In this document: piece after piece, positions 1 through 64,000 of the stretch
Layout of the letters: every line of letters begins with the position of its first letter
Position numbering within the stretch: position 1 is the first letter of the stretch
Virus record (IMG/VR): IMGVR_UViG_3300032293_000813
Coordinates: 87,000-150,999 of that record
Strand: one strand, 5' to 3'
Source: a virus
Taxonomy: Duplodnaviria > Heunggongvirae > Uroviricota > Caudoviricetes
DNA: 64,000 bases
Made by a program: the position numbers and the translations under genes
The notes under the pieces: model-generated
The model's input: the letters and a program-made list of their open reading frames with translations, nothing else
Database searches by the model: none
What the model was told of the DNA's origin: nothing

Positions 1-1106
1 AATTCTTTTTTAACGATATCACTCGAATATTTTGGGCCTAAATAAGGATTCGTATTATCGATTCTATGTGGAAGTGTACTATTATAATATGATATTAAAC
101 ATGCTCCAATTGAAGAACCTGCATCAGATGGTGCGTTTGGTATCCACACATTTTTAAATCCTGTCTTCTTTGAAATCTTTCCATTAGCAGTTCCGTTGTA
201 TGCACACCCTCCTCCTAATACTAAATTATCACATTTTGTTTTACGGTGTAAATCTTTTAATAAACGAAAAAAGTACATCTCATAAATGAATTGTACTGCC
301 GCTGCTAAATCCTTATGTTGCTGTGTAATCTCCTCCTCCGGTAAACGGGGTAGGATTCCTAAGTGATTTGATAACTCTGAAGTGAACATCACCTCATCAC
401 TTTTATCATATTGAAACATTTTCATATTCAATGTATATCCACCCTTCTTAGAAGGATAAATAATTTCTCTGAATTTATGTGAAAATGTTTTTGGGTTACC
501 GTAGGGTGCTAATCCCATTACTTTATATTCTCCTTCGTTAGGTTTGAATCCTAAGAACGCAGTAAATGTAGAATATAACATGCCTAATGAATGTGGAAAT
601 TTTGTAGTTTCTAATGTTTCCCAACTATTTCCATTTCCATATGCTAAAACTGTCGTATCCCATTCGCCAACTCCATCGATACTTAATATCGCCGCTTCTC
701 TATATGGAGAAGTTAAATATGAATAACCAATGTGTGAATCGTGATGTGGTGTGAATTTAATTTTAGCCTTTGAAAATAACCATTTTAATTTTCTCTTTAA
801 TTCAGTATATTGTTTAATTCCTTTAGCAGAGAATTTTAAAGCATCTTTTATTTGAAAATTCTTCAAACAAGTTGTTACAACTCTGTGTGTTTTAACCAAC
901 GGTTTCTCATAAAAACAAACCTCTTCAATATCTTCAAAACTAAATCCGGATTCTTCAATAATCCACTTAATTGATTTTTCTGGAAATGAACTATCATGCT
1001 TTATCCCACTAAATCTTTCCTCTTCTACTGCCAATACCACTTTTCCATCTTTGATTAAACATACCGATGAATCATGATAATAACAACTTATTCCTATTTG
1101 TATCAT
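1..1106 (-). CDS. NodU/CmcH-family O-carbamoyltransferase (3' end beyond window edge; start ATG at 1104-1106 overlaps the stop of the next gene)
   Basis: Minus-strand translation from 1106 gives MIQIGISCYYHDSSVCLIKDGKVVLAVEEERFSGIKHDSSFP..., the carbamoyltransferase N-terminal signature (ILGIS..HDS..L..DG.....EEERF.R.KH). The ORF is open to position 1, so the protein is truncated by the window and was absent from the ORF track. Confidence 0.8.
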   Translation of the reverse strand, partial: MIQIGISCYYHDSSVCLIKDGKVVLAVEEERFSGIKHDSSFPEKSIKWIIEESGFSFEDIEEVCFYEKPLVKTHRVVTTCLKNFQIKDALKFSAKGIKQYTELKRKLKWLFSKAKIKFTPHHDSHIGYSYLTSPYREAAILSIDGVGEWDTTVLAYGNGNSWETLETTKFPHSLGMLYSTFTAFLGFKPNEGEYKVMGLAPYGNPKTFSHKFREIIYPSKKGGYTLNMKMFQYDKSDEVMFTSELSNHLGILPRLPEEEITQQHKDLAAAVQFIYEMYFFRLLKDLHRKTKCDNLVLGGGCAYNGTANGKISKKTGFKNVWIPNAPSDAGSSIGACLISYYNSTLPHRIDNTNPYLGPKYSSDIVKKE

Positions 1107-1822
1107 TTGTAAAATGTGTCTTCTTCTATAGTGATATCACCTGTGTTGAGGTACTCCTCTAAGATTTTATCTTGATGTACTTTCATAGTTGAAATCACTT
1201 TTGTTATGTAATGTGTCTTATGCCCTGTCATTTCTCTTATTAACAGGTATAAACTTTTTTTGTTAAAATTTTCAATGTAATCAACTCTCCTAAACAATTC
1301 TAATATAGCATCTGCAATTTGTATATCTCTCTTTTTATCGAATACTACATTTAATTTAACATCCCAATATGATAACATAATGGTTCTAAACTCAACGTGA
1401 GTAGCATCGGTTTCAATTGCTAATGAATCTTCCGAAGGATTCCAACTTTCAGGCATTACAGACATCAATTCATTCTGTTTGTACCTTTTATAATTTGAAT
1501 TGTTTAATAGAATCAAGTGGTTTAATGCCATTCTAGTAAAGTAAGAGAACGCTTTACCTTTACCCTCCTGAAACATGTGGATTTTATAAATCATCTGAGA
1601 TACTACTTCTCTTTTTACATCCCCATGCCCATCATCAAAATAAGAAAACTTATAAGTATTCAAAACGTTTTCCGCTATTTTTTCAAACGGGTATTTAATT
1701 CTCTCTATATACAATGTATTTTTTTCTCTTTGGTTGTCGGATTTATTGTAAGCTATTATCGCTTGTTCCGTCTCCAAAGTGAAATACATTTTACTTTTAG
1801 GAGTTTTTGGTTTTCTAGGCAT
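1103..1822 (-). CDS. T4 gp55-like late-transcription sigma factor
   Basis: ETEQAIIAYN and FSYFTRMALNHLI align with T4 gp55 ELLQAIIDWK and AYITQACFNAFV (sigma region 2-like). The product is longer than T4 gp55. Confidence 0.55.
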   Translation of the reverse strand: MPRKPKTPKSKMYFTLETEQAIIAYNKSDNQREKNTLYIERIKYPFEKIAENVLNTYKFSYFDDGHGDVKREVVSQMIYKIHMFQEGKGKAFSYFTRMALNHLILLNNSNYKRYKQNELMSVMPESWNPSEDSLAIETDATHVEFRTIMLSYWDVKLNVVFDKKRDIQIADAILELFRRVDYIENFNKKSLYLLIREMTGHKTHYITKVISTMKVHQDKILEEYLNTGDITIEEDTFYK

Positions 1823-1823
1823 T

Positions 1824-2072
1824 TTATTCTATAATGTTTTTAAATTCTTCTATTTCGTTTTTAATTTCATCGAATGTAACACCAACTTCATCATCTTTCT
1901 CAAAGATTTGTTTAGCATCTATATCTCTAATGTTTTGCAATAGTTGATAATATGAATCTCTTCTATCAATTATAAATTGCTCATAAATTTCTAGTTTATC
2001 CAAAGCAGTTTTTAATGTGTAAAACAATACGCAAATTATTGCAATCAATAGCGTAATCAAAATGTATTCCAT
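1824..2072 (-). CDS. hypothetical small protein with N-terminal TM helix
   Basis: ORF tiled with neighbours; hydrophobic N-terminus. Confidence 0.4.
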   Translation of the reverse strand: MEYILITLLIAIICVLFYTLKTALDKLEIYEQFIIDRRDSYYQLLQNIRDIDAKQIFEKDDEVGVTFDEIKNEIEEFKNIIE

Positions 2073-2084
2073 AATTTTTTATTT

Positions 2085-2348
2085 TTAAGCTTCTCCTGGT
2101 TTACCGAAATGCATCATATACGAAGAATCATCTTTAGTATTGGTTTTTAATTCCGATGATATCCATTGTTCAACAATAGCCTTTTTACTATCTATCATTT
2201 CCTCCAATTCTTCTTTTGAAACCAATTCCTTTTCTATAATCAAATCTACCAATGAATACAATAGTATCTGTATTGATAACAATTGATTACTTTGTTCTAC
2301 TACTTTATCAGTTAAAACATTATTTAATTGTTTTTGAGTCATTTCCAT
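2085..2348 (-). CDS. hypothetical protein
   Basis: ORF in the minus-strand gene tiling. Confidence 0.4.
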   Translation of the reverse strand: MEMTQKQLNNVLTDKVVEQSNQLLSIQILLYSLVDLIIEKELVSKEELEEMIDSKKAIVEQWISSELKTNTKDDSSYMMHFGKPGEA

Positions 2349-2349
2349 A

Positions 2350-2901
2350 TTACATTAAAACGTACCCTCTATCAATATATTTAGAGATATTTTTGTATTT
2401 AATTTGCTCAATATTACCATCCGGGTCTTTAGCCATAACTATTTGGTTTCTTTCATATTGAATCTGCTTTCTAATCGGTTGATTTATATTTTTATCCGCA
2501 ATTGTTATACCATCTAATAGGTCAATCATTTGTTGTGCAAAAATACACTCATCTAAACCTTCTCTATCATTTTCCATATCACCTTTGAATACCACCAATC
2601 CCAAATTATCAGTCTGAACTTCAATTGAAAAAGCTCTAACTACAATTCTGTTTTTGCCATTGGTATCGAATTCAGACATTTCAGTAGATTGAAATGCATC
2701 GCTTGAATACTTTGTTATAATTGGATTGATTAAAAGAAGTGGAGTTTCTGTGTTAAGGTAAAATGCTCTGAATGGTAGATTAACACTTCTCGTACAAACC
2801 GCTGAAAGGTTTGTTTTATTAGCATAACGCTTTAATGTTTTTAATATCAATTCCTCATCTGATTTTGTAAAAGGAGTTGATTCAATTTTAGTTAATTTCA
2901 T
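2350..2901 (-). CDS. peptide deformylase-like protein with degenerate active site (likely inactive)
   Basis: NLSAVCTRS aligns with PDF motif 1 GIGLAATQ, LLLINP with LVLINP, and EGLDECIFAQQMIDLLDG with DGLLAICIQHEMDHLVG. The metal-binding Cys and both His plus the catalytic Glu are replaced. Confidence 0.45.
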   Translation of the reverse strand: MKLTKIESTPFTKSDEELILKTLKRYANKTNLSAVCTRSVNLPFRAFYLNTETPLLLINPIITKYSSDAFQSTEMSEFDTNGKNRIVVRAFSIEVQTDNLGLVVFKGDMENDREGLDECIFAQQMIDLLDGITIADKNINQPIRKQIQYERNQIVMAKDPDGNIEQIKYKNISKYIDRGYVLM

Positions 2902-3229
2902 ATTTTTTATTTAATATTATACAAAGATAATAAAACTTTTTGAAATTTACAAATAAATTAATATAGAATTTAAATTTTCCTGTGAGTAATCCAATAATTA
3001 ACTGCGTTTTGGTCGTTAATCCATTTATCTTTATCGTTCCAATCAAACTCAGGTCTAGCATAATACGGAAGTATATCTTTGACTACATATGCTCTATTTG
3101 GATGCGCAGTAACTTTATCAATCATCCCATCTCCATTGGTATCAATTCCATCAATAGAACCATCTCCATCTAAATCTATACCCCTTATACTAAAATCTTG
3201 AGTTAAATTATTTAAATCATAATTCTCTT

Positions 3230-4198
3230 CTACGACTTTTTTTTTAATTCTTCATCGGTTAGTATCACTTCATTTTTTTCCACATTTGTTGTAGTGGAAT
3301 TAATTTCGTTTTTTTTTATGTCCTCATTATATTGAGTAGCCGCATTGACTAATTGTTCATTTGGTTCTGTTGGATTCTCTATTTCATTAAAAAACACCTC
3401 AGCATCTTTATCCGATGCTAATATTGGTGTTTCTCCATACACTTCATATAAAGAAGGTACTTTTTCTTCCTCTCTTTTCATTACTAACCCGTTAAATGCG
3501 ATAATAAGAGCGATTGCGAGTGGGTCAAACACTATTACAATCAAAAATATGAAGAATTTTACTACATTTTTAAGTTCTATACCAAATGCTTCAGCCACAA
3601 ATCGGAATCCACCTATTTCTTTCTCTAAATCGATGTTAGCAATCTTAATTTTGTTGATTTCTTCAGTATTTTTAGCGTTATCTTCCTGCAATTTACTGAT
3701 TTTATCGTTTAATTTACCGATTTCTCTATCTCTATTATCTACGGAACGAAGTAATCTACTATTTACCTTACCACCATCCAAAATTTTACCTTGATTGGTG
3801 TTAGATTCGGTAATTTGGGTGGATAATTGGGTAATTTGAGTGGTGTTTTGGTCTATTTTCGTTTGCCACACCGCAACTTCCCTATCCACTTGTTGTAATT
3901 GTAAAGATTGTTGTTGGAATGCGTTAGAAAGGTAACCAAATATACCCGCAGAGGTGATTATCATCAGGATACCCACCGAAATGGTTAAATACCACTTATT
4001 GAACCCCTTAATATCATCCCAAGTCTGTTTTAGATAGGTTGCAGCCACTAATTTAGCGAATTCTAATGAACCAGCCATTACCATAACAGAAGTAGATGCC
4101 CCTGCAAAGAGAACACCTAATCCTGTTACGGAAAAGAATGCAGCACATCCTGCGATGATAACTGCTGATAATCCTACTAATGCTTTTAACCAATTCAT
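3230..4198 (-). CDS. membrane protein (2 N-terminal TM helices, coiled-coil, C-terminal TM)
   Basis: Hydrophobic stretches and heptad-like Q/L-rich middle region. Confidence 0.5.
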   Translation of the reverse strand: MNWLKALVGLSAVIIAGCAAFFSVTGLGVLFAGASTSVMVMAGSLEFAKLVAATYLKQTWDDIKGFNKWYLTISVGILMIITSAGIFGYLSNAFQQQSLQLQQVDREVAVWQTKIDQNTTQITQLSTQITESNTNQGKILDGGKVNSRLLRSVDNRDREIGKLNDKISKLQEDNAKNTEEINKIKIANIDLEKEIGGFRFVAEAFGIELKNVVKFFIFLIVIVFDPLAIALIIAFNGLVMKREEEKVPSLYEVYGETPILASDKDAEVFFNEIENPTEPNEQLVNAATQYNEDIKKNEINSTTTNVEKNEVILTDEELKKKS

Positions 4199-4199
4199 A

Positions 4200-4376
4200 T
4201 TACCCTAAAGTAACTAAGTCGTTGTTTGTATCTATTAAATTCTTAACCTCCTGTAATAGTCTAATCGCTTCTACGTTATTAGCCGGTCTATTACCATTCA
4301 TCATATCCAATACGATGCGGATTCTCTGTTTAACTGCATCGTTGTTATCGATGATTCTTTGTTGAAACTTTGCCAT
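4200..4376 (-). CDS. small hypothetical protein (58 aa; below ORF-track cutoff)
   Basis: Minus-strand ORF MAKFQQRIIDNNDAVKQRIRIVLDMMNGNRPANNVEAIRLLQEVKNLIDTNNDLVTLG fills the gap between two genes. Confidence 0.35.
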   Translation of the reverse strand: MAKFQQRIIDNNDAVKQRIRIVLDMMNGNRPANNVEAIRLLQEVKNLIDTNNDLVTLG

Positions 4377-4413
4377 AATTGTTTTGTTTGTTGTATATTA
4401 TAAATATATATTA

Positions 4414-4447
4414 AATAAAAAAGGAAGACTAGTATTTTAGTCTTCCT
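4414..4447 (-). terminator. rho-independent terminator downstream of the Hsp20 gene
   Basis: Minus strand reads GGAAGACTA-loop-TAGTCTTCC followed by TTTTTTATTT. Confidence 0.55.
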
Positions 4448-4472
4448 TACAAAGATAGGTATAATTTTTCAA

Positions 4473-4880
4473 TTAACCAACTTTAATCGTAACCTTTTTT
4501 GGTTTTGCTTCTTCCTTCTTAGGAATAGTTAGGTAAAGAACACCATTTAGGATTTTAGCTGAAGTTTTTGCTCCATCAAATTTATCTCCTACCGCAATTC
4601 TATCATTAATAGTAGAGATAAGTTCTTTTTCAACCTTTGATAATTCTCTTTCTACTGATTTTACAAAAATTGCATCTTCTTCCAATTCGATAGTAATATC
4701 ATCTTTACTATGACCTAAAACTGATAGAGCAATTATTGCTTCCTCTTCTGTAACATCAATTGATAATCTTGAGTTTTGATATGTTACAGCTGGCACAGGT
4801 AAAGTGAAAAATGAATCATTTAGAAACGAATCAAGCACCTTATCAAGTGTTGTGTAATTTTTTTTGTTTGTGTTGTACAT
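4473..4880 (-). CDS. small heat-shock protein, Hsp20/alpha-crystallin family
   Basis: Alpha-crystallin domain signature (SIDVTEEE..., GVLYLTIPK) and ~135 aa size. Confidence 0.8.
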   Translation of the reverse strand: MYNTNKKNYTTLDKVLDSFLNDSFFTLPVPAVTYQNSRLSIDVTEEEAIIALSVLGHSKDDITIELEEDAIFVKSVERELSKVEKELISTINDRIAVGDKFDGAKTSAKILNGVLYLTIPKKEEAKPKKVTIKVG

Positions 4881-4974
4881 AATATTTTTGTTTAGTTTAT
4901 ACTATATAAACAATTACCATACCACCGAAGTGATATGGTAAAAGTGTCAGTATAAGTGTGAAAAAGTGTCAGTA

Positions 4975-6324
4975 TTATGCTGCAACCATTCCTAATTTAA
5001 GTAATCCAAAATATTCCTCCTTAATACTATCCCAATAAGATTGACCAGCTTCTTTTGTTTCAGGAAATCTACCTTGCTTATAATCAAGAATAAATTTCAT
5101 TTCTAACCATCCTAAAAATCTAGTAAAGTTATCAGAAATAATTTGATTGGTATTAAGTAAGATTCTTACATCTACTATAATGTCTCTCATAATTGTTCCT
5201 GATAGTTTTCTATCATCCGAAGTTAAGTTGGTCATTAATTGCAATATCGGTTTGATTTGAGAATCATATTCACTTTGAGTAATTCTGTAATCGCCATCCT
5301 TTACTTTTTTCATATCATCAAACGCTAAAGAGTCTGTATGGCAGAATAAGTAAATTGGATTTGCTTCTCCCCAACCTTGTTTTTTAGCTATATTCATAGC
5401 TTCTAAAATTTTACCATAGGTGTAAACACCTTTGGTATCATTAAGCATTTCTAAGTTACCCTTATGAGATGTAATGTAATTTTTTAATTTCCAACTCTGA
5501 TATGTTGTATTAGTAGTAATCAGTATTTTATGTAACAAATCTATGTTATCAGAATTAACCCATGGTACATTTACACATGCTATATCAGGTACACTATAAC
5601 CCTTTTCTATAAGGTCTTTTAGTGAAAAAAATCTAGTGTGACCCTCAAAAATCATATAAAATTCTTCACTAAACCATTGTTCTTTTGTAATACCATTTGG
5701 TATCTTAGTCTGTTCCTCCCACATCTTTATCTTTGTATCGGGTCCAACTGGCACAACATTAAGTTGAGTAAAAAATCCGTTTTTGTTAATTGAAGCCTTA
5801 ATAGTAGGAATGTTTTTAACATTCAAATCTCTATTATTTGGATGAGGTACAATTCTCTCAAAAGGAATACTCATTGGTATTGCCATTTTTACAGTCTTAT
5901 TAGGATTCAATATCACACTTTCGTTAATAATAAATGAATCACATGCAGACTGTCCTTCGAATACAATCACACCATGTTCTCTTAAATCTTTTACGTTTTT
6001 AGAGTGTTTCTTTGTATTAGGTTGCCACTCACACATTATAACCATTCTGATTTCCATAGGTTGCAATGTTTCATACAACTTAAGAATTTTGGTTACCTCT
6101 GCAGAGTTGATAAAGGTTTTTGCCTCAATCCAATTTCCTTTATATTGGTAATCGGCAATTCGGTCGGATAGACCATCATTAATTGTGTAAAATACAGGAG
6201 GAATTCCTGCTTCTTCAAACTTCTCAGCTATGTAATTCTGCCACTCATCACCATGGGTGTAACGGGCCTTCATCACTTCGCTGGACAACTTCTCGGCTAA
6301 AACGCCACTTGTTGATTTTTCCAT
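4975..6324 (-). CDS. ParB/sulfiredoxin-like nuclease domain protein
   Basis: IVPHPNNRDLNVKNIPTIKASINKNGFFTQLNVVPV ... YMIFEGHTRFFSL fits the ParB N-terminal domain pattern (HPxNxR..L..SI...G...V...Y.I.G.HR). Confidence 0.5.
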   Translation of the reverse strand: MEKSTSGVLAEKLSSEVMKARYTHGDEWQNYIAEKFEEAGIPPVFYTINDGLSDRIADYQYKGNWIEAKTFINSAEVTKILKLYETLQPMEIRMVIMCEWQPNTKKHSKNVKDLREHGVIVFEGQSACDSFIINESVILNPNKTVKMAIPMSIPFERIVPHPNNRDLNVKNIPTIKASINKNGFFTQLNVVPVGPDTKIKMWEEQTKIPNGITKEQWFSEEFYMIFEGHTRFFSLKDLIEKGYSVPDIACVNVPWVNSDNIDLLHKILITTNTTYQSWKLKNYITSHKGNLEMLNDTKGVYTYGKILEAMNIAKKQGWGEANPIYLFCHTDSLAFDDMKKVKDGDYRITQSEYDSQIKPILQLMTNLTSDDRKLSGTIMRDIIVDVRILLNTNQIISDNFTRFLGWLEMKFILDYKQGRFPETKEAGQSYWDSIKEEYFGLLKLGMVAA

Positions 6325-6429
6325 CGTTATGTGTTTTTATTTTAGTGAAACTTTAGATTAGGTGTTCACAATAACCTTTATTTTTACTTCGTAAAGATAC
6401 GATAAATCTCTGAATCTACCAACTTTAGT

Positions 6430-7089
6430 TTAAAATAAATCTCCTTTCAATCCCTGCTGTCTTTCAATAACAGTACTCATATGGTCTGCCCAATGCAGGA
6501 TATACTGAATAGTGTAGCGAAGATACTTAGAAGTGTCATATACTTTGTAATACTTCTCATTGTCTTCATCGTAAACACCATCTGTTAATTTAATACCAAA
6601 CCATTCTTTATCTGATAAACTGATACCGTATTGATTCATAGTAAAGAATCCTCTATCTGTAATAGCCATAAAAGGAACTTCTTCATTTCTTTTATAGTAT
6701 TCACCTCTGTTCTTAATGTGCCAATCTGAATCATTCTTAACATAGTGTAAGAAACCTTTAGTGCCTAGTTTACCCAAATCATGATGTAAAGCTGAGAAGA
6801 TTAATTCTTCATCTGTGAAATCAATAGTACCTCCACATTCAATAAAAAGATTCTTCATCTTTAAAGAATGCTTACAAACATTAAAAATATGGTCAATGTA
6901 ACCACCTTCATAAGCGTAATGAAAGTTTTTATTACCACTCGCAGGTGATAACATTAAATTAGGACCTAATTCGTCCATTGAGTACATTTTTAAAAGTTTT
7001 TCCTTCCTTTCTCCTGTGATGTACTTGTCTACAATTCCTAAGAATTTCTTGTAGTTAGTTTCTAGCTCTTGATTCGTGTAACTTTTCAT
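6430..7089 (-). CDS. HD-domain phosphohydrolase
   Basis: H...ALHHDLGK motif. Confidence 0.6.
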   Translation of the reverse strand: MKSYTNQELETNYKKFLGIVDKYITGERKEKLLKMYSMDELGPNLMLSPASGNKNFHYAYEGGYIDHIFNVCKHSLKMKNLFIECGGTIDFTDEELIFSALHHDLGKLGTKGFLHYVKNDSDWHIKNRGEYYKRNEEVPFMAITDRGFFTMNQYGISLSDKEWFGIKLTDGVYDEDNEKYYKVYDTSKYLRYTIQYILHWADHMSTVIERQQGLKGDLF

Positions 7090-7223
7090 TTTCTTTCTTT
7101 TTTTTTCTTTGTTTTAAGTTTTATTTTTTTAAGCTTTTCTTTTGTCTGTCCTGGTATTATGATACTATAAAAAGATACCACAAATATACAAAAAATTTTT
7201 CAATTTTCCAACTTTTACCCAAT

Positions 7224-7547
7224 TTATTTTTCGGTTGGGAATATGGTAAGTTTTGTGAGTACATAATACAGCATATCAACTTCCTCTACTGAGGTACAAA
7301 ATCCTAACCCACCACTATCAAATAATTCCACTATATACTCCCCCTCATCTAACCCAATCTCTTTCCATTCATTATTGTACGAAGAAATTAAACACATACA
7401 ATTCGGGTCTACGGAATTCTTTGGTAGACGTAGTATATAATTGTAGAATCCACTACCATCTTCATCCAATACCTTTTCAAATCCTAACTCTTCTAATTTT
7501 TCGTCCGTAATAGGAGTTAATTCCAATTCTATTTTAGATTGCTTCAT
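7224..7547 (-). CDS. hypothetical protein
   Basis: ORF tiling. Confidence 0.4.
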   Translation of the reverse strand: MKQSKIELELTPITDEKLEELGFEKVLDEDGSGFYNYILRLPKNSVDPNCMCLISSYNNEWKEIGLDEGEYIVELFDSGGLGFCTSVEEVDMLYYVLTKLTIFPTEK

Positions 7548-8087
7548 TTATTCCAATACAATTTTTTTAATTATAAATAACTTAGAGTTATAATTACTCG
7601 CTTTAATAACCAACGTATCCCCCTTCATATTATAAATAGGTGCAATCATAGTGTTTATTTCTCCATTGTCTCCACTATAAGAGGATGAATTGATTGTTGG
7701 TACTAATTCATCTTTGGAGGCAATTAAAGGTGGCAGCTGAACGATTTGGTACTGACCTGTGAAGTAATTGATATACGTCTTTGTAATTGTAGCAACGGTA
7801 TCATTTCTTCTTAATATCCAATACAAATTACTCTCCCATTCTACCTTTTCAGCGGGGTATGGTTCTTTACCGTTTACTAATATCCTTCCGTTTACTCTAT
7901 GTACGGTTTGATTTTTAGTTTTATCTAATTTAAGATGATAATAACCATTCGCATCTTTAGGAAGTGAACCTATTCCATTTTGATTCATTACACCATTTAT
8001 TTCTAATGTGTATGTTTTCGTAGGAATTGGCATTTCTACTTCCTTCGTACATCCGAATAAAAATAATATAGGTATTAAACGTTTCAT
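7548..8087 (-). CDS. lipoprotein
   Basis: Signal peptide with lipobox MKRLIPILFLFGC. Confidence 0.5.
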   Translation of the reverse strand: MKRLIPILFLFGCTKEVEMPIPTKTYTLEINGVMNQNGIGSLPKDANGYYHLKLDKTKNQTVHRVNGRILVNGKEPYPAEKVEWESNLYWILRRNDTVATITKTYINYFTGQYQIVQLPPLIASKDELVPTINSSSYSGDNGEINTMIAPIYNMKGDTLVIKASNYNSKLFIIKKIVLE

Positions 8088-8470
8088 TACAAACCCACTT
8101 TAGCAAATCGTTCTGAATCGAATCCCGCATCTCTCGCAACGTCAACCGCTAATGCTCTAGGTACTTCCGGAGTTCCTTTAGAGTTGTTATTGATTAAGAT
8201 TCTCTCATCTCTTCCGATTCCCATTACCAACTGATGATAAAGAATACCCGCAGTTAACATTTGTTGTTTAGTAACCTCTCTCAACTCCTCTGGTCTCGCA
8301 GTAGTTAAAACAATGTAGTGTCCGGCGTTCATCCATTCGGTCATCTTTTCTTTAACTCCCGGTAGAACATTTACTACATTGGGGTTTAAATCATCAAAGT
8401 TTACTTGTTCAATTAGTGTACCATCGATATCACTAAAAATTGTTTTAAATCCTTTTTCTCTTACACTCAT
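8087..8470 (-). CDS. HAD-superfamily phosphatase-like protein
   Basis: N-terminal FSDIDGTL (HAD motif I DxDGT). Confidence 0.5.
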   Translation of the reverse strand: MSVREKGFKTIFSDIDGTLIEQVNFDDLNPNVVNVLPGVKEKMTEWMNAGHYIVLTTARPEELREVTKQQMLTAGILYHQLVMGIGRDERILINNNSKGTPEVPRALAVDVARDAGFDSERFAKVGL

Positions 8471-8499
8471 CTTATCTTTGTTTATTTTATTATCTTATT

Positions 8500-8847
8500 T
8501 TATAAATATTCAGGTCCATATGCACTATAACGAGCAGTTCCATCCATAATGTTTCCCCTCGCATGCTTTGCTGGTGATTTCCAACTCGCTGGTTTTAACA
8601 AATCACCTTTCTTAATCGGTGCTCCTTTTAAATCACCATCAACTCTACTGATAAATCCCCAACACGAAGTTCCATCCCATAAACGAATGAACTTATTACC
8701 AATTTCAACGGTCAAATCGGTTTTACCCCACATATGACTCATATCTTTGTAACGTTCTTTACGAAGTTCATTTACCTTTGAAATGAAGTTTTTTACTATT
8801 GGATTTGTTTCCAAATAATTGATAGCCTTTTCGTTTGTTGTTCTCAT
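8500..8847 (-). CDS. hypothetical protein
   Basis: ORF tiling; promoter cassette immediately upstream. Confidence 0.4.
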   Translation of the reverse strand: MRTTNEKAINYLETNPIVKNFISKVNELRKERYKDMSHMWGKTDLTVEIGNKFIRLWDGTSCWGFISRVDGDLKGAPIKKGDLLKPASWKSPAKHARGNIMDGTARYSAYGPEYL

Positions 8848-8860
8848 AGTGTTTATCTCT

Positions 8861-8966
8861 TAGTACATAGTAAAGGTACTAAATCGGTATCATATATCCA
8901 AGCATTTAATCAATTATTTTTAGGAAAATTGAAATATTTTTCATTGGCTATCAATGAGTTATGTAA
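8861..8966 (-). promoter_or_regulatory. intergenic promoter cassette, copy 1 (blocks A/B/C)
   Basis: Plus-strand tacatagtaaaggtac (A), catatatccaagcatttaatcaattattttt (B) and ctatcaatgagttatgtaa (C), 15 nt upstream of the minus-strand start codon. Confidence 0.55.
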
Positions 8967-9006
8967 TAAAAAACCCCTAATATGTAAAACATTAGAGGTC
9001 AATTAC

Positions 9007-9786
9007 TTACATAAGGAACTCAATTTCCCTACTAACAAAATCATAGTTGAATTTGATAGGGTCTTGAATTGCTTCATACCTTAAATTACAAGTACTACCA
9101 TTAAAGGTATAGATATCACCCCATTCATCTTTATAAGGTATAGTTCCCCACCCATATCCTTCGTGAATGTGTCCGGAAAAGTGTAAATGAGGCTTAACTT
9201 CGTGCAATCTATGATACAAATCAGCACATCCTACATTTTCGTTTGTATTAGATGTTCTATCATTATATCCGTAAATAGGAGAGTGAGTAATTACTATATC
9301 GGTATCCAATGGTATTTGATTCCATATTTGAGCCGCGTCATACCCTCTATCTACATTAAATCCCCATCCATATCCGAATGTAGGTGAATAGGGTGAACCC
9401 CATATATTCAATCCTTCTATCTTAACTGAGGTATTTTCTAAATAGTAAACTCCGTTTGGTAGATTGTTTAGAGTATCCTCTAACCATTGAGGTTTACCTT
9501 CCGAACACGATGTATCATAATCGTTTATACCCCTACCTTCGAAGTGTGCCAACTTATTCCTCAATAGTATTTCCCTATCAAATGACATATCGTGATTACC
9601 TGCTATGAATATTTTATGCGTGTAATCTTGCTTACCAAACCATTTGATAAAATCAGTTACCTCATGCTTCCTACCCAAAGATGTAATATCACCACTATGA
9701 ATAAGAATATGCCCACCTGGTAATTTACCATTAAGTTGATTATGCTTATTATGGGTGTCCGATATTGTAGTAATATTATATTTCAT
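9007..9786 (-). CDS. calcineurin-like metallophosphoesterase
   Basis: HSGDITSLG, GNHD and GHIHEGYG motifs. Confidence 0.8.
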   Translation of the reverse strand: MKYNITTISDTHNKHNQLNGKLPGGHILIHSGDITSLGRKHEVTDFIKWFGKQDYTHKIFIAGNHDMSFDREILLRNKLAHFEGRGINDYDTSCSEGKPQWLEDTLNNLPNGVYYLENTSVKIEGLNIWGSPYSPTFGYGWGFNVDRGYDAAQIWNQIPLDTDIVITHSPIYGYNDRTSNTNENVGCADLYHRLHEVKPHLHFSGHIHEGYGWGTIPYKDEWGDIYTFNGSTCNLRYEAIQDPIKFNYDFVSREIEFLM

Positions 9787-9812
9787 AACTCAAATATACG
9801 AAAAAAAACTGA

Positions 9813-10496
9813 TTAAACCAAATATTGTATATTATGTTTCATAGTTTCATACTGAACATTGAAAAGAAGTGCAAACCTATTAACATCCTCCTTCACCTCG
9901 CTGACCATATGAAACGGGTCTGATTCGCCACTAAAATTAAGGAATAATATATCAGCAAAGGTTGGAACTATTTCTTCATCTTCAACTACAAATAATCCCC
10001 CATATTCTTTCTTGTATTCTTTGTTCAAATATATCAATATATTAGCAGGTTTCCTGTGAGGGAATTCTTCATACCCATCTGGTTTACCATCTCTATGACC
10101 ATTTAATCCACCTCCTTTAATATAGAGTGTTAATAATGGCTTTCCTATAAATAATGTGTGTCTTTTTTGACATTCGTTTTTGAATAATTCAAATGATTTA
10201 TTCAATATCCAATTATGTAGTTTTGGGTAATCACTCCATTCTAATTCTCCACCATTTAAACACAGTTGACCTATTATGGAATCAGGCATAGATTCATATC
10301 TCTCCGCAATCATATTCATAAAAGATTTAGCTTTATCATGTGATTCATGCACCTCCATCATCCCGAACTCACCTGGACCTCTATGAATTGTTTTAGTGTA
10401 TTTTTGCAAATCAGTTGATATCTGATATATCTTATCTAATTCTTCTTTTAAATGATTTATATCATATAAGTTCTCTTTGTAGTATGCACCTTCCAT
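9813..10496 (-). CDS. putative 2OG-Fe(II) oxygenase-like protein
   Basis: NGHRDG (HxD) ... FHMVSEV ... NRFAL arrangement; weak. Confidence 0.35.
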   Translation of the reverse strand: MEGAYYKENLYDINHLKEELDKIYQISTDLQKYTKTIHRGPGEFGMMEVHESHDKAKSFMNMIAERYESMPDSIIGQLCLNGGELEWSDYPKLHNWILNKSFELFKNECQKRHTLFIGKPLLTLYIKGGGLNGHRDGKPDGYEEFPHRKPANILIYLNKEYKKEYGGLFVVEDEEIVPTFADILFLNFSGESDPFHMVSEVKEDVNRFALLFNVQYETMKHNIQYLV

Positions 10497-10552
10497 AATT
10501 TTGTATTTATGTTATAATTATACATATAATCGTTTTATTAAAATGTTTTGAT

Positions 10553-11515
10553 ATGAAAAAAACCTTCACTATAGATTTCGGTAAATTTGATGAGAATCGA
10601 TTAGTTTCCGAATATTCATTAGATTTCGAAGTACAAGAAAATCCCATAGCCGAATTGTGGTATGATATGTTAAATGGTTTATTGAAAGATGAAACATGGA
10701 AACTAGAAACCCGTTGGGGAGCATTTAAACTACCAACTCGTCATCCTAAGATATTAGTAGATAAACTAAAAAGATGTGTAGAAACGATTAACAACTCTGA
10801 TTGGTTTGAATATCATATTATCGAATCTGATATGATTACGGAAGATTATCCAATGGAGGTTCATAATATTATTCACCATCATTTCGAAACACTAATTGGA
10901 CAAGTGTGGAGGCCATCGGAATATTGGAATAGAATATGTGAAAGACAAGATTGGGCTCTTATAAATGCAGTTAGAGGATTGAATGACCTTTCACATGAAA
11001 TCGAAGAGTGGAATATGAGAGGAGATGCTACAATCTATACTACTTTTATGAATGGCGTTTCTCCAATACAAAAAGTAGAACTCCCAAAAGAAGCGGATGA
11101 ATGGTTTACATTGGATGGTGCATTTGGTAGAGGTTATTTACACTATGCACAATTAGGTAAGACGTGGCAAGAAGTGTGTATCGATGATGATGACCAAATA
11201 GAACCAGGTAATATTTCCGAACACCGTTTACTTAGTGGAGAGTTTGATTTACAATTCTCTTTATTTGATAGAACTCACGAAGGTATGATTGAATCTTTTG
11301 GTATGAGAGATAAACTCGCTAAATTTGAAAAAACACCTGAAGATAAAAGTCTGAGATTAGGATATTGTCCTGTATTTGATATAAAGGGACAGGATAAGTT
11401 TAGTACGTTAGATAAAGAAAATATAATTGATGGGGTTAGAAATCATCCCCAAATCATACGAATGAAAATAGAAAATACGGGTCGAGCATTTACTCCATAC
11501 TACGACCCATACTAA
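10553..11515 (+). CDS. hypothetical protein (only plus-strand gene in the first 56 kb)
   Basis: 320-aa ORF in the intergenic space between minus-strand genes. Confidence 0.5.
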   Translation: MKKTFTIDFGKFDENRLVSEYSLDFEVQENPIAELWYDMLNGLLKDETWKLETRWGAFKLPTRHPKILVDKLKRCVETINNSDWFEYHIIESDMITEDYPMEVHNIIHHHFETLIGQVWRPSEYWNRICERQDWALINAVRGLNDLSHEIEEWNMRGDATIYTTFMNGVSPIQKVELPKEADEWFTLDGAFGRGYLHYAQLGKTWQEVCIDDDDQIEPGNISEHRLLSGEFDLQFSLFDRTHEGMIESFGMRDKLAKFEKTPEDKSLRLGYCPVFDIKGQDKFSTLDKENIIDGVRNHPQIIRMKIENTGRAFTPYYDPY

Positions 11516-12179
11516 TTAACTTTTCCGCTAAAACTTTATTACCTTCTTCTGAAAGATGTAAATCTTCTTTTGAGTAAGTTAAGTTATTTTTCTTAGCCCA
11601 ATTAAGACAAGATAATTCATTCCCAAATCTAATAAAATTAATTTTGTTAAACATAGGAGTGGATTTGTACCAGGTATCAAAGTATATGAATATTATTTTA
11701 GAACCCATCTTTTCTACACTACTTTGAATATTATATAAAGAATAGAGTAATTTGTTATACTCATAATCATCATTATACATATACGTCTGATAATCTCTAA
11801 ATAATTGTATTTTCTTTTCGTAAAATTCAATAGATGAGTAATCATTCTTATCAAACATAATTTTAAAATTAGAAACAACTTCATTTCCTATATCAGGATT
11901 GATTAAATTCTGTAATGATATTAAGTTTCTAAATTTAGAATCATAATAAGAATATCTGGTTAAGAATGTAGGTTGAAATAAAATTAGTGAATTCTTTAAT
12001 TCATATTGGTGGTATCTCTTATTGAATTCATGTATAATAGATTCATTTGAATTACCAGGAATAGAATGATTCTGATACTGAACTCCATAATCGTTTGCTA
12101 CTAAATCAACAAATCCTTTGGTAAAATCCTGTCTCCAACAGGAAAAAGAACAACCAAAGGATATAATGCTATTTATCAT
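11490..12179 (-). CDS. SGNH/GDSL-hydrolase-like paralog 1 (GCS variant)
   Basis: N-terminal ISFGCSFSCW resembles SGNH block I and matches three other paralogs in the window. Confidence 0.4.
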   Translation of the reverse strand: MINSIISFGCSFSCWRQDFTKGFVDLVANDYGVQYQNHSIPGNSNESIIHEFNKRYHQYELKNSLILFQPTFLTRYSYYDSKFRNLISLQNLINPDIGNEVVSNFKIMFDKNDYSSIEFYEKKIQLFRDYQTYMYNDDYEYNKLLYSLYNIQSSVEKMGSKIIFIYFDTWYKSTPMFNKINFIRFGNELSCLNWAKKNNLTYSKEDLHLSEEGNKVLAEKLISMGRSME

Positions 12180-12188
12180 AATTAATAT

Positions 12189-12557
12189 TGGTGGAGGTGG
12201 AGGGAGTCGAACCCTCGTCCAAATACGGATTTAATAAACCTCATTCACAAGCTTAGTTAGTTTTTCTTAACTAACAAAATAGATAAAGATTTATACATTC
12301 GTTATCATTAATGTTCCAATTCGATTTCGGGTTCAATTGGTCTCCACCTGAGTTCACATTCTATTTTAAGTCCCACGATGTGTGCGGGAGGGATTAGGCT
12401 GCTATAGCGTAATCAGCACCAACGAATGCCATAGCATCTTCGAAGGTCATTGTAGATAATTCTACGTCGTTTATTGTTCGATAGGTATTTAAGGATTTCC
12501 ATCTAACCCTGCTTGCAACTTACCAACTCATCGTACCTGTCAAAACCAGGCACCCCC
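12189..12557 (-). ncRNA. ssrA: tmRNA (SsrA), one-piece, ~369 nt
   Basis: The 5' end GGGGGUGCCUGGUUUUGACAGG resembles E. coli GGGGCUGAUUCUGGAUUCGACGGG. The 3' end GGACGAGGGUUCGACUCCCUCCACCUCCACCA resembles E. coli GGACGCGGGUUCAACUCCCGCCAGCUCCACCA; the acceptor stem pairs GGGGGUG with CACCUCC. An internal tag frame ends ...GGU GCU GAU UAC GCU AUA GCA GCC UAA (GADYAIAA*). Confidence 0.8.
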
Positions 12558-12559
12558 AA

Positions 12560-14140
12560 TTATTTTTTGTAGAATATAAATATCGGTTCATATTTGTAGA
12601 ACTGACCACCTATCTTCATACTATTTTTAACACCACTTAAATCAACTCCCGTCATAGGAGACATCGTCATTCGGATTTTACCTTGATACTCCATACCTAA
12701 TTCGGTTAGTATATCAATTGAATCCTGTTCCAATGGATAGAAACTTTTTCCTATCTTAATATCAGCAATGTTCCATAATATATATCTATCATTTCTTAAA
12801 TACTCAAATGCAGTTACCAAAGTAGGTCGTAAAAATCCATCTCTCCAACTTTCGTAGTTACCAAATTTCTTAAATGATTGTGTTTCATCATCAGAATATC
12901 TTTCTCTATCAAAGTAAGGAGGAGAAGTAAATATAAAATCTAATTGACCTTTATACTTTTGGAATCCTTCTTCTTCACTAATAATCTCTGAACCTGTTCT
13001 ATAAATCTCATAGGTATTTTTATGCCCCCAAAATGGATTACATGCTCCAGGTATTTTAGAGTTAAAGAATTCTGCTAAGTATTCATATCTACTCTTACCA
13101 ATTTCAGGAATATAATTTTCTGTATTTGGGTCATTACCAATGTAGTGAATATTTCTATCATCAACCGATAATGCACCTAATATTCTACCTCCCCAACCAG
13201 AAGATGGGTCATAGATATTAATTTGTTTTTGTTCTTTAATGTGGTTTGTATATTTCTGATACAAATACTTTGCAGTTAGTGGTGGAAAGTTTACAGCTGC
13301 TTGTGTGCCCATTCCAATTCTAAATGCCGCAGTTGCCTCAGGAAAAATAGTTTGACCTAATGGATACCACTTTAATTGAATAGGTTGTTTTTCCAATTCA
13401 GTTAACGCATCAATATCTTCTCCCCAATTAGCAGTTTTAAGTGATGAAATATGTTTATACTGAATCACACCTGCTTTATATAATTCCTTCACCTCTTCCG
13501 CAGTAATTGGCAGAGATGGAATCCTACTATCAGTTTGTGCTAAACAGAAATCATGCCCATCCCATACATCACCATTCATCCATTTCTCAATCCATTCTTT
13601 ACCACTTGCCAAATGCGTATTGTGATGTTCTTTATTATCCTTCTCCAATGTTTTAGAGAAACGATACATAGCATCTTGTCGTGTCAATCTCCTCATTTGT
13701 TTTGCAAACTCAGGAAGAAATTCATCGTTACAAAATATATCGTAGATAGATGGTTTTGGTTTATCATAAGAAGAACCACCGATTCCCGTCTTATACATCG
13801 CGGGAAAGAATTGATTTACAGGTGTTGCGAATTTATTAAAATTAAAAATTACATCATTACCCTCATCATCTTTCTCCTCAAACTTTTCCACCTTATAGGT
13901 TTGTAGTTTAGAAAATTGGTCTATAATCTCAGCCTCCGAAGAACCGATACGTGGAGGTGCTCCTGTTTTGTTCCACTCATCTACTACGGTCTTACGGAAC
14001 ATAGCAACCCACTCTTCAAATTCGGTAAGTGTCATCTTAAGAACATCCTCATATTTTAAGTTAATATGGGGTTCGTTAAAATAATCACACTTTTCGTAAA
14101 AATATTTCTTATCTGACATTATATGTTTATTAGAAATCAA
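12560..14140 (-). CDS. DNA amino-methyltransferase (N6-adenine or N4-cytosine) with large N-terminal domain
   Basis: Motif I YDPSSGWGGR followed by motif IV IFTSPPYF. Confidence 0.7.
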   Translation of the reverse strand: MISNKHIMSDKKYFYEKCDYFNEPHINLKYEDVLKMTLTEFEEWVAMFRKTVVDEWNKTGAPPRIGSSEAEIIDQFSKLQTYKVEKFEEKDDEGNDVIFNFNKFATPVNQFFPAMYKTGIGGSSYDKPKPSIYDIFCNDEFLPEFAKQMRRLTRQDAMYRFSKTLEKDNKEHHNTHLASGKEWIEKWMNGDVWDGHDFCLAQTDSRIPSLPITAEEVKELYKAGVIQYKHISSLKTANWGEDIDALTELEKQPIQLKWYPLGQTIFPEATAAFRIGMGTQAAVNFPPLTAKYLYQKYTNHIKEQKQINIYDPSSGWGGRILGALSVDDRNIHYIGNDPNTENYIPEIGKSRYEYLAEFFNSKIPGACNPFWGHKNTYEIYRTGSEIISEEEGFQKYKGQLDFIFTSPPYFDRERYSDDETQSFKKFGNYESWRDGFLRPTLVTAFEYLRNDRYILWNIADIKIGKSFYPLEQDSIDILTELGMEYQGKIRMTMSPMTGVDLSGVKNSMKIGGQFYKYEPIFIFYKK

Positions 14141-14173
14141 AGATACGAAAAATAATCCACATATCCAAATAAA

Positions 14174-15202
14174 TTATTCTCTAATTGTATCCAACGTTAC
14201 ACAATGAGGCCCACCACTAAAGGTTCTAGCATGTCTCATACGGACGGGTATAGAATCTACCCCATACTTCTTTAATTCTTTCATAAGAGGTATCTGTCGT
14301 TCCTCTACTATCATCGTATTCTCATCATAAGAAAGAGTGTTCATTCCCAACCAGGGTGATGCTTCTGCCCAATGTTCTAAACAATTTGTTTCCACCATCT
14401 CAGGAGAGTATATAACCTCCCACGATTGAAAGATTTTAGGTAGGTTGGTATGATTTACCCTTTTAGGATTAACTAAGACCAGTCCCTCTCTAATGAGTAC
14501 AAAAGTGGTATCTATATGGATGAATGCATATACATCTTCTATAGGATGTACATTATACTTTTCTTTCATATTTTCATCCAACCATTTTTGAAGATATTCG
14601 GCTCCTGCTCTGTTGCCGGTATTAGATATTAGGAATAGAATATCGTTATTACACTTAAGAATATTAGCCGCATCAAATACAGGCTCATCATTTCTTAATG
14701 TAGGGCCTGGTAACAATCCCCTATCATATATCGAATCTAATAATTTTGGTTTAGGAAAATCTACCCAATGTGATTCATCGAATAGATGTTTAAATGCTCT
14801 CGTTTCATTTTGTCGTTGGCGGAGAGCCATAGGAGTAGCAATAACTTTATCTTCTATAACTAACATAGAATCTCTAGGGCAGTATCCGTAGTAACCATCT
14901 ACTTCCCAATTTTCAGTTGAATAGGTTTCACTCCAATCGATTAAAGCAGGCCTGTGAACTTTAACACCTAACCCTTCTAATGTTTTACTTAAATTGTTTA
15001 GGTCTTCCGTAGTTTCTTCAATCATCCAATTAGGATAAGTTCCATATGGTATCTTACGAAATTGGTCATCTGTGTAATTAGCGTAATCAATCGTATGTAA
15101 TGATTTATCTCTTATAGTAGGAATCTGAGCAAATTCAGGTCTTCCTACGATTATCTCTTTTAGTTTCCCCCACTCATTTCTTATATAAGGTTTAATCTTC
15201 AT
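14174..15202 (-). CDS. L-arginine:glycine amidinotransferase (AGAT/CyrA/SxtG family)
   Basis: Collinear with human AGAT: [20 protein letters not shown] vs [29 protein letters not shown]...CPRDSMLVI...[36 protein letters not shown]; C-terminal catalytic SGGPHCVT vs GGGFHCWT. Confidence 0.85.
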   Translation of the reverse strand: [342 protein letters not shown]

Positions 15203-15212
15203 AAAAATTTAT

Positions 15213-15782
15213 TTAATCTATAAACGCTGCATTTGCATCTCTATTAGAAAGAATAGGAGTTTGAGTAGGCCAATCTATTTTTAATTTCGGGTCATCCCAT
15301 CTAGCCGTCTTTTGTTTAGTGTCATCATTATATTCACCTTCATACGCCATTTTGTATGTGAAAAGAGAATCATCGGTTAGCACATAGTGACCATTAGCAA
15401 ACATCGGAGGACAGAGTATCTGTATTTGAGTTTGAGGAGACATAATAAATGTTTCAGATTTTAAATATGTTTCCGATTCAGGTCTCATATCAACTAACAC
15501 CGTATATAGTGAACCCAATGGACAACTTAATAGCTTCCACGTCTTATTATCGTAATGCAATCCTCTCAATACTCCTTTATAGGATTGTGAAAATCTATCA
15601 TGTTTAAACTCTAAATCAGTTGGTAATACCTTTGGGAAATAGTCCGTATGAAATGTAGTCCATATTGAGCCCCTAAATTCATGATAAACTGAATTGGATA
15701 TAATTTTTACATCCGTTAAAACTTTACCACTATTGACATGAAATTCATCCCAATTTTGATTTTTGTAAAATAACTTTTCCAT
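15213..15782 (-). CDS. RmlC-like cupin (dTDP-4-dehydrorhamnose 3,5-epimerase family)
   Basis: GVLRGLHYD, KLLSCPLGSLYTVLVDMRPESETY, FANGHYVL, RWDDPKLKIDWP and LSNRDANA align with RmlC motifs. Confidence 0.8.
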   Translation of the reverse strand: MEKLFYKNQNWDEFHVNSGKVLTDVKIISNSVYHEFRGSIWTTFHTDYFPKVLPTDLEFKHDRFSQSYKGVLRGLHYDNKTWKLLSCPLGSLYTVLVDMRPESETYLKSETFIMSPQTQIQILCPPMFANGHYVLTDDSLFTYKMAYEGEYNDDTKQKTARWDDPKLKIDWPTQTPILSNRDANAAFID

Positions 15783-16423
15783 TATATTAAATTTTGTTTG
15801 TTTTTATTAATTCTAATTTTCCTATATGGCGATAACACATATTCTTCATAGTGAACATCACTCATCTCCATACCTAAATATTTAAATAAATCTCTAATGT
15901 TAGATTTATCATGTTCTACAAATATATCTTCATAGTAGAATATAGGAAATTTTTTATCATATGATATCTTATGAAGAATTTCACTTGATTCCATATACCT
16001 ACTAAACATTGTTTTAATGTAAGATGGTTCTATTTTATCAACATCGTAAATCTTAGGAGTATGCCACCCAATACCTCTTTCCCTCATAGATGTTTCATTG
16101 ATAGCAAAACTTTCCGATTGAGCAAGTTTATCCTTCCTATCCAATATAATTATTTTATCAAAAAAAGTGTAACACCAATCGAGATATTCATATACATTCT
16201 TAAATGAATCAATCGGATAATCATCTATACCAATTAAAAATAAATTTTTAATTAATATGTTTTCTACATTTAAAATAGAATCTATTTTCTTTAGATATTG
16301 ATTGAATTCGTAATTGAATGGCTCTATAAGAGTTGTATGATTAGATAATTTTATATGAGAATCTATCAATTTAACCAATGAAGTAGAACCACTTCTAGGT
16401 GTAGCTAATATTAATATTCTCAT
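15782..16423 (-). CDS. Stf0-like sulfotransferase
   Basis: ILILATPRSGSTSLVKLIDSH matches the Stf0 5'-PSB PAPS-binding loop (ILASQRSGSTLLVESL). Confidence 0.65.
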   Translation of the reverse strand: MRILILATPRSGSTSLVKLIDSHIKLSNHTTLIEPFNYEFNQYLKKIDSILNVENILIKNLFLIGIDDYPIDSFKNVYEYLDWCYTFFDKIIILDRKDKLAQSESFAINETSMRERGIGWHTPKIYDVDKIEPSYIKTMFSRYMESSEILHKISYDKKFPIFYYEDIFVEHDKSNIRDLFKYLGMEMSDVHYEEYVLSPYRKIRINKNKQNLI

Positions 16424-16489
16424 AAAATATATTCGAATGTTATAACCATAGTAACAAATATAATAAAAATTTGTTACATTACCAAATGA

Positions 16490-17035
16490 TTATAATAAAT
16501 TAATCCTTTTGATATGTGGTTCGCTAATAAATATTGTTAATGATTTCCTACTTCCCTTTATAATAGGAGTAACCTCGTGTGGCACTTTTACTCCAAATGT
16601 ATAAGTGTACCCGATTGTTCTGGGTATCAATTCTTTCACATCATTTCTATAAACATACATATCCCCACCTTCGTAATCAAACTCATTGGAAAGTTGTACA
16701 CAAACCGTCATATATCTTCTAGGTGTCGGAGTCGGCGGTTCATCTATGTGTTTCATAAAAAAATCACCAATTTCATATTTCCTAAATACGGCGTGTGGAT
16801 GATTTATTAACTCAAACCCCAAATGTAGAGAGCTAATCCATTGTGATAGTTTTATAAAAACCCAATCAATATCTTCATCCCAATTTAATTCACTACTTTG
16901 CATTTTACATCCGATATCATTCCATTTACCATCCATAAAAACTGGATATAATGTATCAGATGTTTCCCCCATATGAACCAGCAAAGACCGAATTTCATCC
17001 GAAGAAAACAAATTAGTATGTGCTATATGATTCAC
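16490..17035 (-). CDS. 2OG-Fe(II) oxygenase
   Basis: HIDE (HxD) ... PHEVTP (His) ... RKSLTIF (RxS). Confidence 0.55.
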   Translation of the reverse strand: MNHIAHTNLFSSDEIRSLLVHMGETSDTLYPVFMDGKWNDIGCKMQSSELNWDEDIDWVFIKLSQWISSLHLGFELINHPHAVFRKYEIGDFFMKHIDEPPTPTPRRYMTVCVQLSNEFDYEGGDMYVYRNDVKELIPRTIGYTYTFGVKVPHEVTPIIKGSRKSLTIFISEPHIKRINLL

Positions 17036-17201
17036 TATCTAATATAAAGTATCTATGATAAATGTTTAGCTTTAATTCTATCTACTACCTCCTTCATTGC
17101 CAAAGATGTTTTAGTTTTCAATTCGGGTGTAATAGGGGCAATTACAACTTTAATTACAGTCTGCGGTCTTTCAATTTTATTTATAATCATTTTTATATTA
17201 T

Positions 17202-18686
17202 TTAAGCTTTTGCAAATCTTTCTATACACGCGGGGCACCACGATGAATAACACCAGTCTCCACAATAACTCCATGGACACCAACATGGGTTATGCATTAC
17301 CCCAAAATCACCTGTACCCAAATCAACTAAAAATAAATCCGATGGCTCGAAATCTAAAGCATATACCATCATTTTAGCATGCTCCATTTCTAATGATGCA
17401 ATTTCTAATGTAGTTAATTCTGATGTTGTGGAATCTGTTATTACTATTTTATCCCCCACATACATTTTATTTAATATCTCAAATCTAGTTGCAGAAGAAC
17501 CTGATTCTTCAATATAATATGTACATGCAGGTGAATCTATCCAATTTCTACCATCTGTTAATGTAACTCTGATAAACATAGTATCAACTGATGCAGAAGT
17601 TACAAAATTCAAACTAGAACTAGTCTGAGTTAAAGTTTGGTTAGATTGTTGTAAATTACTTTCCCAACCTAACACATCCAATTTACCTTCTTCAAAATTA
17701 CCACCATGATTACCATTAAAATCAACGAAATCAATAGAACGGATATAGCTACCTAATTGTATAGTGTCAGCCCTTTGCAAAGAACCGGTATAATCTATAA
17801 TCATTGAATCCTCGTCCGTATGATATTCGTGCTTTACATCATCTATTCTTTTTGTAATATATTTGTATCTACTTTTCTGGTCAAGTTTAGTTGAACCACT
17901 TATAAATTCAGTTGCGAAATTAGAAAGGGGTACAATGGTGGATTGTTTATATCCACCCATATTAATAACATCTAGAGTAGGACCGTATAATATATCAATA
18001 TTTCTTATTATAGAATACCTATCCTCTACCAAATTATCCTCAGAATATACAAATTCTTGCACTAAATAATTAGTGGGTAAATTACCTTTTATATTATCCA
18101 ACTCTGACTGATTACTCAATGTATGAAGTTCTGGATATAAAACTTTATCGTATTCAGGATATCTAGCTTTTATCAAAAGATTTGGGTTCGAAGTAGAGGT
18201 ATAATCTACTGAATCCAATGTATCTAAATTTACTTCAGCAGTTTCAAAAAATGTTTTTGGGATATACTCAGAAGTATGCATTAAATTAAAAAACTCAAAT
18301 TTATCAGCGCAATATGTTTCATCTACCAATGCAGTTGTATCATATGATTGTCTTAATATAAATTTAGTAGGAGAATCTTCTATATAAGGTACAGTGATTG
18401 AACCCAATGGAACAATATATTCGGCGAATGTAATATTACTTCCCGAACATCTTTCTTCTAAAATTTGTTTAAATCTATATGGTTCATATAAAGGTGTAAA
18501 CGCATCTGTTTCTGTCCAAATATAGTGAAATTCCGTAACTCCACTTGAACTCAGCATATTAAATAAACTATCATAATCTAGTATATCTGCCCCCTGATTA
18601 TAAATCGTTGTATTGGTATTAATTTCTAAAAACTTGACATCTCCATTATATTCTAATAAATCACTGCCAATTATTACTCCTTTCAT
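17202..18686 (-). CDS. hypothetical 494-aa protein with Cys/Trp-rich C-terminal tail
   Basis: C-terminus HNPCWCPWSYCGDWCYSSWCPACIERFAKA; no confident family. Confidence 0.5.
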   Translation of the reverse strand: MKGVIIGSDLLEYNGDVKFLEINTNTTIYNQGADILDYDSLFNMLSSSGVTEFHYIWTETDAFTPLYEPYRFKQILEERCSGSNITFAEYIVPLGSITVPYIEDSPTKFILRQSYDTTALVDETYCADKFEFFNLMHTSEYIPKTFFETAEVNLDTLDSVDYTSTSNPNLLIKARYPEYDKVLYPELHTLSNQSELDNIKGNLPTNYLVQEFVYSEDNLVEDRYSIIRNIDILYGPTLDVINMGGYKQSTIVPLSNFATEFISGSTKLDQKSRYKYITKRIDDVKHEYHTDEDSMIIDYTGSLQRADTIQLGSYIRSIDFVDFNGNHGGNFEEGKLDVLGWESNLQQSNQTLTQTSSSLNFVTSASVDTMFIRVTLTDGRNWIDSPACTYYIEESGSSATRFEILNKMYVGDKIVITDSTTSELTTLEIASLEMEHAKMMVYALDFEPSDLFLVDLGTGDFGVMHNPCWCPWSYCGDWCYSSWCPACIERFAKA

Positions 18687-18722
18687 ATAGTATTCTGTTA
18701 ATTTAGTATAAATATCCGTTTT

Positions 18723-19013
18723 TTATATTATAGTATCCTTAGATTTCTTAATTAATCGTTCCATATATTTAGAATCAATATCCTCCCACTTCTCCATTGG
18801 ACATGGGTTAAACATAGGAGAGAATACCTTTTTACCTAATGGACACCCACACAACTTACACACCGTAGACCATTTAATTCCCCTAAGTGTCTCCTTTCTG
18901 TGTTCACATGATTTGCATATTTCCAACCTATCCTTTGCCATAGATTTCTGAGATTCCGATGGATTTTTAGAAATTACCCAAGCTTCAAATATTTCTTTAT
19001 AGTTTGGTATCAT
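18723..19013 (-). CDS. Cys-rich putative zinc-binding protein
   Basis: CKSCEH...CKLCGC...NPCP. Confidence 0.4.
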   Translation of the reverse strand: MIPNYKEIFEAWVISKNPSESQKSMAKDRLEICKSCEHRKETLRGIKWSTVCKLCGCPLGKKVFSPMFNPCPMEKWEDIDSKYMERLIKKSKDTII

Positions 19014-19747
19014 ATTATCGATTTATTACTTTTTGGGGATTCATAATATTCGTATATAGAATCATACCTTAGCATAAATTCACTATCCAATTGTATAGCC
19101 GTTTTCACAAATGAACTAGAATTTACATGCTTTAATTTGAATTCAACATTAGTAATATTAGATACCCATTCTTCTAATTTATACATCTCATTGATATTAA
19201 ACCAAATAATATTTTTATGGTGGATATGCCAATGTGAAAGCGGGGTGATTAAAATATCAATTATATTATTAATATATCGATATGATGCATCATATCTTAA
19301 CTCCGGTATTATGTTAAATAAATATTCGTTTATGATGTGGTGTCTATTTTTATTTGTCATAATATCATCTGTATTAAAAAAGAATAATTCATCTAATGTA
19401 AAATTAGAAAATTTATATGATAATTCCCTTGCACCAATTCTTTCTAAATCAAATATAATATGCTTGTATAGTGAATAAAATCTTTCATATTTATTACGTT
19501 TTACCGCTATAATAGGTAAATCGTAACCAAATTTATTTTGTAATTCGGATAGAGGTGAATGCCCATGCTCTATAAAATTCATTATATCCGATTCATCTAT
19601 GGAATTAAAATCTATCTTAGAATTATCAAAATCAGCTTTAGTATCTAAATTTTTTACAGTTAGACCATTTATTATACATGAATAATGAAATGAAGTAGAA
19701 CCACAACGTGGTAATGAAATATATAGAAATTTATTATCTACTAACAT
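19010..19747 (-). CDS. putative sulfotransferase (Sulfotransfer_2-like)
   Basis: N-terminal FLYISLPRCGSTSF resembles the carbohydrate-sulfotransferase PAPS loop (hIhIPKtGGTs). Confidence 0.45.
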   Translation of the reverse strand: MLVDNKFLYISLPRCGSTSFHYSCIINGLTVKNLDTKADFDNSKIDFNSIDESDIMNFIEHGHSPLSELQNKFGYDLPIIAVKRNKYERFYSLYKHIIFDLERIGARELSYKFSNFTLDELFFFNTDDIMTNKNRHHIINEYLFNIIPELRYDASYRYINNIIDILITPLSHWHIHHKNIIWFNINEMYKLEEWVSNITNVEFKLKHVNSSSFVKTAIQLDSEFMLRYDSIYEYYESPKSNKSII

Positions 19748-20394
19748 TATACCAAACTTTTTTCTTTTTTAATTAACTCAAATCCAACATTGCCCGCCAA
19801 CACAACTCTATCTATTGTAGAATTGGGTGCATTATTTGGAGAGTGCGGCATCCACCCCTCCATCACTACTAAATCATCTTCCTCTGGTCTTATCCAATAT
19901 TCTGTATTATCCTTTCCTTTGAAGTATAGTACACCATCTTCACCATCCATTACATCGGGCATCTGTATATAATAAACATATGTGTAATCCGGAACAAATG
20001 ATTTTGTTTTTTTATTAATTTCTGTATGAGTATGGTATTTTTGCTTTTTATCGTAAAAGTTTTCTTGCACCGGCTCCTTTGAGCGAACAACATTCACCCA
20101 CGCATCCGTATTAACTTTATTAAATTCTTTATTAAATTGTTGTAGGTATATATCCTTACATATATCAATACCATACTGACAAACCTCATCTAATTTATTT
20201 TCTACGGTAAAAGTTCCGTTGAAATCTATATTGTTATTCCATTCTTTTTTATAACCAAACCCATCTGTATGAACTATTTCTTTTAGGGATTCTATTAAAG
20301 TATTAGCTTCGATTAAAATCATATCTCTATGTGATGATAGATTTAATTTACCTTTCCATATAAATGTATTATCATCAAAATAAATCTTTTCCAT
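19747..20394 (-). CDS. hypothetical protein, possibly cupin/2OG-oxygenase-like
   Basis: YHTHTE ... MPHSP ... RVVLAG spacing; weak. Confidence 0.3.
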   Translation of the reverse strand: MEKIYFDDNTFIWKGKLNLSSHRDMILIEANTLIESLKEIVHTDGFGYKKEWNNNIDFNGTFTVENKLDEVCQYGIDICKDIYLQQFNKEFNKVNTDAWVNVVRSKEPVQENFYDKKQKYHTHTEINKKTKSFVPDYTYVYYIQMPDVMDGEDGVLYFKGKDNTEYWIRPEEDDLVVMEGWMPHSPNNAPNSTIDRVVLAGNVGFELIKKEKSLV

Positions 20395-20395
20395 A

Positions 20396-21643
20396 CTATA
20401 TTAATTCTTTTATTGAAACTTTTTTATTTTTCTTAAAAATCATCTGATAGTTGTAAACAAAAAAAGTTAATTCAGTTTCCTCTACTTCTTTTAAATCAAA
20501 TATTTTTAATAATTCAGCATTCGTTTTTGGTATAATATTATTATTATCGTCTAATATTAATTTTAATTTTTCTGGTATTGGCATTTCATATGATGCTTTC
20601 CAAAACGGAGTATCAAATCTTTCAGCTAAATAGTGATATCTAACGAACATCATGTTTTGCTCATTGATACTAGAGCAGGTATCATTAAATCTATCTCTAA
20701 GTGATACATCAAACTTAGCACTTATTAATCTCTTTAGTTGCATTATAGTTGACATCAATGAGGTAGCTTCCAACGGTTCTATGAATCCATATGATAGCCC
20801 AATTGCAACACTATTACCTATCCAACTTCTTTTATGTGTACCTGGCTTAAAATCAAATACTTTTTGTATAGTAATTTCTTTACCTATGTAATCTTCCACT
20901 TCTTTCTTAGCTTCTTCAACCGTAATAAATTCTGAATTAAATGTATATCCACATCCCCATCTATGTTGCAATGGTATCTGCCACATCCAACCTGAATCCA
21001 TTGAAATCATATTAGTGTGGGTTACATCTCCTATTGCATATTGATTTTCTTGTGGTAAAAAATATGCCATAGCTCTATTCAATAAAAGATATTTAGAATA
21101 ATCAATCCATTCATCATTGTGAACCTTACCTATAATAACTCTAGCAAAACCACTGCAATCAAATACAAAATCTATACCCTTAATATCAATTCCTTCCTTA
21201 AGTGAAATGGAATGGATATCCTCACCTGTTTTATCTACCACATCGACCTCACCTTCAATCCACTTAACACCTCTTGATAATGATACTTCTTTTAAGTATT
21301 CCGCTACCATTCTTGCATCAAAATGATATGCGTAATTTTGTTTAAACGCATTTGGTTTCGGTCCTGTAAAAAGATGCGATGAACTTTTCCCATCACCTGT
21401 CCAATTTGATAGTGTTAACCCTAATTTACTTGTGCAACCTGTTCTTTTAAAAAAATCATTTTGGTTTATTTCCAATAAAGATAAAAACGCACCAAAGTTA
21501 GGAGTAGCTCCTTCTCCTGCTCCTAATATTCCTATCTTAGAACTTTCTATTAAAGTAACAGATGCATCTTTCCAAAATTTATTAACAGATAGGGCGGTTA
21601 GCCACCCCGCAGTTCCGCCTCCAATAACAATTACATTTTTCAT
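20396..21643 (-). CDS. flavin-dependent halogenase (tryptophan-halogenase family)
   Basis: N-terminal VIVIGGGTAGW FAD motif plus WMWQIP (WxWxIP) motif. Confidence 0.7.
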   Translation of the reverse strand: MKNVIVIGGGTAGWLTALSVNKFWKDASVTLIESSKIGILGAGEGATPNFGAFLSLLEINQNDFFKRTGCTSKLGLTLSNWTGDGKSSSHLFTGPKPNAFKQNYAYHFDARMVAEYLKEVSLSRGVKWIEGEVDVVDKTGEDIHSISLKEGIDIKGIDFVFDCSGFARVIIGKVHNDEWIDYSKYLLLNRAMAYFLPQENQYAIGDVTHTNMISMDSGWMWQIPLQHRWGCGYTFNSEFITVEEAKKEVEDYIGKEITIQKVFDFKPGTHKRSWIGNSVAIGLSYGFIEPLEATSLMSTIMQLKRLISAKFDVSLRDRFNDTCSSINEQNMMFVRYHYLAERFDTPFWKASYEMPIPEKLKLILDDNNNIIPKTNAELLKIFDLKEVEETELTFFVYNYQMIFKKNKKVSIKELI

Positions 21644-22209
21644 ATTAAACTAACTTTTTTAATTGATGATGGCCAAACATTCAACGAATATCTTAGACCA
21701 GATTCTATAGTATCAACCGAATGTGTTATATTAGAATCAAACATAAACACACTTCCCATTTCCTTTGGTACTGAATACTCTACTTTATTTATATTGTATT
21801 TAACCAACCCTCCTTCATAATTATCATTTAACTGAATAATAAGTGTTGTGGTTGCTCCGTTTATTATCTCATGCTTATCTTCATGCCAATCTAAAAAATC
21901 TCCATCGGAATAACGATTAAATGAATACTTTTGAATAGAAGTATATGTTACACCATTGAATGGGTTTAACTCATTTGAAATTAATAAAATTTTATCCGAT
22001 ATATTCTTTATTCGAGAATCGGATAATACATCTCCTATAAAATAACCACCCATTCTTTTATTACCATTGTATTCAATATCCTCTTCCATTACCACACCAT
22101 TTAGAATTTTGGATGATTTCATTTGTTGCAATCCATTATCCTCGCCATATGAAATAATAAAATCACACTCTTCTTTACTTAAAAAGTTTTGAATAAATTT
22201 GTAAAACAT
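21640..22209 (-). CDS. 2OG-Fe(II) oxygenase
   Basis: WHEDKH (HxD) ... ITHSV ... RYSL (RxS). Confidence 0.55.
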   Translation of the reverse strand: MFYKFIQNFLSKEECDFIISYGEDNGLQQMKSSKILNGVVMEEDIEYNGNKRMGGYFIGDVLSDSRIKNISDKILLISNELNPFNGVTYTSIQKYSFNRYSDGDFLDWHEDKHEIINGATTTLIIQLNDNYEGGLVKYNINKVEYSVPKEMGSVFMFDSNITHSVDTIESGLRYSLNVWPSSIKKVSLI

Positions 22210-22421
22210 TATTTATTTTTTAATCCGTATTTAATCCACTTATACCAAACTCTTTCATGTAGATAATACTGAATGGGTTTATAAATCAATTCTGCTACTC
22301 CAAATGCCGCTCCAACTTTAATTGAACCACTTACCCACCACATTATACCAAACCCAATTAAGGTAGATATAATACGGTATGAAATAGTTTTAGCTATATG
22401 TCGTTTACGTTGTACTATCAT
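22209..22421 (-). CDS. small membrane protein (2 TM)
   Basis: Hydrophobic 70-aa ORF. Confidence 0.4.
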   Translation of the reverse strand: MIVQRKRHIAKTISYRIISTLIGFGIMWWVSGSIKVGAAFGVAELIYKPIQYYLHERVWYKWIKYGLKNK

Positions 22422-23026
22422 ATTAAACCTTTTATGTTTTTATTTTTTAAAAATTCAGTACCATTAAAAGTAGTATATTTTAATTCGTAGTTATATCTAA
22501 ATGATGTGTTTTTACTATATGGCAAGGATTCAATTTCACCTTCAGTTAACTCATGTCTATATGAGTTAAATCGTGTATCTAATGTGCGTAAAGCAAAAAA
22601 TGAAACTATAGTACCATTCTTACAATTAGGTTTTATGCAATCTAAAAATTTAGGAATATTTTTATCATGATGAGTATCATGTAAAACACCATCAAATTGT
22701 TTGTTTAGCATAGGTATGATATTAATCCAATCACCTAATATCACTTCAGTATTTGGTTTACCTTTAGCCCATACAAGCGCATGCTTATATATTTCAGGGT
22801 GAACCTCTATAATCGTATGAGATTTTACGGCTGGATTTGATTGAATAGCATCTGCCGATATATGCATACCAAATCCGATTTCTAAAATATCACCACCATT
22901 CATAGTGGCAATTTCAGCTAATTTATCCATCAAAGATTTTTCACCTCTGTGCATAACATAGTCACCTTTTAATCCATCTATTCTGATTTCATCTGATGAT
23001 AATATTAATTTTTCTGTTCCGTTCAT
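22418..23026 (-). CDS. guanidinoacetate N-methyltransferase-like (GAMT/RMT2 family) SAM methyltransferase
   Basis: VMHRGE...GGDILEIGFGMHISADAIQ...HTIIEVHPEIYKHAL...FDGVLHDTHH aligns with rat GAMT VMERWE...GGRVLEVGFGMAIAASRVQ...HWIIECNDGVFQRLQ...FDGILYDTYP. Confidence 0.75.
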   Translation of the reverse strand: MNGTEKLILSSDEIRIDGLKGDYVMHRGEKSLMDKLAEIATMNGGDILEIGFGMHISADAIQSNPAVKSHTIIEVHPEIYKHALVWAKGKPNTEVILGDWINIIPMLNKQFDGVLHDTHHDKNIPKFLDCIKPNCKNGTIVSFFALRTLDTRFNSYRHELTEGEIESLPYSKNTSFRYNYELKYTTFNGTEFLKNKNIKGLI

Positions 23027-23403
23027 TACCCTTTGGTTTCATCATAGGTAATAGTTCCATCTGATGTCATATGACCTGTTCTGATAGCAGTTCCACTAAT
23101 TGTTGCAATATCCGTTGGTGGCTCGTGATAGATTACATCGTAACCAACACCTCTACCATAATTTACCGATTCAATATCAGGAATAATAGATAACAAAATT
23201 TTATCAATCTTATCTAAAAAGAATTTTTCATTTGATAACTCCTTTAGAATTTGTTGTGCAGTTTTAGGATTGTTTTCATCCTGCTGAACATCTCTGATTG
23301 CTACCCAAACATTTTTACCTTTATTTAATTGTTGGTTTATTAACCATTCATGCCCTTTGTGCCAATTTTGCCATCTTCCGATGTACATTGCATATTTTTT
23401 CAT
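23026..23403 (-). CDS. NadM-like nucleotidyltransferase (archaeal-type NMN adenylyltransferase family)
   Basis: YIGRWQNWHKGHEWL vs NadM IIGRFQPFHKGHLEV, and ISGTAIR vs YSGTEIR. Confidence 0.55.
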   Translation of the reverse strand: MKKYAMYIGRWQNWHKGHEWLINQQLNKGKNVWVAIRDVQQDENNPKTAQQILKELSNEKFFLDKIDKILLSIIPDIESVNYGRGVGYDVIYHEPPTDIATISGTAIRTGHMTSDGTITYDETKG

Positions 23404-23843
23404 AAATCTAATTTTTGTAATAATTTTCTATATGATTGAAATTCGTTATCAATTGTTGTATCACAATCTATAAAATTTTCAATCGGTGGTTGGTATCCTT
23501 CCACAAAGAAATTCTCTCTACCTCTTTCCTCCGTTGTATGAACATATACTTCTTTGATGTTATCGTCTCCTATCAATTGTTTAAAAGAATCTCGTTGGTC
23601 TTTATATGGAGAAACTAATGATACTAATGCAAGACCTCCTTTATTATGTATGAAGTGTGCAAGATGTTGTGCCAATTCTACATTCTTTCTACGACCTATT
23701 TCTGAATAATCCTTATTGTTAAATATTTCTCTTATATCATCACCATCTACAATAGTAGGGTGGAGAGAATGAAGATGAGTATATAACATCTTTACTAAAG
23801 TTGTCTTACCTGCACCTGGCTGACCTGTTAACCAATAAATCAT
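23400..23843 (-). CDS. cysC: adenylylsulfate (APS) kinase, PAPS-forming
   Basis: WLTGQPGAGKTTL, DGDDIREIFN and VSLVSPYKDQRD match CysC WFTGLSGSGKST, LDGDNVRHGL and ISPHRAER. Confidence 0.8.
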   Translation of the reverse strand: MIYWLTGQPGAGKTTLVKMLYTHLHSLHPTIVDGDDIREIFNNKDYSEIGRRKNVELAQHLAHFIHNKGGLALVSLVSPYKDQRDSFKQLIGDDNIKEVYVHTTEERGRENFFVEGYQPPIENFIDCDTTIDNEFQSYRKLLQKLDL

Positions 23844-24961
23844 TTGTATATATATTTTACTATTTTATTACTTTGATTACGTTGTAAAATGCTGTATTCC
23901 ATAACATTGTGCATATACTCTTTCAGATACGTTCGTTGTACATCATTATACCATTCGATATCATTATTTAGTATAGTTTCCAAATGATTCATAAATTCTT
24001 CTCCTTCTCCAAAAAAATATATAGGAGAGTTAAATGTAAATCCCATCTTTTCTAATGCATACTTAACTTCTTTTTTTCCATAATATACAAAAGGATTTCC
24101 GGATTTTAGAGCCTTGTGTATCTTCTCAGATAGGTATAATCCATTCATTTTTAATAGATGATGAGTCTCCGTTATTATTTCAAAAAAGGATTCAAAATAT
24201 ATTCTATAATTCATAGGAACTGTACCAATATGATTAATACCTAATATTTTCTTTTTCTGTTGTTCTACTTCACTAATCTTAGATAATCCAGGATATGTAT
24301 CATAGTACATAGGATATTTAATGCCATGCGCTTCACATTCTTTTAAAAACCATTCCTCTGATTCTATGCCGAAGTGTGCTTCATTAAAATCTATTAAATT
24401 AAAAGATATATTACCTTCCGATTGTTTATTATTTTTATGAATTAATTTAAGTATATCAAATCTAATAGGAGAGAAGTGATTGTTAAGAAACATAAATTTT
24501 TTCTTTATTGTCCCCAAATCTGCACGCTTAATTATATCTAATGCATGTACGAATTCCGTTTCACAATTTTCCGTTACCCATTGATTGGGGTTATAAAAAA
24601 TAAAATCATCTTTACCTAAATAATTTATATCATTAGTTAACCAAATTAAGCGTTTGTTATGAAGAAGGGTTTTGTAAAAATTTATAATATTATTTGTAAT
24701 CTTACTTTCTTCTATAGCAAAGTTTATCACAAATCTTATTTCAGAATTAAAATCATATACAGATTCTATATTATCTCTTAGCCTATTAACCCATATTTGA
24801 TTAGTATAATCAAACGAATCCATAGACTTACTGATTTCTATTAATTTTACGTTTTTGTCAAATGCAGTATTGGTGCTAAATCCTCTTGGTAAATAAAATA
24901 CCAATCCACCATCTCTGATTTCAGATTCTCCGTTATTAAATATGTGTAAAGCTCGTAACAT
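23840..24961 (-). CDS. hypothetical protein
   Basis: 373-aa ORF between the APS kinase and an SGNH paralog. Confidence 0.45.
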   Translation of the reverse strand: MLRALHIFNNGESEIRDGGLVFYLPRGFSTNTAFDKNVKLIEISKSMDSFDYTNQIWVNRLRDNIESVYDFNSEIRFVINFAIEESKITNNIINFYKTLLHNKRLIWLTNDINYLGKDDFIFYNPNQWVTENCETEFVHALDIIKRADLGTIKKKFMFLNNHFSPIRFDILKLIHKNNKQSEGNISFNLIDFNEAHFGIESEEWFLKECEAHGIKYPMYYDTYPGLSKISEVEQQKKKILGINHIGTVPMNYRIYFESFFEIITETHHLLKMNGLYLSEKIHKALKSGNPFVYYGKKEVKYALEKMGFTFNSPIYFFGEGEEFMNHLETILNNDIEWYNDVQRTYLKEYMHNVMEYSILQRNQSNKIVKYIYK

Positions 24962-25839
24962 TATATTATTCCTTTTTCTATCATATTTAAAATAGATTCT
25001 CCAAAATATTCATGTCCTTCTAAACTATAGTGTAAGTTTTCAATACCTACATCTTTTAATGTATAAGTGTTCTCTTCTATACGTTTGGTATCATTCATAG
25101 GCAATACATTATTAAGTATCTTATCATATCCAAACTCCATACTATTTGCCATTCGATGTGCGATAGAGTAAGAATCAAACCTATTCATTTGCATTAATTG
25201 ATTATATGCCATTAGATTATTTAAGTTTTCATATTGAACTAAATAATCAGTCATTACAAAATTGGTGAAGTATGAAAAGAATGTATGAAATTTTTCCGAA
25301 TCAACTGGTATATCATTGTGCTTAAGCCAATCCTCTACTATATTAACCTGATTCATACCTGGATTAAGAGAATGTACTAAAGCCTTATAAGTCATATCCG
25401 CTCTATATGAACCACTCCATTGTGTTATACATAGAGGATTCTTATAATTTTTTAAAAGTGATTTATCGTACTTCTTAAAAATTCTTTTATTAGGTTCTAA
25501 AAATACCCAATTATCTTCTCCAACTTTATAATCGTATATGAAATAAGGATTAACTTTGGGTTCAATGCCTGATAGATAATACCATCTACGCAGAATAGAT
25601 TTATTAGATGAACCACTCTTAGATATATTTAAAAGTGGAACACCTAATAATTCTGCTATTCTTAATCCCCAACTAAAAGACCTGTCTAAGAATACCTCAT
25701 TATTAGAATGGTTTTTTAATTCCAACCAATAATCGTAATACTTACATTCTTCTTTGTATGTATCAAATTGCCTATATAACCCATTACCTTCGGAAAACGA
25801 ATCTCCGTTAATAATTACTAAATCATAATTCATGTTCAA
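24961..25839 (-). CDS. SGNH/GDSL hydrolase paralog 2
   Basis: N-terminal VIINGDSFSEGNGL (GDS block I). Confidence 0.55.
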   Translation of the reverse strand: MNMNYDLVIINGDSFSEGNGLYRQFDTYKEECKYYDYWLELKNHSNNEVFLDRSFSWGLRIAELLGVPLLNISKSGSSNKSILRRWYYLSGIEPKVNPYFIYDYKVGEDNWVFLEPNKRIFKKYDKSLLKNYKNPLCITQWSGSYRADMTYKALVHSLNPGMNQVNIVEDWLKHNDIPVDSEKFHTFFSYFTNFVMTDYLVQYENLNNLMAYNQLMQMNRFDSYSIAHRMANSMEFGYDKILNNVLPMNDTKRIEENTYTLKDVGIENLHYSLEGHEYFGESILNMIEKGII

Positions 25840-26251
25840 AATTTATCTTAACCCACTTCTCTCTACTATCTAATTCAAAAGAAGCTATATATTTTTGTTT
25901 CCACGCATTTGGTGGTATAAGAGAAAGAAAAACAGATTCATCTTCCCTCATATAAAGATGATACTTCTCACCCATTACAGGTTGAAAATTGAATTGAGCG
26001 GTATAAACTAACTCATTCCAATTGTATTCATCAATTAGGTTTTGTGCTTCTGCTTTTATTTCTTCGTAGCGAGATTTAAAGTGATGGTTAACTCTAACTA
26101 CCCCTCTCGATTTCCATCCAGAAACATCCTCTAATTTAATAGCGGGAGCTCCGTGATTACTACCATAAGTTAATTCTCTCTGATAGTAACCACGTTCTTC
26201 ATCCCATACTATTAAATCCGGTTTATCCTTTTTCTTTTTTTTCAATGTCAT
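25823..26251 (-). CDS. hypothetical protein
   Basis: ORF tiling. Confidence 0.4.
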   Translation of the reverse strand: MTLKKKKKDKPDLIVWDEERGYYQRELTYGSNHGAPAIKLEDVSGWKSRGVVRVNHHFKSRYEEIKAEAQNLIDEYNWNELVYTAQFNFQPVMGEKYHLYMREDESVFLSLIPPNAWKQKYIASFELDSREKWVKINFEHEL

Positions 26252-26660
26252 ACTTTAAAAGACAGGATAAATGGTCAACTCCTACTAAATAATCGGATTC
26301 AACTTCAAAAGTATTCTCACCACAATAAGAACATTTCCAACCATCAGTTTCTTTAACTTCGGCTTCATAACTTCCACCCATATCATGTAAGGTTTCAGTT
26401 TTGAATTGTTTCTTAGTGATTACTTCTCTTTTCTTTTCACCAATCTTCCTTCTATATATAGTACCACCATTATCAGGTGATTCATATATAAAAGTTTCAT
26501 TACCATCTAATAATAATTGTTTTTCTATAAAAGAAGCAACATCTTCTTCTTTGGTAATCTTTCCAATAGCATCTATAATATCAAATAAAGATTTATCTGT
26601 TTTTAAATGTAATACAGAGAGTTCACCACTTTTTTCAATTGTAATCTTAATTTCTTCCAT
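26223..26660 (-). CDS. hypothetical protein with CxxC...H..C element
   Basis: ORF tiling. Confidence 0.4.
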   Translation of the reverse strand: MEEIKITIEKSGELSVLHLKTDKSLFDIIDAIGKITKEEDVASFIEKQLLLDGNETFIYESPDNGGTIYRRKIGEKKREVITKKQFKTETLHDMGGSYEAEVKETDGWKCSYCGENTFEVESDYLVGVDHLSCLLKYDIEKKEKG

Positions 26661-26664
26661 TTTT

Positions 26665-27516
26665 TTATTCGGTTTCTACAAAGGTATAAAAACTTTTTGA
26701 ATTTTCCAAATCTGGTTGTGTTTTACTTTCACCTAATCTTATTTCTTCTTCCAAATCATATCTTTCCAATAATCTCTTTACGATACCACTCCTTACGCAA
26801 TCCTCTTTTGAGAACTCTACTTGATATACACCCTCTACCCCCATAAAACGATTCCATATATCATAGAACCCACTCTTTTGATATGCAGGTACTCCATTAG
26901 CTCTAAATTTATCACATTGGGAAAGGTCTCCACATATTACCATCTTACTATCATCTGATATACGCGTTACGAGTGTTTTTAACTGAGCTGGAGAGGCGTT
27001 CTGCGACTCGTCCATAAAGATGTATGTATTGTTAAAGTTCATCCCTCTAAGGAAGTTTAAAACCTTAAATTCTAACTTACCCAACTCAATCAAACGAGTG
27101 GTTTCTTTTTCTCCTATAATTTTGTGAAGTATTCCTATTGAGGATTCGTTGTGATAAGCTATCTTCTCCATCAAATCACCAGGAAGGTGACCTAACTTAT
27201 CTTCGTTACCAACATCGACCGTTGGATTTATAATAACCATTTTATATATTCCGCTATTTCTTTGGTATAATAACTCTATACCTTTTTGTATTCCGATGAA
27301 TGTTTTACCTGCCCCTGCCAATGCATGAGCCATAACTATATTATTTTTGTGTGATTCGATTGCCTTATACAATCTCTTTTGGTTTCTTGTTTTAAATTCT
27401 ATTGGTGTTATTAATTTCGGTATCCCTCCTACTTTGTTTTCTACAATTTCTCCAATTGTGTTTGTAACTTCAGTTTCTCCAACTTTCTTTGTAATCCTTT
27501 TAGATACTTTACCCAT
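26665..27516 (-). CDS. phoH: PhoH-like ATPase
   Basis: Walker A GAGKTF; GHLPGDLMEKI; IFMDESQN; VICGDLSQCD. Confidence 0.85.
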   Translation of the reverse strand: MGKVSKRITKKVGETEVTNTIGEIVENKVGGIPKLITPIEFKTRNQKRLYKAIESHKNNIVMAHALAGAGKTFIGIQKGIELLYQRNSGIYKMVIINPTVDVGNEDKLGHLPGDLMEKIAYHNESSIGILHKIIGEKETTRLIELGKLEFKVLNFLRGMNFNNTYIFMDESQNASPAQLKTLVTRISDDSKMVICGDLSQCDKFRANGVPAYQKSGFYDIWNRFMGVEGVYQVEFSKEDCVRSGIVKRLLERYDLEEEIRLGESKTQPDLENSKSFYTFVETE

Positions 27517-27549
27517 AAATTTAATGTTAGGTTATTGCTCTCTCATAAC

Positions 27550-27921
27550 TTAACCAATCTTCATAAGAATTAATTTCTCTTTATTACTAACTCTAGAAGA
27601 TGGTTTTTTAGTTTTTATCTTCTGTATTAGATTTCTAATCTCAACGCATTGTTCATATTCTTCTTTATTTTGAAAATATATCATGCACATAGATAGAACT
27701 TCTGCATATTCATCTCTAGAAATTACAATCATAGTACGAGAGTAATCATCTATAGTGATACATAGTTCTTTTAAATTCCTTGCGGAAGCAGTCTTAATTT
27801 GTTTGAAAAAAGTTTGATAAATAATATCGCCCTTATGCTTTAGATGACCTGAAAAACCATCTTCCCCCTCTACATCCTTTAAATAATTTTTCCAATTTAA
27901 ACGATAGTATATTCTCTTCAT
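27550..27921 (-). CDS. hypothetical protein
   Basis: ORF tiling. Confidence 0.4.
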   Translation of the reverse strand: MKRIYYRLNWKNYLKDVEGEDGFSGHLKHKGDIIYQTFFKQIKTASARNLKELCITIDDYSRTMIVISRDEYAEVLSMCMIYFQNKEEYEQCVEIRNLIQKIKTKKPSSRVSNKEKLILMKIG

Positions 27922-27977
27922 ATCGATTGGGTTTATATCAATAAGTATTAAAAACTTTTTTTACTAACCATTTTTTA

Positions 27978-29954
27978 TTAACTCATTCTAACATCCGAAA
28001 GTGATATCCACCCCTGAGTAACCGCTCCTCTGGTATTAGTAAACGTAAGATACCCAAAATTATTTTCAATTTTAGTAAACGTACCGGATTCACCCTTAGT
28101 AATATATGCAGCCCTTTTAGAAGAAGAGTTTGAACTTGAATGGAAAAATGCCTTACCAGTTTGAACTACAAACGGGCCACTAGTTTTATTAGCCGAAGTT
28201 ATTGTAGGCCTAGCTGCTAATATTCTTTCTATAGGTGGAGGTTGTATAGAAGTTAACGACTTTAATTGTATTGGAACTATTTTAATATTTTTATTATTCT
28301 GAAGTCTTTCCTCTGCTCTTATTTGTGCTGCTGCAAAATCAGCCGCCAATTTAGCGGCAAGTGCAGTTTCCGCTGCAATTTTAGCTTCTTTCTCATTCAT
28401 TGCATAAAACGGTCCGACTCCTTTTGGAACATTTATATCAAAGTTTGTATTAACTACTTTTTGTCCAATTGAATTAATTGCCTCTAATCCACCAGTTATA
28501 CCATCTAATGCATCCAATGGGTTAGCCCAATTTATATTTTTAAAGGATGGGACTTGTAAATTAGATAATCCAGGTAAAGCAGTTGATACCAATGAACCGA
28601 ATGATAATCCTCCACTTAATCCTCCACCCTTTGCCGATACTTTAGCCACAAACCCGGCGGCTTTAGTTAATCCCTTTGGTATTTTTGGAAGTGTATCCAA
28701 TTTAGATGAAACTTTATCTAATCCACCTTGAATCTTACCTAATGTTCCACCAACACTGAGTTTAGTTTTAGTATCCTTATCACGTCTTTTAAGTTTTTCT
28801 TTGAGTTTAGCAACCCCTGTGATAATCTTAGATTTTTCTCGTGTAAAGAATGATTTGAATGAACCTTTCTTAGGAAGAGATTTATTAACCAATGATTTTA
28901 AATCAGCAACTTTACCATTTATATAATCCTTAGTTAACATACCTTTCACATCATTAAATTTACCCTGTAAATCTTTAGCTGTATCAGATAGGTTTTTGAT
29001 AGCACCTGACGCATTTTGGAATCTACTCTTTATCTGCCCTGCGGTAGCTAATGCTAAATTTGCATATGCAACCCCACTACCTATTGTTCCTAATAAGTTT
29101 TGTAATCTTGTTATCTTGTTAGGGTCTTTTGAGTATGTAGCTTTTTGTGTCGGTGCTTCCGTAGCTTCGTTAGAATCTCCTTCTAAATCAAATACAGTTT
29201 TAACACCAGCAGGGATACCATATGAGTAATCTAAAATAAATGTTGGCTTCGAATCACCATCTAACCACTTCAGCATAAAATCTGGAGTTAACGTCCATTT
29301 TAATCTACCATTATCAGTAGTTAATCCTTTTGTTTGAGATAAATACTTGTCTACAAATTCACCCCAATTAAAATTTATATAAGCAAAGTTTCCATTATCC
29401 TTATCTAAATCGTATAAAACTTTATCTAAATTATTTTGATATGCCGTTAATAAGTTATCAAACGTAAATTTACTAACATATCGCAATCCATTGGATGGAG
29501 TATGGTTATCTATAACTGCTACATATGGGAAATATGTATCCTCTACAACTACTATATTACCGAAATCATTATCAACGGGAATAGTTACAAAATTTATTTT
29601 ACTATAATATCCAAATAGAGTTACATTTTCTTTTTCACCGGTAGTAGCACCTTTACCAATCCCAATTTCAACGGGTTGAATCGGGTCTATCTTAGGTTCA
29701 ACTTTTGGCTCTTTTATTGGAAATCGCTTAACAGGCTCTTCTTTTATAGGTTCACCAATTGGATTAGCGCCTGTAAACTTACCTAATGATTTTACATCTT
29801 TTCGACCGGCTGCAAAAAGCGCAGGTACTGCTAATAAACTAAGACCACCGGTAAAAGGGGCTGCGATAACCGCACCAATTCCAACTATTAGTTTACCTAC
29901 GGTTGATTTTACAACCTTCTTAAATGCGTTACCTATACTTTTGAAAAATCCCAT
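27978..29954 (-). CDS. large membrane-anchored protein with Gly/Lys-rich repeats and SH3b-like C-terminus
   Basis: N-terminal TM; KGGGLSGGLSFG repeats; C-terminal ...GYLTFTNTRGAVTQGWISLSDV resembles bacterial SH3. Confidence 0.45.
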   Translation of the reverse strand: MGFFKSIGNAFKKVVKSTVGKLIVGIGAVIAAPFTGGLSLLAVPALFAAGRKDVKSLGKFTGANPIGEPIKEEPVKRFPIKEPKVEPKIDPIQPVEIGIGKGATTGEKENVTLFGYYSKINFVTIPVDNDFGNIVVVEDTYFPYVAVIDNHTPSNGLRYVSKFTFDNLLTAYQNNLDKVLYDLDKDNGNFAYINFNWGEFVDKYLSQTKGLTTDNGRLKWTLTPDFMLKWLDGDSKPTFILDYSYGIPAGVKTVFDLEGDSNEATEAPTQKATYSKDPNKITRLQNLLGTIGSGVAYANLALATAGQIKSRFQNASGAIKNLSDTAKDLQGKFNDVKGMLTKDYINGKVADLKSLVNKSLPKKGSFKSFFTREKSKIITGVAKLKEKLKRRDKDTKTKLSVGGTLGKIQGGLDKVSSKLDTLPKIPKGLTKAAGFVAKVSAKGGGLSGGLSFGSLVSTALPGLSNLQVPSFKNINWANPLDALDGITGGLEAINSIGQKVVNTNFDINVPKGVGPFYAMNEKEAKIAAETALAAKLAADFAAAQIRAEERLQNNKNIKIVPIQLKSLTSIQPPPIERILAARPTITSANKTSGPFVVQTGKAFFHSSSNSSSKRAAYITKGESGTFTKIENNFGYLTFTNTRGAVTQGWISLSDVRMS

Positions 29955-29996
29955 ACTGAATAAACTATATTACGATAATAAATATCGAAAATAAGA

Positions 29997-30857
29997 TTAT
30001 ATGGGTTGTATGATATGTGAGTAGCTTAAATCTACTTCTAAGAACTGAACCAACTCTTTTGCATACTTTTGATGACCGAATACTCCAGGATGCACATCAT
30101 CTATATCGATTTCATCCTTAATACACCCATTAACCTTCTGAGCGTATTCATAGGGTGCTCCAAATGGAACTAAGTGTTCTGTAAACATCGGCTGAGGAAA
30201 TTGAATCAGATTGTAATCCAAATCTCGTGTAATATAGAATCTAACCCCATTTAGCTTCAAAAAGGAGAGGAAATTAAGGAGTTTAAGGTTAAGTGATTGG
30301 ATTATACTCTTAGGTTCTAATATCGAATCCTTGATACCTTGAAACGAATGACGGAAGTAGTTGTTATCATCGTTATGTGTACGGAACGCATAATCCCTAC
30401 ATACGAACCAATCCTCTATATCATTATCGTTCCCTATAGTGTAATTGAATAAAAGGTAATCCTTATACTTCTTTGAATAGAACTCTAAGCGAGAGTAATC
30501 GGGTACCTCTAAGAATACTATCATATCCTTTCTACTATCCCAATTATCCGTAACGAATCTAAATGTTTTACGAATCAACCTCTCTATACCACCGCCACTC
30601 TTTGAATCGTTTACCGTTTTGATACCTGTCATTTCGGAGAAGACGGCAGGATAAGCCATATCTAATCGTGTCTTCCAATAAGGAATTCCATGCTTCTCTT
30701 TATATTTTTTAAGAACATCTCGTCTACCATCTGTAAGAGGAGGCTCAACTCCGTTAGAATCTCTTTCATTCCAATCTACATCATTTTCAGTTTCCAATCC
30801 ACCACCTTGCGTAAACGAGCATCCATTGAAGTATGCTAACTTTATATCTCTTAACAT
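29997..30857 (-). CDS. SGNH-hydrolase-like paralog 3 (GCS variant)
   Basis: N-terminal LAYFNGCSFTQGGGL. Confidence 0.45.
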   Translation of the reverse strand: MLRDIKLAYFNGCSFTQGGGLETENDVDWNERDSNGVEPPLTDGRRDVLKKYKEKHGIPYWKTRLDMAYPAVFSEMTGIKTVNDSKSGGGIERLIRKTFRFVTDNWDSRKDMIVFLEVPDYSRLEFYSKKYKDYLLFNYTIGNDNDIEDWFVCRDYAFRTHNDDNNYFRHSFQGIKDSILEPKSIIQSLNLKLLNFLSFLKLNGVRFYITRDLDYNLIQFPQPMFTEHLVPFGAPYEYAQKVNGCIKDEIDIDDVHPGVFGHQKYAKELVQFLEVDLSYSHIIQPI

Positions 30858-30859
30858 TA

Positions 30860-31264
30860 TTATTTTTTTGTTCTTCTACTTTTTTGTTTGGATTCCCCAC
30901 CTATGTTAGTGAATAAACTAATTAATTCCATCTCTTTATGGTTTAATCCCTTTGTAATACCATCGGATAGAGTATATACCAATTCACCTTTAGGGTTAAC
31001 TGCCATTCTTAGTAAATCCTTTTCACACATCTGATTGATAGTTTCTGCGATACCATCAGATGATACTACCCTAACAAGTATAATAAATTCTTCTGAACTT
31101 AGATTCATATCATCTGTCTGTTCCCATTTTCTTTGCATTGCCACCTGTAATCTATATTTGAAAACATCTACATCTACAAATGGGTAATCTCCAAAAAAAT
31201 TAGTTTGATTTAGGATATCAACTATCTCATCGGATTTTTCTATAATCTCTGTTAGTATATTCAT
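30860..31264 (-). CDS. hypothetical protein
   Basis: ORF tiling. Confidence 0.4.
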   Translation of the reverse strand: MNILTEIIEKSDEIVDILNQTNFFGDYPFVDVDVFKYRLQVAMQRKWEQTDDMNLSSEEFIILVRVVSSDGIAETINQMCEKDLLRMAVNPKGELVYTLSDGITKGLNHKEMELISLFTNIGGESKQKSRRTKK

Positions 31265-31461
31265 AAATTGATGTTTAGGTTCTCCATAGATTTCTCTAAT
31301 TGGATAACATACGCTTCGAATTCAGGTGAGCGATAGTATTCCTCTATTGCTTCCTCTAGTTCTTTTACTTCACTTTCTAATACTTCTATATCTTTTTCCA
31401 TACCTATAAATATACAAATAAAAATAGTGGTGACATTTCTACCACCACTACAAATATACAA
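31261..31461 (-). CDS. hypothetical small protein
   Basis: ORF tiling. Confidence 0.3.
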   Translation of the reverse strand: MYICSGGRNVTTIFICIFIGMEKDIEVLESEVKELEEAIEEYYRSPEFEAYVIQLEKSMENLNINL

Positions 31462-31484
31462 ATAATATTTTACTTTTACAAATC

Positions 31485-32507
31485 CTATTGAATATTCTTA
31501 AACATCTGAGGTACTGTGCCATAAACTGGCAACTTACCATCCCATTTGTTAATATACTCTAATTGTAATAACAATGGTGTTAGGGTTTGCTGTTTCATTC
31601 TATTAGCCTCAGCCTCAGCTTTTGCTGATGTCAACATAGCTTGTGCATTACCTTCTGCCGTTGCTACCTTAATCTTTGCCTGTGCTTCAGCAGTTTTAAC
31701 TTCATTCTCTGCTCTTAATGCGGATTGAACTGCGTTATTTTTAGCTTCAATTGATTTCTTAAAGGTTTCAGGATAAATCAAATTAGATGTGAACTGATTG
31801 ATAATAAATCCTTCTTTTAATAACTGACCATCCAACAATCTACGAACTTCTACTTCGAATATTGCTCTATTACTAATCAATTCATCGGCAGTATATTTGT
31901 TAGTTGCTAATCGGAATGCATCATACACTGCGGTCTTTAAGAACCCCTCCTCTATATCACCCAACGGTCTACGATATTTAGCGAAGATAGCGGGTACTTT
32001 ATCTCTCTGTACTGAATAGTTCATAATAGGTGATACACTAAACTCCGAACCATCTTTACTATTCACAATGAATGAGTTATCTCCATCTTCCGTTTTTCTA
32101 TACTCTTTGTGTTGAATATATGTAGGGAACTCATAAATCTTAGTTGTAATTGGGTTGTAGAATACCATACCGGTAACTGCTACTACATCATCTACTCCTT
32201 TATTATCACCATACAGGTTTACTTTAACACCAACGTGTCCTGCATCTACTCTTTCACACGAATTGAATAATACTACTAATAGGATAAATCCTATGATACT
32301 TGCTCCGATTGCTTTAATCATTTTTTTAATTTTTAATTGTTTATTTAATTTTAATTTTGTTCTTTCTTCTTCAATTTCTCTTTGCCTTTGTGCATACCTT
32401 TCTTCAAATGATTCCATATTACTTTGTTTTAGGTTTGCGTTTTTGCTTAACGGGTTCAATTGGTTTACTTTCTTCCACCAATTCCTCTGAACTTCTAGCA
32501 TATTCAT
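31485..32507 (-). CDS. SPFH/band-7 (HflK/prohibitin-like) membrane protein
   Basis: TM segment then AGHVGVKV...SPFH core, and Ala/Glu-rich coiled-coil tail TAEAQAKIKVATAEGNAQAM. Confidence 0.7.
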   Translation of the reverse strand: MNMLEVQRNWWKKVNQLNPLSKNANLKQSNMESFEERYAQRQREIEEERTKLKLNKQLKIKKMIKAIGASIIGFILLVVLFNSCERVDAGHVGVKVNLYGDNKGVDDVVAVTGMVFYNPITTKIYEFPTYIQHKEYRKTEDGDNSFIVNSKDGSEFSVSPIMNYSVQRDKVPAIFAKYRRPLGDIEEGFLKTAVYDAFRLATNKYTADELISNRAIFEVEVRRLLDGQLLKEGFIINQFTSNLIYPETFKKSIEAKNNAVQSALRAENEVKTAEAQAKIKVATAEGNAQAMLTSAKAEAEANRMKQQTLTPLLLQLEYINKWDGKLPVYGTVPQMFKNIQ

Positions 32508-32673
32508 ATAATGCTAATCCACCCCAAACAATTAGTAACAATAATCCGATACCAGCTAAGATGTTTAGCAACGTATTGGCGGTTGTTAGGCCTGGGTAGA
32601 TTGCGAATGTTACAATTAAGAAAATTGTAATTGCATTGAAGATTTGAGTTTTGTACTTTTTTAATTTATCCAT
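32419..32673 (-). CDS. small membrane protein
   Basis: 2 TM, basic C-terminus; overlaps the start of the SPFH ORF so one of the starts may be wrong. Confidence 0.35.
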   Translation of the reverse strand: MDKLKKYKTQIFNAITIFLIVTFAIYPGLTTANTLLNILAGIGLLLLIVWGGLALYEYARSSEELVEESKPIEPVKQKRKPKTK

Positions 32674-32680
32674 TTTATTT

Positions 32681-33187
32681 TTATTTTGTTTTATTTATAT
32701 AACCAATTCCACCTTGCACTCCGGCAAATTTACCATACTTTTCTAATGCCTGTTTGCGAGTGATGATATTAGCGTTTCTATGATATATGGCGTATTCCCA
32801 TTCTTTTTCAGGTCTATAACCAGGACCTTTCCACTCCGAATGAATCAACCTGTCATACTTAACAATCTCACCCATAGTTGCCTCTAAAACATATTCTTCG
32901 GATGTTTCAATCATCATCATACCTTCGAATATTTTATCATCAGCTGGTTTATTGTAAGTAACCGTATAACCTGCCTCCTTAGAAGTTTCTAAATCATCTA
33001 AACTTCTTGCACTAATTTCTAACACCACTTCAGTTGAAATAGGTTTTTTGGATATGATAGCTTTAGAATATACTTCTTCTAATTTAGCTATATTAGCCGC
33101 GCCATACTTCTTTAATGCTTGAGTAGGAGTATCAAACAAATCTGTGCAGGGTTTATCACCCTTAAGATATACTTTGTACATTTTCAT
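32681..33187 (-). CDS. hypothetical protein
   Basis: ORF tiling. Confidence 0.4.
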   Translation of the reverse strand: MKMYKVYLKGDKPCTDLFDTPTQALKKYGAANIAKLEEVYSKAIISKKPISTEVVLEISARSLDDLETSKEAGYTVTYNKPADDKIFEGMMMIETSEEYVLEATMGEIVKYDRLIHSEWKGPGYRPEKEWEYAIYHRNANIITRKQALEKYGKFAGVQGGIGYINKTK

Positions 33188-33204
33188 AACTTATCGTTTA
33201 GGGT

Positions 33205-33657
33205 TTACCAAGATGAAGAATAATAATAAGAAGAATCACTTTCATCCGCTAATGCTTCTTTAAGAATCTCAATTGTATTATCGATATCTTTAAAATACCA
33301 CTCATCATATTCGGTATTACCAAAAAAGAATCCACTTGTTGAAGGTAATAAAGTATCTGCTTGTTCGTGATTTAAATTAACTGCAATACATACTTCCAAT
33401 AACTTTTCTAAGTCATCTGTGCTCACATAATAATCTCCACAATTATCTACACCATTCTGTACATTATCTACAAACCAACGATGAATTTGATTAGCCTTAC
33501 GCCAATAACCTGCTTCCTCAATTATGTACTTAACCTTTTTAGGGTCGATGTTTGTAGGGTTACCTGCTTTGGTTACCGTTACTTCATAGTTGTTATCACC
33601 ATTATGTTCCCAATGTTTAACATAAGTGTGCTTGTTCAAATACATGTCTAATCCCAT
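33205..33657 (-). CDS. hypothetical protein
   Basis: ORF tiling. Confidence 0.4.
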   Translation of the reverse strand: MGLDMYLNKHTYVKHWEHNGDNNYEVTVTKAGNPTNIDPKKVKYIIEEAGYWRKANQIHRWFVDNVQNGVDNCGDYYVSTDDLEKLLEVCIAVNLNHEQADTLLPSTSGFFFGNTEYDEWYFKDIDNTIEILKEALADESDSSYYYSSSW

Positions 33658-33675
33658 AGTTTTATATTTTAAATT

Positions 33676-34050
33676 TTAGTAAATAATATGAATTGGTTCT
33701 TTAATCTTTACACGTCCACCATTCTTTTTGCCCCAACCTTGATTCGGGTCACTCTCACTTCGAGTCGTTGGAATAGTACCGGTGAAATACTGCTCTAAGA
33801 TAACGGCAATTCCATCACCTTCATTCTTAGTAAACATCAAATCACATACCTTACCCCATTCTAAACTCCACTCAAATGAATCATCATAAGTAGAATCTTT
33901 AAACACTCTACCATAAGAATCATAATGCCCACGCATCTCTTCAATTACTTTACCATCTTTCAATAGGTACATTCTACAAGCATCTCCATTAAATGAAGAT
34001 GAAGCAACTGGCAAACCACTCTCTTTACAAATGAAACTGAAACATCCCAT
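33676..34050 (-). CDS. hypothetical protein
   Basis: ORF tiling; partial promoter cassette upstream (34083-34150). Confidence 0.4.
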   Translation of the reverse strand: MGCFSFICKESGLPVASSSFNGDACRMYLLKDGKVIEEMRGHYDSYGRVFKDSTYDDSFEWSLEWGKVCDLMFTKNEGDGIAVILEQYFTGTIPTTRSESDPNQGWGKKNGGRVKIKEPIHIIY

Positions 34051-34141
34051 AATTTTAAATTTTAAGTTTTATATTTAATTTTTATTACATAGTAAATATA
34101 CGAAATCTCGGTGATATAACCAAATATTATTTCGTTTATTT

Positions 34142-34534
34142 TTAATCATATTCTTGTATATCGTAGTAGTGAATCGTTGGATAAACTTCCACAATCTGAG
34201 CCTTTCTATCCTTAAGTTGTTTAAGGTGAATATAGTACTCCTCTTCCGATTTAATAGGGTAATCATGCCACCCACCATCTTTATTGGCAACTTTAATTCG
34301 AACTATTTTAAACTCATCGATATAGCCGGTTCGTTCTGCCTTTTCATAATCATCAACTGTCTTAAAGGTAAAATCAAATACCTCTGTAGATTTTACGGCT
34401 TTCACATACCGATACATGCTATTGAACATTTTCCAAGCTTCATCTTCTGATTCAGCTGAAATAGTAACCCACTCCTGGTCGAAATCACCATAGGAAGGGA
34501 TAAACCCATAGAACTCAAACTCAAACTTTTTCAT
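34142..34534 (-). CDS. hypothetical protein
   Basis: ORF tiling. Confidence 0.4.
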   Translation of the reverse strand: MKKFEFEFYGFIPSYGDFDQEWVTISAESEDEAWKMFNSMYRYVKAVKSTEVFDFTFKTVDDYEKAERTGYIDEFKIVRIKVANKDGGWHDYPIKSEEEYYIHLKQLKDRKAQIVEVYPTIHYYDIQEYD

Positions 34535-34552
34535 AACTTTATATTTTAAATT

Positions 34553-34918
34553 TTAAGATAAATCACTAAATAATACACCCCTAAATCCACCCTTCTCAGC
34601 CTCTTCAATACCTTCCCACTTAAAGAAAGATTCACGAGGTTTCTCATAAAGATACACATTGAAGTTTCTACAAAACCCCAACAGCTTTTGTGTTTCCCAC
34701 TCATAACTCATACTCCATGCTTCTTTGCCGAATGTGAAGTAAATCCAATCCATTACATCACAAATATTCAACATCGGAAATTCATTTTCCAATTCAGCAA
34801 TCGTTCGGTTTCTACCTTCTAATAACATATCCATATTGTTTGATTCTTTTATAAGTTCTTCGAGTTCTTCGATTTTCTCCGCCATCACTTCACAATCATA
34901 ATAATCATAGTAGTTCAT
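34553..34918 (-). CDS. hypothetical protein
   Basis: ORF tiling. Confidence 0.4.
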   Translation of the reverse strand: MNYYDYYDCEVMAEKIEELEELIKESNNMDMLLEGRNRTIAELENEFPMLNICDVMDWIYFTFGKEAWSMSYEWETQKLLGFCRNFNVYLYEKPRESFFKWEGIEEAEKGGFRGVLFSDLS

Positions 34919-34942
34919 ATACTTAATTTTTATAGGTTAGAA

Positions 34943-35302
34943 TTAAAGTCCCTGCTCTCTTCGTAAATCATATTCTTCTTTTTCAAACTCCGAATATTCC
35001 ACCACCTTTAAATAAGGTTTGAAAGCAGTTTCGTAGTACCCTCTAAGGTTACCATAATTAATCATCGAATCGATGAAGTTCTTACGAACGAAAGTCATAT
35101 CTGAACTACCAAACCCCTGGTCTTCAGGCCAATCCGAATAATCGGAAGCAACATCTTCTAAGGAGTTAAATACTGCATCGGAATAGGTGATAACCCTTCC
35201 GGTAAATGTACCCACTACGGGGAAAGCGTTTCGAACGATATCATACCCTTCGATTAAGGAAGAATGTTCGTGGACTTTAGCTAGATTGAATGGTAAACTC
35301 AT
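34943..35302 (-). CDS. hypothetical protein
   Basis: ORF tiling; promoter cassette 17 nt upstream. Confidence 0.4.
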   Translation of the reverse strand: MSLPFNLAKVHEHSSLIEGYDIVRNAFPVVGTFTGRVITYSDAVFNSLEDVASDYSDWPEDQGFGSSDMTFVRKNFIDSMINYGNLRGYYETAFKPYLKVVEYSEFEKEEYDLRREQGL

Positions 35303-35313
35303 AATGTATCTCT

Positions 35314-35420
35314 TTTAGTACATAGTAAAGATACCAAATGAGCATGATATATCCAAGCAATTTACCAATTATTTTTGGAAATATTGAAAAATTTTTGATT
35401 GATTATCAACGAGTTATAAC
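35314..35420 (-). promoter_or_regulatory. intergenic promoter cassette, copy (blocks A/B/C)
   Basis: agtacatagtaaagatacc / atatatccaagcaatttaccaattattttt / gattatcaacgagttataac. Confidence 0.55.
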
Positions 35421-35427
35421 TGGTTGA

Positions 35428-35880
35428 TTATGAACGATTTACCTTACCCTTAATATCGTTCCAGCATTTAGAATTGTAGATTTTTTCTGATGCATAAGCC
35501 TCCACTTCAAATGGATGCTTCTTATACGAACCCTTAAACTTATTATATTTGGTACGACAGGGTTGCAATTGATGAGTCCATTCGTGTACCATTGTATCTA
35601 TTAACTCCCTAACATCTATTAGGTTTTTATAATATATACAAATTTCATTATCTATCTCATCGTAATCCCCGCAAAGTTGTCCATCGTCTATCATTGCGGA
35701 CAAATAGAAGACAGGTTTATATCCTTTCCTATTGTTAACCCCCATATTTCTTTTACACCAATTGAATACCATTGAAGCGATTCTATTCGTCTCCCTTCTA
35801 CCAATATCCTTTATCAGTGTCTTAAGATAAATTTTCATCTTAGGTGGTTTTGTATAAATAGTTTCTATAACTGCTTGCAT
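35428..35880 (-). CDS. HExxH zincin-like putative metallopeptidase (paralog of 40964 and 41538)
   Basis: MVHEWTHQ motif; shared upstream IYLKTLIKDI-type segment with the other two. Confidence 0.45.
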   Translation of the reverse strand: MQAVIETIYTKPPKMKIYLKTLIKDIGRRETNRIASMVFNWCKRNMGVNNRKGYKPVFYLSAMIDDGQLCGDYDEIDNEICIYYKNLIDVRELIDTMVHEWTHQLQPCRTKYNKFKGSYKKHPFEVEAYASEKIYNSKCWNDIKGKVNRS

Positions 35881-35896
35881 AAACGATTTCTTTAGA

Positions 35897-35930
35897 AAAT
35901 AAAAAAGGATGGCCTCCTCGTTGCCATCCT
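35897..35930 (-). terminator. rho-independent terminator
   Basis: Minus strand GGATGGC-loop-GCCATCC followed by TTTTTTATTTT. Confidence 0.55.
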
Positions 35931-36018
35931 CACTATGTAGGGTACTTTTAGTTGTAATAAAAGAGTAAAAGAGAGATTGAGGATGTAACCCTACTCGTAA
36001 CCTTTATTATATAAACGA

Positions 36019-36183
36019 TTACTTAGTTGCAGTAGTATCAGCTGCTACTGATGTAGAATCAGTTGTAGTTGCAGTTGAATCTACAGCTACTGCCGTTGAA
36101 TCTGTAGTTGCTTCTGTTGATGTACCTTTGCCACCACATGCAGTCAAAGCTGCGATTGCGAAAATTGCGATTACTTTTTTCAT
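36019..36183 (-). CDS. small secreted lipoprotein (54 aa), Thr/Ser/Ala-rich
   Basis: MKKVIAIFAIAALTACGGKG... signal peptide plus lipobox; not in ORF track (<60 aa). Confidence 0.45.
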   Translation of the reverse strand: MKKVIAIFAIAALTACGGKGTSTEATTDSTAVAVDSTATTTDSTSVAADTTATK

Positions 36184-36301
36184 TTGTTTTTGTTTTTTGT
36201 TTTAATTTAAATTTATATAACTGTTTATAAGTTTTGTAGTAAAAGAAGGGGAAACCAGAGGTAAACCCCTTCTTAGTAATAAGTATGAGAACTTAAATGG
36301 A

Positions 36302-36481
36302 TTATGCCATTAATTCAGCTCTCACCGCTTTAGCCTTCTTCAAAGAACTAGCGTATTGAGATAATACTTCACCATTGAATCCAACTCTTACTCTGTAGTT
36401 TACAGTTCCAGATGGAGTTGTAATCTTTTGGATGTTAGAAGATACTGTCTCGTACATTGTTGCTTTTGACTTCTTAGCCAT
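36302..36481 (-). CDS. small basic protein (59 aa), possible AP2/integrase-arm-like DNA-binding fold
   Basis: GTVNYRVRVGFNGEVLSQYASSLKKAKAVRAEL fits the G.W..rv..g....LG.f.t.eeA pattern loosely; a hairpin terminator follows. Confidence 0.3.
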   Translation of the reverse strand: MAKKSKATMYETVSSNIQKITTPSGTVNYRVRVGFNGEVLSQYASSLKKAKAVRAELMA

Positions 36482-36631
36482 AATAATTGTTTCAGTTTGA
36501 TTATTCCTACTGATGGAGGTTTTTGTTTAAGAGAACTTTATAATAGGGGTCTCTCTGATTTAATCCCTTTCTTTTTACTTCGTAAAGATACGAAAATTAT
36601 TTCAATCTACCAAGTCTTTTTTGGTTTATTT

Positions 36632-37219
36632 TTAAATTAATTGTAAAGCCTTACTGATAGTACTTTCTGAATAACCATATCCCTTAGCTTTCTCAATCGC
36701 TTTCTCCACCGATAACACTCCAAACACATACTCACCGGCGATTAAACCTTTGATGGTTTTGATTGCCGAAGGCCAACTTCCGTGAGGAGCTTTGTTTTCA
36801 ACATGTAAATACTTTGTACCGAAATCCAACTTAGTACCATTATCCGATTTGCCAGGCTCACCATACTCATATGATTCACTCCAACCATCGTAACGTCCAC
36901 CACACATTTGTCTAATGAATGAATTGATTTCTTTCCACTCTTTAGATTCTACATCCATATCAGAACCATCGGGATTACATACATAAACACTAGCCGAATT
37001 ACCATTTGCGAAAGTTTCAGATGAACCCCATACTAATAAGTGTGGGTACTTAGCTTTCATAAATTGTTTAGCTATTACGGGACACTCTTTACGTCCGATA
37101 GAGATATATGGGTTGTCTAATTTCTTTCCCCAATAATCGGTAGTTCTTAAACACTCAGCGGGTAGTTCAAAATTCATACCACACCATTCGAATTTCATTT
37201 TGTTTTTGTTAGTTTTCAT
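36632..37219 (-). CDS. hypothetical protein
   Basis: ORF tiling; promoter cassette upstream. Confidence 0.4.
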   Translation of the reverse strand: MKTNKNKMKFEWCGMNFELPAECLRTTDYWGKKLDNPYISIGRKECPVIAKQFMKAKYPHLLVWGSSETFANGNSASVYVCNPDGSDMDVESKEWKEINSFIRQMCGGRYDGWSESYEYGEPGKSDNGTKLDFGTKYLHVENKAPHGSWPSAIKTIKGLIAGEYVFGVLSVEKAIEKAKGYGYSESTISKALQLI

Positions 37220-37228
37220 ATCTTTTAT

Positions 37229-37315
37229 CTTTTATTACATAGTAAATATACAAATAATTGCTGAGACCACCAAGCTTTTTAGTGGGTTTTTTCAATTATT
37301 TTTTGAAATAATGTT
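37229..37315 (-). promoter_or_regulatory. intergenic promoter cassette copy (blocks A/B)
   Basis: ttacatagtaaatatacaaa ... ccaccaagcttttt...caattatttttt. Confidence 0.45.
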
Positions 37316-37410
37316 GGTAGATTGTCTTACCGAACACATATCCAATAATGGAAACTCCACTAAGGATGATAAACTCTAAAACTGAAATTGATTCGTTGTA
37401 CATATCTTAT

Positions 37411-37508
37411 CTTTTGTTACATAGTAAAGATACGAAAAAGGCGGGAACTGGCAAGCTTTTACCCAATTATTTTTAAAAATTCTTGATTGAGTATCAATGA
37501 GTTATGTA
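37411..37508 (-). promoter_or_regulatory. intergenic promoter cassette copy (blocks A/B/C, near-consensus)
   Basis: cttttgttacatagtaaagatacgaaaaag / ggcaagcttttacccaattattttt / cttgattgagtatcaatgagttatgta. Confidence 0.55.
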
Positions 37509-37531
37509 TATAGAAAATACATATATGTATA

Positions 37532-38899
37532 TCACTCATTATTAGATATATAGAAAAATGTAGGATACTTAGGAGATACTATTTTTTGACGAATCCTCTC
37601 ACTGGATAAACCGAAATAATCTGCCGCTTCTTTGAGTGAGTAAAATTGTATTCCATTACATTCTATGATAGGTATTTCACATCGTATATCACAATCTTTT
37701 AAACTATTTTCATTTTCATCATAGCTTACATCGGTTACAGGTGTAGCTAATTTAATCCAATGAGAATATATTTGAGAATTAGAAGATATTCTATTTCGTA
37801 TCTCGGATTCATCCAACCCAACATATTTTGCAATATGAACCGCTGATTCAAACAGATACCCATCTATACTATATTTTAAAATTGGTTTAGTTTCCTTTCC
37901 TATTATTTGCCAATCTTTGTATTTTATTTTATGAGAAAGGCATCGTCTTTCTACTTCAGATGCTACTAACTCATTTGGATTAAGTGAGATTGCTACTTCT
38001 CTGAATGATTTGTATTGTTTCCCATCAACCACACATTTGTAAGTCCCATCCCATTCAATATCCTCTGTTGCTAAATCGGGGTTTCCTTTTACGAATACTA
38101 ATACGTTTTGGTGAACCGATGCTACCTTACGATTGCGATTGAAATATGTATCCACAACTCTTCCGGCTTGATGTTGTGCGTTAAACAAAATCATATCGTT
38201 ATAGAAATTTAACCCAGCTTTCTCGCACGCTTGTATAGTTTTGTTTACTAACCCTCTATACTTTCCTATTTTATAATCTCCGGTCTTTGATACCTCTCTT
38301 ACTTCGGATACAACTACTATAAAAAATCTATTGTTCTTTAACTTTTGTGCCGATTTATCTAATATACGAAAATAAGTTTCATCAAATTCACTATCATCCA
38401 TATTTGATAAATCTCTATCGGAATCCGAATATTTTTCTAAACTATAATAAGGTGGACAAGTAAATACCAAATCATACTCTCCAGTTATTTCCGTATTGAT
38501 TGTATCTAATACTTCATCACTATCACCCACCATCCAATTTGGTTTGGTTGATTGCTTTTGGTTTTCTTCTATTTGTAATTTGGAAAGGTCTATTCCATCG
38601 TATTGATATCCCATTTCAGTTGCCACAATACCCCTAACACTCCCACCAGCAAATGGGTCTAATATCATTCCACCTTTAGGTGTGAACCATTGATACATAT
38701 GCTCACAAAGGGTTGCATCGAATATTGAAACAGATATTTCATCAGTATCCCAAAATTTACTTTTTGATACAGTATCTTCTCTACCGAGCTCAGATGTAAT
38801 ATTGTAAGTTTTAATCCAATACCGTTTACGGTCTTGCCATTCTTTAGTTCTTGTATCTAATATGGAGAATGGTTTTATCATATAAATGTAAAGATACAA
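37532..38899 (-). CDS. DNA amino-methyltransferase with C-terminal NUMOD1-like DNA-binding repeats
   Basis: Motif I DPFAGGSVRG then motif IV VFTCPPYY. Two C-terminal repeats I(D/N)G..F.S...A.Y.GL.ES.IR..I. Confidence 0.7.
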   Translation of the reverse strand: MYLYIYMIKPFSILDTRTKEWQDRKRYWIKTYNITSELGREDTVSKSKFWDTDEISVSIFDATLCEHMYQWFTPKGGMILDPFAGGSVRGIVATEMGYQYDGIDLSKLQIEENQKQSTKPNWMVGDSDEVLDTINTEITGEYDLVFTCPPYYSLEKYSDSDRDLSNMDDSEFDETYFRILDKSAQKLKNNRFFIVVVSEVREVSKTGDYKIGKYRGLVNKTIQACEKAGLNFYNDMILFNAQHQAGRVVDTYFNRNRKVASVHQNVLVFVKGNPDLATEDIEWDGTYKCVVDGKQYKSFREVAISLNPNELVASEVERRCLSHKIKYKDWQIIGKETKPILKYSIDGYLFESAVHIAKYVGLDESEIRNRISSNSQIYSHWIKLATPVTDVSYDENENSLKDCDIRCEIPIIECNGIQFYSLKEAADYFGLSSERIRQKIVSPKYPTFFYISNNE

Positions 38900-38951
38900 A
38901 AAAAGTTTGGAATTTCCAAACTTTCTTACAATTATATTTTATATTAATTGA

Positions 38952-39890
38952 TTAAAAATCCAATTCGGTGTCAGTATCTAAATTCATTACATACTTTTCT
39001 TCTATATCGGATAGATTTCTTCTGAATCCTTTCAAAGTTTCAGTTCCTTTTTTTAATTGAGTTAATAACGCTTCTTTTTTATTCAAATCCTTTTCTGTAA
39101 AGTATTTCTGTGATAATTCTTTTTGTGCATCTTCTAATTCTCTAACTTTTTTAGAAACGGCTAAAAACTTAACATACATCTTATTTATACCAACTTCGTT
39201 TACGGATTCGCCAAACTCACCTCTACCATCTTTTTCTGCTGCTCTCATTGCACCACCACTATTTCTCATTTCAGGAGAGGAGTTTTTAAGATATCGAATA
39301 ACTTCAATTTGTTTTGCTAATAAAACTTTATATAATTTAACATATTCTTCTTTAGAAACTAACTCATTTTTTAATAAGAATAATATAAGTGCCGGTTGTT
39401 TACCTCTAGTCTTTACATCAGATTGAGTAGTACCATTTAATTTAGCTAAATCATTTGCACTTCTTACTCTATATTCATGTTTATTACCTACTATCTTAGT
39501 TACAGGAGTTTGTGCATAAGCCATAGCTAACTCTAAAATTTCAGTAGGTGTCATATTTTTATCGGTATATTGTTTTTTACCTAAATCATATGTGGCTTCG
39601 TTTACCGATTCTTTTATAGGATTCATCTTCTCATCCGATACCCAATATGCAGTACCGCCACCGATTGAATGTTGGAACATCTTTTCCATTTTCTCAGCGT
39701 ATTTCTTAGCATCATTATATGAATTAAATACTTTTGGTTTATCGGTTGAACTAAATGATTTTTGGTCAAATTCCTTTTCCAACCCCTTACCCTGTCCCCT
39801 ACCTCTATTGTAGGTTACATAGTATTTCCTTTCGTTTAATGCATCTTTTAATCTCATAGGTATAAATATTAATTTATTTTGGTTTCCCAT
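38952..39890 (-). CDS. hypothetical protein
   Basis: ORF tiling. Confidence 0.4.
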   Translation of the reverse strand: MGNQNKLIFIPMRLKDALNERKYYVTYNRGRGQGKGLEKEFDQKSFSSTDKPKVFNSYNDAKKYAEKMEKMFQHSIGGGTAYWVSDEKMNPIKESVNEATYDLGKKQYTDKNMTPTEILELAMAYAQTPVTKIVGNKHEYRVRSANDLAKLNGTTQSDVKTRGKQPALILFLLKNELVSKEEYVKLYKVLLAKQIEVIRYLKNSSPEMRNSGGAMRAAEKDGRGEFGESVNEVGINKMYVKFLAVSKKVRELEDAQKELSQKYFTEKDLNKKEALLTQLKKGTETLKGFRRNLSDIEEKYVMNLDTDTELDF

Positions 39891-40422
39891 AAATCCTCTT
39901 TACAATTCTCTTATTAACCTTAGATAACTTACGAGTATAATACCCATCTCCTATGAATTCGGGATTCTTATCACTTCCCAATATATCTATTATCTTCTTT
40001 TCATCCCTAACAACAGGTGCTCCTGATGATTTCATAATATCCTCCATCTTCAAACTAGCCTCAATGAACCACCCATTTGTATTACACAATTGGATAACTT
40101 TTTTAACTACATCTGATTTTGCACTCTTCTTATTGTTAGTACCTAATAGGGCAATCTTATTACCGAATCTAGTTGGTTTGTATATGATAAAAGCATCTGG
40201 CTTCTTATCCGAATCCACATCTTTCAATGCAGTTGCTTTGTATTTGGATTGGAGTTCGGAAGCAGAATTAGCTGATAAATCCATACCTGCATTTAAGTAG
40301 GTAGTTTTATACATATCCCATATCTCTTCTATACCTTCATCATCTATTGATTTTAAATCTAAGGTTACCCACTTATTAGGTGGTATCTCTAACTCATTTA
40401 ATATTTCAGTTAATCTTATCAT
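39874..40422 (-). CDS. putative packaged internal protein A (N-terminal MIRLTEILNE; paralog of 40419..40967)
   Basis: Shared N-terminal decapeptide and C-terminal ...GDGYYTRK...GKPK similarity to the next gene. Confidence 0.5.
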   Translation of the reverse strand: MIRLTEILNELEIPPNKWVTLDLKSIDDEGIEEIWDMYKTTYLNAGMDLSANSASELQSKYKATALKDVDSDKKPDAFIIYKPTRFGNKIALLGTNNKKSAKSDVVKKVIQLCNTNGWFIEASLKMEDIMKSSGAPVVRDEKKIIDILGSDKNPEFIGDGYYTRKLSKVNKRIVKRIYGKPK

Positions 40423-40967
40423 CGTGGTTTTCCAAACATCATTTTAGTGTGAATAGTTCCTGCAATTTTTCTATCATATGAACCATCACCATTCCATTTA
40501 AGTTCTTTGCCCTTTAATGCTCTACGAACGGCATCTTCATCGTTAACAGGTACTAACCCCTTAGCCATAAATATATCTCTCATCTTACCGGAAACCTCTA
40601 CATAATATCCACCCTTCTTTAACTTATCCACCTGATGATTCACCGCTGCCGATTTACCTGCCGAAGAACCATCGTGCCCTAATGCAACAAATTTCTTACC
40701 AGCGGTTTTATACTTAGCTATTGTAACCGCATCTATCTCATCATCACCATCTACATCTATTACATCAAAGAAATCACCCTCATCAGGAAGGTCTTCTTTA
40801 TCTTTCACATTAGAATGACCACCTATGGGTGCATAAGCAGTTGAAATCAAATCAAATATTATTCTCTTAAAACGAGATAGTTCGGAACGCAGAATTGGAG
40901 TCCACGTATTTTGTGGTATCTCAAATCGTTTGTCTGTTTCTTTAAGTAAATCTTTTAATCGTATCAC
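40419..40967 (-). CDS. putative packaged internal protein B (MIRLKDLLKE)
   Basis: Tandem paralog of the previous gene; C-terminus ...GDGSYDRK...FGKPR. Confidence 0.5.
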   Translation of the reverse strand: MIRLKDLLKETDKRFEIPQNTWTPILRSELSRFKRIIFDLISTAYAPIGGHSNVKDKEDLPDEGDFFDVIDVDGDDEIDAVTIAKYKTAGKKFVALGHDGSSAGKSAAVNHQVDKLKKGGYYVEVSGKMRDIFMAKGLVPVNDEDAVRRALKGKELKWNGDGSYDRKIAGTIHTKMMFGKPR

Positions 40968-41533
40968 AATGTAATTTTTTTATCTATATCGTATTTTTCA
41001 TAAAAGTTATTAAGAATGTTTACTAAATCATCTACCATTCTTTTATGTTTCTTTTGAGAATCAATATCTCCATCTGCGAAATCCGTCTTTGTTAATATAG
41101 TAGATATTATCTCTCTAGCACGCATACCTTGTACTGAAAACTTTTCATTCATTTCTTTATTTTCTTTCCATAATAAATTAGAAAATTTTGAATACATATA
41201 TTTTTCAACCAATTTGTTTTCTAATTTTTTAAACTTAGCAGATTGGTCTCTTTTACCTATATAAGCATCCTTTTCAGTTTCTAATTTTATCTGATGTGTT
41301 ATCTCGTGTATAACGGCATATTCCGGGTCTTCCATTCTGTTTACATTAAATGAAATGTAAAGAGCTTTCATTGTTTTAGGATTGAACGTTATTGCAGCAC
41401 CACCCTTACCAATATTATTAAATTTTACAGGCAGAGGTGTTATTTTTAAATCCTTGCACAATGCTTCATAATACACTTTTATATTAGCAGGATTGCGAAC
41501 ACCTTCGGATAATATATCGCTTAACTTTATCAT
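40964..41533 (-). CDS. HExxH zincin-like protein C with MIKLSDILSE N-terminus (ORF extends to 41551; internal ATG preferred)
   Basis: IHEITHQ motif; using the internal Met leaves a 4-nt gap to the upstream gene and restores the family N-terminal motif. Confidence 0.45.
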   Translation of the reverse strand: MIKLSDILSEGVRNPANIKVYYEALCKDLKITPLPVKFNNIGKGGAAITFNPKTMKALYISFNVNRMEDPEYAVIHEITHQIKLETEKDAYIGKRDQSAKFKKLENKLVEKYMYSKFSNLLWKENKEMNEKFSVQGMRAREIISTILTKTDFADGDIDSQKKHKRMVDDLVNILNNFYEKYDIDKKITL

Positions 41534-41537
41534 ATTA

Positions 41538-42074
41538 TTAAATATTATCAATTATATAATCTAACGTATCATCCTTACCTTTTAAATCTTTCCAATGTTT
41601 GGAGTTAATAAACATAGGATATAAACCTGTCATATTAGTATCAGCTTCCATTTCCCACGGTAGGTTTCTATATGCGGAAATATCTGATTTCATTAATTTA
41701 CCATACTCCTTTGCATCGATATACTCCTTACCTTTCCATAGGATAGAAGTATAATCTTTGTTTGGTAATAACTCACCTTTGGATACCTGCTTAACGTGAG
41801 TTAATTCGTGTATCATAGATTGGATAATTCTTTTATATGATTGGTTAGGATTAAAGTGTAAATAGAATTTATTATTATCTACAGAGTTTGAGTTCAATGA
41901 TATATCACCAATCATACCTGCTTTATCTTTTTTCTTTACTATAATCTTAGCTTTAAACTTATACTTATCCATCATAAAAGAAACAACCGATTTAACCATT
42001 AAGGCTTCATATGGTTTCAATTTTAATGATGTTCCAAATAGGTCTTCCGATAGTATATCTCTTAACTTAATCAT
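41538..42074 (-). CDS. HExxH zincin-like protein D with MIKLRDILSE N-terminus (ORF extends to 42164; internal ATG preferred)
   Basis: MIHELTHVKQ; the internal Met start abuts the stop of the upstream gene at 42076. Confidence 0.45.
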   Translation of the reverse strand: MIKLRDILSEDLFGTSLKLKPYEALMVKSVVSFMMDKYKFKAKIIVKKKDKAGMIGDISLNSNSVDNNKFYLHFNPNQSYKRIIQSMIHELTHVKQVSKGELLPNKDYTSILWKGKEYIDAKEYGKLMKSDISAYRNLPWEMEADTNMTGLYPMFINSKHWKDLKGKDDTLDYIIDNI

Positions 42075-42075
42075 A

Positions 42076-43134
42076 TTACCATTTTTTGCAACTCCAATAT
42101 CTAGCTTTTGTTCTAGGTCCTGGTTCATCACAATTGTGTCTAGCTCTAAATGCTTTTCTCGCATCCGGATTCGATTTTCTTATTCTCATTGTTTCCTCAC
42201 CTGCCGCAGCCGCCGAAGTACCACCGTGTCCAAAGTTTACCTTAACAACATTGCCGGCAGGATTCTTTACATATACTTTAAACTTCTTAACATCACCTTG
42301 CATTGGTTTACCTAACTTAACTTCTCTACCCTGATACTCTGCTTCGTTTATCTCCGTAGTATATCCTTTTAAGAAATTAATAAAATCTTCTTCATCTTCA
42401 TCCTCTACATCTAACTCATCGTAATCATCTGTATTATCGTGTCCACATTTATGACAAAGATATGGGTCTTTACCACCATCGGATAAATCCCATTCCCATC
42501 CACACTCTGCACATTCTACTGATTGAGTTTCATTTTCATTAACAGGCACACAATTAGGAACTTGTCTATCTCCTTTCTTTTTCATACCAACTTGCTTATA
42601 TCCATCCCAACAAGCCTCATCTAATGCATTAGGTTCACCTTCATTAGCTACTTTCCAACCACCACCTTTACCTTTATAGTTTTTAGCCGCCCATCCGTTT
42701 GCATATGCAGATGGATATACATCGAATTTCTTTTTAGCCGCTGCTATAGATGCTGCCCATTTTGCTGGGTCAGTTGGAACATTCTTTTCTAAAAATAGAT
42801 TTAACTTCTCTTCTAAATTCATACTTTCATTTTTATCAACTCCAGTTTTTACAAATACAGGAGTTTGACCTTTCTTTTGCTCTCCGCCCTTTTTAGCATC
42901 ACCTGCTTTTGTTTGAGCAGTTTGTTTTCTTTTTACAAAGGATGCTCTACCATCTTTACCTAACTTAGCCGCTTTATCATTTGATAAACACGCTACATAT
43001 GATGAACCTTCCTCACTATCCCCACACTTACCAACCTTCTCTCCTTTGGAATTATACCTATCCCATCCACCGGTTGGACCTTTACCGAACCACTTACGAA
43101 GGTCTTCTGACAATATGGATGTTATTCTAATCAT
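42076..43134 (-). CDS. putative packaged internal protein E (MIRITSILSE), Lys/Gly-rich with Cys cluster and acidic stretch
   Basis: Shared N-terminal motif; VECAECGWEWD...CHKCGHDN Cys cluster; DEDEED acidic run. Confidence 0.45.
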   Translation of the reverse strand: MIRITSILSEDLRKWFGKGPTGGWDRYNSKGEKVGKCGDSEEGSSYVACLSNDKAAKLGKDGRASFVKRKQTAQTKAGDAKKGGEQKKGQTPVFVKTGVDKNESMNLEEKLNLFLEKNVPTDPAKWAASIAAAKKKFDVYPSAYANGWAAKNYKGKGGGWKVANEGEPNALDEACWDGYKQVGMKKKGDRQVPNCVPVNENETQSVECAECGWEWDLSDGGKDPYLCHKCGHDNTDDYDELDVEDEDEEDFINFLKGYTTEINEAEYQGREVKLGKPMQGDVKKFKVYVKNPAGNVVKVNFGHGGTSAAAAGEETMRIRKSNPDARKAFRARHNCDEPGPRTKARYWSCKKW

Positions 43135-43466
43135 TATAATTTAGCTATTAATGATTCATAATCTAACTCAATTGTAAACTGGTATGAACCCTGCTTATGT
43201 CTCGCATAGAAATCTAAACCGGTCTTCTTTTTTACATATTTGATAATCTCATCATATACTTCATTCACACTATACTTTTCTACCTTAGCCAAATCACCGA
43301 TAGTAGCAGGTAATAATAGTATTGTATCCGATTTAGGTGAAGTTACTATAAAGTTTGCTTTGAAGAACTCTAATTTCTTAGCTTCCGTAATTGGGGCAAC
43401 CTTAGATGGTTGTGTATTGATAACTGGTATAGAAACCACATTTGATACAATATCTTTTAATCTCAT
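43134..43466 (-). CDS. hypothetical protein (N-terminus MRLKDIVSN loosely related to the motif)
   Basis: ORF tiling. Confidence 0.4.
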   Translation of the reverse strand: MRLKDIVSNVVSIPVINTQPSKVAPITEAKKLEFFKANFIVTSPKSDTILLLPATIGDLAKVEKYSVNEVYDEIIKYVKKKTGLDFYARHKQGSYQFTIELDYESLIAKL

Positions 43467-43500
43467 AGTATTTTTCTTATATACATAAATATTAGGTTTT

Positions 43501-43528
43501 AAATAAAAAAGGGAGTATCAACTCCCCT
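43501..43528 (-). terminator. rho-independent terminator
   Basis: Minus strand GGGGAGT-TGAT-ACTCCC followed by TTTTTTATTT, immediately after the stop of 43528..43956. Confidence 0.6.
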
Positions 43529-43956
43529 TATATAATCTTATCTAATGTTTCTAAAAATTGCGGATTACCTATAGTATATAACTTACCCTCAACCTCATAT
43601 ATTATGTTTTTCCCATTACCTAACGCCCACCTCAATACCCAATTCAATACAACCGAATCCATTTTTTTACTATGTTCCATTACATCATAATAGGAAAGGG
43701 TATCATCGGTTGGATGCTTCTTATGTGAAATGACAACATTTGATAGAGTTGGTTTCATCCAATCCGGTATATCTTCATTCATCAACCATTCACAATTGTA
43801 GGAACGACAAGGATGTTGGGGTCTATTATCATATATAGTACACCCACATTTAGTATCATAGTGAGTACATTTAATACCATTACCCATAGGTACTCCAAAG
43901 ATTTCTGCTTTGAATCTACCATCACAACATTTGCCACATTCACCACACTCTCTCAT
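43528..43956 (-). CDS. Cys-rich protein (putative metal-binding)
   Basis: MRECGECGKCCDG...CTHYDTKCGC...CRSYNC. Confidence 0.4.
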   Translation of the reverse strand: MRECGECGKCCDGRFKAEIFGVPMGNGIKCTHYDTKCGCTIYDNRPQHPCRSYNCEWLMNEDIPDWMKPTLSNVVISHKKHPTDDTLSYYDVMEHSKKMDSVVLNWVLRWALGNGKNIIYEVEGKLYTIGNPQFLETLDKII

Positions 43957-45173
43957 TATCTAAATCCTATTGTTGATTTGCCTTTCTCCTCACTCTTATA
44001 CTCAGCCTCATTCACATTATAAATCTCTGTAAGTGTCATTGGTTTGGTTGCATCGTATGGAATCTTTAAGTGATTCAATACGGCATTAGAATCCTCAATT
44101 GATAACTTACCAAACTCATGCTCTGCAATCAATCTACCCTTTCTCAATAACGCCTCATCAATCTTTCTCTTATCCATATTGAATGTTGCCACAATCTGAA
44201 TGTTTAAGATATCGGAAAGGATACCATCTGTTAAGTTAAGAATGTTTGATACACCAACTGAGCCACCTGTATTTCTATCTGTGATTACTCTTTCCGCATC
44301 TTCGATGAAAAGAATAGAGTTGGCATTTTGAATTAAGAAAGGTGTCATCTCTGGTGAAGTAATGAAATCAGCTAAGTGAGGTGGAATGAATAACACTCTC
44401 TTACCTTTAATCTTAGAAGCCAAATACTTTAAGTAGTGAGTCTTTCCTGTTCCAGGAGTTCCATGCAATAGAACCAACCCCTTACCTTTCTTTTTGTTTA
44501 ATGTAGTTAGAATTTTATCATGCACTTTAGTAAAATCTTTACCATAGTTCAACTCAATATTCATTTGTTGTCTAGGTAATTCGAATGATTGAGTATCATA
44601 TCCATTTCTACTTGCTATAACTAATGAAACATTATTCGATTCCTCTCTTTGTTTTCTTGCAATACTCTTTACCCTTTCAACAATTGTATTATAAATTGTT
44701 TCTACAACGTTTGAATAAATTCTAATAGTTGCTATATCTCTAGCGTTACGAATTAGCTTCCCATTAAGTGGCATATATGTAACGTTCATTAACAATACAC
44801 CTCCATCGTTTTTCATCTCATACCATCGTGATGCACTATGTGAACCATTAACGTAATATTCACGCGAATGAATTTGTTTTAAGTTACAGTCATCTATAAA
44901 CGAAATGATATCTGAATTAGTAAATCTGTATTGGTCGGAAAGATTAAAGAAGTGAGTATAATGTTTACCTGTCACTTCTAATCCATATGAACCAATTGGA
45001 AAATCATCTGCATCAGTAGGTCTATATGGTATCAACGATGGTATCGAATCACCTCTATGAGAAGAATCTGCCATCATCTCTTTAATCATAGCAACATCAG
45101 CCTCACTCATCTCTTTTGGTTCTAAAAGTTTATCTCTTAACTGATTCTTAAATTTCCTAATGTTATCGCTCAT
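43956..45173 (-). CDS. AAA+ ATPase
   Basis: Walker A LLHGTPGTGKT, Walker B ILFIEDAE, arginine finger/sensor region ...LLRKGRL. Confidence 0.8.
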   Translation of the reverse strand: MSDNIRKFKNQLRDKLLEPKEMSEADVAMIKEMMADSSHRGDSIPSLIPYRPTDADDFPIGSYGLEVTGKHYTHFFNLSDQYRFTNSDIISFIDDCNLKQIHSREYYVNGSHSASRWYEMKNDGGVLLMNVTYMPLNGKLIRNARDIATIRIYSNVVETIYNTIVERVKSIARKQREESNNVSLVIASRNGYDTQSFELPRQQMNIELNYGKDFTKVHDKILTTLNKKKGKGLVLLHGTPGTGKTHYLKYLASKIKGKRVLFIPPHLADFITSPEMTPFLIQNANSILFIEDAERVITDRNTGGSVGVSNILNLTDGILSDILNIQIVATFNMDKRKIDEALLRKGRLIAEHEFGKLSIEDSNAVLNHLKIPYDATKPMTLTEIYNVNEAEYKSEEKGKSTIGFR

Positions 45174-45413
45174 ATTATTTTATTTTGATAATAATTTTAA
45201 AAATATTCTAATCAATCCTAATACTAATACATAGTATAAGCCAATTACTATTATTTCTACTGCTTTCATATTATTTTGCTTTAGCTTTCTTTCTGTTTGC
45301 AATATCTCTTAAATGTTGTATATGTTTTCTTTGTACAAAAATCATATAATACCAATTTATACCATTTATTATTAATGTAATTCCCAATACCCAATAAAAC
45401 GGATGTTCCATAA

Positions 45414-46139
45414 TTAGATAAACGTTTTCTGTTTATGTTTTAATATATGTTCTAATTTATATTTCTCATTTGGTCCAGATAAATGTTTCTTAGATATAAA
45501 TTTATGATATGATATAAAACTTATTTTATTTACCATACAGTACATTGAAAAGAAATATGTACATAAACTCATCTCTACACATTCATCAACTCTATTAAAA
45601 TAAACACCTTCTATATTTTCTTTATAGAACTGTTTTAGTTTATTATATTCGGAATAAAAATCTTTTATAAATCTATTATTATTCACCGTTATTAATCCTA
45701 AATTGAAATATCCTAATTTAGATTGCCAATATGGTATTATCTTTTCAACACCATTACTCTCCAATACTTTATTATACTTTTCATAGAATGCATTCTTATA
45801 GTGTTTCTTATATGCCTCAACCACTATATCGGATTCAAATGATGGTAATGCCTGATATAAAAATAAATCTCCATCTATTAAAGTAAATGGTTCGGTTTCA
45901 TTCACCATCACATAGAACTTTATATCATCTAAAAAATAATATTCAAAATCATCAGGCAATACTACAACCTCATCTACTAATCCTTCAAAGAAATCTTTAG
46001 AACTCTTATCTGTGTACGCACGAGTAAAATGATTTTGTTTACCTAACTCTATTGAAGTTTTATATAAAGATAGAATATCCTCATCTTTAATTTGTTTACT
46101 CCTATTCAACTTAGATGAGTATGTCCAAATCAGTTTCAT
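45414..46139 (-). CDS. hypothetical protein
   Basis: ORF tiling. Confidence 0.4.
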   Translation of the reverse strand: MKLIWTYSSKLNRSKQIKDEDILSLYKTSIELGKQNHFTRAYTDKSSKDFFEGLVDEVVVLPDDFEYYFLDDIKFYVMVNETEPFTLIDGDLFLYQALPSFESDIVVEAYKKHYKNAFYEKYNKVLESNGVEKIIPYWQSKLGYFNLGLITVNNNRFIKDFYSEYNKLKQFYKENIEGVYFNRVDECVEMSLCTYFFSMYCMVNKISFISYHKFISKKHLSGPNEKYKLEHILKHKQKTFI

Positions 46140-46375
46140 TTTTGTTTAGGGGTTTCTTTGATTACATTTACAGTATCTCTACCTAATGTTATAGTACCTA
46201 ATCTATATTCTATTATTCGTGTTTGTATTTCAACTCCTATATCTCTTGTTCTACGATACTTATCCCACTCATATATCGTACCCATACAGAATATAAACAT
46301 ACTATATCCTACTACAAATAATATCAATCCTATTAATTCTATTCTGTTTGATATCCAATTCTTTATTTTATTCAT
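46136..46375 (-). CDS. small membrane protein
   Basis: ORF tiling; TM helix. Confidence 0.35.
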   Translation of the reverse strand: MNKIKNWISNRIELIGLILFVVGYSMFIFCMGTIYEWDKYRRTRDIGVEIQTRIIEYRLGTITLGRDTVNVIKETPKQK

Positions 46376-46380
46376 AACTT

Positions 46381-46725
46381 TTATTTAATTGAATTTATTA
46401 ATTCCAAAAGGATATATGATAATTTATATCCTGCAAACGCACCTAACGCAGATGGATAAGGAAACACTATAAGTTTTCCGAAATCAGTTATATATTTAGG
46501 TCTATTTACTATCTTTCCCATAAATGTATAATATGTAATATATCCTACTAATACTGCTATATCCGTTCTGGTAGCAATGAATACTACTAATGTAGCACCT
46601 AAAAATCCAAATATAAAGTTATCTCTCACACCTTCCCAAACTTCTTTAGGTGAGGCATCTTTCCACTCTTTAATTATTTTTTGTAGCTGAGCCTTCTGTC
46701 TTCTCATAACTTTAATTTGATTCAA
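46381..46725 (-). CDS. membrane protein
   Basis: Two or more hydrophobic helices. Confidence 0.4.
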   Translation of the reverse strand: MNQIKVMRRQKAQLQKIIKEWKDASPKEVWEGVRDNFIFGFLGATLVVFIATRTDIAVLVGYITYYTFMGKIVNRPKYITDFGKLIVFPYPSALGAFAGYKLSYILLELINSIK

Positions 46726-46951
46726 TTCTAATTGTTATACCAGCATTACCTGCTGATATGAAATATTTATTATATCGGTTATCATTAATGAATCCATAAT
46801 TTTTGAATCTAAATATAACAACTTGCTTACCTTCTAAGATTGCCCATATTGCATTATCGGCATAATCGATGGATGGTTGTGTTATAAATCCCATCTTCCA
46901 ACTTTCCCTAAATTCGGGTTCCAATTCTTCCGGTGAAATATTAATTATCAT
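46712..46951 (-). CDS. hypothetical small protein
   Basis: ORF tiling. Confidence 0.35.
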   Translation of the reverse strand: MIINISPEELEPEFRESWKMGFITQPSIDYADNAIWAILEGKQVVIFRFKNYGFINDNRYNKYFISAGNAGITIRIESN

Positions 46952-46952
46952 A

Positions 46953-47138
46953 TTACGATTCTATTACAGCTTCAGGAATGTGTCTACAAAACCATATCCA
47001 CTCTTGTTGTTTTAATGCAATATCACACATCCAAAAATCTTTCAATGCAGTAGCATCTTTAACTTGCTCCACTTTTATTTTACGATATACCCAATAAAGT
47101 TCTCCATTAAATTCAACCAATTGTTTATTTAGTATCAT
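46953..47138 (-). CDS. hypothetical small protein
   Basis: ORF tiling. Confidence 0.3.
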   Translation of the reverse strand: MILNKQLVEFNGELYWVYRKIKVEQVKDATALKDFWMCDIALKQQEWIWFCRHIPEAVIES

Positions 47139-47139
47139 T

Positions 47140-47673
47140 TTATAAATCGTTTATTGCATCTGTTAATGCCTTTTTAAAATCTTTAGAAATACTATCTTGC
47201 TCTTTTATTGCTTTGATTAACTCTTCCATCATCTTACCATAATCAATTGTAGTGTGTGTAGTTCCACTATTCGTTACGGTGTTTATTATACCACTACTTC
47301 CTCCGTTTACTCTCTTTGATACATTAGTGAATAAACTATTCTTTCTTCTCACATCTAATACCTCATCAACTAAAACTTCAAATATTTGTCGGAAAGATGA
47401 TACAGATGAAATCATATCTTTGCTAACTTCTTTACGGGCACTAAACCTATCTTCATCCCATAATAATATATGAAAGTTAGTATCCGTAACTGCTTTCCAT
47501 TTATGACCAGGCCCTAATACATTCAATTCCCATTTTGGTTTATGTGATTGGTTTAAATCTAATACATCTGCCATATACTTTGTTTCATATGAATTATGTA
47601 TTGGATTAACAATAGAAAATCCTTTGTAGGTAACCCCACTTATCTTTTCCCAACCTTTTATTTTGATATCCAT
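47140..47673 (-). CDS. hypothetical protein
   Basis: ORF tiling. Confidence 0.4.
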   Translation of the reverse strand: MDIKIKGWEKISGVTYKGFSIVNPIHNSYETKYMADVLDLNQSHKPKWELNVLGPGHKWKAVTDTNFHILLWDEDRFSARKEVSKDMISSVSSFRQIFEVLVDEVLDVRRKNSLFTNVSKRVNGGSSGIINTVTNSGTTHTTIDYGKMMEELIKAIKEQDSISKDFKKALTDAINDL

Positions 47674-47800
47674 TTTCTTAATTTATTATTGAAATACCAA
47701 AATGGAAATCTTACACCAAAATAAATTCCCACACCTAATGTCGCGAGTAACAAAATTGGGAGAAGAATTATAGATATCAATATATCACTAATCCGTTTCA

Positions 47801-48067
47801 TTAGATAGAATTATATATTCCTATTGCTCCTACTATTAACCAAAATGTATTCATTATGATGTATGGTTTGTTATCTCTTTCCCATGCACAATAAGTAAGT
47901 ATTATCGCATCGATAGTATTCCATACCCACATCCAAAAGAATGGAGTATCCTTTCCCATTACGGATAACATACCAAATGCAGCAATTCTCATTACCACAC
48001 CTACACCTTCCATAAGTTCTAATACTTTATCTGATTTGATTAACTTACCCTTTGTTTGTTGTTTCAT
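47801..48067 (-). CDS. small membrane protein (2-3 TM)
   Basis: Hydrophobic ORF. Confidence 0.4.
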   Translation of the reverse strand: MKQQTKGKLIKSDKVLELMEGVGVVMRIAAFGMLSVMGKDTPFFWMWVWNTIDAIILTYCAWERDNKPYIIMNTFWLIVGAIGIYNSI

Positions 48068-48187
48068 TACTTATTCTTTTTCCATTTTTATAAACCCACA
48101 ATTCATCTACCCCATCTTTGGTTACGATGATTGTAATTATTTCGTCTTTAACAAAACGGTAACGTATCCATCCCCATATCTTTTTTA

Positions 48188-48526
48188 TTATTTCCATAAA
48201 ATTTGAATTCCTAATATTGTTGCCGCTAATAATAAACAGATTAATGTTTTAGTAGTTAGTGGTTCTTTAAACATTAACATACTCAATGTTACAAATACAA
48301 CTATACCAATCCCAAACCCAATCAATCGTGAAGGCCATAGTTGTCCATCGAAGTGATTAACAAACCCTTCAACCGATTTAATATAAAACCATCCGGCAGG
48401 AATAGAACTTAACAGAATTATAATTGGATATTTCTCATACCAACCAAATTTTACACTACCCTGCAATTGTAGGAAAGAAAATATCTGACCTAACACTCCG
48501 AAGAAAAACCCTTTTAATAAATCCAT
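48188..48526 (-). CDS. membrane protein (3 TM)
   Basis: Hydrophobic ORF; degenerate promoter motif gtaaagatacgaaaaaaaa upstream (48531-48550). Confidence 0.4.
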   Translation of the reverse strand: MDLLKGFFFGVLGQIFSFLQLQGSVKFGWYEKYPIIILLSSIPAGWFYIKSVEGFVNHFDGQLWPSRLIGFGIGIVVFVTLSMLMFKEPLTTKTLICLLLAATILGIQILWK

Positions 48527-48565
48527 AGTTTGTAAAGATACGAAAAAAAATTGATATTAACAAAT

Positions 48566-48787
48566 CTAATTCAAGCAGATTTCTCCGAACTTAGATTCAA
48601 ATCCAATCTTTGTTACCATCGCAGTTGTCTGTTCCCATAGTGGTTCAACATCATCGAACTCACCCATATCATGTCGTTGCATAGAATAGAATAGTGCAAC
48701 TTTAAATGCATCGTATCGGTCTAATCCTTTACTCATACACATCTTTACTACCTCATCTAATTCTTCCTGCAGTTGTTCTTTATCCAT
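48566..48787 (-). CDS. hypothetical small protein
   Basis: ORF tiling. Confidence 0.35.
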   Translation of the reverse strand: MDKEQLQEELDEVVKMCMSKGLDRYDAFKVALFYSMQRHDMGEFDDVEPLWEQTTAMVTKIGFESKFGEICLN

Positions 48788-48798
48788 AACAATAAATA

Positions 48799-49227
48799 TT
48801 AATATTCTTTAACTACCCAATTAGATGGATTAGCTAATCTAACTTCGTACTTACCGATATCATTCTTAATTAAATACCTTTTAGTATTACGATTCTTATA
48901 AGGTATCAATAAGTTTTTCAAACAATAAGCGAAAGTATTAGAACCATTAAGGGATTTGTAATATTCTTGCATATCTTTGTGAGTTACTGAACCTCTAATT
49001 CCTACATAATCTAAAACTGATTGAGCAGTACCTTCACCTCTAAAGTTAGGTTTGCTTGAATTCATTGCGTTATGCAATTGGATTAAGTTCAATAGATATC
49101 CAGCCCTATCGGCTATCTTATCTATCTCAGCCTCTGTACGGTTGGCAATCCATCTATCACTATTAAACAATTCATTCAATCCGATTTCAACAGTCTTAAG
49201 TTGTTCTGGTGTTAAATCTAATTTCAT
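48799..49227 (-). CDS. hypothetical protein
   Basis: ORF tiling. Confidence 0.4.
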   Translation of the reverse strand: MKLDLTPEQLKTVEIGLNELFNSDRWIANRTEAEIDKIADRAGYLLNLIQLHNAMNSSKPNFRGEGTAQSVLDYVGIRGSVTHKDMQEYYKSLNGSNTFAYCLKNLLIPYKNRNTKRYLIKNDIGKYEVRLANPSNWVVKEY

Positions 49228-49237
49228 ATTTTATATT

Positions 49238-49471
49238 TTATTTATTAACAATTTCAATTTCTTCAACAAATGAACCATCTTCAAATCGATACATTCTACT
49301 TAACTCAATGATTTCGATTACACATCTACCTTCATCGGAATCTAAAATGTTTTCACACTCATCCCAAACCCAAGGGATATCTTTACCATCTAACATACCA
49401 CAAAATTCACTTGCGGTTAAAGAATGGGCTTCATACTCTAAAAATTCTAATAACTCTTTTACCTTACTCAT
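49238..49471 (-). CDS. hypothetical small acidic protein
   Basis: ORF tiling. Confidence 0.35.
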   Translation of the reverse strand: MSKVKELLEFLEYEAHSLTASEFCGMLDGKDIPWVWDECENILDSDEGRCVIEIIELSRMYRFEDGSFVEEIEIVNK

Positions 49472-49482
49472 AATTTTATATT

Positions 49483-49683
49483 TTATTCGTTTATAAATTT
49501 ACCATCCACAAAACATATATTGGTATCATCTTCCAATAGGATGTTATAATACCCATCGTTGAAATTGGTCAAACATACATCCAACCATTCAAAGTTGATG
49601 TTATTCTCTTCCAACCACTTATCAAATGTAACAGCATCCATTCCGTTACTATTAGCTTTCTTAAGAATTTCTGAAGTTTTCAT
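49483..49683 (-). CDS. hypothetical small protein
   Basis: ORF tiling. Confidence 0.35.
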   Translation of the reverse strand: MKTSEILKKANSNGMDAVTFDKWLEENNINFEWLDVCLTNFNDGYYNILLEDDTNICFVDGKFINE

Positions 49684-49796
49684 ATTACTTAATGTTTAAA
49701 AGGTTACGGAAATAATTTGAAAGGATTTCAAATAATGAAGGTTCTTCCATCATTATCACATCAACATAGGCTTTAATACATCTACTCATTTTGTTT

Positions 49797-49897
49797 ATCT
49801 TTTGTTACATAGTAAAGATACGAAAAAGCGTGGAACTAGCAAGCATTTAACCAATTATTTTAAAAAAAGTTTATTGAGAATCAATGAGTTATAAGTC
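49797..49897 (-). promoter_or_regulatory. intergenic promoter cassette copy (blocks A/B/C, near-consensus)
   Basis: tttgttacatagtaaagatacgaaaaag / ctagcaagcatttaaccaattatttt / ttattgagaatcaatgagttataag. Confidence 0.55.
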
Positions 49898-49909
49898 GTT
49901 GATAACCAA

Positions 49910-50218
49910 CTACTTAAGAGTTAACATATCTCCAATCGTTTGTGCTATGTGGGATGGGCCTTTTTTCAACTCCCAAACACCCAATAACCTTCTAATTGGT
50001 ATTCCACCTCCTAAGTCATCACTCCAAAACCATAATTCATAAAGGGCAGTATCACCTTCACCGATTGGAGTTCGTTCTATATTAACCTGAATAGTTTTCC
50101 TTCTATTATATTTGTACAATTGTATTAGGTAAGTGGTATTCAATGTTTCCACTTTACCAACTCTCCATTCACCCGCATCCATTTTGTAAAGTTTGGATAT
50201 GTTCTCTATGGTTAACAT
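49910..50218 (-). CDS. tandem small-paralog family member 1 (MLTIENI...)
   Basis: Shared N-terminal M(L/I)TIKNY-type motif with downstream neighbours. Confidence 0.45.
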   Translation of the reverse strand: MLTIENISKLYKMDAGEWRVGKVETLNTTYLIQLYKYNRRKTIQVNIERTPIGEGDTALYELWFWSDDLGGGIPIRRLLGVWELKKGPSHIAQTIGDMLTLK

Positions 50219-50511
50219 TAGTATATTAGATTTTCAATGGCGGAACAAAATGAATCCATATCGGAAATTTGTGCTTTGTTTAATAGAACGTATGAAGAAC
50301 CGTATTCCAATTTATACATCCCTACTTTGACACGATTAGGATAACGGTGCAACTTTACATCTCTTTTATGAGAACCCAACATATCATTTATAAAGATACG
50401 ATAGACGGCACGGTCGGTAACCATATTGGCGATAATGAAATCCAAACCGATTGTACGGCCGGAAAGCTTATCCATATTTTCTATTGTTAATAATCCATGC
50501 GTTCTATTCAT
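50218..50511 (-). CDS. tandem small-paralog family member 2 (..LLTIENM..)
   Basis: Motif at residues 7-13; ATGA start/stop overlap with member 1. Confidence 0.4.
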   Translation of the reverse strand: MNRTHGLLTIENMDKLSGRTIGLDFIIANMVTDRAVYRIFINDMLGSHKRDVKLHRYPNRVKVGMYKLEYGSSYVLLNKAQISDMDSFCSAIENLIY

Positions 50512-50578
50512 ATATTCAGTTTTCTTTTATTATACTCCCACCGGTCCTAAAACCCGTCCACTAAGATTTTTTGATACA

Positions 50579-50911
50579 TTAAACATCCCATACCTGTCTC
50601 CCATAGATACACACTAACTCACCAAATATCCTCATCTCGTCCATTTCGGAAAACAAAATCTGCAAAGGTTGATGACCTCCATGTGGATTATGAACGGGCT
50701 CTAACCTATACCACCGCCCATCTATACTATCGGTATGAGTTTCCTTCCACAACATAAGAGCAAGAAAATCCTTTGTCTCACCACTCTCCTTCAACTCCAT
50801 CATAAAGTGGTAATATGCTCCCCTCTCCGTTACATCGTTGATAATAATATAGTATCCACCACTTTGTAGCCCAAACCCAACAAGCTTTTTATAGTTTTGA
50901 ATCCTTAACAT
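50579..50911 (-). CDS. tandem small-paralog family member 3 (MLRIQNY)
   Basis: N-terminal motif. Confidence 0.4.
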   Translation of the reverse strand: MLRIQNYKKLVGFGLQSGGYYIIINDVTERGAYYHFMMELKESGETKDFLALMLWKETHTDSIDGRWYRLEPVHNPHGGHQPLQILFSEMDEMRIFGELVCIYGRQVWDV

Positions 50912-51231
50912 TACGCTATACTATCTTTATGATTCTCCAATGTACTCTCAACTAATTCGTAAAGAAGAACGGAATGGAGGATATCCTTTGGTTGTAACAT
51001 ATAAATACACCTCCAACTCGCACCCACTTGGAACACTTCACATTTATACACCTTACCCACTAACCCATCCGATAATATCCTCTCTATTCGGCAAGTTACG
51101 GGTTGCTTATCTCCAATACGTTGCTCAAAGACGAATACATAATAATCCGCCCCTTCGAACGCCTTTGCCAAATCCCATCCGTATATAACGCCGGAAGTGA
51201 GGTCTTTATCATATCGTTTGATTGTTAACAT
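50911..51231 (-). CDS. tandem small-paralog family member 4 (MLTIKRY)
   Basis: N-terminal motif. Confidence 0.45.
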   Translation of the reverse strand: MLTIKRYDKDLTSGVIYGWDLAKAFEGADYYVFVFEQRIGDKQPVTCRIERILSDGLVGKVYKCEVFQVGASWRCIYMLQPKDILHSVLLYELVESTLENHKDSIA

Positions 51232-51593
51232 ACACGGTCTAATTGGCGGATAAGTGAATAAATGAATACGTTAGGCGAAACGAAATCATTGTAATGGAAA
51301 TAAAAAGAGTTCTCCTTCATAGACGGACCATAAAGATTCATCCTATAGTGGTCGTGGTCGTTATACATAGGTAGAGTATGTAGATAAGAAGAATACTCTG
51401 TTCCCCCATAGTTAAACCCTATACGATACTGAGGTTCTGATACACTATCCTCTAAGTAAGTATCTACCCATAGGAACTCAATCGTATTACTATATGGATG
51501 TGCACGGACACCTAAGTCGTGTATCCCCATTAGTTTATCCTTTATATTCTTTATCTGTAGTACCTTACCACTCTGTATATACTTAATACTCAT
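51225..51593 (-). CDS. hypothetical protein in paralog array (MSIKYIQSG...IKNIKDK)
   Basis: Weak motif similarity. Confidence 0.35.
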   Translation of the reverse strand: MSIKYIQSGKVLQIKNIKDKLMGIHDLGVRAHPYSNTIEFLWVDTYLEDSVSEPQYRIGFNYGGTEYSSYLHTLPMYNDHDHYRMNLYGPSMKENSFYFHYNDFVSPNVFIYSLIRQLDRVC

Positions 51594-51605
51594 AACATTG
51601 TTGAT

Positions 51606-51938
51606 TTACCCGCAACTATTTTCTAATACCTTTAACATCTCTCTTTCTATAAACCACTTATCCTTAATCTCATCCTTAGTAAGATGGCTATGAGAGAACC
51701 CACCACCCTCGCCAGGAGATTTTAATTGTTGCGATTGTATTCGGTAGAGTATCGGTTCTTCGCTCCGCCTATCTCTACTTATGGCAACATCGAACATAGG
51801 ATAGTTCCACCCACTTATACTCTCAAATCGGAATGTGTACCAATCTTCTAACTCCTCCGTATGTTTGCATTGATATAACTTCCCCTTAATAGAGAAAACA
51901 AAATCAATCCAAATGTTATGGTTCTTAATCGTTATCAT
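51606..51938 (-). CDS. tandem small-paralog family member (MITIKNH)
   Basis: N-terminal motif. Confidence 0.45.
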   Translation of the reverse strand: MITIKNHNIWIDFVFSIKGKLYQCKHTEELEDWYTFRFESISGWNYPMFDVAISRDRRSEEPILYRIQSQQLKSPGEGGGFSHSHLTKDEIKDKWFIEREMLKVLENSCG

Positions 51939-52255
51939 TATCTATAAGGTTTATATGATTCCATTATCTTAACACACTTTTCTATCCACTCCCAATGATA
52001 CTCTAATACCAAACGATTAACTACTCCACTCCATAGAGGTTGTGTACCTGGTGTAGTAGTGAACATCATCATAGGTAGTTCCCCTTTAGCGTTCTCAAAC
52101 TTCCTACCTAAAAAGATTTGGTATTGATGTCTTCCCTTCGAACCTATATCCGTCCAAAGGAAAACGTAATTATCCCCAATCTCCATAACGGAATCCAATT
52201 GCCATCCTAAGAAATGAGCACCCTCTCCTAATTTATAGTTCTTAATTGTTATCAT
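51938..52255 (-). CDS. tandem small-paralog family member (MITIKNY)
   Basis: N-terminal motif. Confidence 0.45.
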   Translation of the reverse strand: MITIKNYKLGEGAHFLGWQLDSVMEIGDNYVFLWTDIGSKGRHQYQIFLGRKFENAKGELPMMMFTTTPGTQPLWSGVVNRLVLEYHWEWIEKCVKIMESYKPYR

Positions 52256-52256
52256 A

Positions 52257-52556
52257 CTAAAATGGATTATCTCTTAATACACCTTCTAATTGCCCTACCA
52301 TATTGTCTTTATCCGCAATCCAATTAGCAGTTACCGATACCTTTATATCTCTACCATTCAATAGAATATCATAGATGGGAGACCCTTCGTAATCCTTAAA
52401 TGATTCCCTTCTCAACCCAATAAGGCAAGTAAATCCCCCTTCGTTTATTATTTGTATATCGTAGAACCTATCATACTCACTCACCTGTTGAATATGGTAT
52501 CTTCCTCCTAAGAACTCCGTTTGTAATAACTTTTGGTATCCTTTAATTGTTAGCAT
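52257..52556 (-). CDS. tandem small-paralog family member (MLTIKGY; ORF extends to 52586 but the internal Met restores the family N-terminus)
   Basis: Internal start at residue 11 gives MLTIKGYQKL. Confidence 0.4.
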   Translation of the reverse strand: MLTIKGYQKLLQTEFLGGRYHIQQVSEYDRFYDIQIINEGGFTCLIGLRRESFKDYEGSPIYDILLNGRDIKVSVTANWIADKDNMVGQLEGVLRDNPF

Positions 52557-52818
52557 CGGTATAAGTTTCGTTATAGTATGCCTCAATATCTTCCCTACCT
52601 ACATTATGTGTACATCCAAATGCAAAATCTATTGTCTGATTCTTCTCCATCTCTAAGTAGTTCCTCTTAAACATCTCCCAATGAATTGAATCGGTTTGTA
52701 AATCCTTCATCAACTCTATTCGTTGGAGGGCTAGTGTAAGTGCTGTTTTCATATTATAAATTAAATTTTTTAAATCTCCAATCTCCTGCCTCCCCATCAA
52801 AACCACCTCTATCCGCAA
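52543..52818 (-). CDS. hypothetical small protein (overlaps both neighbours; real start probably internal)
   Basis: ORF overlaps its neighbours by 14-65 nt. Confidence 0.25.
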   Translation of the reverse strand: MRIEVVLMGRQEIGDLKNLIYNMKTALTLALQRIELMKDLQTDSIHWEMFKRNYLEMEKNQTIDFAFGCTHNVGREDIEAYYNETYTDANN

Positions 52819-53122
52819 TATCTAATATGTTCTCTAAGAATTGGGTAAAGTTATCCAATGAAATCATATCTTGCGTAGTTACTCCCATAGGATATGATTT
52901 TTGCTTAGTCCAATCGTATATCCATAGTTGATATCGGTAATTAAGTCCTTTACTCCTAATCTCTATAGCCTCTCTTACGATATCCATTCGGTATTGGTTC
53001 TTAGATGTATTCAATTTTATCACATATAGTTCGGTTAAGGTATCCATACCATCAATTCTAAATCTATCTGATACCACTTTGGTAGCCATTGAATAAAATC
53101 CTTTTATATCTAATCGTTTCAT
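52754..53122 (-). CDS. hypothetical protein in paralog array (MKRLDIKGFY)
   Basis: Weak motif similarity. Confidence 0.35.
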   Translation of the reverse strand: MKRLDIKGFYSMATKVVSDRFRIDGMDTLTELYVIKLNTSKNQYRMDIVREAIEIRSKGLNYRYQLWIYDWTKQKSYPMGVTTQDMISLDNFTQFLENILDIADRGGFDGEAGDWRFKKFNL

Positions 53123-53127
53123 ATAGT

Positions 53128-53445
53128 TTATCGTTTATCTTTGAAGTATCTTTTAATTACTGAGTATAATTGGTATCGGAACTCTTCAGCTCCTCTTTTT
53201 AAGTTACTATAACTGAGGGTATGTTGTACATATACTCCATCTACTTTAATCTGCAATGAACCATTCTGATTAGGTTCTTTAATTAAGTGAACCTTTATAA
53301 CCTCACCCCAACCTCCAATTACATATTCGAATTCGTAAGCCCCTTCCCAATTAATAGATGTTACACAATGTGCCAATACTGAACCATCGGATTTAACTAT
53401 ATCTCCTTTTATCTTATCGTGTCCGTTTATGTTGATATACTTCAT
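53128..53445 (-). CDS. hypothetical protein in paralog array (MKYININGHD)
   Basis: Weak motif similarity. Confidence 0.35.
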   Translation of the reverse strand: MKYININGHDKIKGDIVKSDGSVLAHCVTSINWEGAYEFEYVIGGWGEVIKVHLIKEPNQNGSLQIKVDGVYVQHTLSYSNLKRGAEEFRYQLYSVIKRYFKDKR

Positions 53446-53712
53446 TCTATTGATTGATTACCGAAGATACAAAAAATGCCCCATATAACCAAATTTTTTT
53501 TAGTGAAATTTTCCCATTGGTGGGTTTATATATATTTTTTCTCACGGAGGTAAAAGTCATCCCAAATATGCAAGTGTACCCCTGCCACCTCTAAGCCATT
53601 CATAATCAACGAGTTACATAGAACCTAAAGGGATATGGTGGCCTCCTCTCACGCTACAGTGCATAAAATGTGGATAACTTGTCTACAATTGTGAATTCGT
53701 TTCTCACCCTAT

Positions 53713-53737
53713 GTTGTTACATAATGTTACATATGTG
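53713..53737. repeat. tandem TGTTACATA repeats
   Basis: gttgttacataatgttacatatgtg; the same core occurs in block A of the promoter cassette and in the 57111-57140 array. Confidence 0.5.
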
Positions 53738-53740
53738 AAT

Positions 53741-54055
53741 TTAGCTCTTAATACCCCATAGGAGAATTTGTTCCATTGCCCTGTTCTTTGGAGGGGTGGG
53801 TATATAAGAGGATGATACACCTAGCGCTGAAGCCCATTCATTAAAGGGTACTTGCTCTATAGGTACTACACTCTTACTTACTACTGCTCCATTAGGTAAC
53901 TTATGTGCTACCTCATATAGTATCTCTATACTGTTACTATGGTTACTCTCTCTACTACTGTTAATGTTACTCATATAGTTTGTTTTAACTGAATTATTTT
54001 TTGTTTCCGCCAAGCACCTCTTTTGCCCATAGGTAGTAGTAGCGGGGTATAGCAA
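53741..54055 (-). CDS. hypothetical protein
   Basis: ORF tiling. Confidence 0.35.
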   Translation of the reverse strand: MLYPATTTYGQKRCLAETKNNSVKTNYMSNINSSRESNHSNSIEILYEVAHKLPNGAVVSKSVVPIEQVPFNEWASALGVSSSYIPTPPKNRAMEQILLWGIKS

Positions 54056-54197
54056 AGGTTAGGGTTATATAGAGGAGTACTGTCTCCCCAAAGTTTAACC
54101 TCTTCCCCATAGCCTTCAATTGTCTATGTGTGGACCGAATTGGGAAAAAAAGTAAAATCCACCATACCCATAGGGCGATTAAAAAGTTACTACTCAT
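53994..54197 (-). CDS. small membrane protein
   Basis: Hydrophobic ORF; overlaps the previous ORF so one of the starts is uncertain. Confidence 0.3.
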   Translation of the reverse strand: MSSNFLIALWVWWILLFFPIRSTHRQLKAMGKRLNFGETVLLYITLTFAIPRYYYLWAKEVLGGNKK

Positions 54198-54200
54198 ATC

Positions 54201-54641
54201 TTATTTGTTATTAATGAATGCTTTACAGCTATGGAACTTAGTGTTCATAGCCTTCCATATATTCCAATCAATCATCTTAGGGAAAGCCCCATGCATATCA
54301 CCTACTGTCAAACTCTCTAATAGGTTCTTCTCTATACTATGCCATTTACCACCCTTAGTAGTTAGAATGTGAAACCAATAAGATTTTCCTCCAATCATTC
54401 TCTCCATCTCTACTACAGTGGTGTTCTTACTTAGGTAGTATGGCAAGTTCTCTATTGTACACTCTACATCACCAATGACGGGGAAGCCGGCTCTTGCCTT
54501 AGCAGTATATCTGAATCGGTACTCTGTTCCCAACTCTGTTAGATTACTTACTCCCACTCGGTTACCATTAATGTTGATAGTACCATAGAATACATTTCCA
54601 CCCATTGAATCTGTGTTAATTTTAATTAAAGGATTGTTCAT
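54201..54641 (-). CDS. hypothetical protein (N-terminus ..LIKINTD..)
   Basis: ORF tiling. Confidence 0.4.
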   Translation of the reverse strand: MNNPLIKINTDSMGGNVFYGTININGNRVGVSNLTELGTEYRFRYTAKARAGFPVIGDVECTIENLPYYLSKNTTVVEMERMIGGKSYWFHILTTKGGKWHSIEKNLLESLTVGDMHGAFPKMIDWNIWKAMNTKFHSCKAFINNK

Positions 54642-54774
54642 ATTATGAAGGTTTATTTACGATTTCAGTACGAGGTAGGGGTTCGATTTCAATTGGGGTA
54701 ACCCTCATTCTACACTCGTGACCGGTGTACATAAGGAAGGTAATAAGGGAAACCAATTGTATCTTTCTCAAACT

Positions 54775-54830
54775 CATATAGTAAAGGTAGGGCTTTCAGC
54801 TCATATATCCAAGCATTTCCCCAACTATTT
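54775..54830 (-). promoter_or_regulatory. partial promoter cassette (blocks A'/B)
   Basis: atagtaaaggtagg...catatatccaagcatttccccaactattttt. Confidence 0.4.
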
Positions 54831-54841
54831 TTAAACTATTT

Positions 54842-55108
54842 TTAGTGTTCAATCATCGAAATCGGAACATTGTATGAACCGAACCCACCTACTATACCCA
54901 ATGTGGCCTTAGTTCGGTTTATCCTATTGACTACCAACTCCTTACCGGCTAACTTAGGGTGATTTACTTTAACTACCATACCTACTGATAAAGCCCTCTT
55001 CTTATAGGAAGTTTCAGTAGCTCTTTTAAACTTAATCATATTAACTACAGCTTCGTTTAGGGAACGTAGTTCTGATAGGGACAGGGAGGATAATTGTGAA
55101 ATGTTCAT
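54842..55108 (-). CDS. hypothetical small protein
   Basis: ORF tiling. Confidence 0.35.
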   Translation of the reverse strand: MNISQLSSLSLSELRSLNEAVVNMIKFKRATETSYKKRALSVGMVVKVNHPKLAGKELVVNRINRTKATLGIVGGFGSYNVPISMIEH

Positions 55109-55119
55109 ATTAAAGGGGT

Positions 55120-55359
55120 TTATTTGTTTTTAAAAATTGATTCAATAGAGGTAGGAGAGTAATCAGGTAGCTTTAACCAATTAACTAAGTCACATACGGT
55201 GGTGTAACGTAAATTCGTCCAATTGGTTACCTCTCTCATTTCCGTTAACATACTACCAATGGTGTTTGGGAAAGAAGGTTCGGTGCTTAGTAGATACTCC
55301 AAATGATTTGAATTCAGTCGGTAGTATAGGGAATGTGGGTTGTATTTCATATCTCTCAT
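55120..55359 (-). CDS. hypothetical small protein
   Basis: ORF tiling. Confidence 0.35.
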   Translation of the reverse strand: MRDMKYNPHSLYYRLNSNHLEYLLSTEPSFPNTIGSMLTEMREVTNWTNLRYTTVCDLVNWLKLPDYSPTSIESIFKNK

Positions 55360-55364
55360 TGTTT

Positions 55365-55466
55365 ATATAATAAAGATAGGTAATAGGGACCATATATCCA
55401 AGCATTTACCGAATTATTTTCTGTTTCCGTGAAAATAATCTGTCTGAGTATCAACGACTTATAACG
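55365..55466 (-). promoter_or_regulatory. promoter cassette copy (blocks A'/B/C)
   Basis: ataaagataggtaa / catatatccaagcatttaccgaattatttt / gagtatcaacgacttataac. Confidence 0.5.
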
Positions 55467-55483
55467 GATTGGCTGATAGAGGG

Positions 55484-55732
55484 TTAGTAACTTATCTCAA
55501 TAGGTGAACCATTGTATGAGTAACCACATCTGTATCCATAATCAGGTAGGGTGATGTGGTATATACCTTCGTTTAGATTCGTAGGGGATACTACCAATGG
55601 CTCGATTCGGATGCCGGCTAGTTCACAATACGCTTCGAACTCAGTAGGTTTCATACCAGGTCCACCTTCGACAATTTCACATAGGTTCATTAGGGATTTA
55701 ATACGGCTCATAGTAGCGGGGCTAATATTCAT
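55484..55732 (-). CDS. hypothetical small protein
   Basis: Last minus-strand gene before the strand switch. Confidence 0.35.
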   Translation of the reverse strand: MNISPATMSRIKSLMNLCEIVEGGPGMKPTEFEAYCELAGIRIEPLVVSPTNLNEGIYHITLPDYGYRCGYSYNGSPIEISY

Positions 55733-55775
55733 AGGGTTAGGGGTTAAGGGGTTTAAATTTTTTTTCTCTCTCTCA

Positions 55776-55857
55776 TTACTTAGTAAACATACGAATAAGG
55801 ATTGATATACACAAATTTATTTGAAATTAATCTCCCTCAGTATCAACGAGTTATAAG
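55776..55857 (-). promoter_or_regulatory. diverged promoter cassette copy (blocks A''/C)
   Basis: ttacttagtaaacatacgaataagg ... cagtatcaacgagttataagg. Confidence 0.4.
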
Positions 55858-56006
55858 GTATTGGTTCTCAACGAGTTAGGGACCGGCTGTCTCTCTATCT
55901 ATTCCCGCCCTACCACCCTATAAAGATACGGCTTTCCGTCCACAAAGTCAAGCAAAATCCGATTTATTTTTCCACAAGTTATCCACATTGACGGAGTAGA
56001 CGATAT

Positions 56007-56102
56007 GAGACGGTGTTACACAGCCCTCCAAATCGGAAGATGATGTCAGACTATATCAGACGGTATCACACAGTATCCCAAATAGGGGACTGGTTTACAC
56101 AG
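56007..56102. repeat. iteron-like direct repeats in the divergent intergenic region
   Basis: gagacggtgttacacag (56007-56023), cagacggtatcacacag (56057-56073), gactggtttacacag (56088-56102). Confidence 0.5.
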
Positions 56103-56232
56103 CATTAGACTTGTCGACCATGCTAACAGAACTTCTTGCCCTATCGCAAGGTTATGATAATCAATCAGTTATGCTTCACTACAAATTGCCCTATGTAATA
56201 AATCGTAGGAAAAAGAAAAAATAATTGTTAAA

Positions 56233-56532
56233 ATGCTTGGATATATCGATACTAAGCCCTATCTTTACTATATAAACGATAAACATATGAATAGAACCGA
56301 CAGTAAGTTAATAGAACTAAACGAAGTAGTGGGTACGGAAGTATCAGAAAACTTCTCTCCTACCCTCAGAGCTAAACTGATTCACGTAGATGAGTATCAC
56401 GGAACTTGTCTTATGGAGGTAGTTCCCTCTCCCTATGTATCTATGGTGCAAGGTGGTTCACTAAATAATGATAGAGTTGGTGAAAGGTATCACGCTCCTG
56501 TCTATCGTATTCACAATGCTTATTTCTTTTAA
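56233..56532 (+). CDS. hypothetical protein (first gene of plus-strand mini-operon)
   Basis: ORF; strand switch. Confidence 0.45.
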   Translation: MLGYIDTKPYLYYINDKHMNRTDSKLIELNEVVGTEVSENFSPTLRAKLIHVDEYHGTCLMEVVPSPYVSMVQGGSLNNDRVGERYHAPVYRIHNAYFF

Positions 56533-56544
56533 ACCAAATAAAAA

Positions 56545-56775
56545 ATGAAAAAATACAGAAACTACAAAGTTGAATCAGCTCCCTCTCCCACATTCCCATC
56601 TATGGTCTCAGTTACCCTTAAGAGTGGTGGTATTAAAAAATTCGTAACACCTGAAAAGGCTGAGTTGTGGATTGAAGAACAAATCGCTCTGAAGGCAATC
56701 AATGGTGGTGCTAAACAGGCCAAAGCAGACCTAATGGATATGGGGTTATTACCATTTGAATTTAAAACCGCATAG
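56545..56775 (+). CDS. hypothetical small protein
   Basis: ORF, 12 nt after the previous one. Confidence 0.45.
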   Translation: MKKYRNYKVESAPSPTFPSMVSVTLKSGGIKKFVTPEKAELWIEEQIALKAINGGAKQAKADLMDMGLLPFEFKTA

Positions 56776-56778
56776 AGT

Positions 56779-57108
56779 ATGGACGGAAACAAAAAAGAAT
56801 TTATAGAACTTTCAGAAGCAGAATTATTCCAACTGCCTGAAGCCGAGTTCTTTGCTTACTTAGATGCCAAAGCCGCTCACTTAAAACAATTCACCGTCCC
56901 ATTAGGGGAGTATCACACTAAACAATTCCTCTCTCAGACAGTTGGTGATAAGTTAACTACCAAAGAATTAAAACGGGCTAAAGAGATTGGTAAGGTAGGT
57001 GATATAGAACGCTCTGATAACATTCGTAAGGCAGTAGAGAAATTAGACCTTAAGCCTGTAGACCTCGGAGTTAAAGTTAAAAAGCGTGGTGGTGGTTGGG
57101 TAGATTAG
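56779..57108 (+). CDS. hypothetical protein
   Basis: ORF, 3 nt after the previous one. Confidence 0.45.
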   Translation: MDGNKKEFIELSEAELFQLPEAEFFAYLDAKAAHLKQFTVPLGEYHTKQFLSQTVGDKLTTKELKRAKEIGKVGDIERSDNIRKAVEKLDLKPVDLGVKVKKRGGGWVD

Positions 57109-57110
57109 AC

Positions 57111-57173
57111 GTTTACATTTGTTACATATTGTTACATATCTGTCCACATTTGTAAACTATTTATCCACATTTT
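57111..57173. repeat. tandem GTTACAT(A/T) and TCCACATTT repeats
   Basis: gtttacatttgttacatattgttacatatctgtccacatttgtaaactatttatccacatttt; further ccacttt x3 at 57228-57265. Confidence 0.5.
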
Positions 57174-57628
57174 CCCATAGGGTCGTGTGTAAAAAAAATT
57201 TGTTTATGTGCGAGTATGTATGTATATCCACTTTTTCCCACTTTCCTCCACTTTTTCACCTTAGTTATAGAAATAAGAAATTACCACTTAAGTGTATAAT
57301 TCAGAATATTACACGCTAAGACCACTTAGGTAGTATCGATATATTAGGTGTATAAAAGGAATATATTCTGCTCAATCCGTACTCTCACCGAATAATTTTC
57401 TGTTCATTGTGGCTTATACCGAAATTATCTATTCCATCTCCATCCCTTTCTCTTACCTCTTAATAGAAGGTAAAGAGACCCTATTGTGAATACCCCTAAA
57501 AATAGTGGTACATTGTGTAATACCATAGCGAGTGTACATAGTAATATCACTCCTATAAAACTTAATCCTTGCTCCATATCCGTTGTTTGTTTTAACCTCC
57601 GTATATATATCGATTGTGTTAAAAAAAG

Positions 57629-58165
57629 TTATTTTATGTAATCATCAGCTATAGCGTATAACTCCCTAACAAAATCCTTTCGGTTACGAAATCCCTCTTT
57701 ATGGGTACGATATTCTATAGTGGCCTTACCATATTCTCTTAAATCAATCCGTATCTTAGAATCCTCTAATGGTACTCTATAGATTGTGGCTTCAATTGGT
57801 ACGTTGGGTCTACTATTGGTATGGAACTCTATTATATAGTAGGACTCATTATGGAGGGTATCCGTTATAGTACCCCATTTGTAACCTCCCTCTATCTTAT
57901 GTAATCCATCTATAGTAAGTTTGGGTACTTTGGGTTGCGGGGTTTCATCACTACTACTATCTATCCTATACGTCTTATCTATACTATCAGTACTATCTAC
58001 TATATCCATACTATCATCATCATAGGTACTCCATAGTTTTTTTAACTCTTCTAATGTAGTATCCATAGTAGGGTCTAATCTATCCTTTCTATTACCTATA
58101 CCTAATATACTCAGTACACTCTTATACTTACTATACTCTGTATCTATACTATCTTTCTCTTCCAT
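57629..58165 (-). CDS. hypothetical protein
   Basis: ORF. Confidence 0.4.
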   Translation of the reverse strand: MEEKDSIDTEYSKYKSVLSILGIGNRKDRLDPTMDTTLEELKKLWSTYDDDSMDIVDSTDSIDKTYRIDSSSDETPQPKVPKLTIDGLHKIEGGYKWGTITDTLHNESYYIIEFHTNSRPNVPIEATIYRVPLEDSKIRIDLREYGKATIEYRTHKEGFRNRKDFVRELYAIADDYIK

Positions 58166-58255
58166 ACTATACTATGTCTTTTTTACTGAATTATTTTTAG
58201 TGTCCGCGAACGAAGTGAGTATGCCGCAATGGTGGTGATTTGGGTTATCCCCCCA

Positions 58256-58600
58256 TTATATCCATCCCCTTTCGGTTAGTACGTTCATAAACCTGTCCAA
58301 CAGCTCTGCGGGGTTTTCTAATGTTTGAGACCCTATCCACACCTTACCATTCTCACTCTTATCACCCTCATTATTGCTTACCTCTACTATCACACACTCT
58401 TCATCATCAATCTCTCTATGTACTATAACTGCTCCTAAACTCCCTATCCGTATGGCATAGAAACTCTCTCCCTCCATTGTATCCGCTCTATCTACCCCTA
58501 CTCCTATCTTATCCCAATTCGCTATGGTTAATCTCCTACTGCTACCAATAGAGCCGCTAGGGTTATTAGTACCCATAGTGCTAAGTTTCGTTTTTCCCAT
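58256..58600 (-). CDS. hypothetical protein
   Basis: ORF. Confidence 0.4.
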   Translation of the reverse strand: MGKTKLSTMGTNNPSGSIGSSRRLTIANWDKIGVGVDRADTMEGESFYAIRIGSLGAVIVHREIDDEECVIVEVSNNEGDKSENGKVWIGSQTLENPAELLDRFMNVLTERGWI

Positions 58601-58607
58601 TTACTCA

Positions 58608-59261
58608 TTATATTAATTCTCCTTTTAATCTCTTATCGAAATACTCCGCCATTGCCTTATGACCGGCAAATGAGTAGTGTGAATCATCTATAGGAGAGAC
58701 GTGTCTTATTTTCTCTATGTTCCTACTTACTTCATCGTGGATATACCATTGGATTACTTCTATTCCCCTACGTTGGAGTGTTTCTTTTAAAAAACTGAAT
58801 CTCTTAACCATCCTTTCTTTCCATAGTGGATGCTCTCCAAATCTTAACTGATACTCTACTATGATATTCCTATCCTCTATACTCATTGTGTTCACTCCTG
58901 TCACTGCTCCCATTACTTCTCCTCCCACTTCTAATATACTAAGTAGTGGTAACCATCTATCTCCTACGGGTATATCTCTTCTACCCCATATAGTTGCACC
59001 AATTATTACTATATCACCACTCTTTATATTTTTATTGTTGTCCAACACCGAATCAAATATGTACTCATTACTAGCTCCACACAATCCTAAGTTTCTAGTC
59101 TTCATTCCCTTCCACTCACCTAACCACTCTAACCATATCTTATCCCCCTCTCTTTTATACTCATTGTAGTATTCGAGTAACGGTCCATCGGGTCTACATC
59201 CGTGTCCAAAGGTTAAACTATCTCCAAATCCCCATATTGTACTCATGCTCATAACTATCAA
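58608..59261 (-). CDS. SGNH/GDSL hydrolase paralog 4
   Basis: N-terminal TIWGFGDSLTFGHGC. Confidence 0.5.
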   Translation of the reverse strand: MIVMSMSTIWGFGDSLTFGHGCRPDGPLLEYYNEYKREGDKIWLEWLGEWKGMKTRNLGLCGASNEYIFDSVLDNNKNIKSGDIVIIGATIWGRRDIPVGDRWLPLLSILEVGGEVMGAVTGVNTMSIEDRNIIVEYQLRFGEHPLWKERMVKRFSFLKETLQRRGIEVIQWYIHDEVSRNIEKIRHVSPIDDSHYSFAGHKAMAEYFDKRLKGELI

Positions 59262-59357
59262 TAAATCTTATCTCCAAAATTTTTTTCCGGCGAAGGACAA
59301 AGGGAAACGATATACCCCCAACCCCCGCCCCTTCGGTTTATCCTATTGGGTTAGTTA

Positions 59358-59627
59358 TCATATACCCTCATCCGGATACCAACCATACTCATCCTTATCT
59401 ATACTCTTAGATTTGGGTTTTCTTCTATGCTTAATGAACCAATAGGTATGAATACATAGTACACACGCATTAACTAATATAGTAGGCCCTGCCCATATCC
59501 CTATACCATATATTATCCATACTATACTACCTATAGAGTTTACTACCCTTAGTTTGAACATATCCTCTATGGTGAACGATATGAGTATTAATGCTGTCCC
59601 AATATATCCTATTATGTCTATTATCAT
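59358..59627 (-). CDS. small membrane protein (3 TM)
   Basis: Hydrophobic ORF. Confidence 0.4.
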   Translation of the reverse strand: MIIDIIGYIGTALILISFTIEDMFKLRVVNSIGSIVWIIYGIGIWAGPTILVNACVLCIHTYWFIKHRRKPKSKSIDKDEYGWYPDEGI

Positions 59628-59631
59628 TATA

Positions 59632-59952
59632 TTATTGTGTTAAACATTTCCAGCATAATCCATCCTCTCCCAAAAGATTAGAACACTTCGGGCATATATC
59701 ATTCCTATAAGATTCTAAGCTAGGTAACCCACTATACTCACATAGTAGATTCTTATCCAACGATTGAATATAAGTAGTTCCATCTTCTAATGGAAATGTT
59801 TTAATTAATTCTTGCTCTCTATTCACCCTAATCTTCGTTATGTGGCTTACCATTCGTATAATGCCATGCCGAACCACTTGGATATGCGTATGTGGTTGAT
59901 GTACTTCCAAACCCAAATGGTGGATTAGCAATTGTAATTGAACCACCCACAT
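59632..59952 (-). CDS. hypothetical protein with C-terminal CPKC...CWKC (overlaps next ORF; start uncertain)
   Basis: ORF; 125-nt overlap with 59828..60214. Confidence 0.3.
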   Translation of the reverse strand: MWVVQLQLLIHHLGLEVHQPHTHIQVVRHGIIRMVSHITKIRVNREQELIKTFPLEDGTTYIQSLDKNLLCEYSGLPSLESYRNDICPKCSNLLGEDGLCWKCLTQ

Positions 59953-60214
59953 TAGGTGTTGTTGTTATTGTTGTCCCAGATGAACCACTACCACAATTTA
60001 TTTGATATGGGTTATATGGGTTATATGGTTGGATAAATGGTAATGTTTGTATTGGTGCAGTATTAGGAACTCCAAATGGAAATCCTATTGGTTCTTCATC
60101 CTTAACCTCTGCTAATTTATCTTTTAACACATCCCATTGTTTTGGAGTGATGTTAAATTCATGTACTCCGTCTGTAAATCCTTTTAACCAAAGGACAAAT
60201 TCTTTTGATGTCAT
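59828..60214 (-). CDS. hypothetical protein with Gly/Ser/Thr/Pro-rich low-complexity C-terminus
   Basis: ORF. Confidence 0.4.
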   Translation of the reverse strand: MTSKEFVLWLKGFTDGVHEFNITPKQWDVLKDKLAEVKDEEPIGFPFGVPNTAPIQTLPFIQPYNPYNPYQINCGSGSSGTTITTTPNVGGSITIANPPFGFGSTSTTYAYPSGSAWHYTNGKPHNED

Positions 60215-60220
60215 ATTGTT

Positions 60221-60580
60221 TTATTTAATTATTCCGTGTTGTGTCGGTTTTCCATTTTCATCAACCGCTACGAATACTATCTTATCTATTCTGATAATAG
60301 TTTTCTTTGTATCCTTGTTCCGCACTTCACATGCTATCGTTACCGATGTGTTACCAAATTGTACTAACTCACATCCCATCTCTACGATATCACCCAACTT
60401 AGCAGATGAAACGAAGTTCACCTCACTCATTGCTTTAGTAACTATACTTCGGGTACCCAATTGACATATACAAAAGATTGCCGCTTCCTCATCAATCCAT
60501 TTCAATACCTGTCCACCGAATAGAGTTCCCCTCGCATTAAGGTCTTCGTATTTGATTAGTTTGCGTGTTCTGAAATTCAT
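60221..60580 (-). CDS. hotdog-fold acyl-CoA thioesterase (YciA/4HBT-like)
   Basis: LNARGTLFGGQVLKWIDEEAAIFC matches the YciA signature. Confidence 0.6.
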   Translation of the reverse strand: MNFRTRKLIKYEDLNARGTLFGGQVLKWIDEEAAIFCICQLGTRSIVTKAMSEVNFVSSAKLGDIVEMGCELVQFGNTSVTIACEVRNKDTKKTIIRIDKIVFVAVDENGKPTQHGIIK

Positions 60581-60581
60581 A

Positions 60582-60833
60582 CTATACTACTGAATACTCT
60601 TTTACCTTTGTAATATTAAAGCTTCTCCATCCACCTTTCTCCAAATCGAATACGGTGATGTTATCAGATGTGTTACCACCTGCTGATTCTGTCTTAGGAT
60701 GATTCTCTTCTGGAATTAAATCCATCCACTTAGTACATTTCATTACTCTATCTGTGCCATCCGCCTTTGTGAATGTTACACTTACAGGTCCGGCTACTAA
60801 CAATTCAATTAGTTCTGTTTTATTGATTTCCAT
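60582..60833 (-). CDS. hypothetical small protein
   Basis: ORF tiling. Confidence 0.35.
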   Translation of the reverse strand: MEINKTELIELLVAGPVSVTFTKADGTDRVMKCTKWMDLIPEENHPKTESAGGNTSDNITVFDLEKGGWRSFNITKVKEYSVV

Positions 60834-60835
60834 AA

Positions 60836-61111
60836 TTATTTATTTTCTTTTTTATTAGTTACATTATTTTGTTCTCTCATTATATCCATCATTACTTCAA
60901 AAACTGGAATTTGGTAATGTGCCGCTGCCTTATCTATTTCTTCTTTCGGAAATGATTTAGCAAATATATCTTCATCATTGTAGTCCACCAACCAATAATC
61001 ATCAGCTTCGTCAGGATGTACATCTATATATGCCTCTATCTCTCTGATAACGCCTTCTGCATCTTCAGGTGATAATTCATGTGGTATAAACCATTTTTGT
61101 TGCTCTTCCAT
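60836..61111 (-). CDS. hypothetical small acidic protein
   Basis: ORF tiling. Confidence 0.35.
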   Translation of the reverse strand: MEEQQKWFIPHELSPEDAEGVIREIEAYIDVHPDEADDYWLVDYNDEDIFAKSFPKEEIDKAAAHYQIPVFEVMMDIMREQNNVTNKKENK

Positions 61112-61119
61112 ATTATGTT

Positions 61120-61557
61120 TTATTTTATAATTGAAATTGAATTTATTGTATCCATTGGTCGGATAGCATCAATCACATCTAATCCTTCAATAACTTTACC
61201 GAAGCAGGTATGATTACCATCTAAGTGTGCAGTACCCGCTCTACTATGACAGATAAAGAATTGAGAACCTCCGGTGTTTCGACCAGCGTGTGCCATACTT
61301 AACACACCTCTATCATGAAACTGATTTGGCGCTGATACCTCACATTGAATTGTATAACCAGGCCCACCTGTTCCGTTTTTATTTGGGCATCCACCCTGAA
61401 TTACAAAGTTAGGTAATACTCTATGGAAATTTAATCCATCGTAAAATCCTTCTCCGATTAATTTTTTAAAGTTATTAACTGTGTTTGGTGTTTGAGTATC
61501 ATATAACTCTGCAATCATCACACCTTTCGCGGTGTCTATTTGTACTTTTGTTGCCAT
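61120..61557 (-). CDS. cyclophilin-type peptidyl-prolyl cis-trans isomerase
   Basis: FHRVLPNFVIQGG, GGSQFFI and HLDGNHTCFGKV cyclophilin motifs. Confidence 0.9.
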   Translation of the reverse strand: MATKVQIDTAKGVMIAELYDTQTPNTVNNFKKLIGEGFYDGLNFHRVLPNFVIQGGCPNKNGTGGPGYTIQCEVSAPNQFHDRGVLSMAHAGRNTGGSQFFICHSRAGTAHLDGNHTCFGKVIEGLDVIDAIRPMDTINSISIIK

Positions 61558-61573
61558 ATTATTGTTTTTTATT

Positions 61574-61843
61574 TTATACTACTTCAACGGTTAGGTCATT
61601 ATCTATTAACCTCTCCGCCATTTTAATCATTTCATCCAATCCACCACTCTTCACTTTACACTTACCACTATTATGTACTATCATTGCACATTGTTCTGCC
61701 TGATGAGATGAATGACCACATATTCCAACTAAACATGCTATCACATGCTGAAATGAATTAACCTCATCATTGTATAATATTAATACAGAGATATCAGTTT
61801 CTTTTTCTTTAGTTTCTACCTTATCTTTTAAATCAGTCTGCAT
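61574..61843 (-). CDS. clpS: ClpS-like ATP-dependent Clp protease adaptor
   Basis: VLILYNDEVNSFQHVIACLVGICGHSSHQAEQCAMIVHNSGKCKV aligns with ClpS [42 protein letters not shown]. Confidence 0.65.
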   Translation of the reverse strand: MQTDLKDKVETKEKETDISVLILYNDEVNSFQHVIACLVGICGHSSHQAEQCAMIVHNSGKCKVKSGGLDEMIKMAERLIDNDLTVEVV

Positions 61844-62045
61844 TTGTTCTGTTTATATGTTTTATATGCTCATCAGCCGCATCACATTTTGCCTTATACA
61901 TCTTTCGAATTATACTACCCAATTCCGAATCTGTTATATTCGTATCTATTATAATCTCTTTACGAACCGTCAATGTTTCTTTTGATTCAGAAGCCATTTC
62001 TATCATTTGTTTCTGATAGATTTTGGTGTAATCGATTTTAGTCAT
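61833..62045 (-). CDS. hypothetical small protein
   Basis: ORF tiling. Confidence 0.35.
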   Translation of the reverse strand: MTKIDYTKIYQKQMIEMASESKETLTVRKEIIIDTNITDSELGSIIRKMYKAKCDAADEHIKHINRTNAD

Positions 62046-62210
62046 TTATGATGCTTTATGTGCTGTTAAAAAATAATGTTCTCTTGCATTATTCAATCTC
62101 TCAATAAATCTTCTGTTTTCTATTTTGGTTGTATCCCACATTGTAGATACTTTTAATTCTTTTGCCCACTCATTGAATGTAATCTCAAATCTACTTTTTT
62201 CCTTTTTCAT
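62046..62210 (-). CDS. hypothetical small protein (54 aa; below ORF-track cutoff)
   Basis: MKKEKSRFEITFNEWAKELKVSTMWDTTKIENRRFIERLNNAREHYFLTAHKAS fills the gap exactly between neighbours. Confidence 0.35.
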   Translation of the reverse strand: MKKEKSRFEITFNEWAKELKVSTMWDTTKIENRRFIERLNNAREHYFLTAHKAS

Positions 62211-62213
62211 ATT

Positions 62214-63107
62214 CTATTTGTTTATAAATGGTAAAATTGCTAATTCTTTTCCTTTTGCTTCAACCATAACATCTAAATCTAATCCATAGGTGTTTGGTAG
62301 TGAGTTAATATAGATTGAATGAGCTTGTGGCTTTTCCTTTGGATTGTTTTCGTGCAATGCTTTTGATTCAGAGTAATGAACTTCTTGCTTAATCCCTTCC
62401 GGCCAAGTTGTAGCTGCTAATTTAAGTGCTTGCTCTTCGGATAAATCACCGGTACAAAATTGATGATGGTGGTAATCGAATACAATAGGTATGCCTGTAT
62501 TTTGATGGATATAGATAAGGTCTTTAACTGAATACATAGATGCCTTATCATCGTTCTCCACCGTCAAACGTTTGCTTACCGATGGTGATAATCTTTTAAA
62601 ATTTTTGATAAATCTATCCATAGCAGATGCTTTATCTCCATACACACCATTACAATGAATATTGATATTGTTAAATCGTGTCTTAGATAACCCCATCATA
62701 TCGAATATCTTACCATGCAATTCTAAATCAGCAATTGCGTTCTTAACTACTTCCTCATTAGGAGAAGTTAATACAACAAATGGACCAGGATGTGAATTAA
62801 CTCTCATATTCCAAAACTTAGCAAAATCACCTGCTTTCTTTAATTCACTCTTAATCTCTTTGTAATCTTTCAATTGAGTCAAATCAATATGGTCTCCCCA
62901 CGGAACAATAGTAGATGATAATCTAAAAAGGGATATACCATTCATTCTATTCCACTCTAATATCTTAATGATATCTTTAGCGTTCAATAGAGCAAGTTCT
63001 GATACATAATCTAAACCCTTTGATTCAAAAGTACGCTTAACCATTGCTCGGTTAGTAGTTACCTTCTTACCCATACTCATATTGATACAAGCGTAGCCTA
63101 AATTCAT
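62214..63107 (-). CDS. uvdE: UV DNA damage endonuclease (UvdE/UvsE family)
   Basis: LFRLSSTIVP, SHPGPFVVLTSPNEEVVKNAIADL, INIHCNGVYGDKASA, LTVENDDK, IVFDYHHH and VMVEAKGKE align with B. subtilis UvsE. Confidence 0.85.
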   Translation of the reverse strand: MNLGYACINMSMGKKVTTNRAMVKRTFESKGLDYVSELALLNAKDIIKILEWNRMNGISLFRLSSTIVPWGDHIDLTQLKDYKEIKSELKKAGDFAKFWNMRVNSHPGPFVVLTSPNEEVVKNAIADLELHGKIFDMMGLSKTRFNNINIHCNGVYGDKASAMDRFIKNFKRLSPSVSKRLTVENDDKASMYSVKDLIYIHQNTGIPIVFDYHHHQFCTGDLSEEQALKLAATTWPEGIKQEVHYSESKALHENNPKEKPQAHSIYINSLPNTYGLDLDVMVEAKGKELAILPFINK

Positions 63108-63469
63108 ATTAACTCTTTTACGTTTACTAATATACCCAATGAGGTATTGTTATCTCCACCTTTAACTCCCATTCTAGCCTTACCACTTCTAACTAATTCT
63201 TTTAGCTTCCGCTTAAGTTCCTCTTTCGCTATGATAATTGCTCGGTGTTCACTTACCTTATACACCCAATAATCTGCTTCGGATGTTCGGATGCCTGATT
63301 TCTTACCTCTACTCTCATACTCAATATAGACATTACCTGTCTGTTCGGTTAATCTATCTGTTTTAACCTCAACCTTAGAATTAGTAACTATATTGTGAAA
63401 CCAGCTCTCACCTTCCACAACACCAAACTCTAAATCATATCTGAAGTCTGAATTGAATTCCATATACAA
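63104..63469 (-). CDS. hypothetical protein
   Basis: ORF tiling. Confidence 0.4.
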   Translation of the reverse strand: MYMEFNSDFRYDLEFGVVEGESWFHNIVTNSKVEVKTDRLTEQTGNVYIEYESRGKKSGIRTSEADYWVYKVSEHRAIIIAKEELKRKLKELVRSGKARMGVKGGDNNTSLGILVNVKELI

Positions 63470-63498
63470 ATATACGAAAATATACCCACATTTCCAAA

Positions 63499-63528
63499 TA
63501 AAAAACCCTCAATTTTTAGGTTGAGGGT
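63499..63528 (-). terminator. rho-independent terminator after groEL
   Basis: Minus strand CCCTCAAC-loop-TTGAGGG followed by TTTTTTATTT. Confidence 0.55.
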
Positions 63529-63537
63529 CTTAATTTA

Positions 63538-64000
63538 TTACATTCCAAATCCACCTCCAGGAGGCATCATTGGTGTATCCTTCTCTTCTTTCTTCACACC
63601 GATAACACACTCAGTTGTTAACAATAGAGATGCAATACTTGCTGCGTTCTCTAAAGCCAAACGGGTTACCTTAGTTGGGTCAATGATTCCGGCAAAAACC
63701 ATATCAACATACTCTTCAGTTCTTGCATTGTAACCATAGTTGCCTACACTACCCTTAACCTCATTGATTACTACTTCAGCAGAACCTCCACCATTTTGAA
63801 CAATAGTTCTTAGAGGTGCTTCTAATGCCTTCTTAATAATCTGAACACCGGTAATGTAATCAGTATCTTGTCCGGTTAAATCTATCTTAGTTATATCTTC
63901 TAATGCAGTTAGTGCTCTGATTAAAGCTACTCCACCACCAGGAACAATACCTTCAGCTACCGCTGCTCTTGTTGCGTGTAATGCATCATCTACTCTATCC
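63538..64000 (-). CDS. groEL: chaperonin GroEL, C-terminal part (5' end beyond window edge)
   Basis: Minus-strand translation ends ...[25 protein letters not shown] with upstream [28 protein letters not shown], the canonical GroEL C-terminal region with a Gly/Met tail. Confidence 0.9.

What the first reader, a model, noticed from the sequence alone, without database searches (positions are those of the whole stretch)
15782..23843. PAPS supply plus two sulfotransferases: a phage sulfation module
APS kinase (23400-23843) has diagnostic DGDDIR and SPYKDQRD motifs. A Stf0-like sulfotransferase (15782-16423) and a second PRCGSTS-loop sulfotransferase candidate (19010-19747) lie nearby. A phage supplying its own PAPS-forming step implies high sulfation demand during infection; the target (metabolite, glycan or protein) is unknown.
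Basis: partly seen in the sequence, partly recalled or inferred. Interest (0 to 1): 0.7.

Follow-up and report, generated by a model that had tools for sequence, protein, structure and literature searches.

The report
Phage sulfate-activation and sulfotransferase operon

Summary
ORF 23400-23843 is an APS-kinase-family protein: Pfam 67.8 bits against a cut-off of 21.1, and its best solved relatives are all APS kinases. It lacks about 23 residues of the lid.

- It lies next to the kinase in 86 of 86 related phage loci.
- It is fused to the kinase in Xylella phage Salvo and in 37 of 52 long representatives.
- In cellular genomes it sits beside APS kinase, sulfotransferases and CysQ-like genes.
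- In Nitrospiraceae it sits in a sulfite reductase-CysH operon, where ATP sulfurylase would be expected.

No canonical ATP sulfurylase, CysDN or CysH was found in any phage locus. The best reading is a self-contained PAPS synthase feeding sulfotransferases, not an assimilatory cysC gene. The acceptor is unknown. All enzyme activities are inferred.

The parts
23400..23843 (-). Lid-less APS-kinase-family kinase (147 aa). Proposed reaction: APS + ATP -> PAPS + ADP.
   Evidence: Pfam APS_kinase 67.8 bits. The PDB matches are APS kinases, best E 8.6e-12. G12, K13, D33-G34-D35, R38, R51, P79 and R84 are invariant against canonical CysC, with a deletion of about 23 aa in the lid. At least 2950 relatives in metagenomes.
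23026..23403 (-). Minimal HIGH-motif adenylyltransferase (125 aa), NMNAT-like. Proposed APS-forming ATP sulfurylase analogue.
   Evidence: Its ATG overlaps the kinase TGA (ATGA). The motifs GRWQxWHxGH and ISGTxIR are present. The family profile hits archaeal NMNATs at E 5.5e-9 over the N-terminal 80 residues only. It lies next to the kinase in 86/86 phage loci. It is fused to the kinase in Xylella phage Salvo gp32, and both proteins match the single PHROG family phrog_10255. Of 52 long representatives, 37 carry APS_kinase. Genome context.
22418..23026 (-). SAM-methyltransferase-like protein (202 aa). It lies between the adenylyltransferase and DUF2061, and its role in the module is uncertain.
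   Evidence: Weak Methyltransf_25 hit, E 0.026. TAATG and ATGA junctions with its neighbours. Found in 15 of 86 loci, so it is not part of the conserved core.
22209..22421 (-). DUF2061 small predicted membrane protein (70 aa). A frequent third member of the kinase-adenylyltransferase unit; role unknown.
   Evidence: Pfam DUF2061 58.3 bits. Follows the pair in 45/86 phage loci, many of which are truncated. Fused to the kinase in genome locus L167 and present in one long adenylyltransferase-family representative.
19010..19747 (-). ST2: orphan-family sulfotransferase-fold protein (245 aa).
15782..16423 (-). ST1: Sulfotransfer_1/3-type (Stf0-like) sulfotransferase (213 aa).
14174..22209 (-). The rest of the tightly packed tailoring operon around the two sulfotransferases. 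It holds three 2OG-Fe(II) oxygenases (21640-22209, 19747-20394, 16490-17035), a Trp-halogenase-family FAD enzyme (20396-21643), a Zn-ribbon protein (18723-19013), a 494-aa protein with a Cys-rich tail (17202-18686), an RmlC-like epimerase (15213-15782) and an amidinotransferase-like protein (14174-15202). These are candidate co-tailoring enzymes, and the 494-aa protein is a candidate substrate.
   Evidence: Pfam hits. The ORF coordinates show 1-4 nt overlaps or short gaps between successive genes. The 494-aa protein, the Zn-ribbon protein, ST2 and the 2OG oxygenases recur next to the kinase unit in many loci.

Best explanation
This is a phage-borne sulfation module built around a self-contained, miniaturised sulfate-activation unit.

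Step 1 (inferred). The 125-aa HIGH-motif adenylyltransferase (23026-23403) condenses ATP and sulfate to APS + PPi. That is the ATP sulfurylase reaction, carried out by a family that is not Sat and not CysDN.

Step 2 (inferred from family membership and conserved substrate-binding residues). The lid-less APS kinase (23400-23843) phosphorylates the 3'-OH of APS to give PAPS. The two genes are translationally coupled and are fused in other organisms, which suggests APS is handed directly from one enzyme to the other. The small DUF2061 membrane protein often travels with them; its role is unknown.

Step 3 (fold and PAPS-binding motifs shown, chemistry inferred). Two unrelated sulfotransferases, ST1 (15782-16423) and ST2 (19010-19747), transfer sulfate from PAPS to hydroxyl or amine acceptors made or modified by the surrounding tailoring enzymes (2OG oxygenases, halogenase, epimerase, methyltransferase).

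The acceptor is unknown. One candidate is a glycan of the host envelope or the virion, by analogy with the capsule-cluster context of the same unit in bacteria. The other is the Cys/Trp/Tyr-rich C-terminal peptide of the neighbouring 494-aa protein.
For: Kinase family and residues.

Sulfotransferase folds and motifs.

Operon structure: ATGA and TAATG junctions.

Coupling of kinase and adenylyltransferase:
- Adjacent in 86/86 IMG/VR loci.
- One PHROG family covers both proteins.
- Fused in Xylella phage Salvo gp32.
- In 80 GTDB genome loci, an APS-kinase ORF lies upstream of the adenylyltransferase, usually within about 1 kb, or is fused to it, in 69 of 79.
- 37 of 52 long family representatives carry APS_kinase, and no other enzymatic fusion partner recurs.

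Link to sulfation:
- ST1-like, ST2-like or Sulfotransfer_3 proteins lie within 10 kb in 18 of 30 long phage loci, plus a sub-threshold Sulfotransfer_2-like protein in one further lineage.
- In Marinimicrobia-type genome loci the commonest neighbouring family is Sulfotransfer_5 (13 proteins in 17 loci), set within polysaccharide gene clusters.
- In 22 other genome loci: Sulfotransfer_3 x6, Sulfotransfer_1 x3, and CysQ-like Inositol_P x4.
- Methanosarcinales locus L136 reads adjacent: adenylyltransferase-APS kinase fusion, then CysQ-like, then a protein with an ST1-like N-terminus fused to a glycosyltransferase.

Link of the adenylyltransferase to APS formation:
- Nitrospiraceae loci read Rrf2, sulfite reductase, CysH, adenylyltransferase, with no kinase.
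- No Sat, CysD or CysN signature motif appears in any of the 166 loci.
- No sulfur-assimilation gene appears elsewhere in the window.
Against: - There is no biochemical evidence for any step.
- The adenylyltransferase is closest in sequence to archaeal NMN adenylyltransferases, not to ATP sulfurylase, and lacks the Sat motifs.
- The kinase lacks the lid that in canonical enzymes carries the second adenine-stacking Phe and ATP-contacting basic residues, and it misses the NCBIfam equivalog score. It could be inactive or act on another adenylylated substrate.
- 12 of 30 long phage loci showed no ST1-like, ST2-like or motif-detected sulfotransferase. One phage lineage (L030, L055, L072) has the pair next to a DNA methylase and no sulfotransferase in view.
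- The four Nitrospiraceae loci are close relatives, so they amount to about one independent observation.
- The absence of Sat and CysDN was tested only by signature regex, and only within about 8-10 kb of the locus, not genome-wide.
Confidence: 0.62

Rival explanations
1. An ordinary assimilatory-sulfur auxiliary gene. The phage cysC boosts host sulfate assimilation to cysteine during infection, as phage cysC is usually interpreted. The sulfotransferase-like genes are then unrelated neighbours.
For: Phage cysC genes are common in large freshwater phages and are highly transcribed, and were read this way in PMC10914622. JGI names the homologues adenylylsulfate kinase.
Against: No CysH, sulfite reductase, CysDN or Sat was found in the window or in 86 related phage loci. 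The unit is instead flanked by several different sulfotransferase families. PAPS on its own is a dead end without a reductase or a transferase.
Confidence: 0.1
2. The kinase-adenylyltransferase pair makes something other than PAPS. One possibility is NAD or another 3'-phospho-adenylylated cofactor, using the logic of NadR (NMNAT plus a kinase) or of PPAT plus dephospho-CoA kinase. The host would then supply any PAPS the sulfotransferases use.
For: The adenylyltransferase profile matches NMNAT structures at E 5.5e-9, and its best NCBIfam hits are NMNAT models. The kinase lid is deleted. Some phage lineages have the pair with no sulfotransferase nearby.
Against: - The kinase matches APS kinases far better than any other P-loop kinase family (1.4e-18 against 5.6e-3 for AAA_28), and NadR does not appear among its PDB matches.
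- The APS-contacting Arg, Asn and aromatic residues are conserved.
- The NMNAT match covers only the ATP-binding half. The protein is about 45 aa shorter than archaeal NMNATs and scores 23.7 bits against a cut-off of 127.
- Its neighbours are sulfotransferases, CysQ-like genes, CysH and sulfite reductase, never NAD genes.
- Its fusion partners include canonical full-length APS kinases, up to 179.7 bits.
Confidence: 0.15
3. The two sulfotransferase-fold proteins are not sulfotransferases. They use the fold for another reaction or only bind a nucleotide, and the kinase has a separate role.
Against: Both keep the 5'-PSB loop and the R...S 3'-PB pair as invariant residues at the right secondary-structure positions. 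ST1's top 19 fold matches are all sulfotransferases. Both families co-occur repeatedly with the PAPS-forming kinase.
Confidence: 0.08

Closest known systems
Bifunctional PAPS synthase / Sat-CysC fusions (ATP sulfurylase plus APS kinase; e.g. human PAPSS1, Aquifex 2gks)
   Same: The logic is the same: an adenylyl-transfer enzyme of the HIGH-motif nucleotidyltransferase superfamily is coupled or fused to an APS kinase to make PAPS. The kinase half is homologous.
   Different: The adenylyltransferase half is about 115-130 aa instead of about 390. It lacks the PUA-like domain and the QxRNPxHxxH and GRDHAG motifs, and it is closest to NMNATs. The phage kinase lacks the lid. The ATP sulfurylase activity is inferred only.
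Rhizobial NodPQ-NodH and mycobacterial CysDNC-Stf0 sulfation systems
   Same: A dedicated sulfate-activation unit is encoded beside a sulfotransferase that decorates a glycan or glycolipid. ST1 resembles Stf0 and NodH-type enzymes.
   Different: Activation there uses the CysD/CysN GTPase-coupled sulfurylase. Here no CysDN is present, the carrier is a phage, and the acceptor is unknown.
Phage-encoded cysC reported as an auxiliary metabolic gene (e.g. 62 cysC genes in freshwater phages, PMC10914622)
   Same: Probably the same gene family, in the same kind of large freshwater phage.
   Different: That work reads the gene as assimilatory sulfate reduction. In the passages read, the obligate adenylyltransferase partner and the sulfotransferase neighbourhood are not mentioned.
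Archaeal NMN adenylyltransferase (NadM; 1f9a, 1ej2)
   Same: Closest solved relatives of the 125-aa protein. They share GRxQPxHxGH, the ENPxT segment, the DIE strand and the SxTxxR motif.
   Different: The region between DIE and SxTxxR is about 21 aa shorter, and the family has its own invariant residues R37 and G83-R84-x-x-G87-Y88. The curated NMNAT cut-offs are not met. The genomic context is sulfur metabolism, not NAD metabolism.

Membership tests
APS kinase (CysC; Pfam PF01583) | Score above the curated Pfam gathering threshold. | tested here: met
   67.8 bits against 21.1.
APS kinase (CysC; Pfam PF01583) | Walker A P-loop; the DGD-x-x-R motif (catalytic Asp and APS-binding Arg); an aromatic-Ser...R...N APS-binding segment; SP(Y/F)xxxR. 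| tested here: met
   GQPGAGKT, D33-G34-D35-D-I-R38, Y46-S47, R51, N54 and S78-P79-Y80...R84, aligned to the solved APS kinases and to canonical CysC. The roles assigned to these residues come from my own knowledge of published APS kinase structures.
APS kinase (CysC; Pfam PF01583) | Mobile lid (KGLYxKAR...FTGI) carrying the second adenine-stacking Phe. | tested here: not met
   A deletion of about 23 aa relative to canonical CysC. The same deletion occurs in the mini-kinases of Marinimicrobia and MGIII archaea.
APS kinase (CysC; Pfam PF01583) | NCBIfam equivalog score (TIGR00455). | tested here: not met
   67 bits against a cut-off of 138.7.
APS kinase (CysC; Pfam PF01583) | Catalytic conversion of APS to PAPS. 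| not testable with these tools
   Needs an enzyme assay or cysC complementation.
PAPS-dependent sulfotransferase fold - ST1 (15782-16423) | Sulfotransferase fold. | tested here: met
PAPS-dependent sulfotransferase fold - ST1 (15782-16423) | 5'-PSB loop (P-K/R-x-G-S/T-T/S after strand 1) and 3'-PB Arg...Ser. | tested here: met
   P9-R10-S11-G12-S-T-S15 follows strand 2-7. R96 follows strand 90-95, with S103/S105 in helix 99-115. All are invariant in 40 sequences.
PAPS-dependent sulfotransferase fold - ST1 (15782-16423) | Pfam Sulfotransfer_1 or Sulfotransfer_3 gathering score. | tested here: not met
   22.3 against 27 and 19.1 against 22 for the window protein. Homologues at 56-65% identity do carry precomputed PF00685 or PF13469 hits.
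Stf0 subfamily specifically - ST1 | Closest relationship to Stf0 rather than to other sulfotransferases. | tested here: inconclusive
PAPS-dependent sulfotransferase fold - ST2 (19010-19747) | Sulfotransferase fold. | tested here: met
PAPS-dependent sulfotransferase fold - ST2 (19010-19747) | 5'-PSB and 3'-PB residues. | tested here: met
   P13-R14-C-G-S17-T18 follows strand 7-10. R84 follows strand 79-83, with S92 in helix 86-103 (R-x7-S). All are invariant in 40 sequences.
PAPS-dependent sulfotransferase fold - ST2 (19010-19747) | Membership of any curated sulfotransferase sequence family. | tested here: not met
   No Pfam, NCBIfam or PHROG hit. None of the 120 listed members of the 692-protein family has a Pfam hit. 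A family profile finds no sulfotransferase in the PDB.
ATP sulfurylase (Sat, PF01747) - adenylyltransferase 23026-23403 | QxRNPxHxxH and GRDHAG motifs; a catalytic domain of about 200 aa plus a PUA-like domain. | tested here: not met
   The motifs are absent (regex) and the protein is only 125 aa. It is not a member of the Sat family. The claim made here is functional analogy only.
HIGH-motif nucleotidyltransferase superfamily - adenylyltransferase 23026-23403 | HxGH motif after strand 1 and a C-terminal ISxTxxR motif. | tested here: met
   W-H15-K-G17-H18 and I-S103-G-T105-A-I-R108 are invariant or nearly so. Relatives match Pfam CTP_transf_like.
NMN adenylyltransferase (archaeal NadM type) - adenylyltransferase 23026-23403 | Curated family score, a full-length match, and an NAD-metabolism context. 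| tested here: not met
   NCBIfam gives 23.7 against 127 and 22.5 against 181.2. The profile match covers only residues 5-80. The neighbours are sulfur-metabolism genes and the only recurrent fusion partner is APS kinase.

The most novel reading that the evidence does not exclude
The 125-aa protein represents a third, so far unrecognised class of ATP sulfurylase. It would be a minimal NMNAT-like sulfate adenylyltransferase of about 115-170 aa. It pairs or fuses with APS kinase, or sits beside APS reductase, in place of Sat or CysDN in Marinimicrobia, Bacteroidota, Nitrospiraceae, several archaeal and candidate phyla, and many large phages. Together with the lid-less kinase it would form the smallest known PAPS synthase. 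Phages carry that unit so they can sulfate a target independently of host sulfur metabolism.
Probability: 0.45. Interest if true: 0.85.

Novelty: new variant of a known kind. Interest (0 to 1): 0.68.

Why it matters
Sulfate activation is textbook chemistry with two known enzyme solutions, Sat and CysDN. A third and much smaller solution would change how sulfur assimilation and sulfation are annotated in abundant ocean and freshwater lineages, where these genes are currently labelled 'cytidylyltransferase-like' or 'hypothetical'.

For phage biology, it would reinterpret the widely reported phage 'cysC' gene. The gene would be the core of a sulfation toolkit rather than a booster of host cysteine synthesis. 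That points to sulfated glycans, peptides or metabolites as an unexplored class of phage-directed modification.

A PAPS synthase of about 270 aa would also be useful for in vitro PAPS regeneration.

Tried and rejected
Searches that led nowhere:
- Megablast of 15000-24000 against 50,697 phage records found no match. There is no cultured close relative, and PhoH relatives are at most 36% identical.
- Single-sequence PDB searches for ST1 and ST2 found nothing useful. A profile of the ST2 family also found no sulfotransferase by sequence, so fold prediction was needed.
- The promoter and terminator scan was uninformative: fewer promoter-like sites than in shuffled sequence.
- A literature search for DUF2061 gave only incidental mentions.
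- Searches for a described non-canonical ATP sulfurylase, or for an NMNAT-like partner of APS kinase, found nothing relevant. One search failed on term length. That is absence in the held library, not proof of novelty.

Ideas considered and set aside:
- The kinase as a NadR-type ribosylnicotinamide kinase. Rejected on family scores and PDB matches.
- The pair as part of DNA hypermodification, because of the Salvo-type phages and the DNA methylase neighbours in L030, L055 and L072. No supporting evidence was found, and the cellular contexts argue for sulfur metabolism.
- The tandem 239-262-aa genes after the kinase unit in L001 as sulfotransferases. They did not match the ST1 or ST2 profiles or the 5'-PSB motif search; three of them start with an SGNH/GDSL-like GDS motif (my reading of the N-termini).

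Full report
**What is in the window.** The finding lies in a long minus-strand gene array of about 31% G+C. From 25839 down to 18723 successive ORFs overlap by 1-4 nt or are 1 nt apart. The junctions read directly from the sequence are ATGA at 373-aa ORF/kinase, kinase/adenylyltransferase and methyltransferase/DUF2061, and TAATG at adenylyltransferase/methyltransferase and DUF2061/2OG. This looks like one translationally coupled operon.

The sequence is viral. It has no near-identical cultured relative. Close and distant relatives are IMG/VR contigs of up to 297 kb. Related contigs carry phage sheath and T4-type baseplate genes. The window also encodes PhoH, UvdE and other typical large-phage cargo.

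**Checking the observation.**

*Kinase (23400-23843, 147 aa).*
- It passes the Pfam APS_kinase threshold (67.8 bits against 21.1).
- Every one of its 22 PDB sequence matches is an APS kinase or APS-kinase domain.
- Aligned with canonical CysC proteins, it keeps the P-loop, D33-G34-D35, R38, Y46-S47, R51, N54 and S78-P79-Y80...R84. By my knowledge of the published APS kinase structures, these are the catalytic Asp and the residues that hold APS.
- It lacks about 23 residues that form the lid in canonical enzymes.
- It misses the strict NCBIfam equivalog score.

*ST1 (15782-16423).*
- It is below the Pfam thresholds.
- Its homologues carry Sulfotransfer_1 or Sulfotransfer_3 hits.
- Its family profile finds the CurM sulfotransferase.

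*ST2 (19010-19747).*
- It belongs to a family of at least 692 proteins with no Pfam annotation in any listed member and no sequence-level link to any solved structure.

In both sulfotransferase families the 5'-phosphosulfate-binding loop (PRSGSTS in ST1, PRCGSTS in ST2) and the 3'-phosphate-binding Arg...Ser pair (R96...S103/S105 in ST1, R84...S92 in ST2) are invariant. They sit on the expected strand-loop-helix elements.

Immediately downstream of the kinase, with its start codon overlapping the kinase stop codon, is a 125-aa protein (23026-23403). It has an HxGH motif (GRWQNWHKGH) and an ISGTxIR motif, the two signatures of the HIGH-motif nucleotidyltransferase superfamily.

- A profile of the family matches archaeal NMN adenylyltransferases at E 5.5e-9. 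The match covers only the ATP-binding N-terminal 80 residues. The protein is about 45 aa shorter than those enzymes and fails their curated cut-offs.
- It is adjacent to the kinase in all 86 related viral loci.
- A single PHROG family (phrog_10255, annotated 'kinase') covers both proteins, because in Xylella phage Salvo gp32 and its relatives the two are one polypeptide.
- A DUF2061 membrane protein (22209-22421) follows the pair in 45 of the 86 loci, many of which are truncated. Elsewhere it is found fused to the kinase.

**Context outside phages.** Scanning one genome per GTDB species with the family alignment returned 80 loci. They come from Marinimicrobia, Bacteroidota, Nitrospiraceae, Omnitrophota, Acidobacteriota, candidate-phyla bacteria, and marine group III, thaumarchaeal and Methanosarcinales archaea. 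Many sit on contigs of 0.1-4.5 Mb.

- In 69 of 79 loci with a called ORF, an APS-kinase-like ORF lies upstream, usually within about 1 kb, or is fused to the adenylyltransferase. Both mini (about 150 aa) and canonical (about 200 aa) kinases occur.
- Among the 150 best representatives in a library of 1.8 billion proteins, I scanned the 52 longest. Of these, 37 carry an APS_kinase domain (best E 9.5e-69). No other enzymatic fusion partner recurs.
- In 17 Marinimicrobia-type loci the commonest neighbouring family is Sulfotransfer_5 (13 proteins), inside capsule and polysaccharide clusters.
- In 22 other loci the neighbours include Sulfotransfer_3 (6 proteins), Sulfotransfer_1 (3) and CysQ-like Inositol_P (4).
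- A Methanosarcinales locus reads, in adjacent genes: adenylyltransferase-APS kinase fusion, CysQ-like, and a protein with an ST1-like N-terminus fused to a glycosyltransferase. That is synthesis, recycling and probable use of PAPS side by side.
- In four Nitrospiraceae loci there is no kinase. The gene follows an Rrf2 regulator, a sulfite reductase and CysH. This is an assimilatory sulfate-reduction operon in which the only missing step is APS formation.
- Signature motifs of Sat, CysD and CysN occur in none of the 80 genome loci or 86 phage loci.

**Mechanism.** I therefore propose a three-step pathway.
1. The small adenylyltransferase makes APS from ATP and sulfate.
2. The lid-less kinase converts APS to PAPS.
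3. ST1 and ST2 spend the PAPS on an acceptor.

Shown here: family and fold membership, conserved cofactor-binding residues, operon structure, and obligate linkage and fusion of the two activation genes. Inferred: every catalytic activity, and in particular the sulfate specificity of the adenylyltransferase. That specificity rests on gene context alone and runs against the protein's closest sequence relatives.

**Link to sulfotransferases in phages.** The kinase unit is accompanied by different sulfotransferase families in different lineages.
- ST1-like or ST2-like proteins occur in many loci.
- A bona fide Sulfotransfer_3 family (60 bits) lies about 2.5 kb upstream of the kinase (and directly upstream in two shorter loci) in loci that lack ST1 and ST2.
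- A sub-threshold Sulfotransfer_2-like protein occurs in another lineage.
- In total, 18 of 30 long loci have a detected sulfotransferase within 10 kb. These loci are not independent of one another.

**Rival readings.** The usual reading of phage cysC is as an assimilatory-sulfur auxiliary gene (PMC10914622). It is poorly supported here, because no reductase genes accompany the kinase. An NAD-related or other-cofactor role for the pair cannot be excluded, but it fits neither the kinase's family nor any observed context. A non-sulfotransferase role for ST1 and ST2 is unlikely, given the invariant PAPS-binding residues.

**The acceptor.** The acceptor remains open. Two leads exist.
- The cellular contexts (capsule clusters), together with the RmlC-like epimerase here and the glycosyltransferase, SGNH and carbamoyltransferase genes in related islands, point to a glycan.
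- The 494-aa protein (17202-18686) is among the most frequent neighbours of the unit. Some relatives end in intein-like NHNFYAN..VHNK motifs and carry Hint/AXH Pfam hits. Others, including the window's copy, have '...HN' followed by a variable Cys/Trp/Tyr-rich tail of about 30 aa. A released peptide that is then halogenated, hydroxylated and sulfated is conceivable but untested.

**Novelty.** Phage APS kinases and phage sulfotransferases have each been listed before. Sulfate activation coupled to a sulfotransferase is also a known kind of system. Four things appear new in this material:
- the obligate adenylyltransferase partner and its probable role;
- the lid-less kinase subfamily shared by phages and marine bacteria and archaea;
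- the orphan ST2 family;
- the reinterpretation of phage cysC as the core of a sulfation toolkit.

I rate it a new variant of a known kind. Interest is moderately high because the central claim can be tested with two small proteins.

Noticed in passing
window 12189-12557 (-): A phage-encoded tmRNA. ARAGORN predicts the tag peptide DVELSTMTFEDAMAFVGADYAIAA, and Rfam RF00023 matches the full-length model at 105.1 bits against a gathering score of 47.
   Followed up: partly
window 17202-18686 (-); homologues in L007, L019, L040-L042, L080, L084 and others: A 494-aa protein ends in ...GVMHN followed by PCWCPWSYCGDWCYSSWCPACIERFAKA. Its homologues either end in intein-like NHNFYAN..VHNK motifs with Hint/AXH Pfam hits, or have 'HN' followed by a variable Cys-rich tail of about 30 aa. 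This may be an autoprocessing precursor of a modified peptide. It usually lies next to a 96-aa Zn-ribbon protein and ST2.
   Followed up: partly
L130, L132, L137, L142 (Nitrospiraceae genome loci): The gene order is Rrf2 regulator, sulfite reductase (NIR_SIR plus TusA), CysH, small adenylyltransferase, TrpD-like protein, DUF420. This is a sulfate-assimilation operon with no recognisable ATP sulfurylase.
   Followed up: partly
L087 5983-6729 (Xylella phage Salvo gp32, NC_042345.1 15167-15913): A cultured phage carries the kinase-adenylyltransferase fusion, annotated only as 'kinase'. It lies among early genes near a cysteine dioxygenase and a MazG-like gene, with no annotated sulfotransferase nearby. 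It could serve as an experimentally tractable model.
   Followed up: no
window 14174-15202 (-) and 22418-23026 (-): An amidinotransferase/ADI-superfamily protein (phrog_25854) shares the operon with a methyltransferase. The methyltransferase's homologue in L001 (34% identity by tblastn) hits the Pfam guanidinoacetate N-methyltransferase family. The pairing recalls the two steps of creatine synthesis. Not examined further.
   Followed up: no
window 20396-21643 (-): A full-length tryptophan-halogenase-family flavoenzyme (Pfam E 4.7e-92) sits inside the phage operon, flanked by 2OG-Fe(II) oxygenases.
   Followed up: no
L167 (Bacteroidia MAG), 232-aa ORF upstream of the adenylyltransferase: An APS-kinase-like domain and DUF2061 lie in one ORF (both HMMs hit it). 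One long adenylyltransferase-family representative also carries DUF2061. This links a domain of unknown function to sulfate activation.
   Followed up: partly
window, ORFs outside the finding: A Pfam census of the other ORFs of 100 aa or more finds UvdE, cyclophilin, Band_7, a 4HBT thioesterase, HSP20, a weak peptide deformylase hit, a DNA methylase and a metallophosphoesterase. It finds no sulfur-assimilation genes. The census reports family counts only, so individual ORFs were not assigned.
   Followed up: no
L030, L055, L072 (IMG/VR loci): In one phage lineage the kinase-adenylyltransferase pair is followed directly by an N4/N6 DNA methylase-like gene (DLIVTSPPY motif). No sulfotransferase was seen within 5-10 kb. 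The sulfation model does not explain this.
   Followed up: no

Follow-up and report, generated by a model that had tools for sequence, protein, structure and literature searches.

The gene under study lies on the minus strand of a 64,000-nucleotide stretch of viral DNA, referred to here as the window (positions 87,000 to 150,999 of the IMG/VR Caudoviricetes record IMGVR_UViG_3300032293_000813), and its 202-amino-acid translation contains exactly the two strings, GGDILEIGFGMHISADAIQ and FDGVLHDTHH, that a sequence-only reading had likened to guanidinoacetate N-methyltransferase (GAMT). The genes and features considered here were as follows.

14174–15202, minus: StrB1-type amidinotransferase, 342 aa, catalytic Cys motif GGPHCVTLD kept
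15213–15782, minus: RmlC-like protein (dTDP-4-dehydrorhamnose 3,5-epimerase fold; Pfam PF00908, 2.5e-38)
15782–16423, minus: sulfotransferase-like protein, 213 aa (PRSGSTS loop; weak matches to Pfam Sulfotransfer_3 and Sulfotransfer_1)
16490–17035, minus: third 2OG-Fe(II) oxygenase, 181 aa (Pfam PF13640, 2.1e-7)
17202–18686, minus: x494, an unannotated 494-aa protein, the fold of its N-terminal ~290 aa unassigned
17205–17288, minus: C-terminal tail of x494 in translation, 28 aa, Cys/Trp-rich, PCWCPWSYCGDWCYSSWCPACIERFAKA
17217–17219, minus: candidate methylation-site Arg codon in the x494 tail, picked out by covariation with the methyltransferase gene
17289–17807, minus: Hint/intein-like domain of x494, residues ~294–466 (profile match to KlbA intein)
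18723–19013, minus: Cys-rich (zinc-ribbon-like) conserved protein, 96 aa (weak Zn_ribbon_8 and DUF6171 matches)
19010–19747, minus: sulfotransferase-like protein, 245 aa (N-terminal PRCGSTS loop read from the sequence)
19747–20394, minus: second 2OG-Fe(II) oxygenase-like protein, 215 aa (Pfam PF13640, 1.6e-4, below the curated cut-off)
20396–21643, minus: flavin-dependent tryptophan-halogenase-like protein, 415 aa (Pfam Trp_halogenase, 4.7e-92)
21640–22209, minus: P4H-like 2OG-Fe(II) oxygenase, 189 aa (Pfam PF13640, 1.2e-10)
22209–22421, minus: DUF2061 small membrane protein, 70 aa (Pfam PF09834, 1e-15)
22418–23026, minus: predicted GAMT/RMT2-family SAM-dependent N-methyltransferase, 202 aa
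23026–23403, minus: nucleotidyltransferase-like protein, 125 aa (HxGH motif WHKGH; ISGTAIR motif)
23400–23843, minus: APS-kinase-like P-loop kinase, 147 aa (Pfam APS_kinase, 1.4e-18; TIGR00455, 1.6e-18)

Assignment to the GAMT/RMT2 family

When searched with phmmer against all PDB sequences, the protein matched rat GAMT (1xcj) best (E 3.4e-14), with residues 20–119 aligning with GAMT residues 36–136; human GAMT (3orh) scored 1.5e-12, and the next family only 0.095. An alignment of 41 family sequences matched rat GAMT with 98.7% probability over residues 22–149 (hhalign), and rat GAMT was matched by all 298 of the 298 family proteins retrieved (blastp). The AF2 model (pLDDT 92) has a class I Rossmann SAM-methyltransferase fold, N-terminal hairpin included, that is nearest to GAMT, which Foldseek returned at E 1.6e-13 compared with ~2e-7 for the next family. 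Judged from sequence, the likeness to GAMT is far beyond chance, and sequence and modelled fold together identify the ORF as a GAMT/RMT2-type class I SAM methyltransferase. The original GAMT-like/RMT2 call was thus borne out by phmmer, hhalign, membership of Pfam family PF27704 and the structure searches, in which GAMT came clearly first. Pfam (a 2025 copy that predates PF27704), PHROGs and NCBIfam gave no usable match, only Methyltransf_25 at E 0.026. Some homologs carry the JGI labels 'Spermidine synthase' and 'YrrM O-methyltransferase', which we rejected, as those folds score far under GAMT and their signatures are absent.

In rat GAMT, a Glu/Asp pair (E45 and D134) reportedly hydrogen-bonds the guanidino group, with the Asp as catalytic base, in what is said to be a finding of Komoto and colleagues from 2004. 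The phmmer alignment places E29 and D117 of the phage protein at these positions. This guanidino-binding pair is invariant in a clade of 41 relatives, and across 107 representatives of the wider family the E29 equivalent is kept in 89 and the D117 equivalent in 102. The SAM motifs (E49-I-G51-F52-G53, E74 and W100) are likewise invariant in the 41 relatives, conservation at the corresponding columns extends to over 100 of the 107 representatives, and GAMT shares the GFG motif, E89 and W116 (GAMT numbering). The loop after strand 5 that contacts the substrate carboxylate in GAMT (C168-N-L170-T171-S-W-G in rat) was paired by hhalign with F144-A-L-R-T-L of the phage enzyme; its length and sequence vary within the viral clade, and GAMT N169 is kept in 49 of the 107 representatives and not in the phage enzyme. 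These contacts run through the backbone in GAMT, such that sequence alone cannot decide whether they are retained. Three histidines that are invariant in the clade (H26, H55 and H119) occupy positions that are not His in GAMT.

Distribution and the modification island

Relatives of the methyltransferase comprised 274 metagenomic proteins at E ≤ 1e-3, all with a precomputed assignment to PF27704 (GuanidinoAc_N-MeTrfase), and were encoded on at least 192 IMG/VR stretches. Among GenBank phages, the methyltransferase had one tblastn match, a huge-phage record (LR745206), and neither megablast of the 6 kb around the gene nor tblastn of the 658-aa neighbour protein found a match. Cellular genomes (185,579 species scanned) yielded only 7 distant loci, at 34–42% identity and none with island genes, one of which sits in a Flavobacteriaceae NRPS cluster. 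The sequence-only reading had known of no GAMT-like enzyme in phages, a statement outdated by these IMG/VR stretches, by BFVD entry A0A8D9CBY1 ('Putative guanidinoacetate methyltransferase [uncultured marine phage]') and by the ocean catalogue of Tian et al. (2024; PMC11360552), in which viral GAMT (K00542) is the most virus-enriched auxiliary gene.

We compared gene neighbourhoods in two samples: 91 viral loci selected by the methyltransferase, 89 of them with a called GAMT-like ORF, and 27 loci picked through the neighbouring gene x494. The island comprises an APS kinase, two sulfotransferase-like genes, three P4H-like 2OG oxygenases, a Trp halogenase and x494. All 27 x494-selected loci contained the 215-aa oxygenase-like gene and the 245-aa sulfotransferase-like gene (whose product had no HMM match), 26 contained the 189-aa oxygenase gene and 26 the halogenase-like gene, and 20 contained the APS-kinase-like gene, whose product probably supplies PAPS to the sulfotransferase-like genes. 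The nucleotidyltransferase-like gene, with weak NCBIfam matches (NMN adenylyltransferase, cytidylyltransferase family) and matches to phrog_10255 and phrog_395, was present in 23/27 x494-selected loci and in 34/89 GAMT-like loci, where the 213-aa sulfotransferase-like gene (29/89) and the gene for the 96-aa Cys-rich protein (24/89) were also found. Thus, core island genes occurred in 20–27 of the 27 x494-selected loci, and the methyltransferase in only 4. One locus without it (L101) has the synteny of the window, but with the nucleotidyltransferase-like gene directly abutting DUF2061, and DUF2061 is 80–96% identical in loci whose methyltransferases are only 55–65% identical. The methyltransferase is an optional gene, present or absent between the nucleotidyltransferase-like gene and DUF2061, within a conserved modification island.

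In the window, the methyltransferase gene shares one base at its start with the nucleotidyltransferase-like gene and is overlapped at its stop by 4 nt of DUF2061. This translational coupling would suit an enzyme that N-methylates the guanidino group of a small molecule or glycan unrelated to x494, such as free arginine, agmatine or a guanidinylated sugar, which the adjacent APS-kinase-like and nucleotidyltransferase-like genes might also sulfate or activate with a nucleotide. Such a substrate would also be consistent with the retained GAMT-like N-terminal hairpin, with the three clade-invariant histidines, which could bind an anionic group, with the bacterial relative in an NRPS cluster, and with the 59 of 89 GAMT-like loci that lack an x494 gene within 10 kb (L031, L018 and L033 among them). 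However, in most loci the methyltransferase is missing while the APS kinase, nucleotidyltransferase-like and DUF2061 genes are retained, indicating that methylation is not an obligate step in making their product, and a small-molecule substrate gives no account of a tail arginine that appears almost only with the methyltransferase gene, as described below. We consider this explanation unlikely.

The amidinotransferase and creatine synthesis

The sequence-only reading had joined the methyltransferase to an 'AGAT homolog 7 kb away' in a creatine-type pathway. The amidinotransferase homolog is real and lies 7.2 kb off, but it is StrB1-type rather than AGAT-type: its best PDB match was StrB1 (1bwd; E 3e-83 over the full length), compared with 1.9e-50 for SxtG and 4e-44 for AGAT. 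It is colinear over 335 residues with StrB1 (L-arginine:inosamine-phosphate amidinotransferase, 1BWD), with the catalytic Cys kept, and differs from it in being phage-encoded and paired with the RmlC-like gene rather than with streptomycin genes. Within the 91 methyltransferase-selected viral loci, the amidinotransferase was confined to the window's own lineage. It was found in 5 of the 27 x494-selected loci, 4 of which had no methyltransferase (L101, L145, L147 and L149), and in these four and L187 it was paired with the RmlC-like gene. The constant neighbour of the amidinotransferase is therefore the RmlC-like gene and not the methyltransferase, with which this accessory gene is not co-inherited.

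In a creatine-type scheme, the amidinotransferase would use arginine to amidinate an amine, yielding guanidinoacetate or another such product, which the GAMT-like enzyme would N-methylate to creatine or some N-methylguanidino compound; the pathway would be an auxiliary function of the phage. Both enzyme families are indeed present in the window with their catalytic residues intact, the E45/D134 clamp is conserved, and Tian et al. (2024; PMC11360552), who catalogued viral GAMT under creatine biosynthesis, took that to be its role. Against this scheme, the AGAT partnership of GAMT proper was not found, the amidinotransferase being StrB1-like and absent from most methyltransferase loci; eleven genes lie between the two genes; the viral clade is variable at the loop (L170-T171) with which GAMT binds the carboxylate of guanidinoacetate; and the window showed neither a creatine kinase nor any user of creatine. 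With no conserved partnership between the two genes, the creatine-type pathway is unsupported, and we regard it as very improbable. We also considered whether the amidinotransferase acts on the near-universal penultimate Lys of the x494 tail, forming homoarginine, and found no supporting pattern.

The x494 tail and a proposed function

x494 represents a widespread, wholly unannotated viral family, with 658 homologs, no Pfam domain in any of them and no tblastn match among 50,697 GenBank phage records. Its family profile matched the KlbA intein (2jmz) at E 1.7e-5 and other intein and BIL entries less strongly, and a 620-aa member of the family matched Intein_splicing over positions 1–155 of 155 (2.9e-6) as well as PT-HINT, both below the Pfam cut-off. 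AF2 modelled x494 with a pLDDT of only 48, too low to bear on the Hint fold. Residues S294, H465 and N466 are invariant, and because the Hint/intein-like domain ends in the invariant His-Asn, it probably frees the tail through cyclisation of the Asn.

The presence of arginine in this tail varies with that of the methyltransferase gene. Within the CWC-type x494 clade, Arg was found in all 7 distinct tails encoded beside a junction methyltransferase and in 2 of the 28 without one (Fisher p = 5e-6, uncorrected for phylogeny and from a modest sample); one of those two has its Arg inside the Cys core, and the other is on a contig with a 69%-identical methyltransferase ~30 kb off. On an NJ tree, the state with both Arg and methyltransferase falls in at least three to four separate clades, and the sister of the window clade (L104 type) has neither. 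A second x494 clade has both in L039 and L060 and neither in L180, and a third has both in L047 and L032 (tail 'HN-RFEKI') and neither in L182 ('FVPEK') and L183 ('EGFFK'). Prospective look-ups agreed, with both in P0309 and neither in P0335 (P0405, on a contig that ends too early, is outside this tally), and all four of four new methyltransferase-selected loci had a tail Arg. As exceptions, the gene occurs without a tail Arg in L067/L179, where the methyltransferase is 48% identical, and in L056, whose tail is 'KV', and L015, L123/L155 and L162 have Arg-free tails with distal, divergent GAMT-like genes (44–50% identical). Outside the CWC type, the Arg is within the Cys-rich part, and the comparison lacks methyltransferase-free controls. 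Overall, L067 and L056 excepted, tail Arg tracks the methyltransferase gene in five or more x494 clades whose backbones differ.

Linked inheritance might produce such covariation as a by-product if the enzyme methylated arginine, or another residue, of some other macromolecule, for example a protein of the virion or of a fibre, or one from the host ribosome. The action of Rmt2 on Rpl12 is a precedent, and some GAMT-like genes have settings that would suit other targets: one lies directly after a 2291-aa collagen-like fibre gene (L018), one lies among replication genes (L031), and two loci have three tandem paralogs each (L028 and L192). Covariation in at least five clades with different backbones is nonetheless hard to obtain by hitch-hiking alone, and no alternative target was identified in the loci examined, leaving this explanation improbable.

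Enzymes of the GAMT/RMT2 family methylate the substituted nitrogen of a guanidino group. We propose that the phage ORF encodes an active SAM-dependent N-methyltransferase of this family that serves as an optional tailoring enzyme of the modification island, and that its methyl acceptor is the arginine of the x494 C-terminal tail (PCWCPWSYCGDWCYSSWCPACIERFAKA, directly after the invariant His-Asn at which the Hint/intein-like domain would free it by self-cleavage). The phage enzyme would act on peptidyl arginine, presumably at the internal guanidino nitrogen, much as yeast Rmt2 acts on Rpl12 and GAMT on guanidinoacetate. We put the probability of this explanation, in which an optional tailoring gene methylates the x494 tail arginine, at roughly 0.45. 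GAMT encloses its small substrate under an N-terminal lid, and the apparently retained lid of the phage enzyme may be better suited to a small molecule than to a peptide, which counts against a peptide substrate.

A broader picture, possible but doubtful, is that the island is a phage-encoded pathway for a ribosomal peptide natural product. The cut at His-Asn would free a ~28-residue, six-cysteine, Trp-rich peptide that neighbouring enzymes would halogenate, hydroxylate and sulfate and that, in those lineages where it has an Arg near its C terminus, the GAMT-type enzyme would also N-methylate, and viral 'GAMT auxiliary metabolic genes' would be peptide-tailoring enzymes. If so, large uncultured phages make a peptide with a set of modifications akin to those on cone-snail toxins.

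Among known systems, vertebrate GAMT (EC 2.1.1.2; 1XCJ, 3ORH) matches the phage enzyme best in sequence, profile and structure, and the two have in common the class I SAM-methyltransferase fold with its N-terminal hairpin and the E45/D134 guanidinium clamp. The catalytic domain of Rmt2 also belongs to the GAMT-type family (PROSITE RMT2-type domain). Rmt2, found in yeast, other fungi and plants, is likened here by description rather than by alignment: as a type IV protein arginine methyltransferase it forms delta-N-methylarginine (PMC4860837), and its chemistry at the internal guanidino nitrogen of peptidyl arginine is that proposed for the phage enzyme. Rmt2, at ~400 aa, has an additional region at its N terminus and acts on ribosomal protein L12, whereas the phage enzyme is a bare 202-aa domain. 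If our proposal is true, the GAMT fold has been recruited for ribosomal peptide modification outside eukaryotic Rmt2.

The viral 'GAMT' auxiliary genes (K00542; Tian et al., 2024) and A0A8D9CBY1, which is only 33% identical to the phage methyltransferase, are members of the same family from uncultured phages that were already labelled putative GAMT. Their creatine role came from the KEGG label alone, whereas here neighbourhood and covariation argue otherwise; if viral GAMT tailors peptide arginine, the ecological inference based on creatine (PMC11360552) would be wrong. The closest likeness to the island as a whole is with the dioxygenase/Trp-halogenase clusters of cyanophages and bacteria, for which Iyer et al. 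(2010; PMC2938197) predicted peptide modification and whose repertoire (2OG dioxygenases, Trp halogenases, sulfotransferases and PAPS synthesis) and logic of several enzymes acting on one peptide match it. No substrate was named for those clusters; the island adds a candidate one, with a Hint domain and a Cys-rich tail, together with a GAMT-type methyltransferase, and the x494 family may supply the substrate so far missing for the dioxygenase/halogenase/sulfotransferase clusters that large aquatic phages have been known since 2010 to carry.

Identity and source of the methyltransferase

The sequence-only reading had placed one ORF in the guanidinoacetate N-methyltransferase (GAMT) family, and both strings that it quoted are present in the product:

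22418..23026 (-): methyltransferase ORF, ATG start, 202 aa, GAMT family

In a phmmer search of every PDB sequence, the four GAMT entries ranked top (rat GAMT 1xcj, E 3.4e-14, methyltransferase residues 20-119 against GAMT 36-136; human GAMT 3orh, E 1.5e-12), and no non-GAMT sequence scored below 0.09. Comparing an alignment of 41 close relatives with rat GAMT (a sequence identical to 1xcj_A) using hhalign gave 98.7% probability over residues 22-149. The AlphaFold2 model built from this alignment (pLDDT 92, pTM 0.90) had human and rat GAMT as its top PDB structures (Foldseek, E 1.6e-13, TM 0.73), clearly ahead of the runner-up families, TrmR and spermidine synthase (~2e-7), rather than an unrelated class I methyltransferase. 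Komoto et al. are said to have found in 2004 that E45 and D134 of rat GAMT clamp the guanidinium, with D134 as the base. The aligned residues, E29 and D117, are invariant in the clade and kept in 89 and 102, respectively, of 107 wider-family representatives; the SAM motifs (E49-x-G51-F-G53, E74 and W100) are invariant too. These residues, together with the sequence and structure matches, therefore confirm the observation and the family assignment.

All long ORFs of the 64-kb window lie on one strand (GC about 0.30-0.38). The window encodes PhoH and a Band-7 protein, along with DNA-methyltransferase-like genes. It also carries a full-length tmRNA, which lies between a 229-aa ORF and one of 526 aa that is DNA-methyltransferase-like:

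12189..12557 (-): tmRNA (Rfam RF00023, 105 bits; ARAGORN tag peptide ending ...GADYAIAA)

Contigs from IMG/VR viruses and from metagenomes, up to 164 kb long, carry near-identical DNA, more distant relatives of the gene island described below lie on contigs bearing phage sheath, T4-baseplate and tail-fibre genes, and GenBank phages showed no DNA-level similarity to the 6 kb around the methyltransferase gene. The source is an uncultured, tailed phage, probably of large size. Elsewhere in the window, about eight consecutive same-strand ORFs of 102-122 aa each (50579..53445 (-)) may form a paralogous array.

We found 274 homologs of the methyltransferase in a set of 5.8 billion proteins and, by profile search, 1454 cluster representatives at E<=1e-3, mostly of 185-220 aa. 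At least 192 IMG/VR stretches carry relatives, and among 185,579 species genomes scanned only 7 loci, all distant, turned up; judged by these homologs, the subfamily looks virus-specific. Phage members of the family had already been described, although the sequence-only reading was aware of none: Tian et al. (2024, PMC11360552) reported an 85-fold enrichment of viral GAMT (K00542) relative to cellular homologs and read it as creatine synthesis, it also appears in a 2026 survey of P2-like viruses, and the best BFVD match to our model is A0A8D9CBY1 (E 7e-15), annotated as a putative guanidinoacetate methyltransferase from an uncultured marine phage. Two more distant contexts were seen. In L018 (3030..10486), a GAMT-like gene (189 aa, 45% identical) lies directly 3' of a gene whose 2291-aa product is a collagen-like repeat protein rich in Gly, Ser and Thr; glycosyltransferase-like genes come next. 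In a Flavobacteriaceae genome (L026, 4835..12961), a 263-aa bacterial GAMT-like methyltransferase lies between NRPS condensation and adenylation genes, a setting that hints at a non-ribosomal peptide as the target of guanidino N-methylation.

The modification island and the amidinotransferase

The methyltransferase belongs to a set of genes translationally coupled through overlapping stop and start codons, in this order:

APS-kinase-like gene, 147 aa
nucleotidyltransferase-like gene, 125 aa
22418..23026 (-): methyltransferase
22209..22421 (-): DUF2061 membrane protein, 70 aa

Companion genes at 89 viral methyltransferase loci (de novo clustering of neighbours)
P4H-like 2OG oxygenases: 40/89
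DUF2061: 40/89
Nucleotidyltransferase-like: 34/89
APS kinase: 31/89
x494 (494-aa protein in the window): 30/89
Sulfotransferase-like, 213-aa type: 29/89
Sulfotransferase-like, 245-aa type: 27/89

Selecting loci on x494 instead, which does not bias toward the methyltransferase, gave 27 with full flanks. All 27 carry x494, the 245-aa sulfotransferase-like gene and a 215-aa 2OG-oxygenase-like gene; Trp halogenase and a 189-aa 2OG oxygenase each occur in 26 loci, DUF2061 and the nucleotidyltransferase-like gene each in 23, APS kinase in 20, and the methyltransferase in only 4. L101 has the gene order of the window, with the nucleotidyltransferase-like gene adjoining DUF2061 directly. The methyltransferase is therefore a tailoring cassette one gene in size, optional within a conserved island that appears to swap such cassettes at fixed junctions. 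L101, the closest methyltransferase-free relative, has a different 2OG oxygenase (3354..3923, 189 aa) between APS kinase and the nucleotidyltransferase-like gene. Constraint on the DUF2061 protein is unusually strong (80-96% identity across loci where adjacent genes fell to 55-65%). Peptides had been predicted as targets of such phage clusters, with no substrate named (Iyer et al. 2010, PMC2938197).

A creatine-type pathway had been proposed, in which an "AGAT homolog" and the methyltransferase would catalyse two successive steps. The neighbour is indeed a genuine amidinotransferase, but AGAT is far from its closest relative:

14174..15202 (-): StrB1-type amidinotransferase, catalytic Cys kept

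StrB1 (1bwd, E 3e-83, colinear over 335 residues), the amidinotransferase that acts on inosamine phosphate in streptomycin synthesis, matches it far better than SxtG (1.9e-50) or AGAT (4e-44) does. Among 91 methyltransferase-selected viral loci (89 with a called GAMT-like ORF), it is confined to the window's own lineage (L001-L004, L007), and L035 has near-window synteny, including an RmlC-like gene, without it. Five of the 27 x494-selected loci have it, four of them (L101, L145, L147, L149) without the methyltransferase, so that the two genes are inherited separately. The GAMT carboxylate-binding loop appears to have no conserved counterpart in the phage methyltransferase. The two-step scheme is therefore very improbable. 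An RmlC-like cupin gene is the constant partner of the amidinotransferase; the pair (window 14174..15782 (-)) is an accessory island module in a few lineages (L101, L145-L149, L187).

Tail arginine in x494

17202..18686 (-): x494, 494 aa; members carried by loci L099-L192

None of the 658 x494 homologs has a Pfam domain, and GenBank phages yielded no match. The family profile matched the KlbA intein (E 1.7e-5), with weaker matches to further inteins and to one bacterial intein-like domain; a 620-aa member matched Intein_splicing end to end, PT-HINT and Hom_end_hint, all just below Pfam cut-offs. S294, where the Hint-like domain is predicted to begin, and H465-N466 are invariant (the AF2 model, pLDDT 48, was too poor to use). 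Pro, Gly or Ala frequently stands right behind the Asn, which makes protein splicing unlikely, and the natural inference is a predicted C-terminal cleavage by Asn cyclisation that would free the tail. The window's tail, PCWCPWSYCGDWCYSSWCPACIERFAKA, is short, with nearly invariant cysteines; across the family, tails are hypervariable and about 20-35 aa long, and most contain six Cys along with several Trp. Trp, Pro, Tyr and Ser abound in the tail, and these are the residues on which a Trp halogenase, P4H-like oxygenases and PAPS-dependent sulfotransferases would act. From its sequence features, x494 resembles a precursor that cleaves itself to yield a modified peptide. Directly 3' of it lies an ORF of about 45 aa (17053..17190 (-)), whose place and length (44-47 aa) are conserved in L001, L186, L187 and L188.

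The methyltransferase tracks Arg in the x494 tail. In the CWC-type clade, Arg occurs in 7/7 distinct tails where the methyltransferase is beside DUF2061. It always falls in the linear stretch past the final Cys, with a conserved Lys following 1-3 residues later (RFAK, RPPAK, RVAK, REK). Where the nucleotidyltransferase-like gene adjoins DUF2061 and the methyltransferase is missing, 2/28 distinct tails have Arg. One of these two (L105) has its Arg within the Cys core; the contig of the other (L125) bears a 69%-identical methyltransferase ~30 kb away (seen as L033). Fisher exact p, uncorrected for relatedness, was 5e-6 for this clade and ~1e-8 for all clades. On a neighbour-joining tree of x494 bodies, Arg plus methyltransferase occurs in at least 3-4 separate clades, and the L104-type sister of the window clade (tail CIVNPIK) has neither. 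One distant clade includes L039 and L060 with both and L180 with neither; another, L047 and L032 (tail HN-RFEKI) with both and L182 (FVPEK) and L183 (EGFFK) with neither. Within the window clade, ~30/35 protein clusters carry R-x(1-3)-K. Prospective look-ups agreed: P0309 had Arg and the methyltransferase at the junction, P0335 neither, and 4/4 new methyltransferase-selected loci had tail Arg. L028 and L192 (both 10001..11874; contigs of 237 kb and 51 kb) hold three tandem GAMT-like paralogs (205, 204 and 204 aa). These arrays adjoin an x494 homolog whose tail has three Arg. Exceptions are L067/L179 and L056, with a methyltransferase gene and no tail Arg, and the divergent, distally placed GAMT-like genes of L015, L123/L155 and L162; no x494 lies within 10 kb at 59/89 methyltransferase loci. 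That the guanidino substrate is a small molecule or a glycan is unlikely, and that the target is another macromolecule is less probable still.

Proposed function and known systems

Family membership, the optional cassette and the covariation make tail-Arg methylation the most economical account. The methyltransferase would methylate the tail Arg of the x494 product, before or after its release, a function to which we tentatively give a probability of about 45%. As computational inferences, like all our functional statements on this system, these results suggest that viral "GAMT" genes be reassigned to peptide tailoring, which can be put to the test. They also point to a large Hint-tail protein family that lacks annotation as the likely substrate of a modification island widespread among phages. 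GAMT itself methylates guanidinoacetate at the substituted nitrogen. Rmt2 makes delta-N-methylarginine on peptidyl arginine by the same internal nitrogen chemistry (PMC4860837). Rmt2 and the phage methyltransferase share a GAMT-type domain, and the phage protein retains both the guanidinium clamp and the SAM site of GAMT.

Follow-up and report, generated by a model that had tools for sequence, protein, structure and literature searches.

On its minus strand, the 64-kb window (the whole stretch of DNA analysed here) carries a block of seven genes bracketed by two terminator-like hairpins (Table 1). Five consecutive genes of this block, P1 to P5 (39874-43134), had been predicted to share their N-termini, and all five were recovered with the pattern MI(R/K)(L/I)xx(I/L)LxE. 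The search for further open reading frames with such a leader start, which the original prediction had proposed, revealed a larger block of seven rather than five genes, adding P_b and P_a. A relaxed start pattern has exactly these seven matches in the whole 64 kb, against a chance level per window of 0.16 on average and 3 at most (200 shuffles). The internal Met starts assumed for P3 and P4 do give tight tiling: the junctions, TAAtATG and TAAtaatATG, span 1-4 nt. Most gene callers choose these same starts in homologs, and 178 aa is the commonest length among 120 P4 homologs.

Table 1. Genes and sequence features of the leader block (window coordinates)
Feature	Position	Strand	Description
Upstream terminator-like hairpin and T-run	43508..43529	-	9-bp stem with 4 GC pairs, then TTTATTTAAA; closes the operon preceding the block
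ATATTTAT motif	43485..43492	-	18 nt before the block's first ATG; candidate late-type promoter
P_b	43134..43466	-	110 aa; leader-like MRLKDIVSNV, without Glu10; I-T-E at residues 26-28
P5	42076..43134	-	352 aa; leader MIRITSILSE (nt 43105-43134); mosaic protein
Internal A-L-D-E junction in P5	42616..42627	-	Residues 170-173
P4	41538..42074	-	178 aa; leader MIKLRDILSE (nt 42045-42074); HELTH at residues 89-93 (nt 41796-41810); putative small zincin
P3	40964..41533	-	189 aa; leader MIKLSDILSE (nt 41504-41533); HEITH at residues 76-80 (nt 41294-41308)
P2	40419..40967	-	182 aa; GTG start; leader MIRLKDLLKE (nt 40938-40967); P1 paralog
P1	39874..40422	-	182 aa; leader MIRLTEILNE (nt 40393-40422); predicted GNAT-like fold
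P_a	38952..39857	-	301 aa from an internal Met; leader-like MRLKDALNE (nt 39831-39857)
Downstream terminator-like hairpin	38899..38927	-	13-bp stem, T-run; closes the seven-gene block

Tandem duplication, with identical nucleotides reaching into the upstream DNA, does not account for the shared starts, as nucleotide similarity ends at the ATG. Upstream of the leader ATGs, the sole nucleotide similarity is the stop codon of the preceding gene, and the leaders within the block differ synonymously at Ser (TCA/TCG/TCC), Leu (TTG/CTA/TTA/CTT) and Arg (AGA/CGA).

The ATATTTAT 8-mer ahead of the block may act as a late-type promoter. In gp21-containing head modules its frequency ahead of genes is raised about 25-fold, with a peak 20-29 nt before the ATG, and the succession of hairpin and ATATTTAT is likewise seen in the head modules of relatives. 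Within the window, where the motif is depleted overall, the coding strand has 12 of its 14 copies, and another copy is found 4 nt upstream of the P_a ATG. The T4 late promoter TATAAATA was not found ahead of the block, which counts against the T4-like interpretation developed below.

Cargo bodies and their exchangeable leaders

The bodies behind the leaders are as diverse as predicted. P1, with a GKPK tail, is paralogous to P2, with a GKPR tail (29% identity, E 4e-16), and pairwise comparison gave no significant similarity for any other pair of block proteins. P3 and P4 contain HEITH and HELTH, respectively, as instances of HExxH, while P5 is Lys/Gly-rich with Cys clusters. The cargo classes comprise two GNAT-fold paralogs, two HExxH proteins, one mosaic and two of unknown kind. 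More specifically, the structural model of P1 (pLDDT 89) is predicted to have a GNAT-like fold, and its top Foldseek matches in the PDB are all GNAT acetyltransferases. P4 is a putative small zincin: H89, E90 and H93 are invariant among its homologs, and the fold search with its AlphaFold model (pLDDT 90.7) gave weak matches to metallopeptidases. In both models the leader lies outside the confident fold, with residues 1-9 of P1 below 50 and residues 1-12 of P4 at low confidence. P5 combines a DLRKWFGKG domain, a Zn-ribbon and a C-terminal domain common to HVA1-annotated proteins; its homologs in IMG/VR adjoin TerL and portal in 47 of 79 loci. The mature pI of the block proteins is 8.5-9.3. This basic charge speaks for a T4-like internal-protein role, but it is only mild, which counts against that role, as does the lack of Glu10 in P_b.

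Elsewhere, homologs of the cargo bodies vary in their start: some have the block-type leader, some another one (MKHIKLFEEFINE or MELRKFIxTTIREYLNE), and some no leader at all; the leader is therefore a swappable module. P1 homologs (62-98% identity) have either MI(K/R/S)LxxILxE or MKHIKL(F/Y)E(E/D)F(I/L)NE ahead of the same (L/F)EIP body, and Glu10 is invariant in this family regardless of leader type. P4 homologs start with leader A, leader B, the third leader MELRKFIxTTIREYLNE, or no leader. The cyanophage homologs of P5 (T4-GC_119, beside terminase genes) are leaderless, and begin at the conserved DLRKWF/NLHKWF domain or bear another N-terminal domain.

The near-identical relative L327, in which the N-terminus of P_b is identical, shows how these modules rearrange. 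Its P5 halves are two separate genes, the second starting MIKLKEILNE|ACW, and the fused P5 of the window reads ..NALDE|ACW at that gene boundary; L-x-E is thus preserved exactly at the module boundary. The KYYVxYNxGRGQG module, part of P_a in the window, follows an internal ..SLNE| in L327. P4 is not present there, and the difference maps within the leader coding sequence.

Conserved positions and codons of the leader

Among leaders collected solely via body similarity, about 75% are 10 residues long, with positions 1, 2, 4, 7, 8 and 10 most conserved and 5, 6 and 9 variable. The T4 capsid targeting sequence (CTS) is the 10-mer MKTYQEFIAE (PMC8442874), in which residues 4 and 7 serve targeting and 8 and 10 processing, with gp21 cleaving after L/I-x-E (PMC9026906). 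Leader positions 4, 7, 8 and 10 coincide in sequence with these mapped residues. Furthermore, the propeptide MAKINELLRE, removed from T4 gp24 (PMC9958956), matches the leader-A consensus MIKLKDLLKE at five identical and four conservative positions.

Codon usage is skewed as well: Ile2 is ATA in 79% and Ile7 in 97% of cases versus 31% in bodies, and Lys3 is AAG in 78% versus 21%. Some nucleotide-level constraint, or concerted evolution, must therefore act too, which counts against a role of the peptide as the whole explanation. These strong differences from the bodies, seen also in TTA for Leu4 and Leu7, would suit a conserved 30-nt functional unit (a translation-initiation or re-initiation context, a translational-repressor operator or a recombination homology patch) with the peptide as by-product. 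The same holds for the TAA-(N)-ATGAT(A/T)A(A/G) common to every block junction, the P4 difference inside the leader coding sequence, and the probable absence of Shine-Dalgarno-led initiation in the hosts of this clade. We nevertheless regard this explanation as quite unlikely. Residue class is kept over multi-nucleotide changes (Lys AAG versus Arg CGT/CGA/AGA), Leu8 shows the full codon spread of the bodies, and Glu10 is invariant beside the freely varying positions 5, 6 and 9. Leaders B and C of orthologs differ greatly in nucleotides but keep the same ...(I/L)-x-E end, the motif is also preserved at internal module junctions where no initiation takes place, and in the same genomes the leader is missing from strongly expressed head genes. 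A nucleotide signal would also leave unexplained the proximity of the protease and the specific depletion of [LI]-x-E in the cargo, described below.

Association with the prohead protease and avoidance of its motif

Among IMG/VR stretches matched by the leader-A DNA pattern, 44 of 119 hold T4-like gp17, gp18, gp20, gp21 or gp23. The recurrent gene order is TerL, P5-like gene, portal, gp21, leader gene(s), acidic scaffold-like protein and MCP, with protease and portal assigned to Peptidase_S77 and Portal_T4 in relatives, and the P5-like gene in the TerL-portal slot is leader-bearing in some loci. When 80 environmental loci were fetched by the gp21-type (Peptidase_S77) protease alone, 66 contained leader-A ORFs. 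These ORFs number 117 and all share the strand of the protease; 106 of them follow gp21 at a distance of 0-2.5 kb, compared with control counts of 3 (shuffled) and 4 (internal positions). Leader-B genes in L114 and L050 are located between portal and protease, or protease and MCP, and the L050 protease-scaffold fusion has many YLAE repeats. The proteases of L197, L176 and L213 retain the N-terminal LLIE that is the T4 gp21 autocleavage site; among the proteases compared, it is absent from those of L160, L167 and immuto.

The 64-kb window holds no head gene or protease, a point against the T4-like interpretation; their presence in this genome is expected from relatives. A near-identical contig (97-98% protein identity) extends beyond the window start and, 6-10 kb further on, runs into baseplate genes of Immutovirus type. 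A 287-kb contig shares this baseplate arrangement and a homolog of the window gene at 1103-1822, and additionally has a leader-tagged P5a-like gene and an S77 gp21 with leader genes adjoining. The phage, uncultured and marine, is probably a large T4-type myovirus with a flavobacterial host. Leaders A and B were not found in the cultured relatives Flavobacterium phage immuto and Pelagibacter phage HTVC008M, which likewise counts against the T4-like interpretation.

In 400 de-replicated leader-bearing proteins, the observed/expected ratio of internal [LI]-x-E is 0.95, versus 1.20 in 3390 neighbouring proteins, a difference reached in 0 of 5000 permutations and seen in every size class. Of the 20 possible third residues, Glu shows the strongest depletion, and D, Q, N and K show none.

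The gene neighbourhood also bears on whether the leader proteins, although targeted to the prohead core and cleaved, act as accessories of the core or scaffold and end up degraded or expelled instead of injected. Most leader-A genes in relatives fill the protease-to-scaffold/MCP slot, the place of the T4 core proteins, and the L114 leader-B protein in the portal-protease gap is small and very acidic, like T4 gp67/gp68. We consider such an assembly role unlikely: the window cargoes are enzyme-like (GNAT folds, invariant HExxH), the depletion of cleavage motifs in the bodies fits survival, not degradation, and cassettes differ among near-identical phages like the accessory T4 IP loci (PMC2839356).

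L345 carries 20 leader-B genes in 20 kb, far above the number of CTS proteins in T4, and such an excess in some contigs may indicate a role broader than encapsidation. These very large families, the short amphipathic character of the leader, and ClpS, GroEL/GroES and a prolyl isomerase encoded just past the window would be compatible with a tag unrelated to the capsid, for timed degradation (a Clp/ClpS-type degron), membrane or compartment localisation, or co-assembly into a complex. This is very improbable, given that the leader has no hydrophobic span or signal-peptide character, and that such a tag would explain neither the CTS position match and gp24 propeptide likeness, nor the clustering with S77 protease, portal and MCP, nor the Glu-specific motif avoidance.

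Proposed head-loading route and related systems

The prediction that the decapeptide is a T4-like CTS ending in a prohead-protease site agrees with all comparative tests (modularity, positions, protease adjacency, motif avoidance), which drew on hundreds of environmental phages. What the sequences themselves show is leader modularity, T4-like positions, S77/head-module association, motif avoidance and cassette turnover at leader boundaries. Because of the comparative evidence from T4-like positions, protease association and motif avoidance, head targeting with a protease site is well supported as the sequence-based reading of the leader. Overall, we consider it likely that the block comprises cargo genes with a T4-CTS-like leader, involving head loading, gp21-family cleavage and cassette exchange. 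The block would be expressed late, each gene supplying a different cargo with a short N-terminal address label, including the mosaic P5, whose relatives are placed in the head/packaging module. Hydrophobic residues 4 and 7 would bind the assembling prohead core, and once the shell has closed, a gp21-family (Peptidase_S77) protease would cleave after Glu10 of (I/L)-(L/I)-x-E. The mature, mildly basic protein would stay with the DNA within the head and presumably enter the next host cell, as T4 IPI and Alt do; injection and anti-defence roles are suggested by this likeness. The leader coding sequence would double as a recombination junction at which cassettes are acquired or lost and can split or fuse.

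Among the closest known systems is the T4 CTS. It, too, is an N-terminal extension of about 10 residues on otherwise unrelated proteins, is hydrophobic at residues 4 and 7 and closes with L/I-x-E at position 10. It occurs in T4-type genomes with a gp21-family protease, on clustered genes that differ from one close relative to the next and whose products are basic or enzymatic cargo, such as the host-modifying enzyme Alt. In contrast to MKTYQEFIAE of T4, the leader here is MIKLxDILxE, relatives have at least three interchangeable leader types, the cargo enzymes are GNAT-like and HExxH, families are far bigger (5-20 genes per locus), hosts are probably Bacteroidota, and the leaders are known from sequence alone. 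The T4 gp24 propeptide, whose 10 residues are removed by gp21 (PMC9958956), belongs to a shell protein rather than cargo, and its likeness to leader A, between such short peptides, could be convergent, moulded by the same protease specificity.

In the giant phages phiKZ, 201phi2-1 and SPN3US, many of the proteins inside the head pass into the host by ejection, the prohead protease likewise cuts head and ejection proteins after Glu, and paralog N-termini are conserved (SPN3US gp53/gp54 have 15 residues in common). However, these propeptides are mostly 80-160 residues long, with the motif (S/A/G)-x-E and more divergent proteases (PMC5694885). Hyperplastic IP loci and PeSL cassettes of T4-type phages also exchange at short conserved junctions and vary in gene content among nearly identical phages (Repoila 1994; PMC2839356, PMC4122927). 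PeSLs are intergenic promoter-stem-loop elements, whereas the repeated junction here is a coding leader and the genes abut stop-to-start. Encapsulin cargo-loading peptides similarly send unrelated enzymes into an HK97-fold shell through a short terminal peptide, but are usually C-terminal, undergo no proteolytic removal and need no scaffold core or DNA. The mechanism proposed here is thus one known from phage T4, the tag sequences are new, and their use across environmental phages is apparently widespread.

The leader block and its transcription signals

All five N-termini named in the original prediction lie on the minus strand with the sequences it had given, at the start of the consecutive genes P5 to P1. 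The internal Met starts it had chosen for P3 and P4 also hold, leaving stop-to-start gaps of 1–4 nt and recurring in most database homologs. The original prediction had proposed looking for further open reading frames with this roughly ten-residue N-terminal tag, here called the leader, and for a gp21-like prohead protease (gp21 being the T4 enzyme). Two such frames were found, P_a downstream and P_b upstream of the five genes, while no gp21-like protease is encoded within the 64-kb window. A relaxed pattern matches exactly seven leader-type starts in the 64 kb; shuffled sequence yields 0.16 on average. Residues 8–10 of the five leaders read LSE, LSE, LSE, LKE and LNE; LNE also ends the leader of P_a, and that of P_b is without the Glu. 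The window has a GC content of 32.8%, and almost all of its genes run on the minus strand. Terminator-like hairpins flank the seven-gene block, and directly downstream of it lies a gene joining a DNA methyltransferase (N6_N4_Mtase) to DNA-binding modules of the I-TevI-like and NUMOD1 types.

Features of the window, with positions, strand and N-terminal sequence or remark
Feature	Position	Strand	Remark
P_b	43466-43134	-	gene upstream of P5, start MRLKDIVSNV
P5	43134-42076	-	leader MIRITSILSE
P4	42074-41538	-	leader MIKLRDILSE
P3	41533-40964	-	leader MIKLSDILSE
P2	40967-40419	-	GTG start, leader MIRLKDLLKE
P1	40422-39874	-	leader MIRLTEILNE
P_a	from Met at 39857	-	gene downstream of P1, start MRLKDALNE
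Terminator-like hairpins	43529-43508 and 38927-38899	coding strand	flank the seven-gene block
Fused methyltransferase	37532-38899	-	N6_N4_Mtase, I-TevI-like, NUMOD1
TTTGG(A/T)TATAT motif	upstream of genes starting 35302, 8847, 34050, 14119, 63463, 53445, 48526, 38881, 37219, 6324, 55359	-	
Tryptophan-halogenase-family gene	20396-21643	-	
Amidinotransferase/arginine-deiminase-like gene	14174-15202	-	
Partial methyltransferase-like gene	12560-14140		second in the window
tmRNA gene	12189-12557	-	Rfam RF00023

No copy of the T4 late promoter TATAAATA precedes the block, nor is this sequence enriched. In the head modules of relatives, the 8-mer ATATTTAT (inside TATATTTATA) shows about 25-fold enrichment ahead of genes, with a peak 20–29 nt before the ATG, often after a terminator hairpin. 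Upstream of P_b, a hairpin and a T-run are followed by ATATTTAT 18 nt before the ATG, and a second copy stands 4 nt before the start of P_a. In the window the 8-mer is depleted overall, with 12 of its 14 copies on the coding strand. The block may plausibly be co-regulated with head genes. A scan for sigma-70-type promoters gave a count no higher than the shuffled expectation. Another promoter-like motif recurs in the window, namely TTTGG(A/T)TATAT followed after about 12 nt by (C/T)GTATCTTTAC, but it does not precede the leader block. Its likeness to the Bacteroidota -33 TTTG / -7 TAnnTTTG promoter suggests a flavobacterial host and an early or host-type promoter class.

The leader as a detachable module

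The seven proteins of the block share little beyond their first residues. In pairwise comparisons past residue 12, similarity was found for P1 and P2 alone (29% identity), and the remaining pairs are unrelated. At the nucleotide level, similarity ends at the ATG except for the preceding stop codon, and the leaders diverge at synonymous sites. Recent tandem duplication, which the original prediction had named as an explanation that would undo it, is ruled out as the origin of the shared starts by the differing upstream sequences and the unrelated bodies, that is, the parts of the proteins behind the leader. A signal peptide or transmembrane segment is likewise ruled out, the leader being charged, ten residues long and without a hydrophobic span. 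On sequence comparison, the leader is a module, neither part of a common domain nor the product of a recent duplication.

Homologs in databases show the same body behind different leaders. The best 120 homologs of P1 (62–98% identity) carry either leader A, MI(K/R/S)LxxILxE, or leader B, MKHIKL(F/Y)E(E/D)F(I/L)NE, before one (L/F)EIP... body, and the final leader Glu is invariant in an alignment of 37 sequences drawn from them. Homologs of P4 either lack a leader or have A, B or a third one (MELRKFIxTTIREYLNE); of 48 distinct leaders in the P4 family, 47 have Glu10. A 635-kb "huge phage" encodes a distant P1 homolog whose leader is of yet a further, B-like kind and recurs in the neighbouring genes. 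P5 homologs in T4-like cyanophages (T4-GC_119, beside terminase genes) start at the (D/N)L(R/H)KWF domain or at another N-terminal domain. In AlphaFold models, residues 1–9 of P1 (pLDDT 89) and 1–12 of P4 (pLDDT 91) are of low confidence and lie outside the fold.

In some P1 homologs, including P0040, leader B is followed by a CxxC...CxxC zinc-ribbon (CDNCGWHWD...CHKC), then ...INE and the body, which resembles GNAT acetyltransferases; the same zinc-ribbon forms the middle of the window's P5 (residues about 205–232). Small modules appear to be strung together, each closed by (I/L)-x-E. In one further locus (IMGVR_UViG_3300042691_038651, contig 12187-32705), 20 genes in 20 kb start with leader-B variants reading MKHI(H/K)TFE(S/N)F(L/I)NE, a set far larger than any known set of proteins bearing the T4 capsid targeting sequence (CTS).

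Comparison with IMG/VR contig 3300032213_002044 reveals how such modules turn over. Its P1 is 98% identical, so that this contig comes from a phage very close to that of the window, and yet its array is different. P5 is present there as two genes, the second starting MIKLKEILNE|ACW, and the fused P5 of the window reads ...NALDE|ACW at the split point, so that an L-x-E is retained at the module junction. P4 is missing, with the breakpoint within leader coding sequence, and the P_a module is preceded by an internal ...SLNE|. These differences indicate that the leader also marks recombination junctions, in a manner like that of the variable internal-protein (IP) loci of T-even phages (PMC2839356).

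Likeness to T4 propeptides, head proteases and cleavage motifs

The CTS of T4 is the 10-mer MKTYQEFIAE (PMC8442874). Mutational mapping assigned its residues 4 and 7 to targeting and 8 and 10 to processing, and gp21 cleaves after L/I-x-E (PMC9026906); the first ten residues of T4 gp24 are also cut off by gp21 (PMC9958956). We built leader logos from sequences collected solely via body similarity, so that the leader could not bias the sample. Positions 1, 2, 4, 7, 8 and 10 carry the highest information and positions 5, 6 and 9 are variable, with a leader length of 10 residues in about 75% of the sequences. As a sequence pattern, the information peaks of these leaders at 4, 7, 8 and 10 coincide with the mapped T4 residues. 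Furthermore, the gp24 propeptide MAKINELLRE resembles the leader-A consensus MIKLKDLLKE, and the EFI(N/A)E end of leader B resembles the EFIAE of the CTS. Set against this anatomy, an unrelated tag is not the best-supported explanation of the leader. By Pfam and PHROG searches, the window cargoes show no homology to the mature T4 IPI, IPII and IPIII and are different proteins. In the papers searched, we found no description of the leader strings or of CTS-like leaders, no virion proteomics or leader-reporter packaging data, and nothing relevant on Immutovirus proteomics.

Degenerate DNA patterns recovered leader A in at least 119 IMG/VR stretches and leader B in 113, many of the loci holding 3–9 leader genes. 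Among the matches listed, T4-like gp17, gp18, gp20, gp21 or gp23 occur in 44 of the 119 leader-A stretches. A recurrent order is terminase (TerL), P5-like gene, portal, 291-aa protein, gp21, small gene, one or more leader genes, an acidic, 400-aa scaffold-like protein and the major capsid protein (MCP); the P5-like gene between TerL and portal has a leader in some loci. A similarity search with the window's P5 placed its homolog next to TerL and portal in 47 of 79 loci. Leader-B genes lie between portal and protease in one locus (L114) and between a protease-scaffold fusion and MCP in another (L050), whose scaffold part contains many YLAE repeats.

For a leader-independent test, we collected 80 loci with no criterion other than similarity to one such protease. 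Leader-A ORFs were found in 66 of them, 117 in total and all on the protease strand, with 106 located 0–2.5 kb downstream of the protease and 9 between TerL and portal; the controls gave 3 (shuffled sequence) and 4 (internal in-frame positions). The head-module protease belongs to Peptidase_S77 (93 bits), the family of gp21, and the portal to Portal_T4. The protease is 31–38% identical to T4 gp21, aligned through the GEL(N/D)HP and SSRG segments. T4 gp21 cuts off its own N-terminal LLIE, a sequence that three of the six proteases compared (L197, L176 and L213) retain and those of L160, L167 and Flavobacterium phage immuto lack. At three loci (L356, L357 and L366), an apparent linkage of P1 to TerL was dropped, as the P1-like GNAT proved to be one internal domain within a 911-aa NadR-like protein; in L357 this NadR/NMN-adenylyltransferase-like multidomain protein (9011-11746) is encoded about 4.6 kb upstream of TerL. 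Leaders A and B are absent from positions 1-129,385 of the 147-kb genome of Pelagibacter phage HTVC008M, which had been considered as a cultured model.

A cargo protein that passes through a protease-filled prohead would be expected to survive it, cut once at the leader. As an indirect test, we compared a de-replicated set of 400 leader-bearing proteins with 3390 proteins encoded nearby in the same loci. The observed/expected ratio of internal [LI]-x-E is 0.95 in leader-bearing proteins versus 1.20 in neighbours, a difference reached in none of 5000 permutations, and the depletion is seen in all three size classes. Among the 20 options for the third residue, Glu is the most depleted (ratio 0.78), and Asp, Gln, Asn and Lys are undepleted (1.05–1.13). 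Such depletion would result if selection acted against cleavage inside the bodies by a protease specific for L/I-x-E.

This result also bears on the possibility that the shared starts are a nucleotide-level element instead of a peptide tag. Leader codons are skewed, with ATA at Ile2 and Ile7, AAG at Lys3 and TTA at Leu4, while Leu8 and Glu10 have codons like those of the bodies. We take the skew to reflect concerted evolution or extra constraint imposed by the initiation context, and this rival rests mainly on it. A purely nucleotide role, however, does not predict [LI]-x-E depletion in the bodies, and it is not the best-supported account. Leader anatomy, protease association and motif depletion support the T4-type targeting and trimming of the original prediction, and we consider it probable that the leader is a capsid-targeting, protease-trimmed sequence of this type, in a new sequence form that is apparently widespread.

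Cargo, phage type and significance

None of the seven block proteins matches internal head proteins in Pfam or PHROGs, and these databases provided no functional family for any of them. P1 and P2 have no Pfam match. The confident P1 model (pLDDT 89) returned only GNAT acetyltransferases as top Foldseek PDB matches (probability 1.0, TM 0.45–0.55), and a GNAT-like fold is predicted for P1 and P2. P3 and P4 are candidate zincin metallopeptidases. HExxH is invariant in 31 aligned sequences (30 P4-family members and the window's P3), and the sequence and fold matches of P3 and P4 to DUF6782, BlaR1, minigluzincins and IrrE are weak. P5 contains domains found near terminase and portal in relatives. 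The mature proteins have a pI of 8.5–9.3. By analogy with T4 Alt and IPI, the cargoes would be active in the cell just infected; the reading of the leader proteins as core components rather than injected cargo is less well supported.

The window encodes PhoH, a tryptophan halogenase, a Band-7 protein and a DNA methyltransferase, as well as a second, partial methyltransferase-like gene. The amidinotransferase-like product is 39% identical to 'inosamine amidinotransferase' of Synechococcus phage S-SCSM2R; this gene and the halogenase are auxiliary metabolic genes that cyanomyoviruses also have. A tmRNA gene has the ARAGORN-predicted tag peptide DVELSTMTFEDAMAFVGADYAIAA and scores 105 bits over the full Rfam model. 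Just past the window end (ENA scaffold_750, about 10 kb beyond 64000) are GroEL, GroES, ClpS and a cyclophilin-type prolyl isomerase, an unusually rich folding and turnover set, along with T4-type RNA ligase 1, ATP-dependent DNA ligase, a Kyano_Gp96-family protein and UvdE.

INPHARED gave no megablast match to 25 kb of the window, an exact 41-mer had no counterpart in IMG/VR, and tblastn with GroEL and concatenated proteins was uninformative for phage placement. Baseplate genes of contig 3300032213_002044, 6–10 kb past the window start, are 38% identical (E 1e-140) to those of immuto, a cultured T4-type myovirus with the same order TerL-portal-S77 protease-scaffold-MCP. A 287-kb contig (3300033076_000838) combines the baseplate arrangement of this near-identical contig and a homolog of window gene 1103-1822 with a P5a-like gene bearing a leader and an S77 protease that has leader-A genes behind it. 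P4 homologs at 73–79% identity lie on contigs of 248–306 kb. Through these related contigs, we infer a link between the window's phage and an S77 protease. Immuto shares the head synteny and has other recurrent N-termini, and was set aside as a model for leaders A and B. In its genome (vB_FspM_immuto_2-6A, MW353175.1, 81.5–140 kb), at least four genes begin with MKKSQLRxIIKE(E/A)L and three or four with M(A/E)xNF(N/D)L(K/R)(K/S)FL(V/T)ENKL, one of the latter directly after the prohead protease; these may be further leader types.

More tentatively, interchangeable lineage-specific labels (A, B, C and others) might form a general addressing system of aquatic T4-type phages of Bacteroidota and relatives, by which dozens of diverse enzymes per genome, ranging over GNATs, metallopeptidases and many unknowns with up to 20 genes in 20 kb, would be loaded into the capsid, S77-trimmed and injected as first-wave effectors. 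Proteins injected with phage DNA act ahead of any phage gene expression and are prime candidates for counter-defence and host takeover, and finding them normally requires virion proteomics of cultured phages. Under such an addressing system, injected phage proteins could be recognized in metagenomes from the leader sequence alone. Should the leaders function as the T4 CTS does, ten residues would be enough to read encapsidated cargo directly off the sequences of hundreds of uncultured phages. Acyltransferase-like proteins and small zincins would then be indicated as new classes of packaged enzymes, ready tags would be available for loading foreign proteins into non-coli phage capsids, and T4 targeting-and-trimming would prove to be a widespread, modular mechanism that is not limited to T-even phages.
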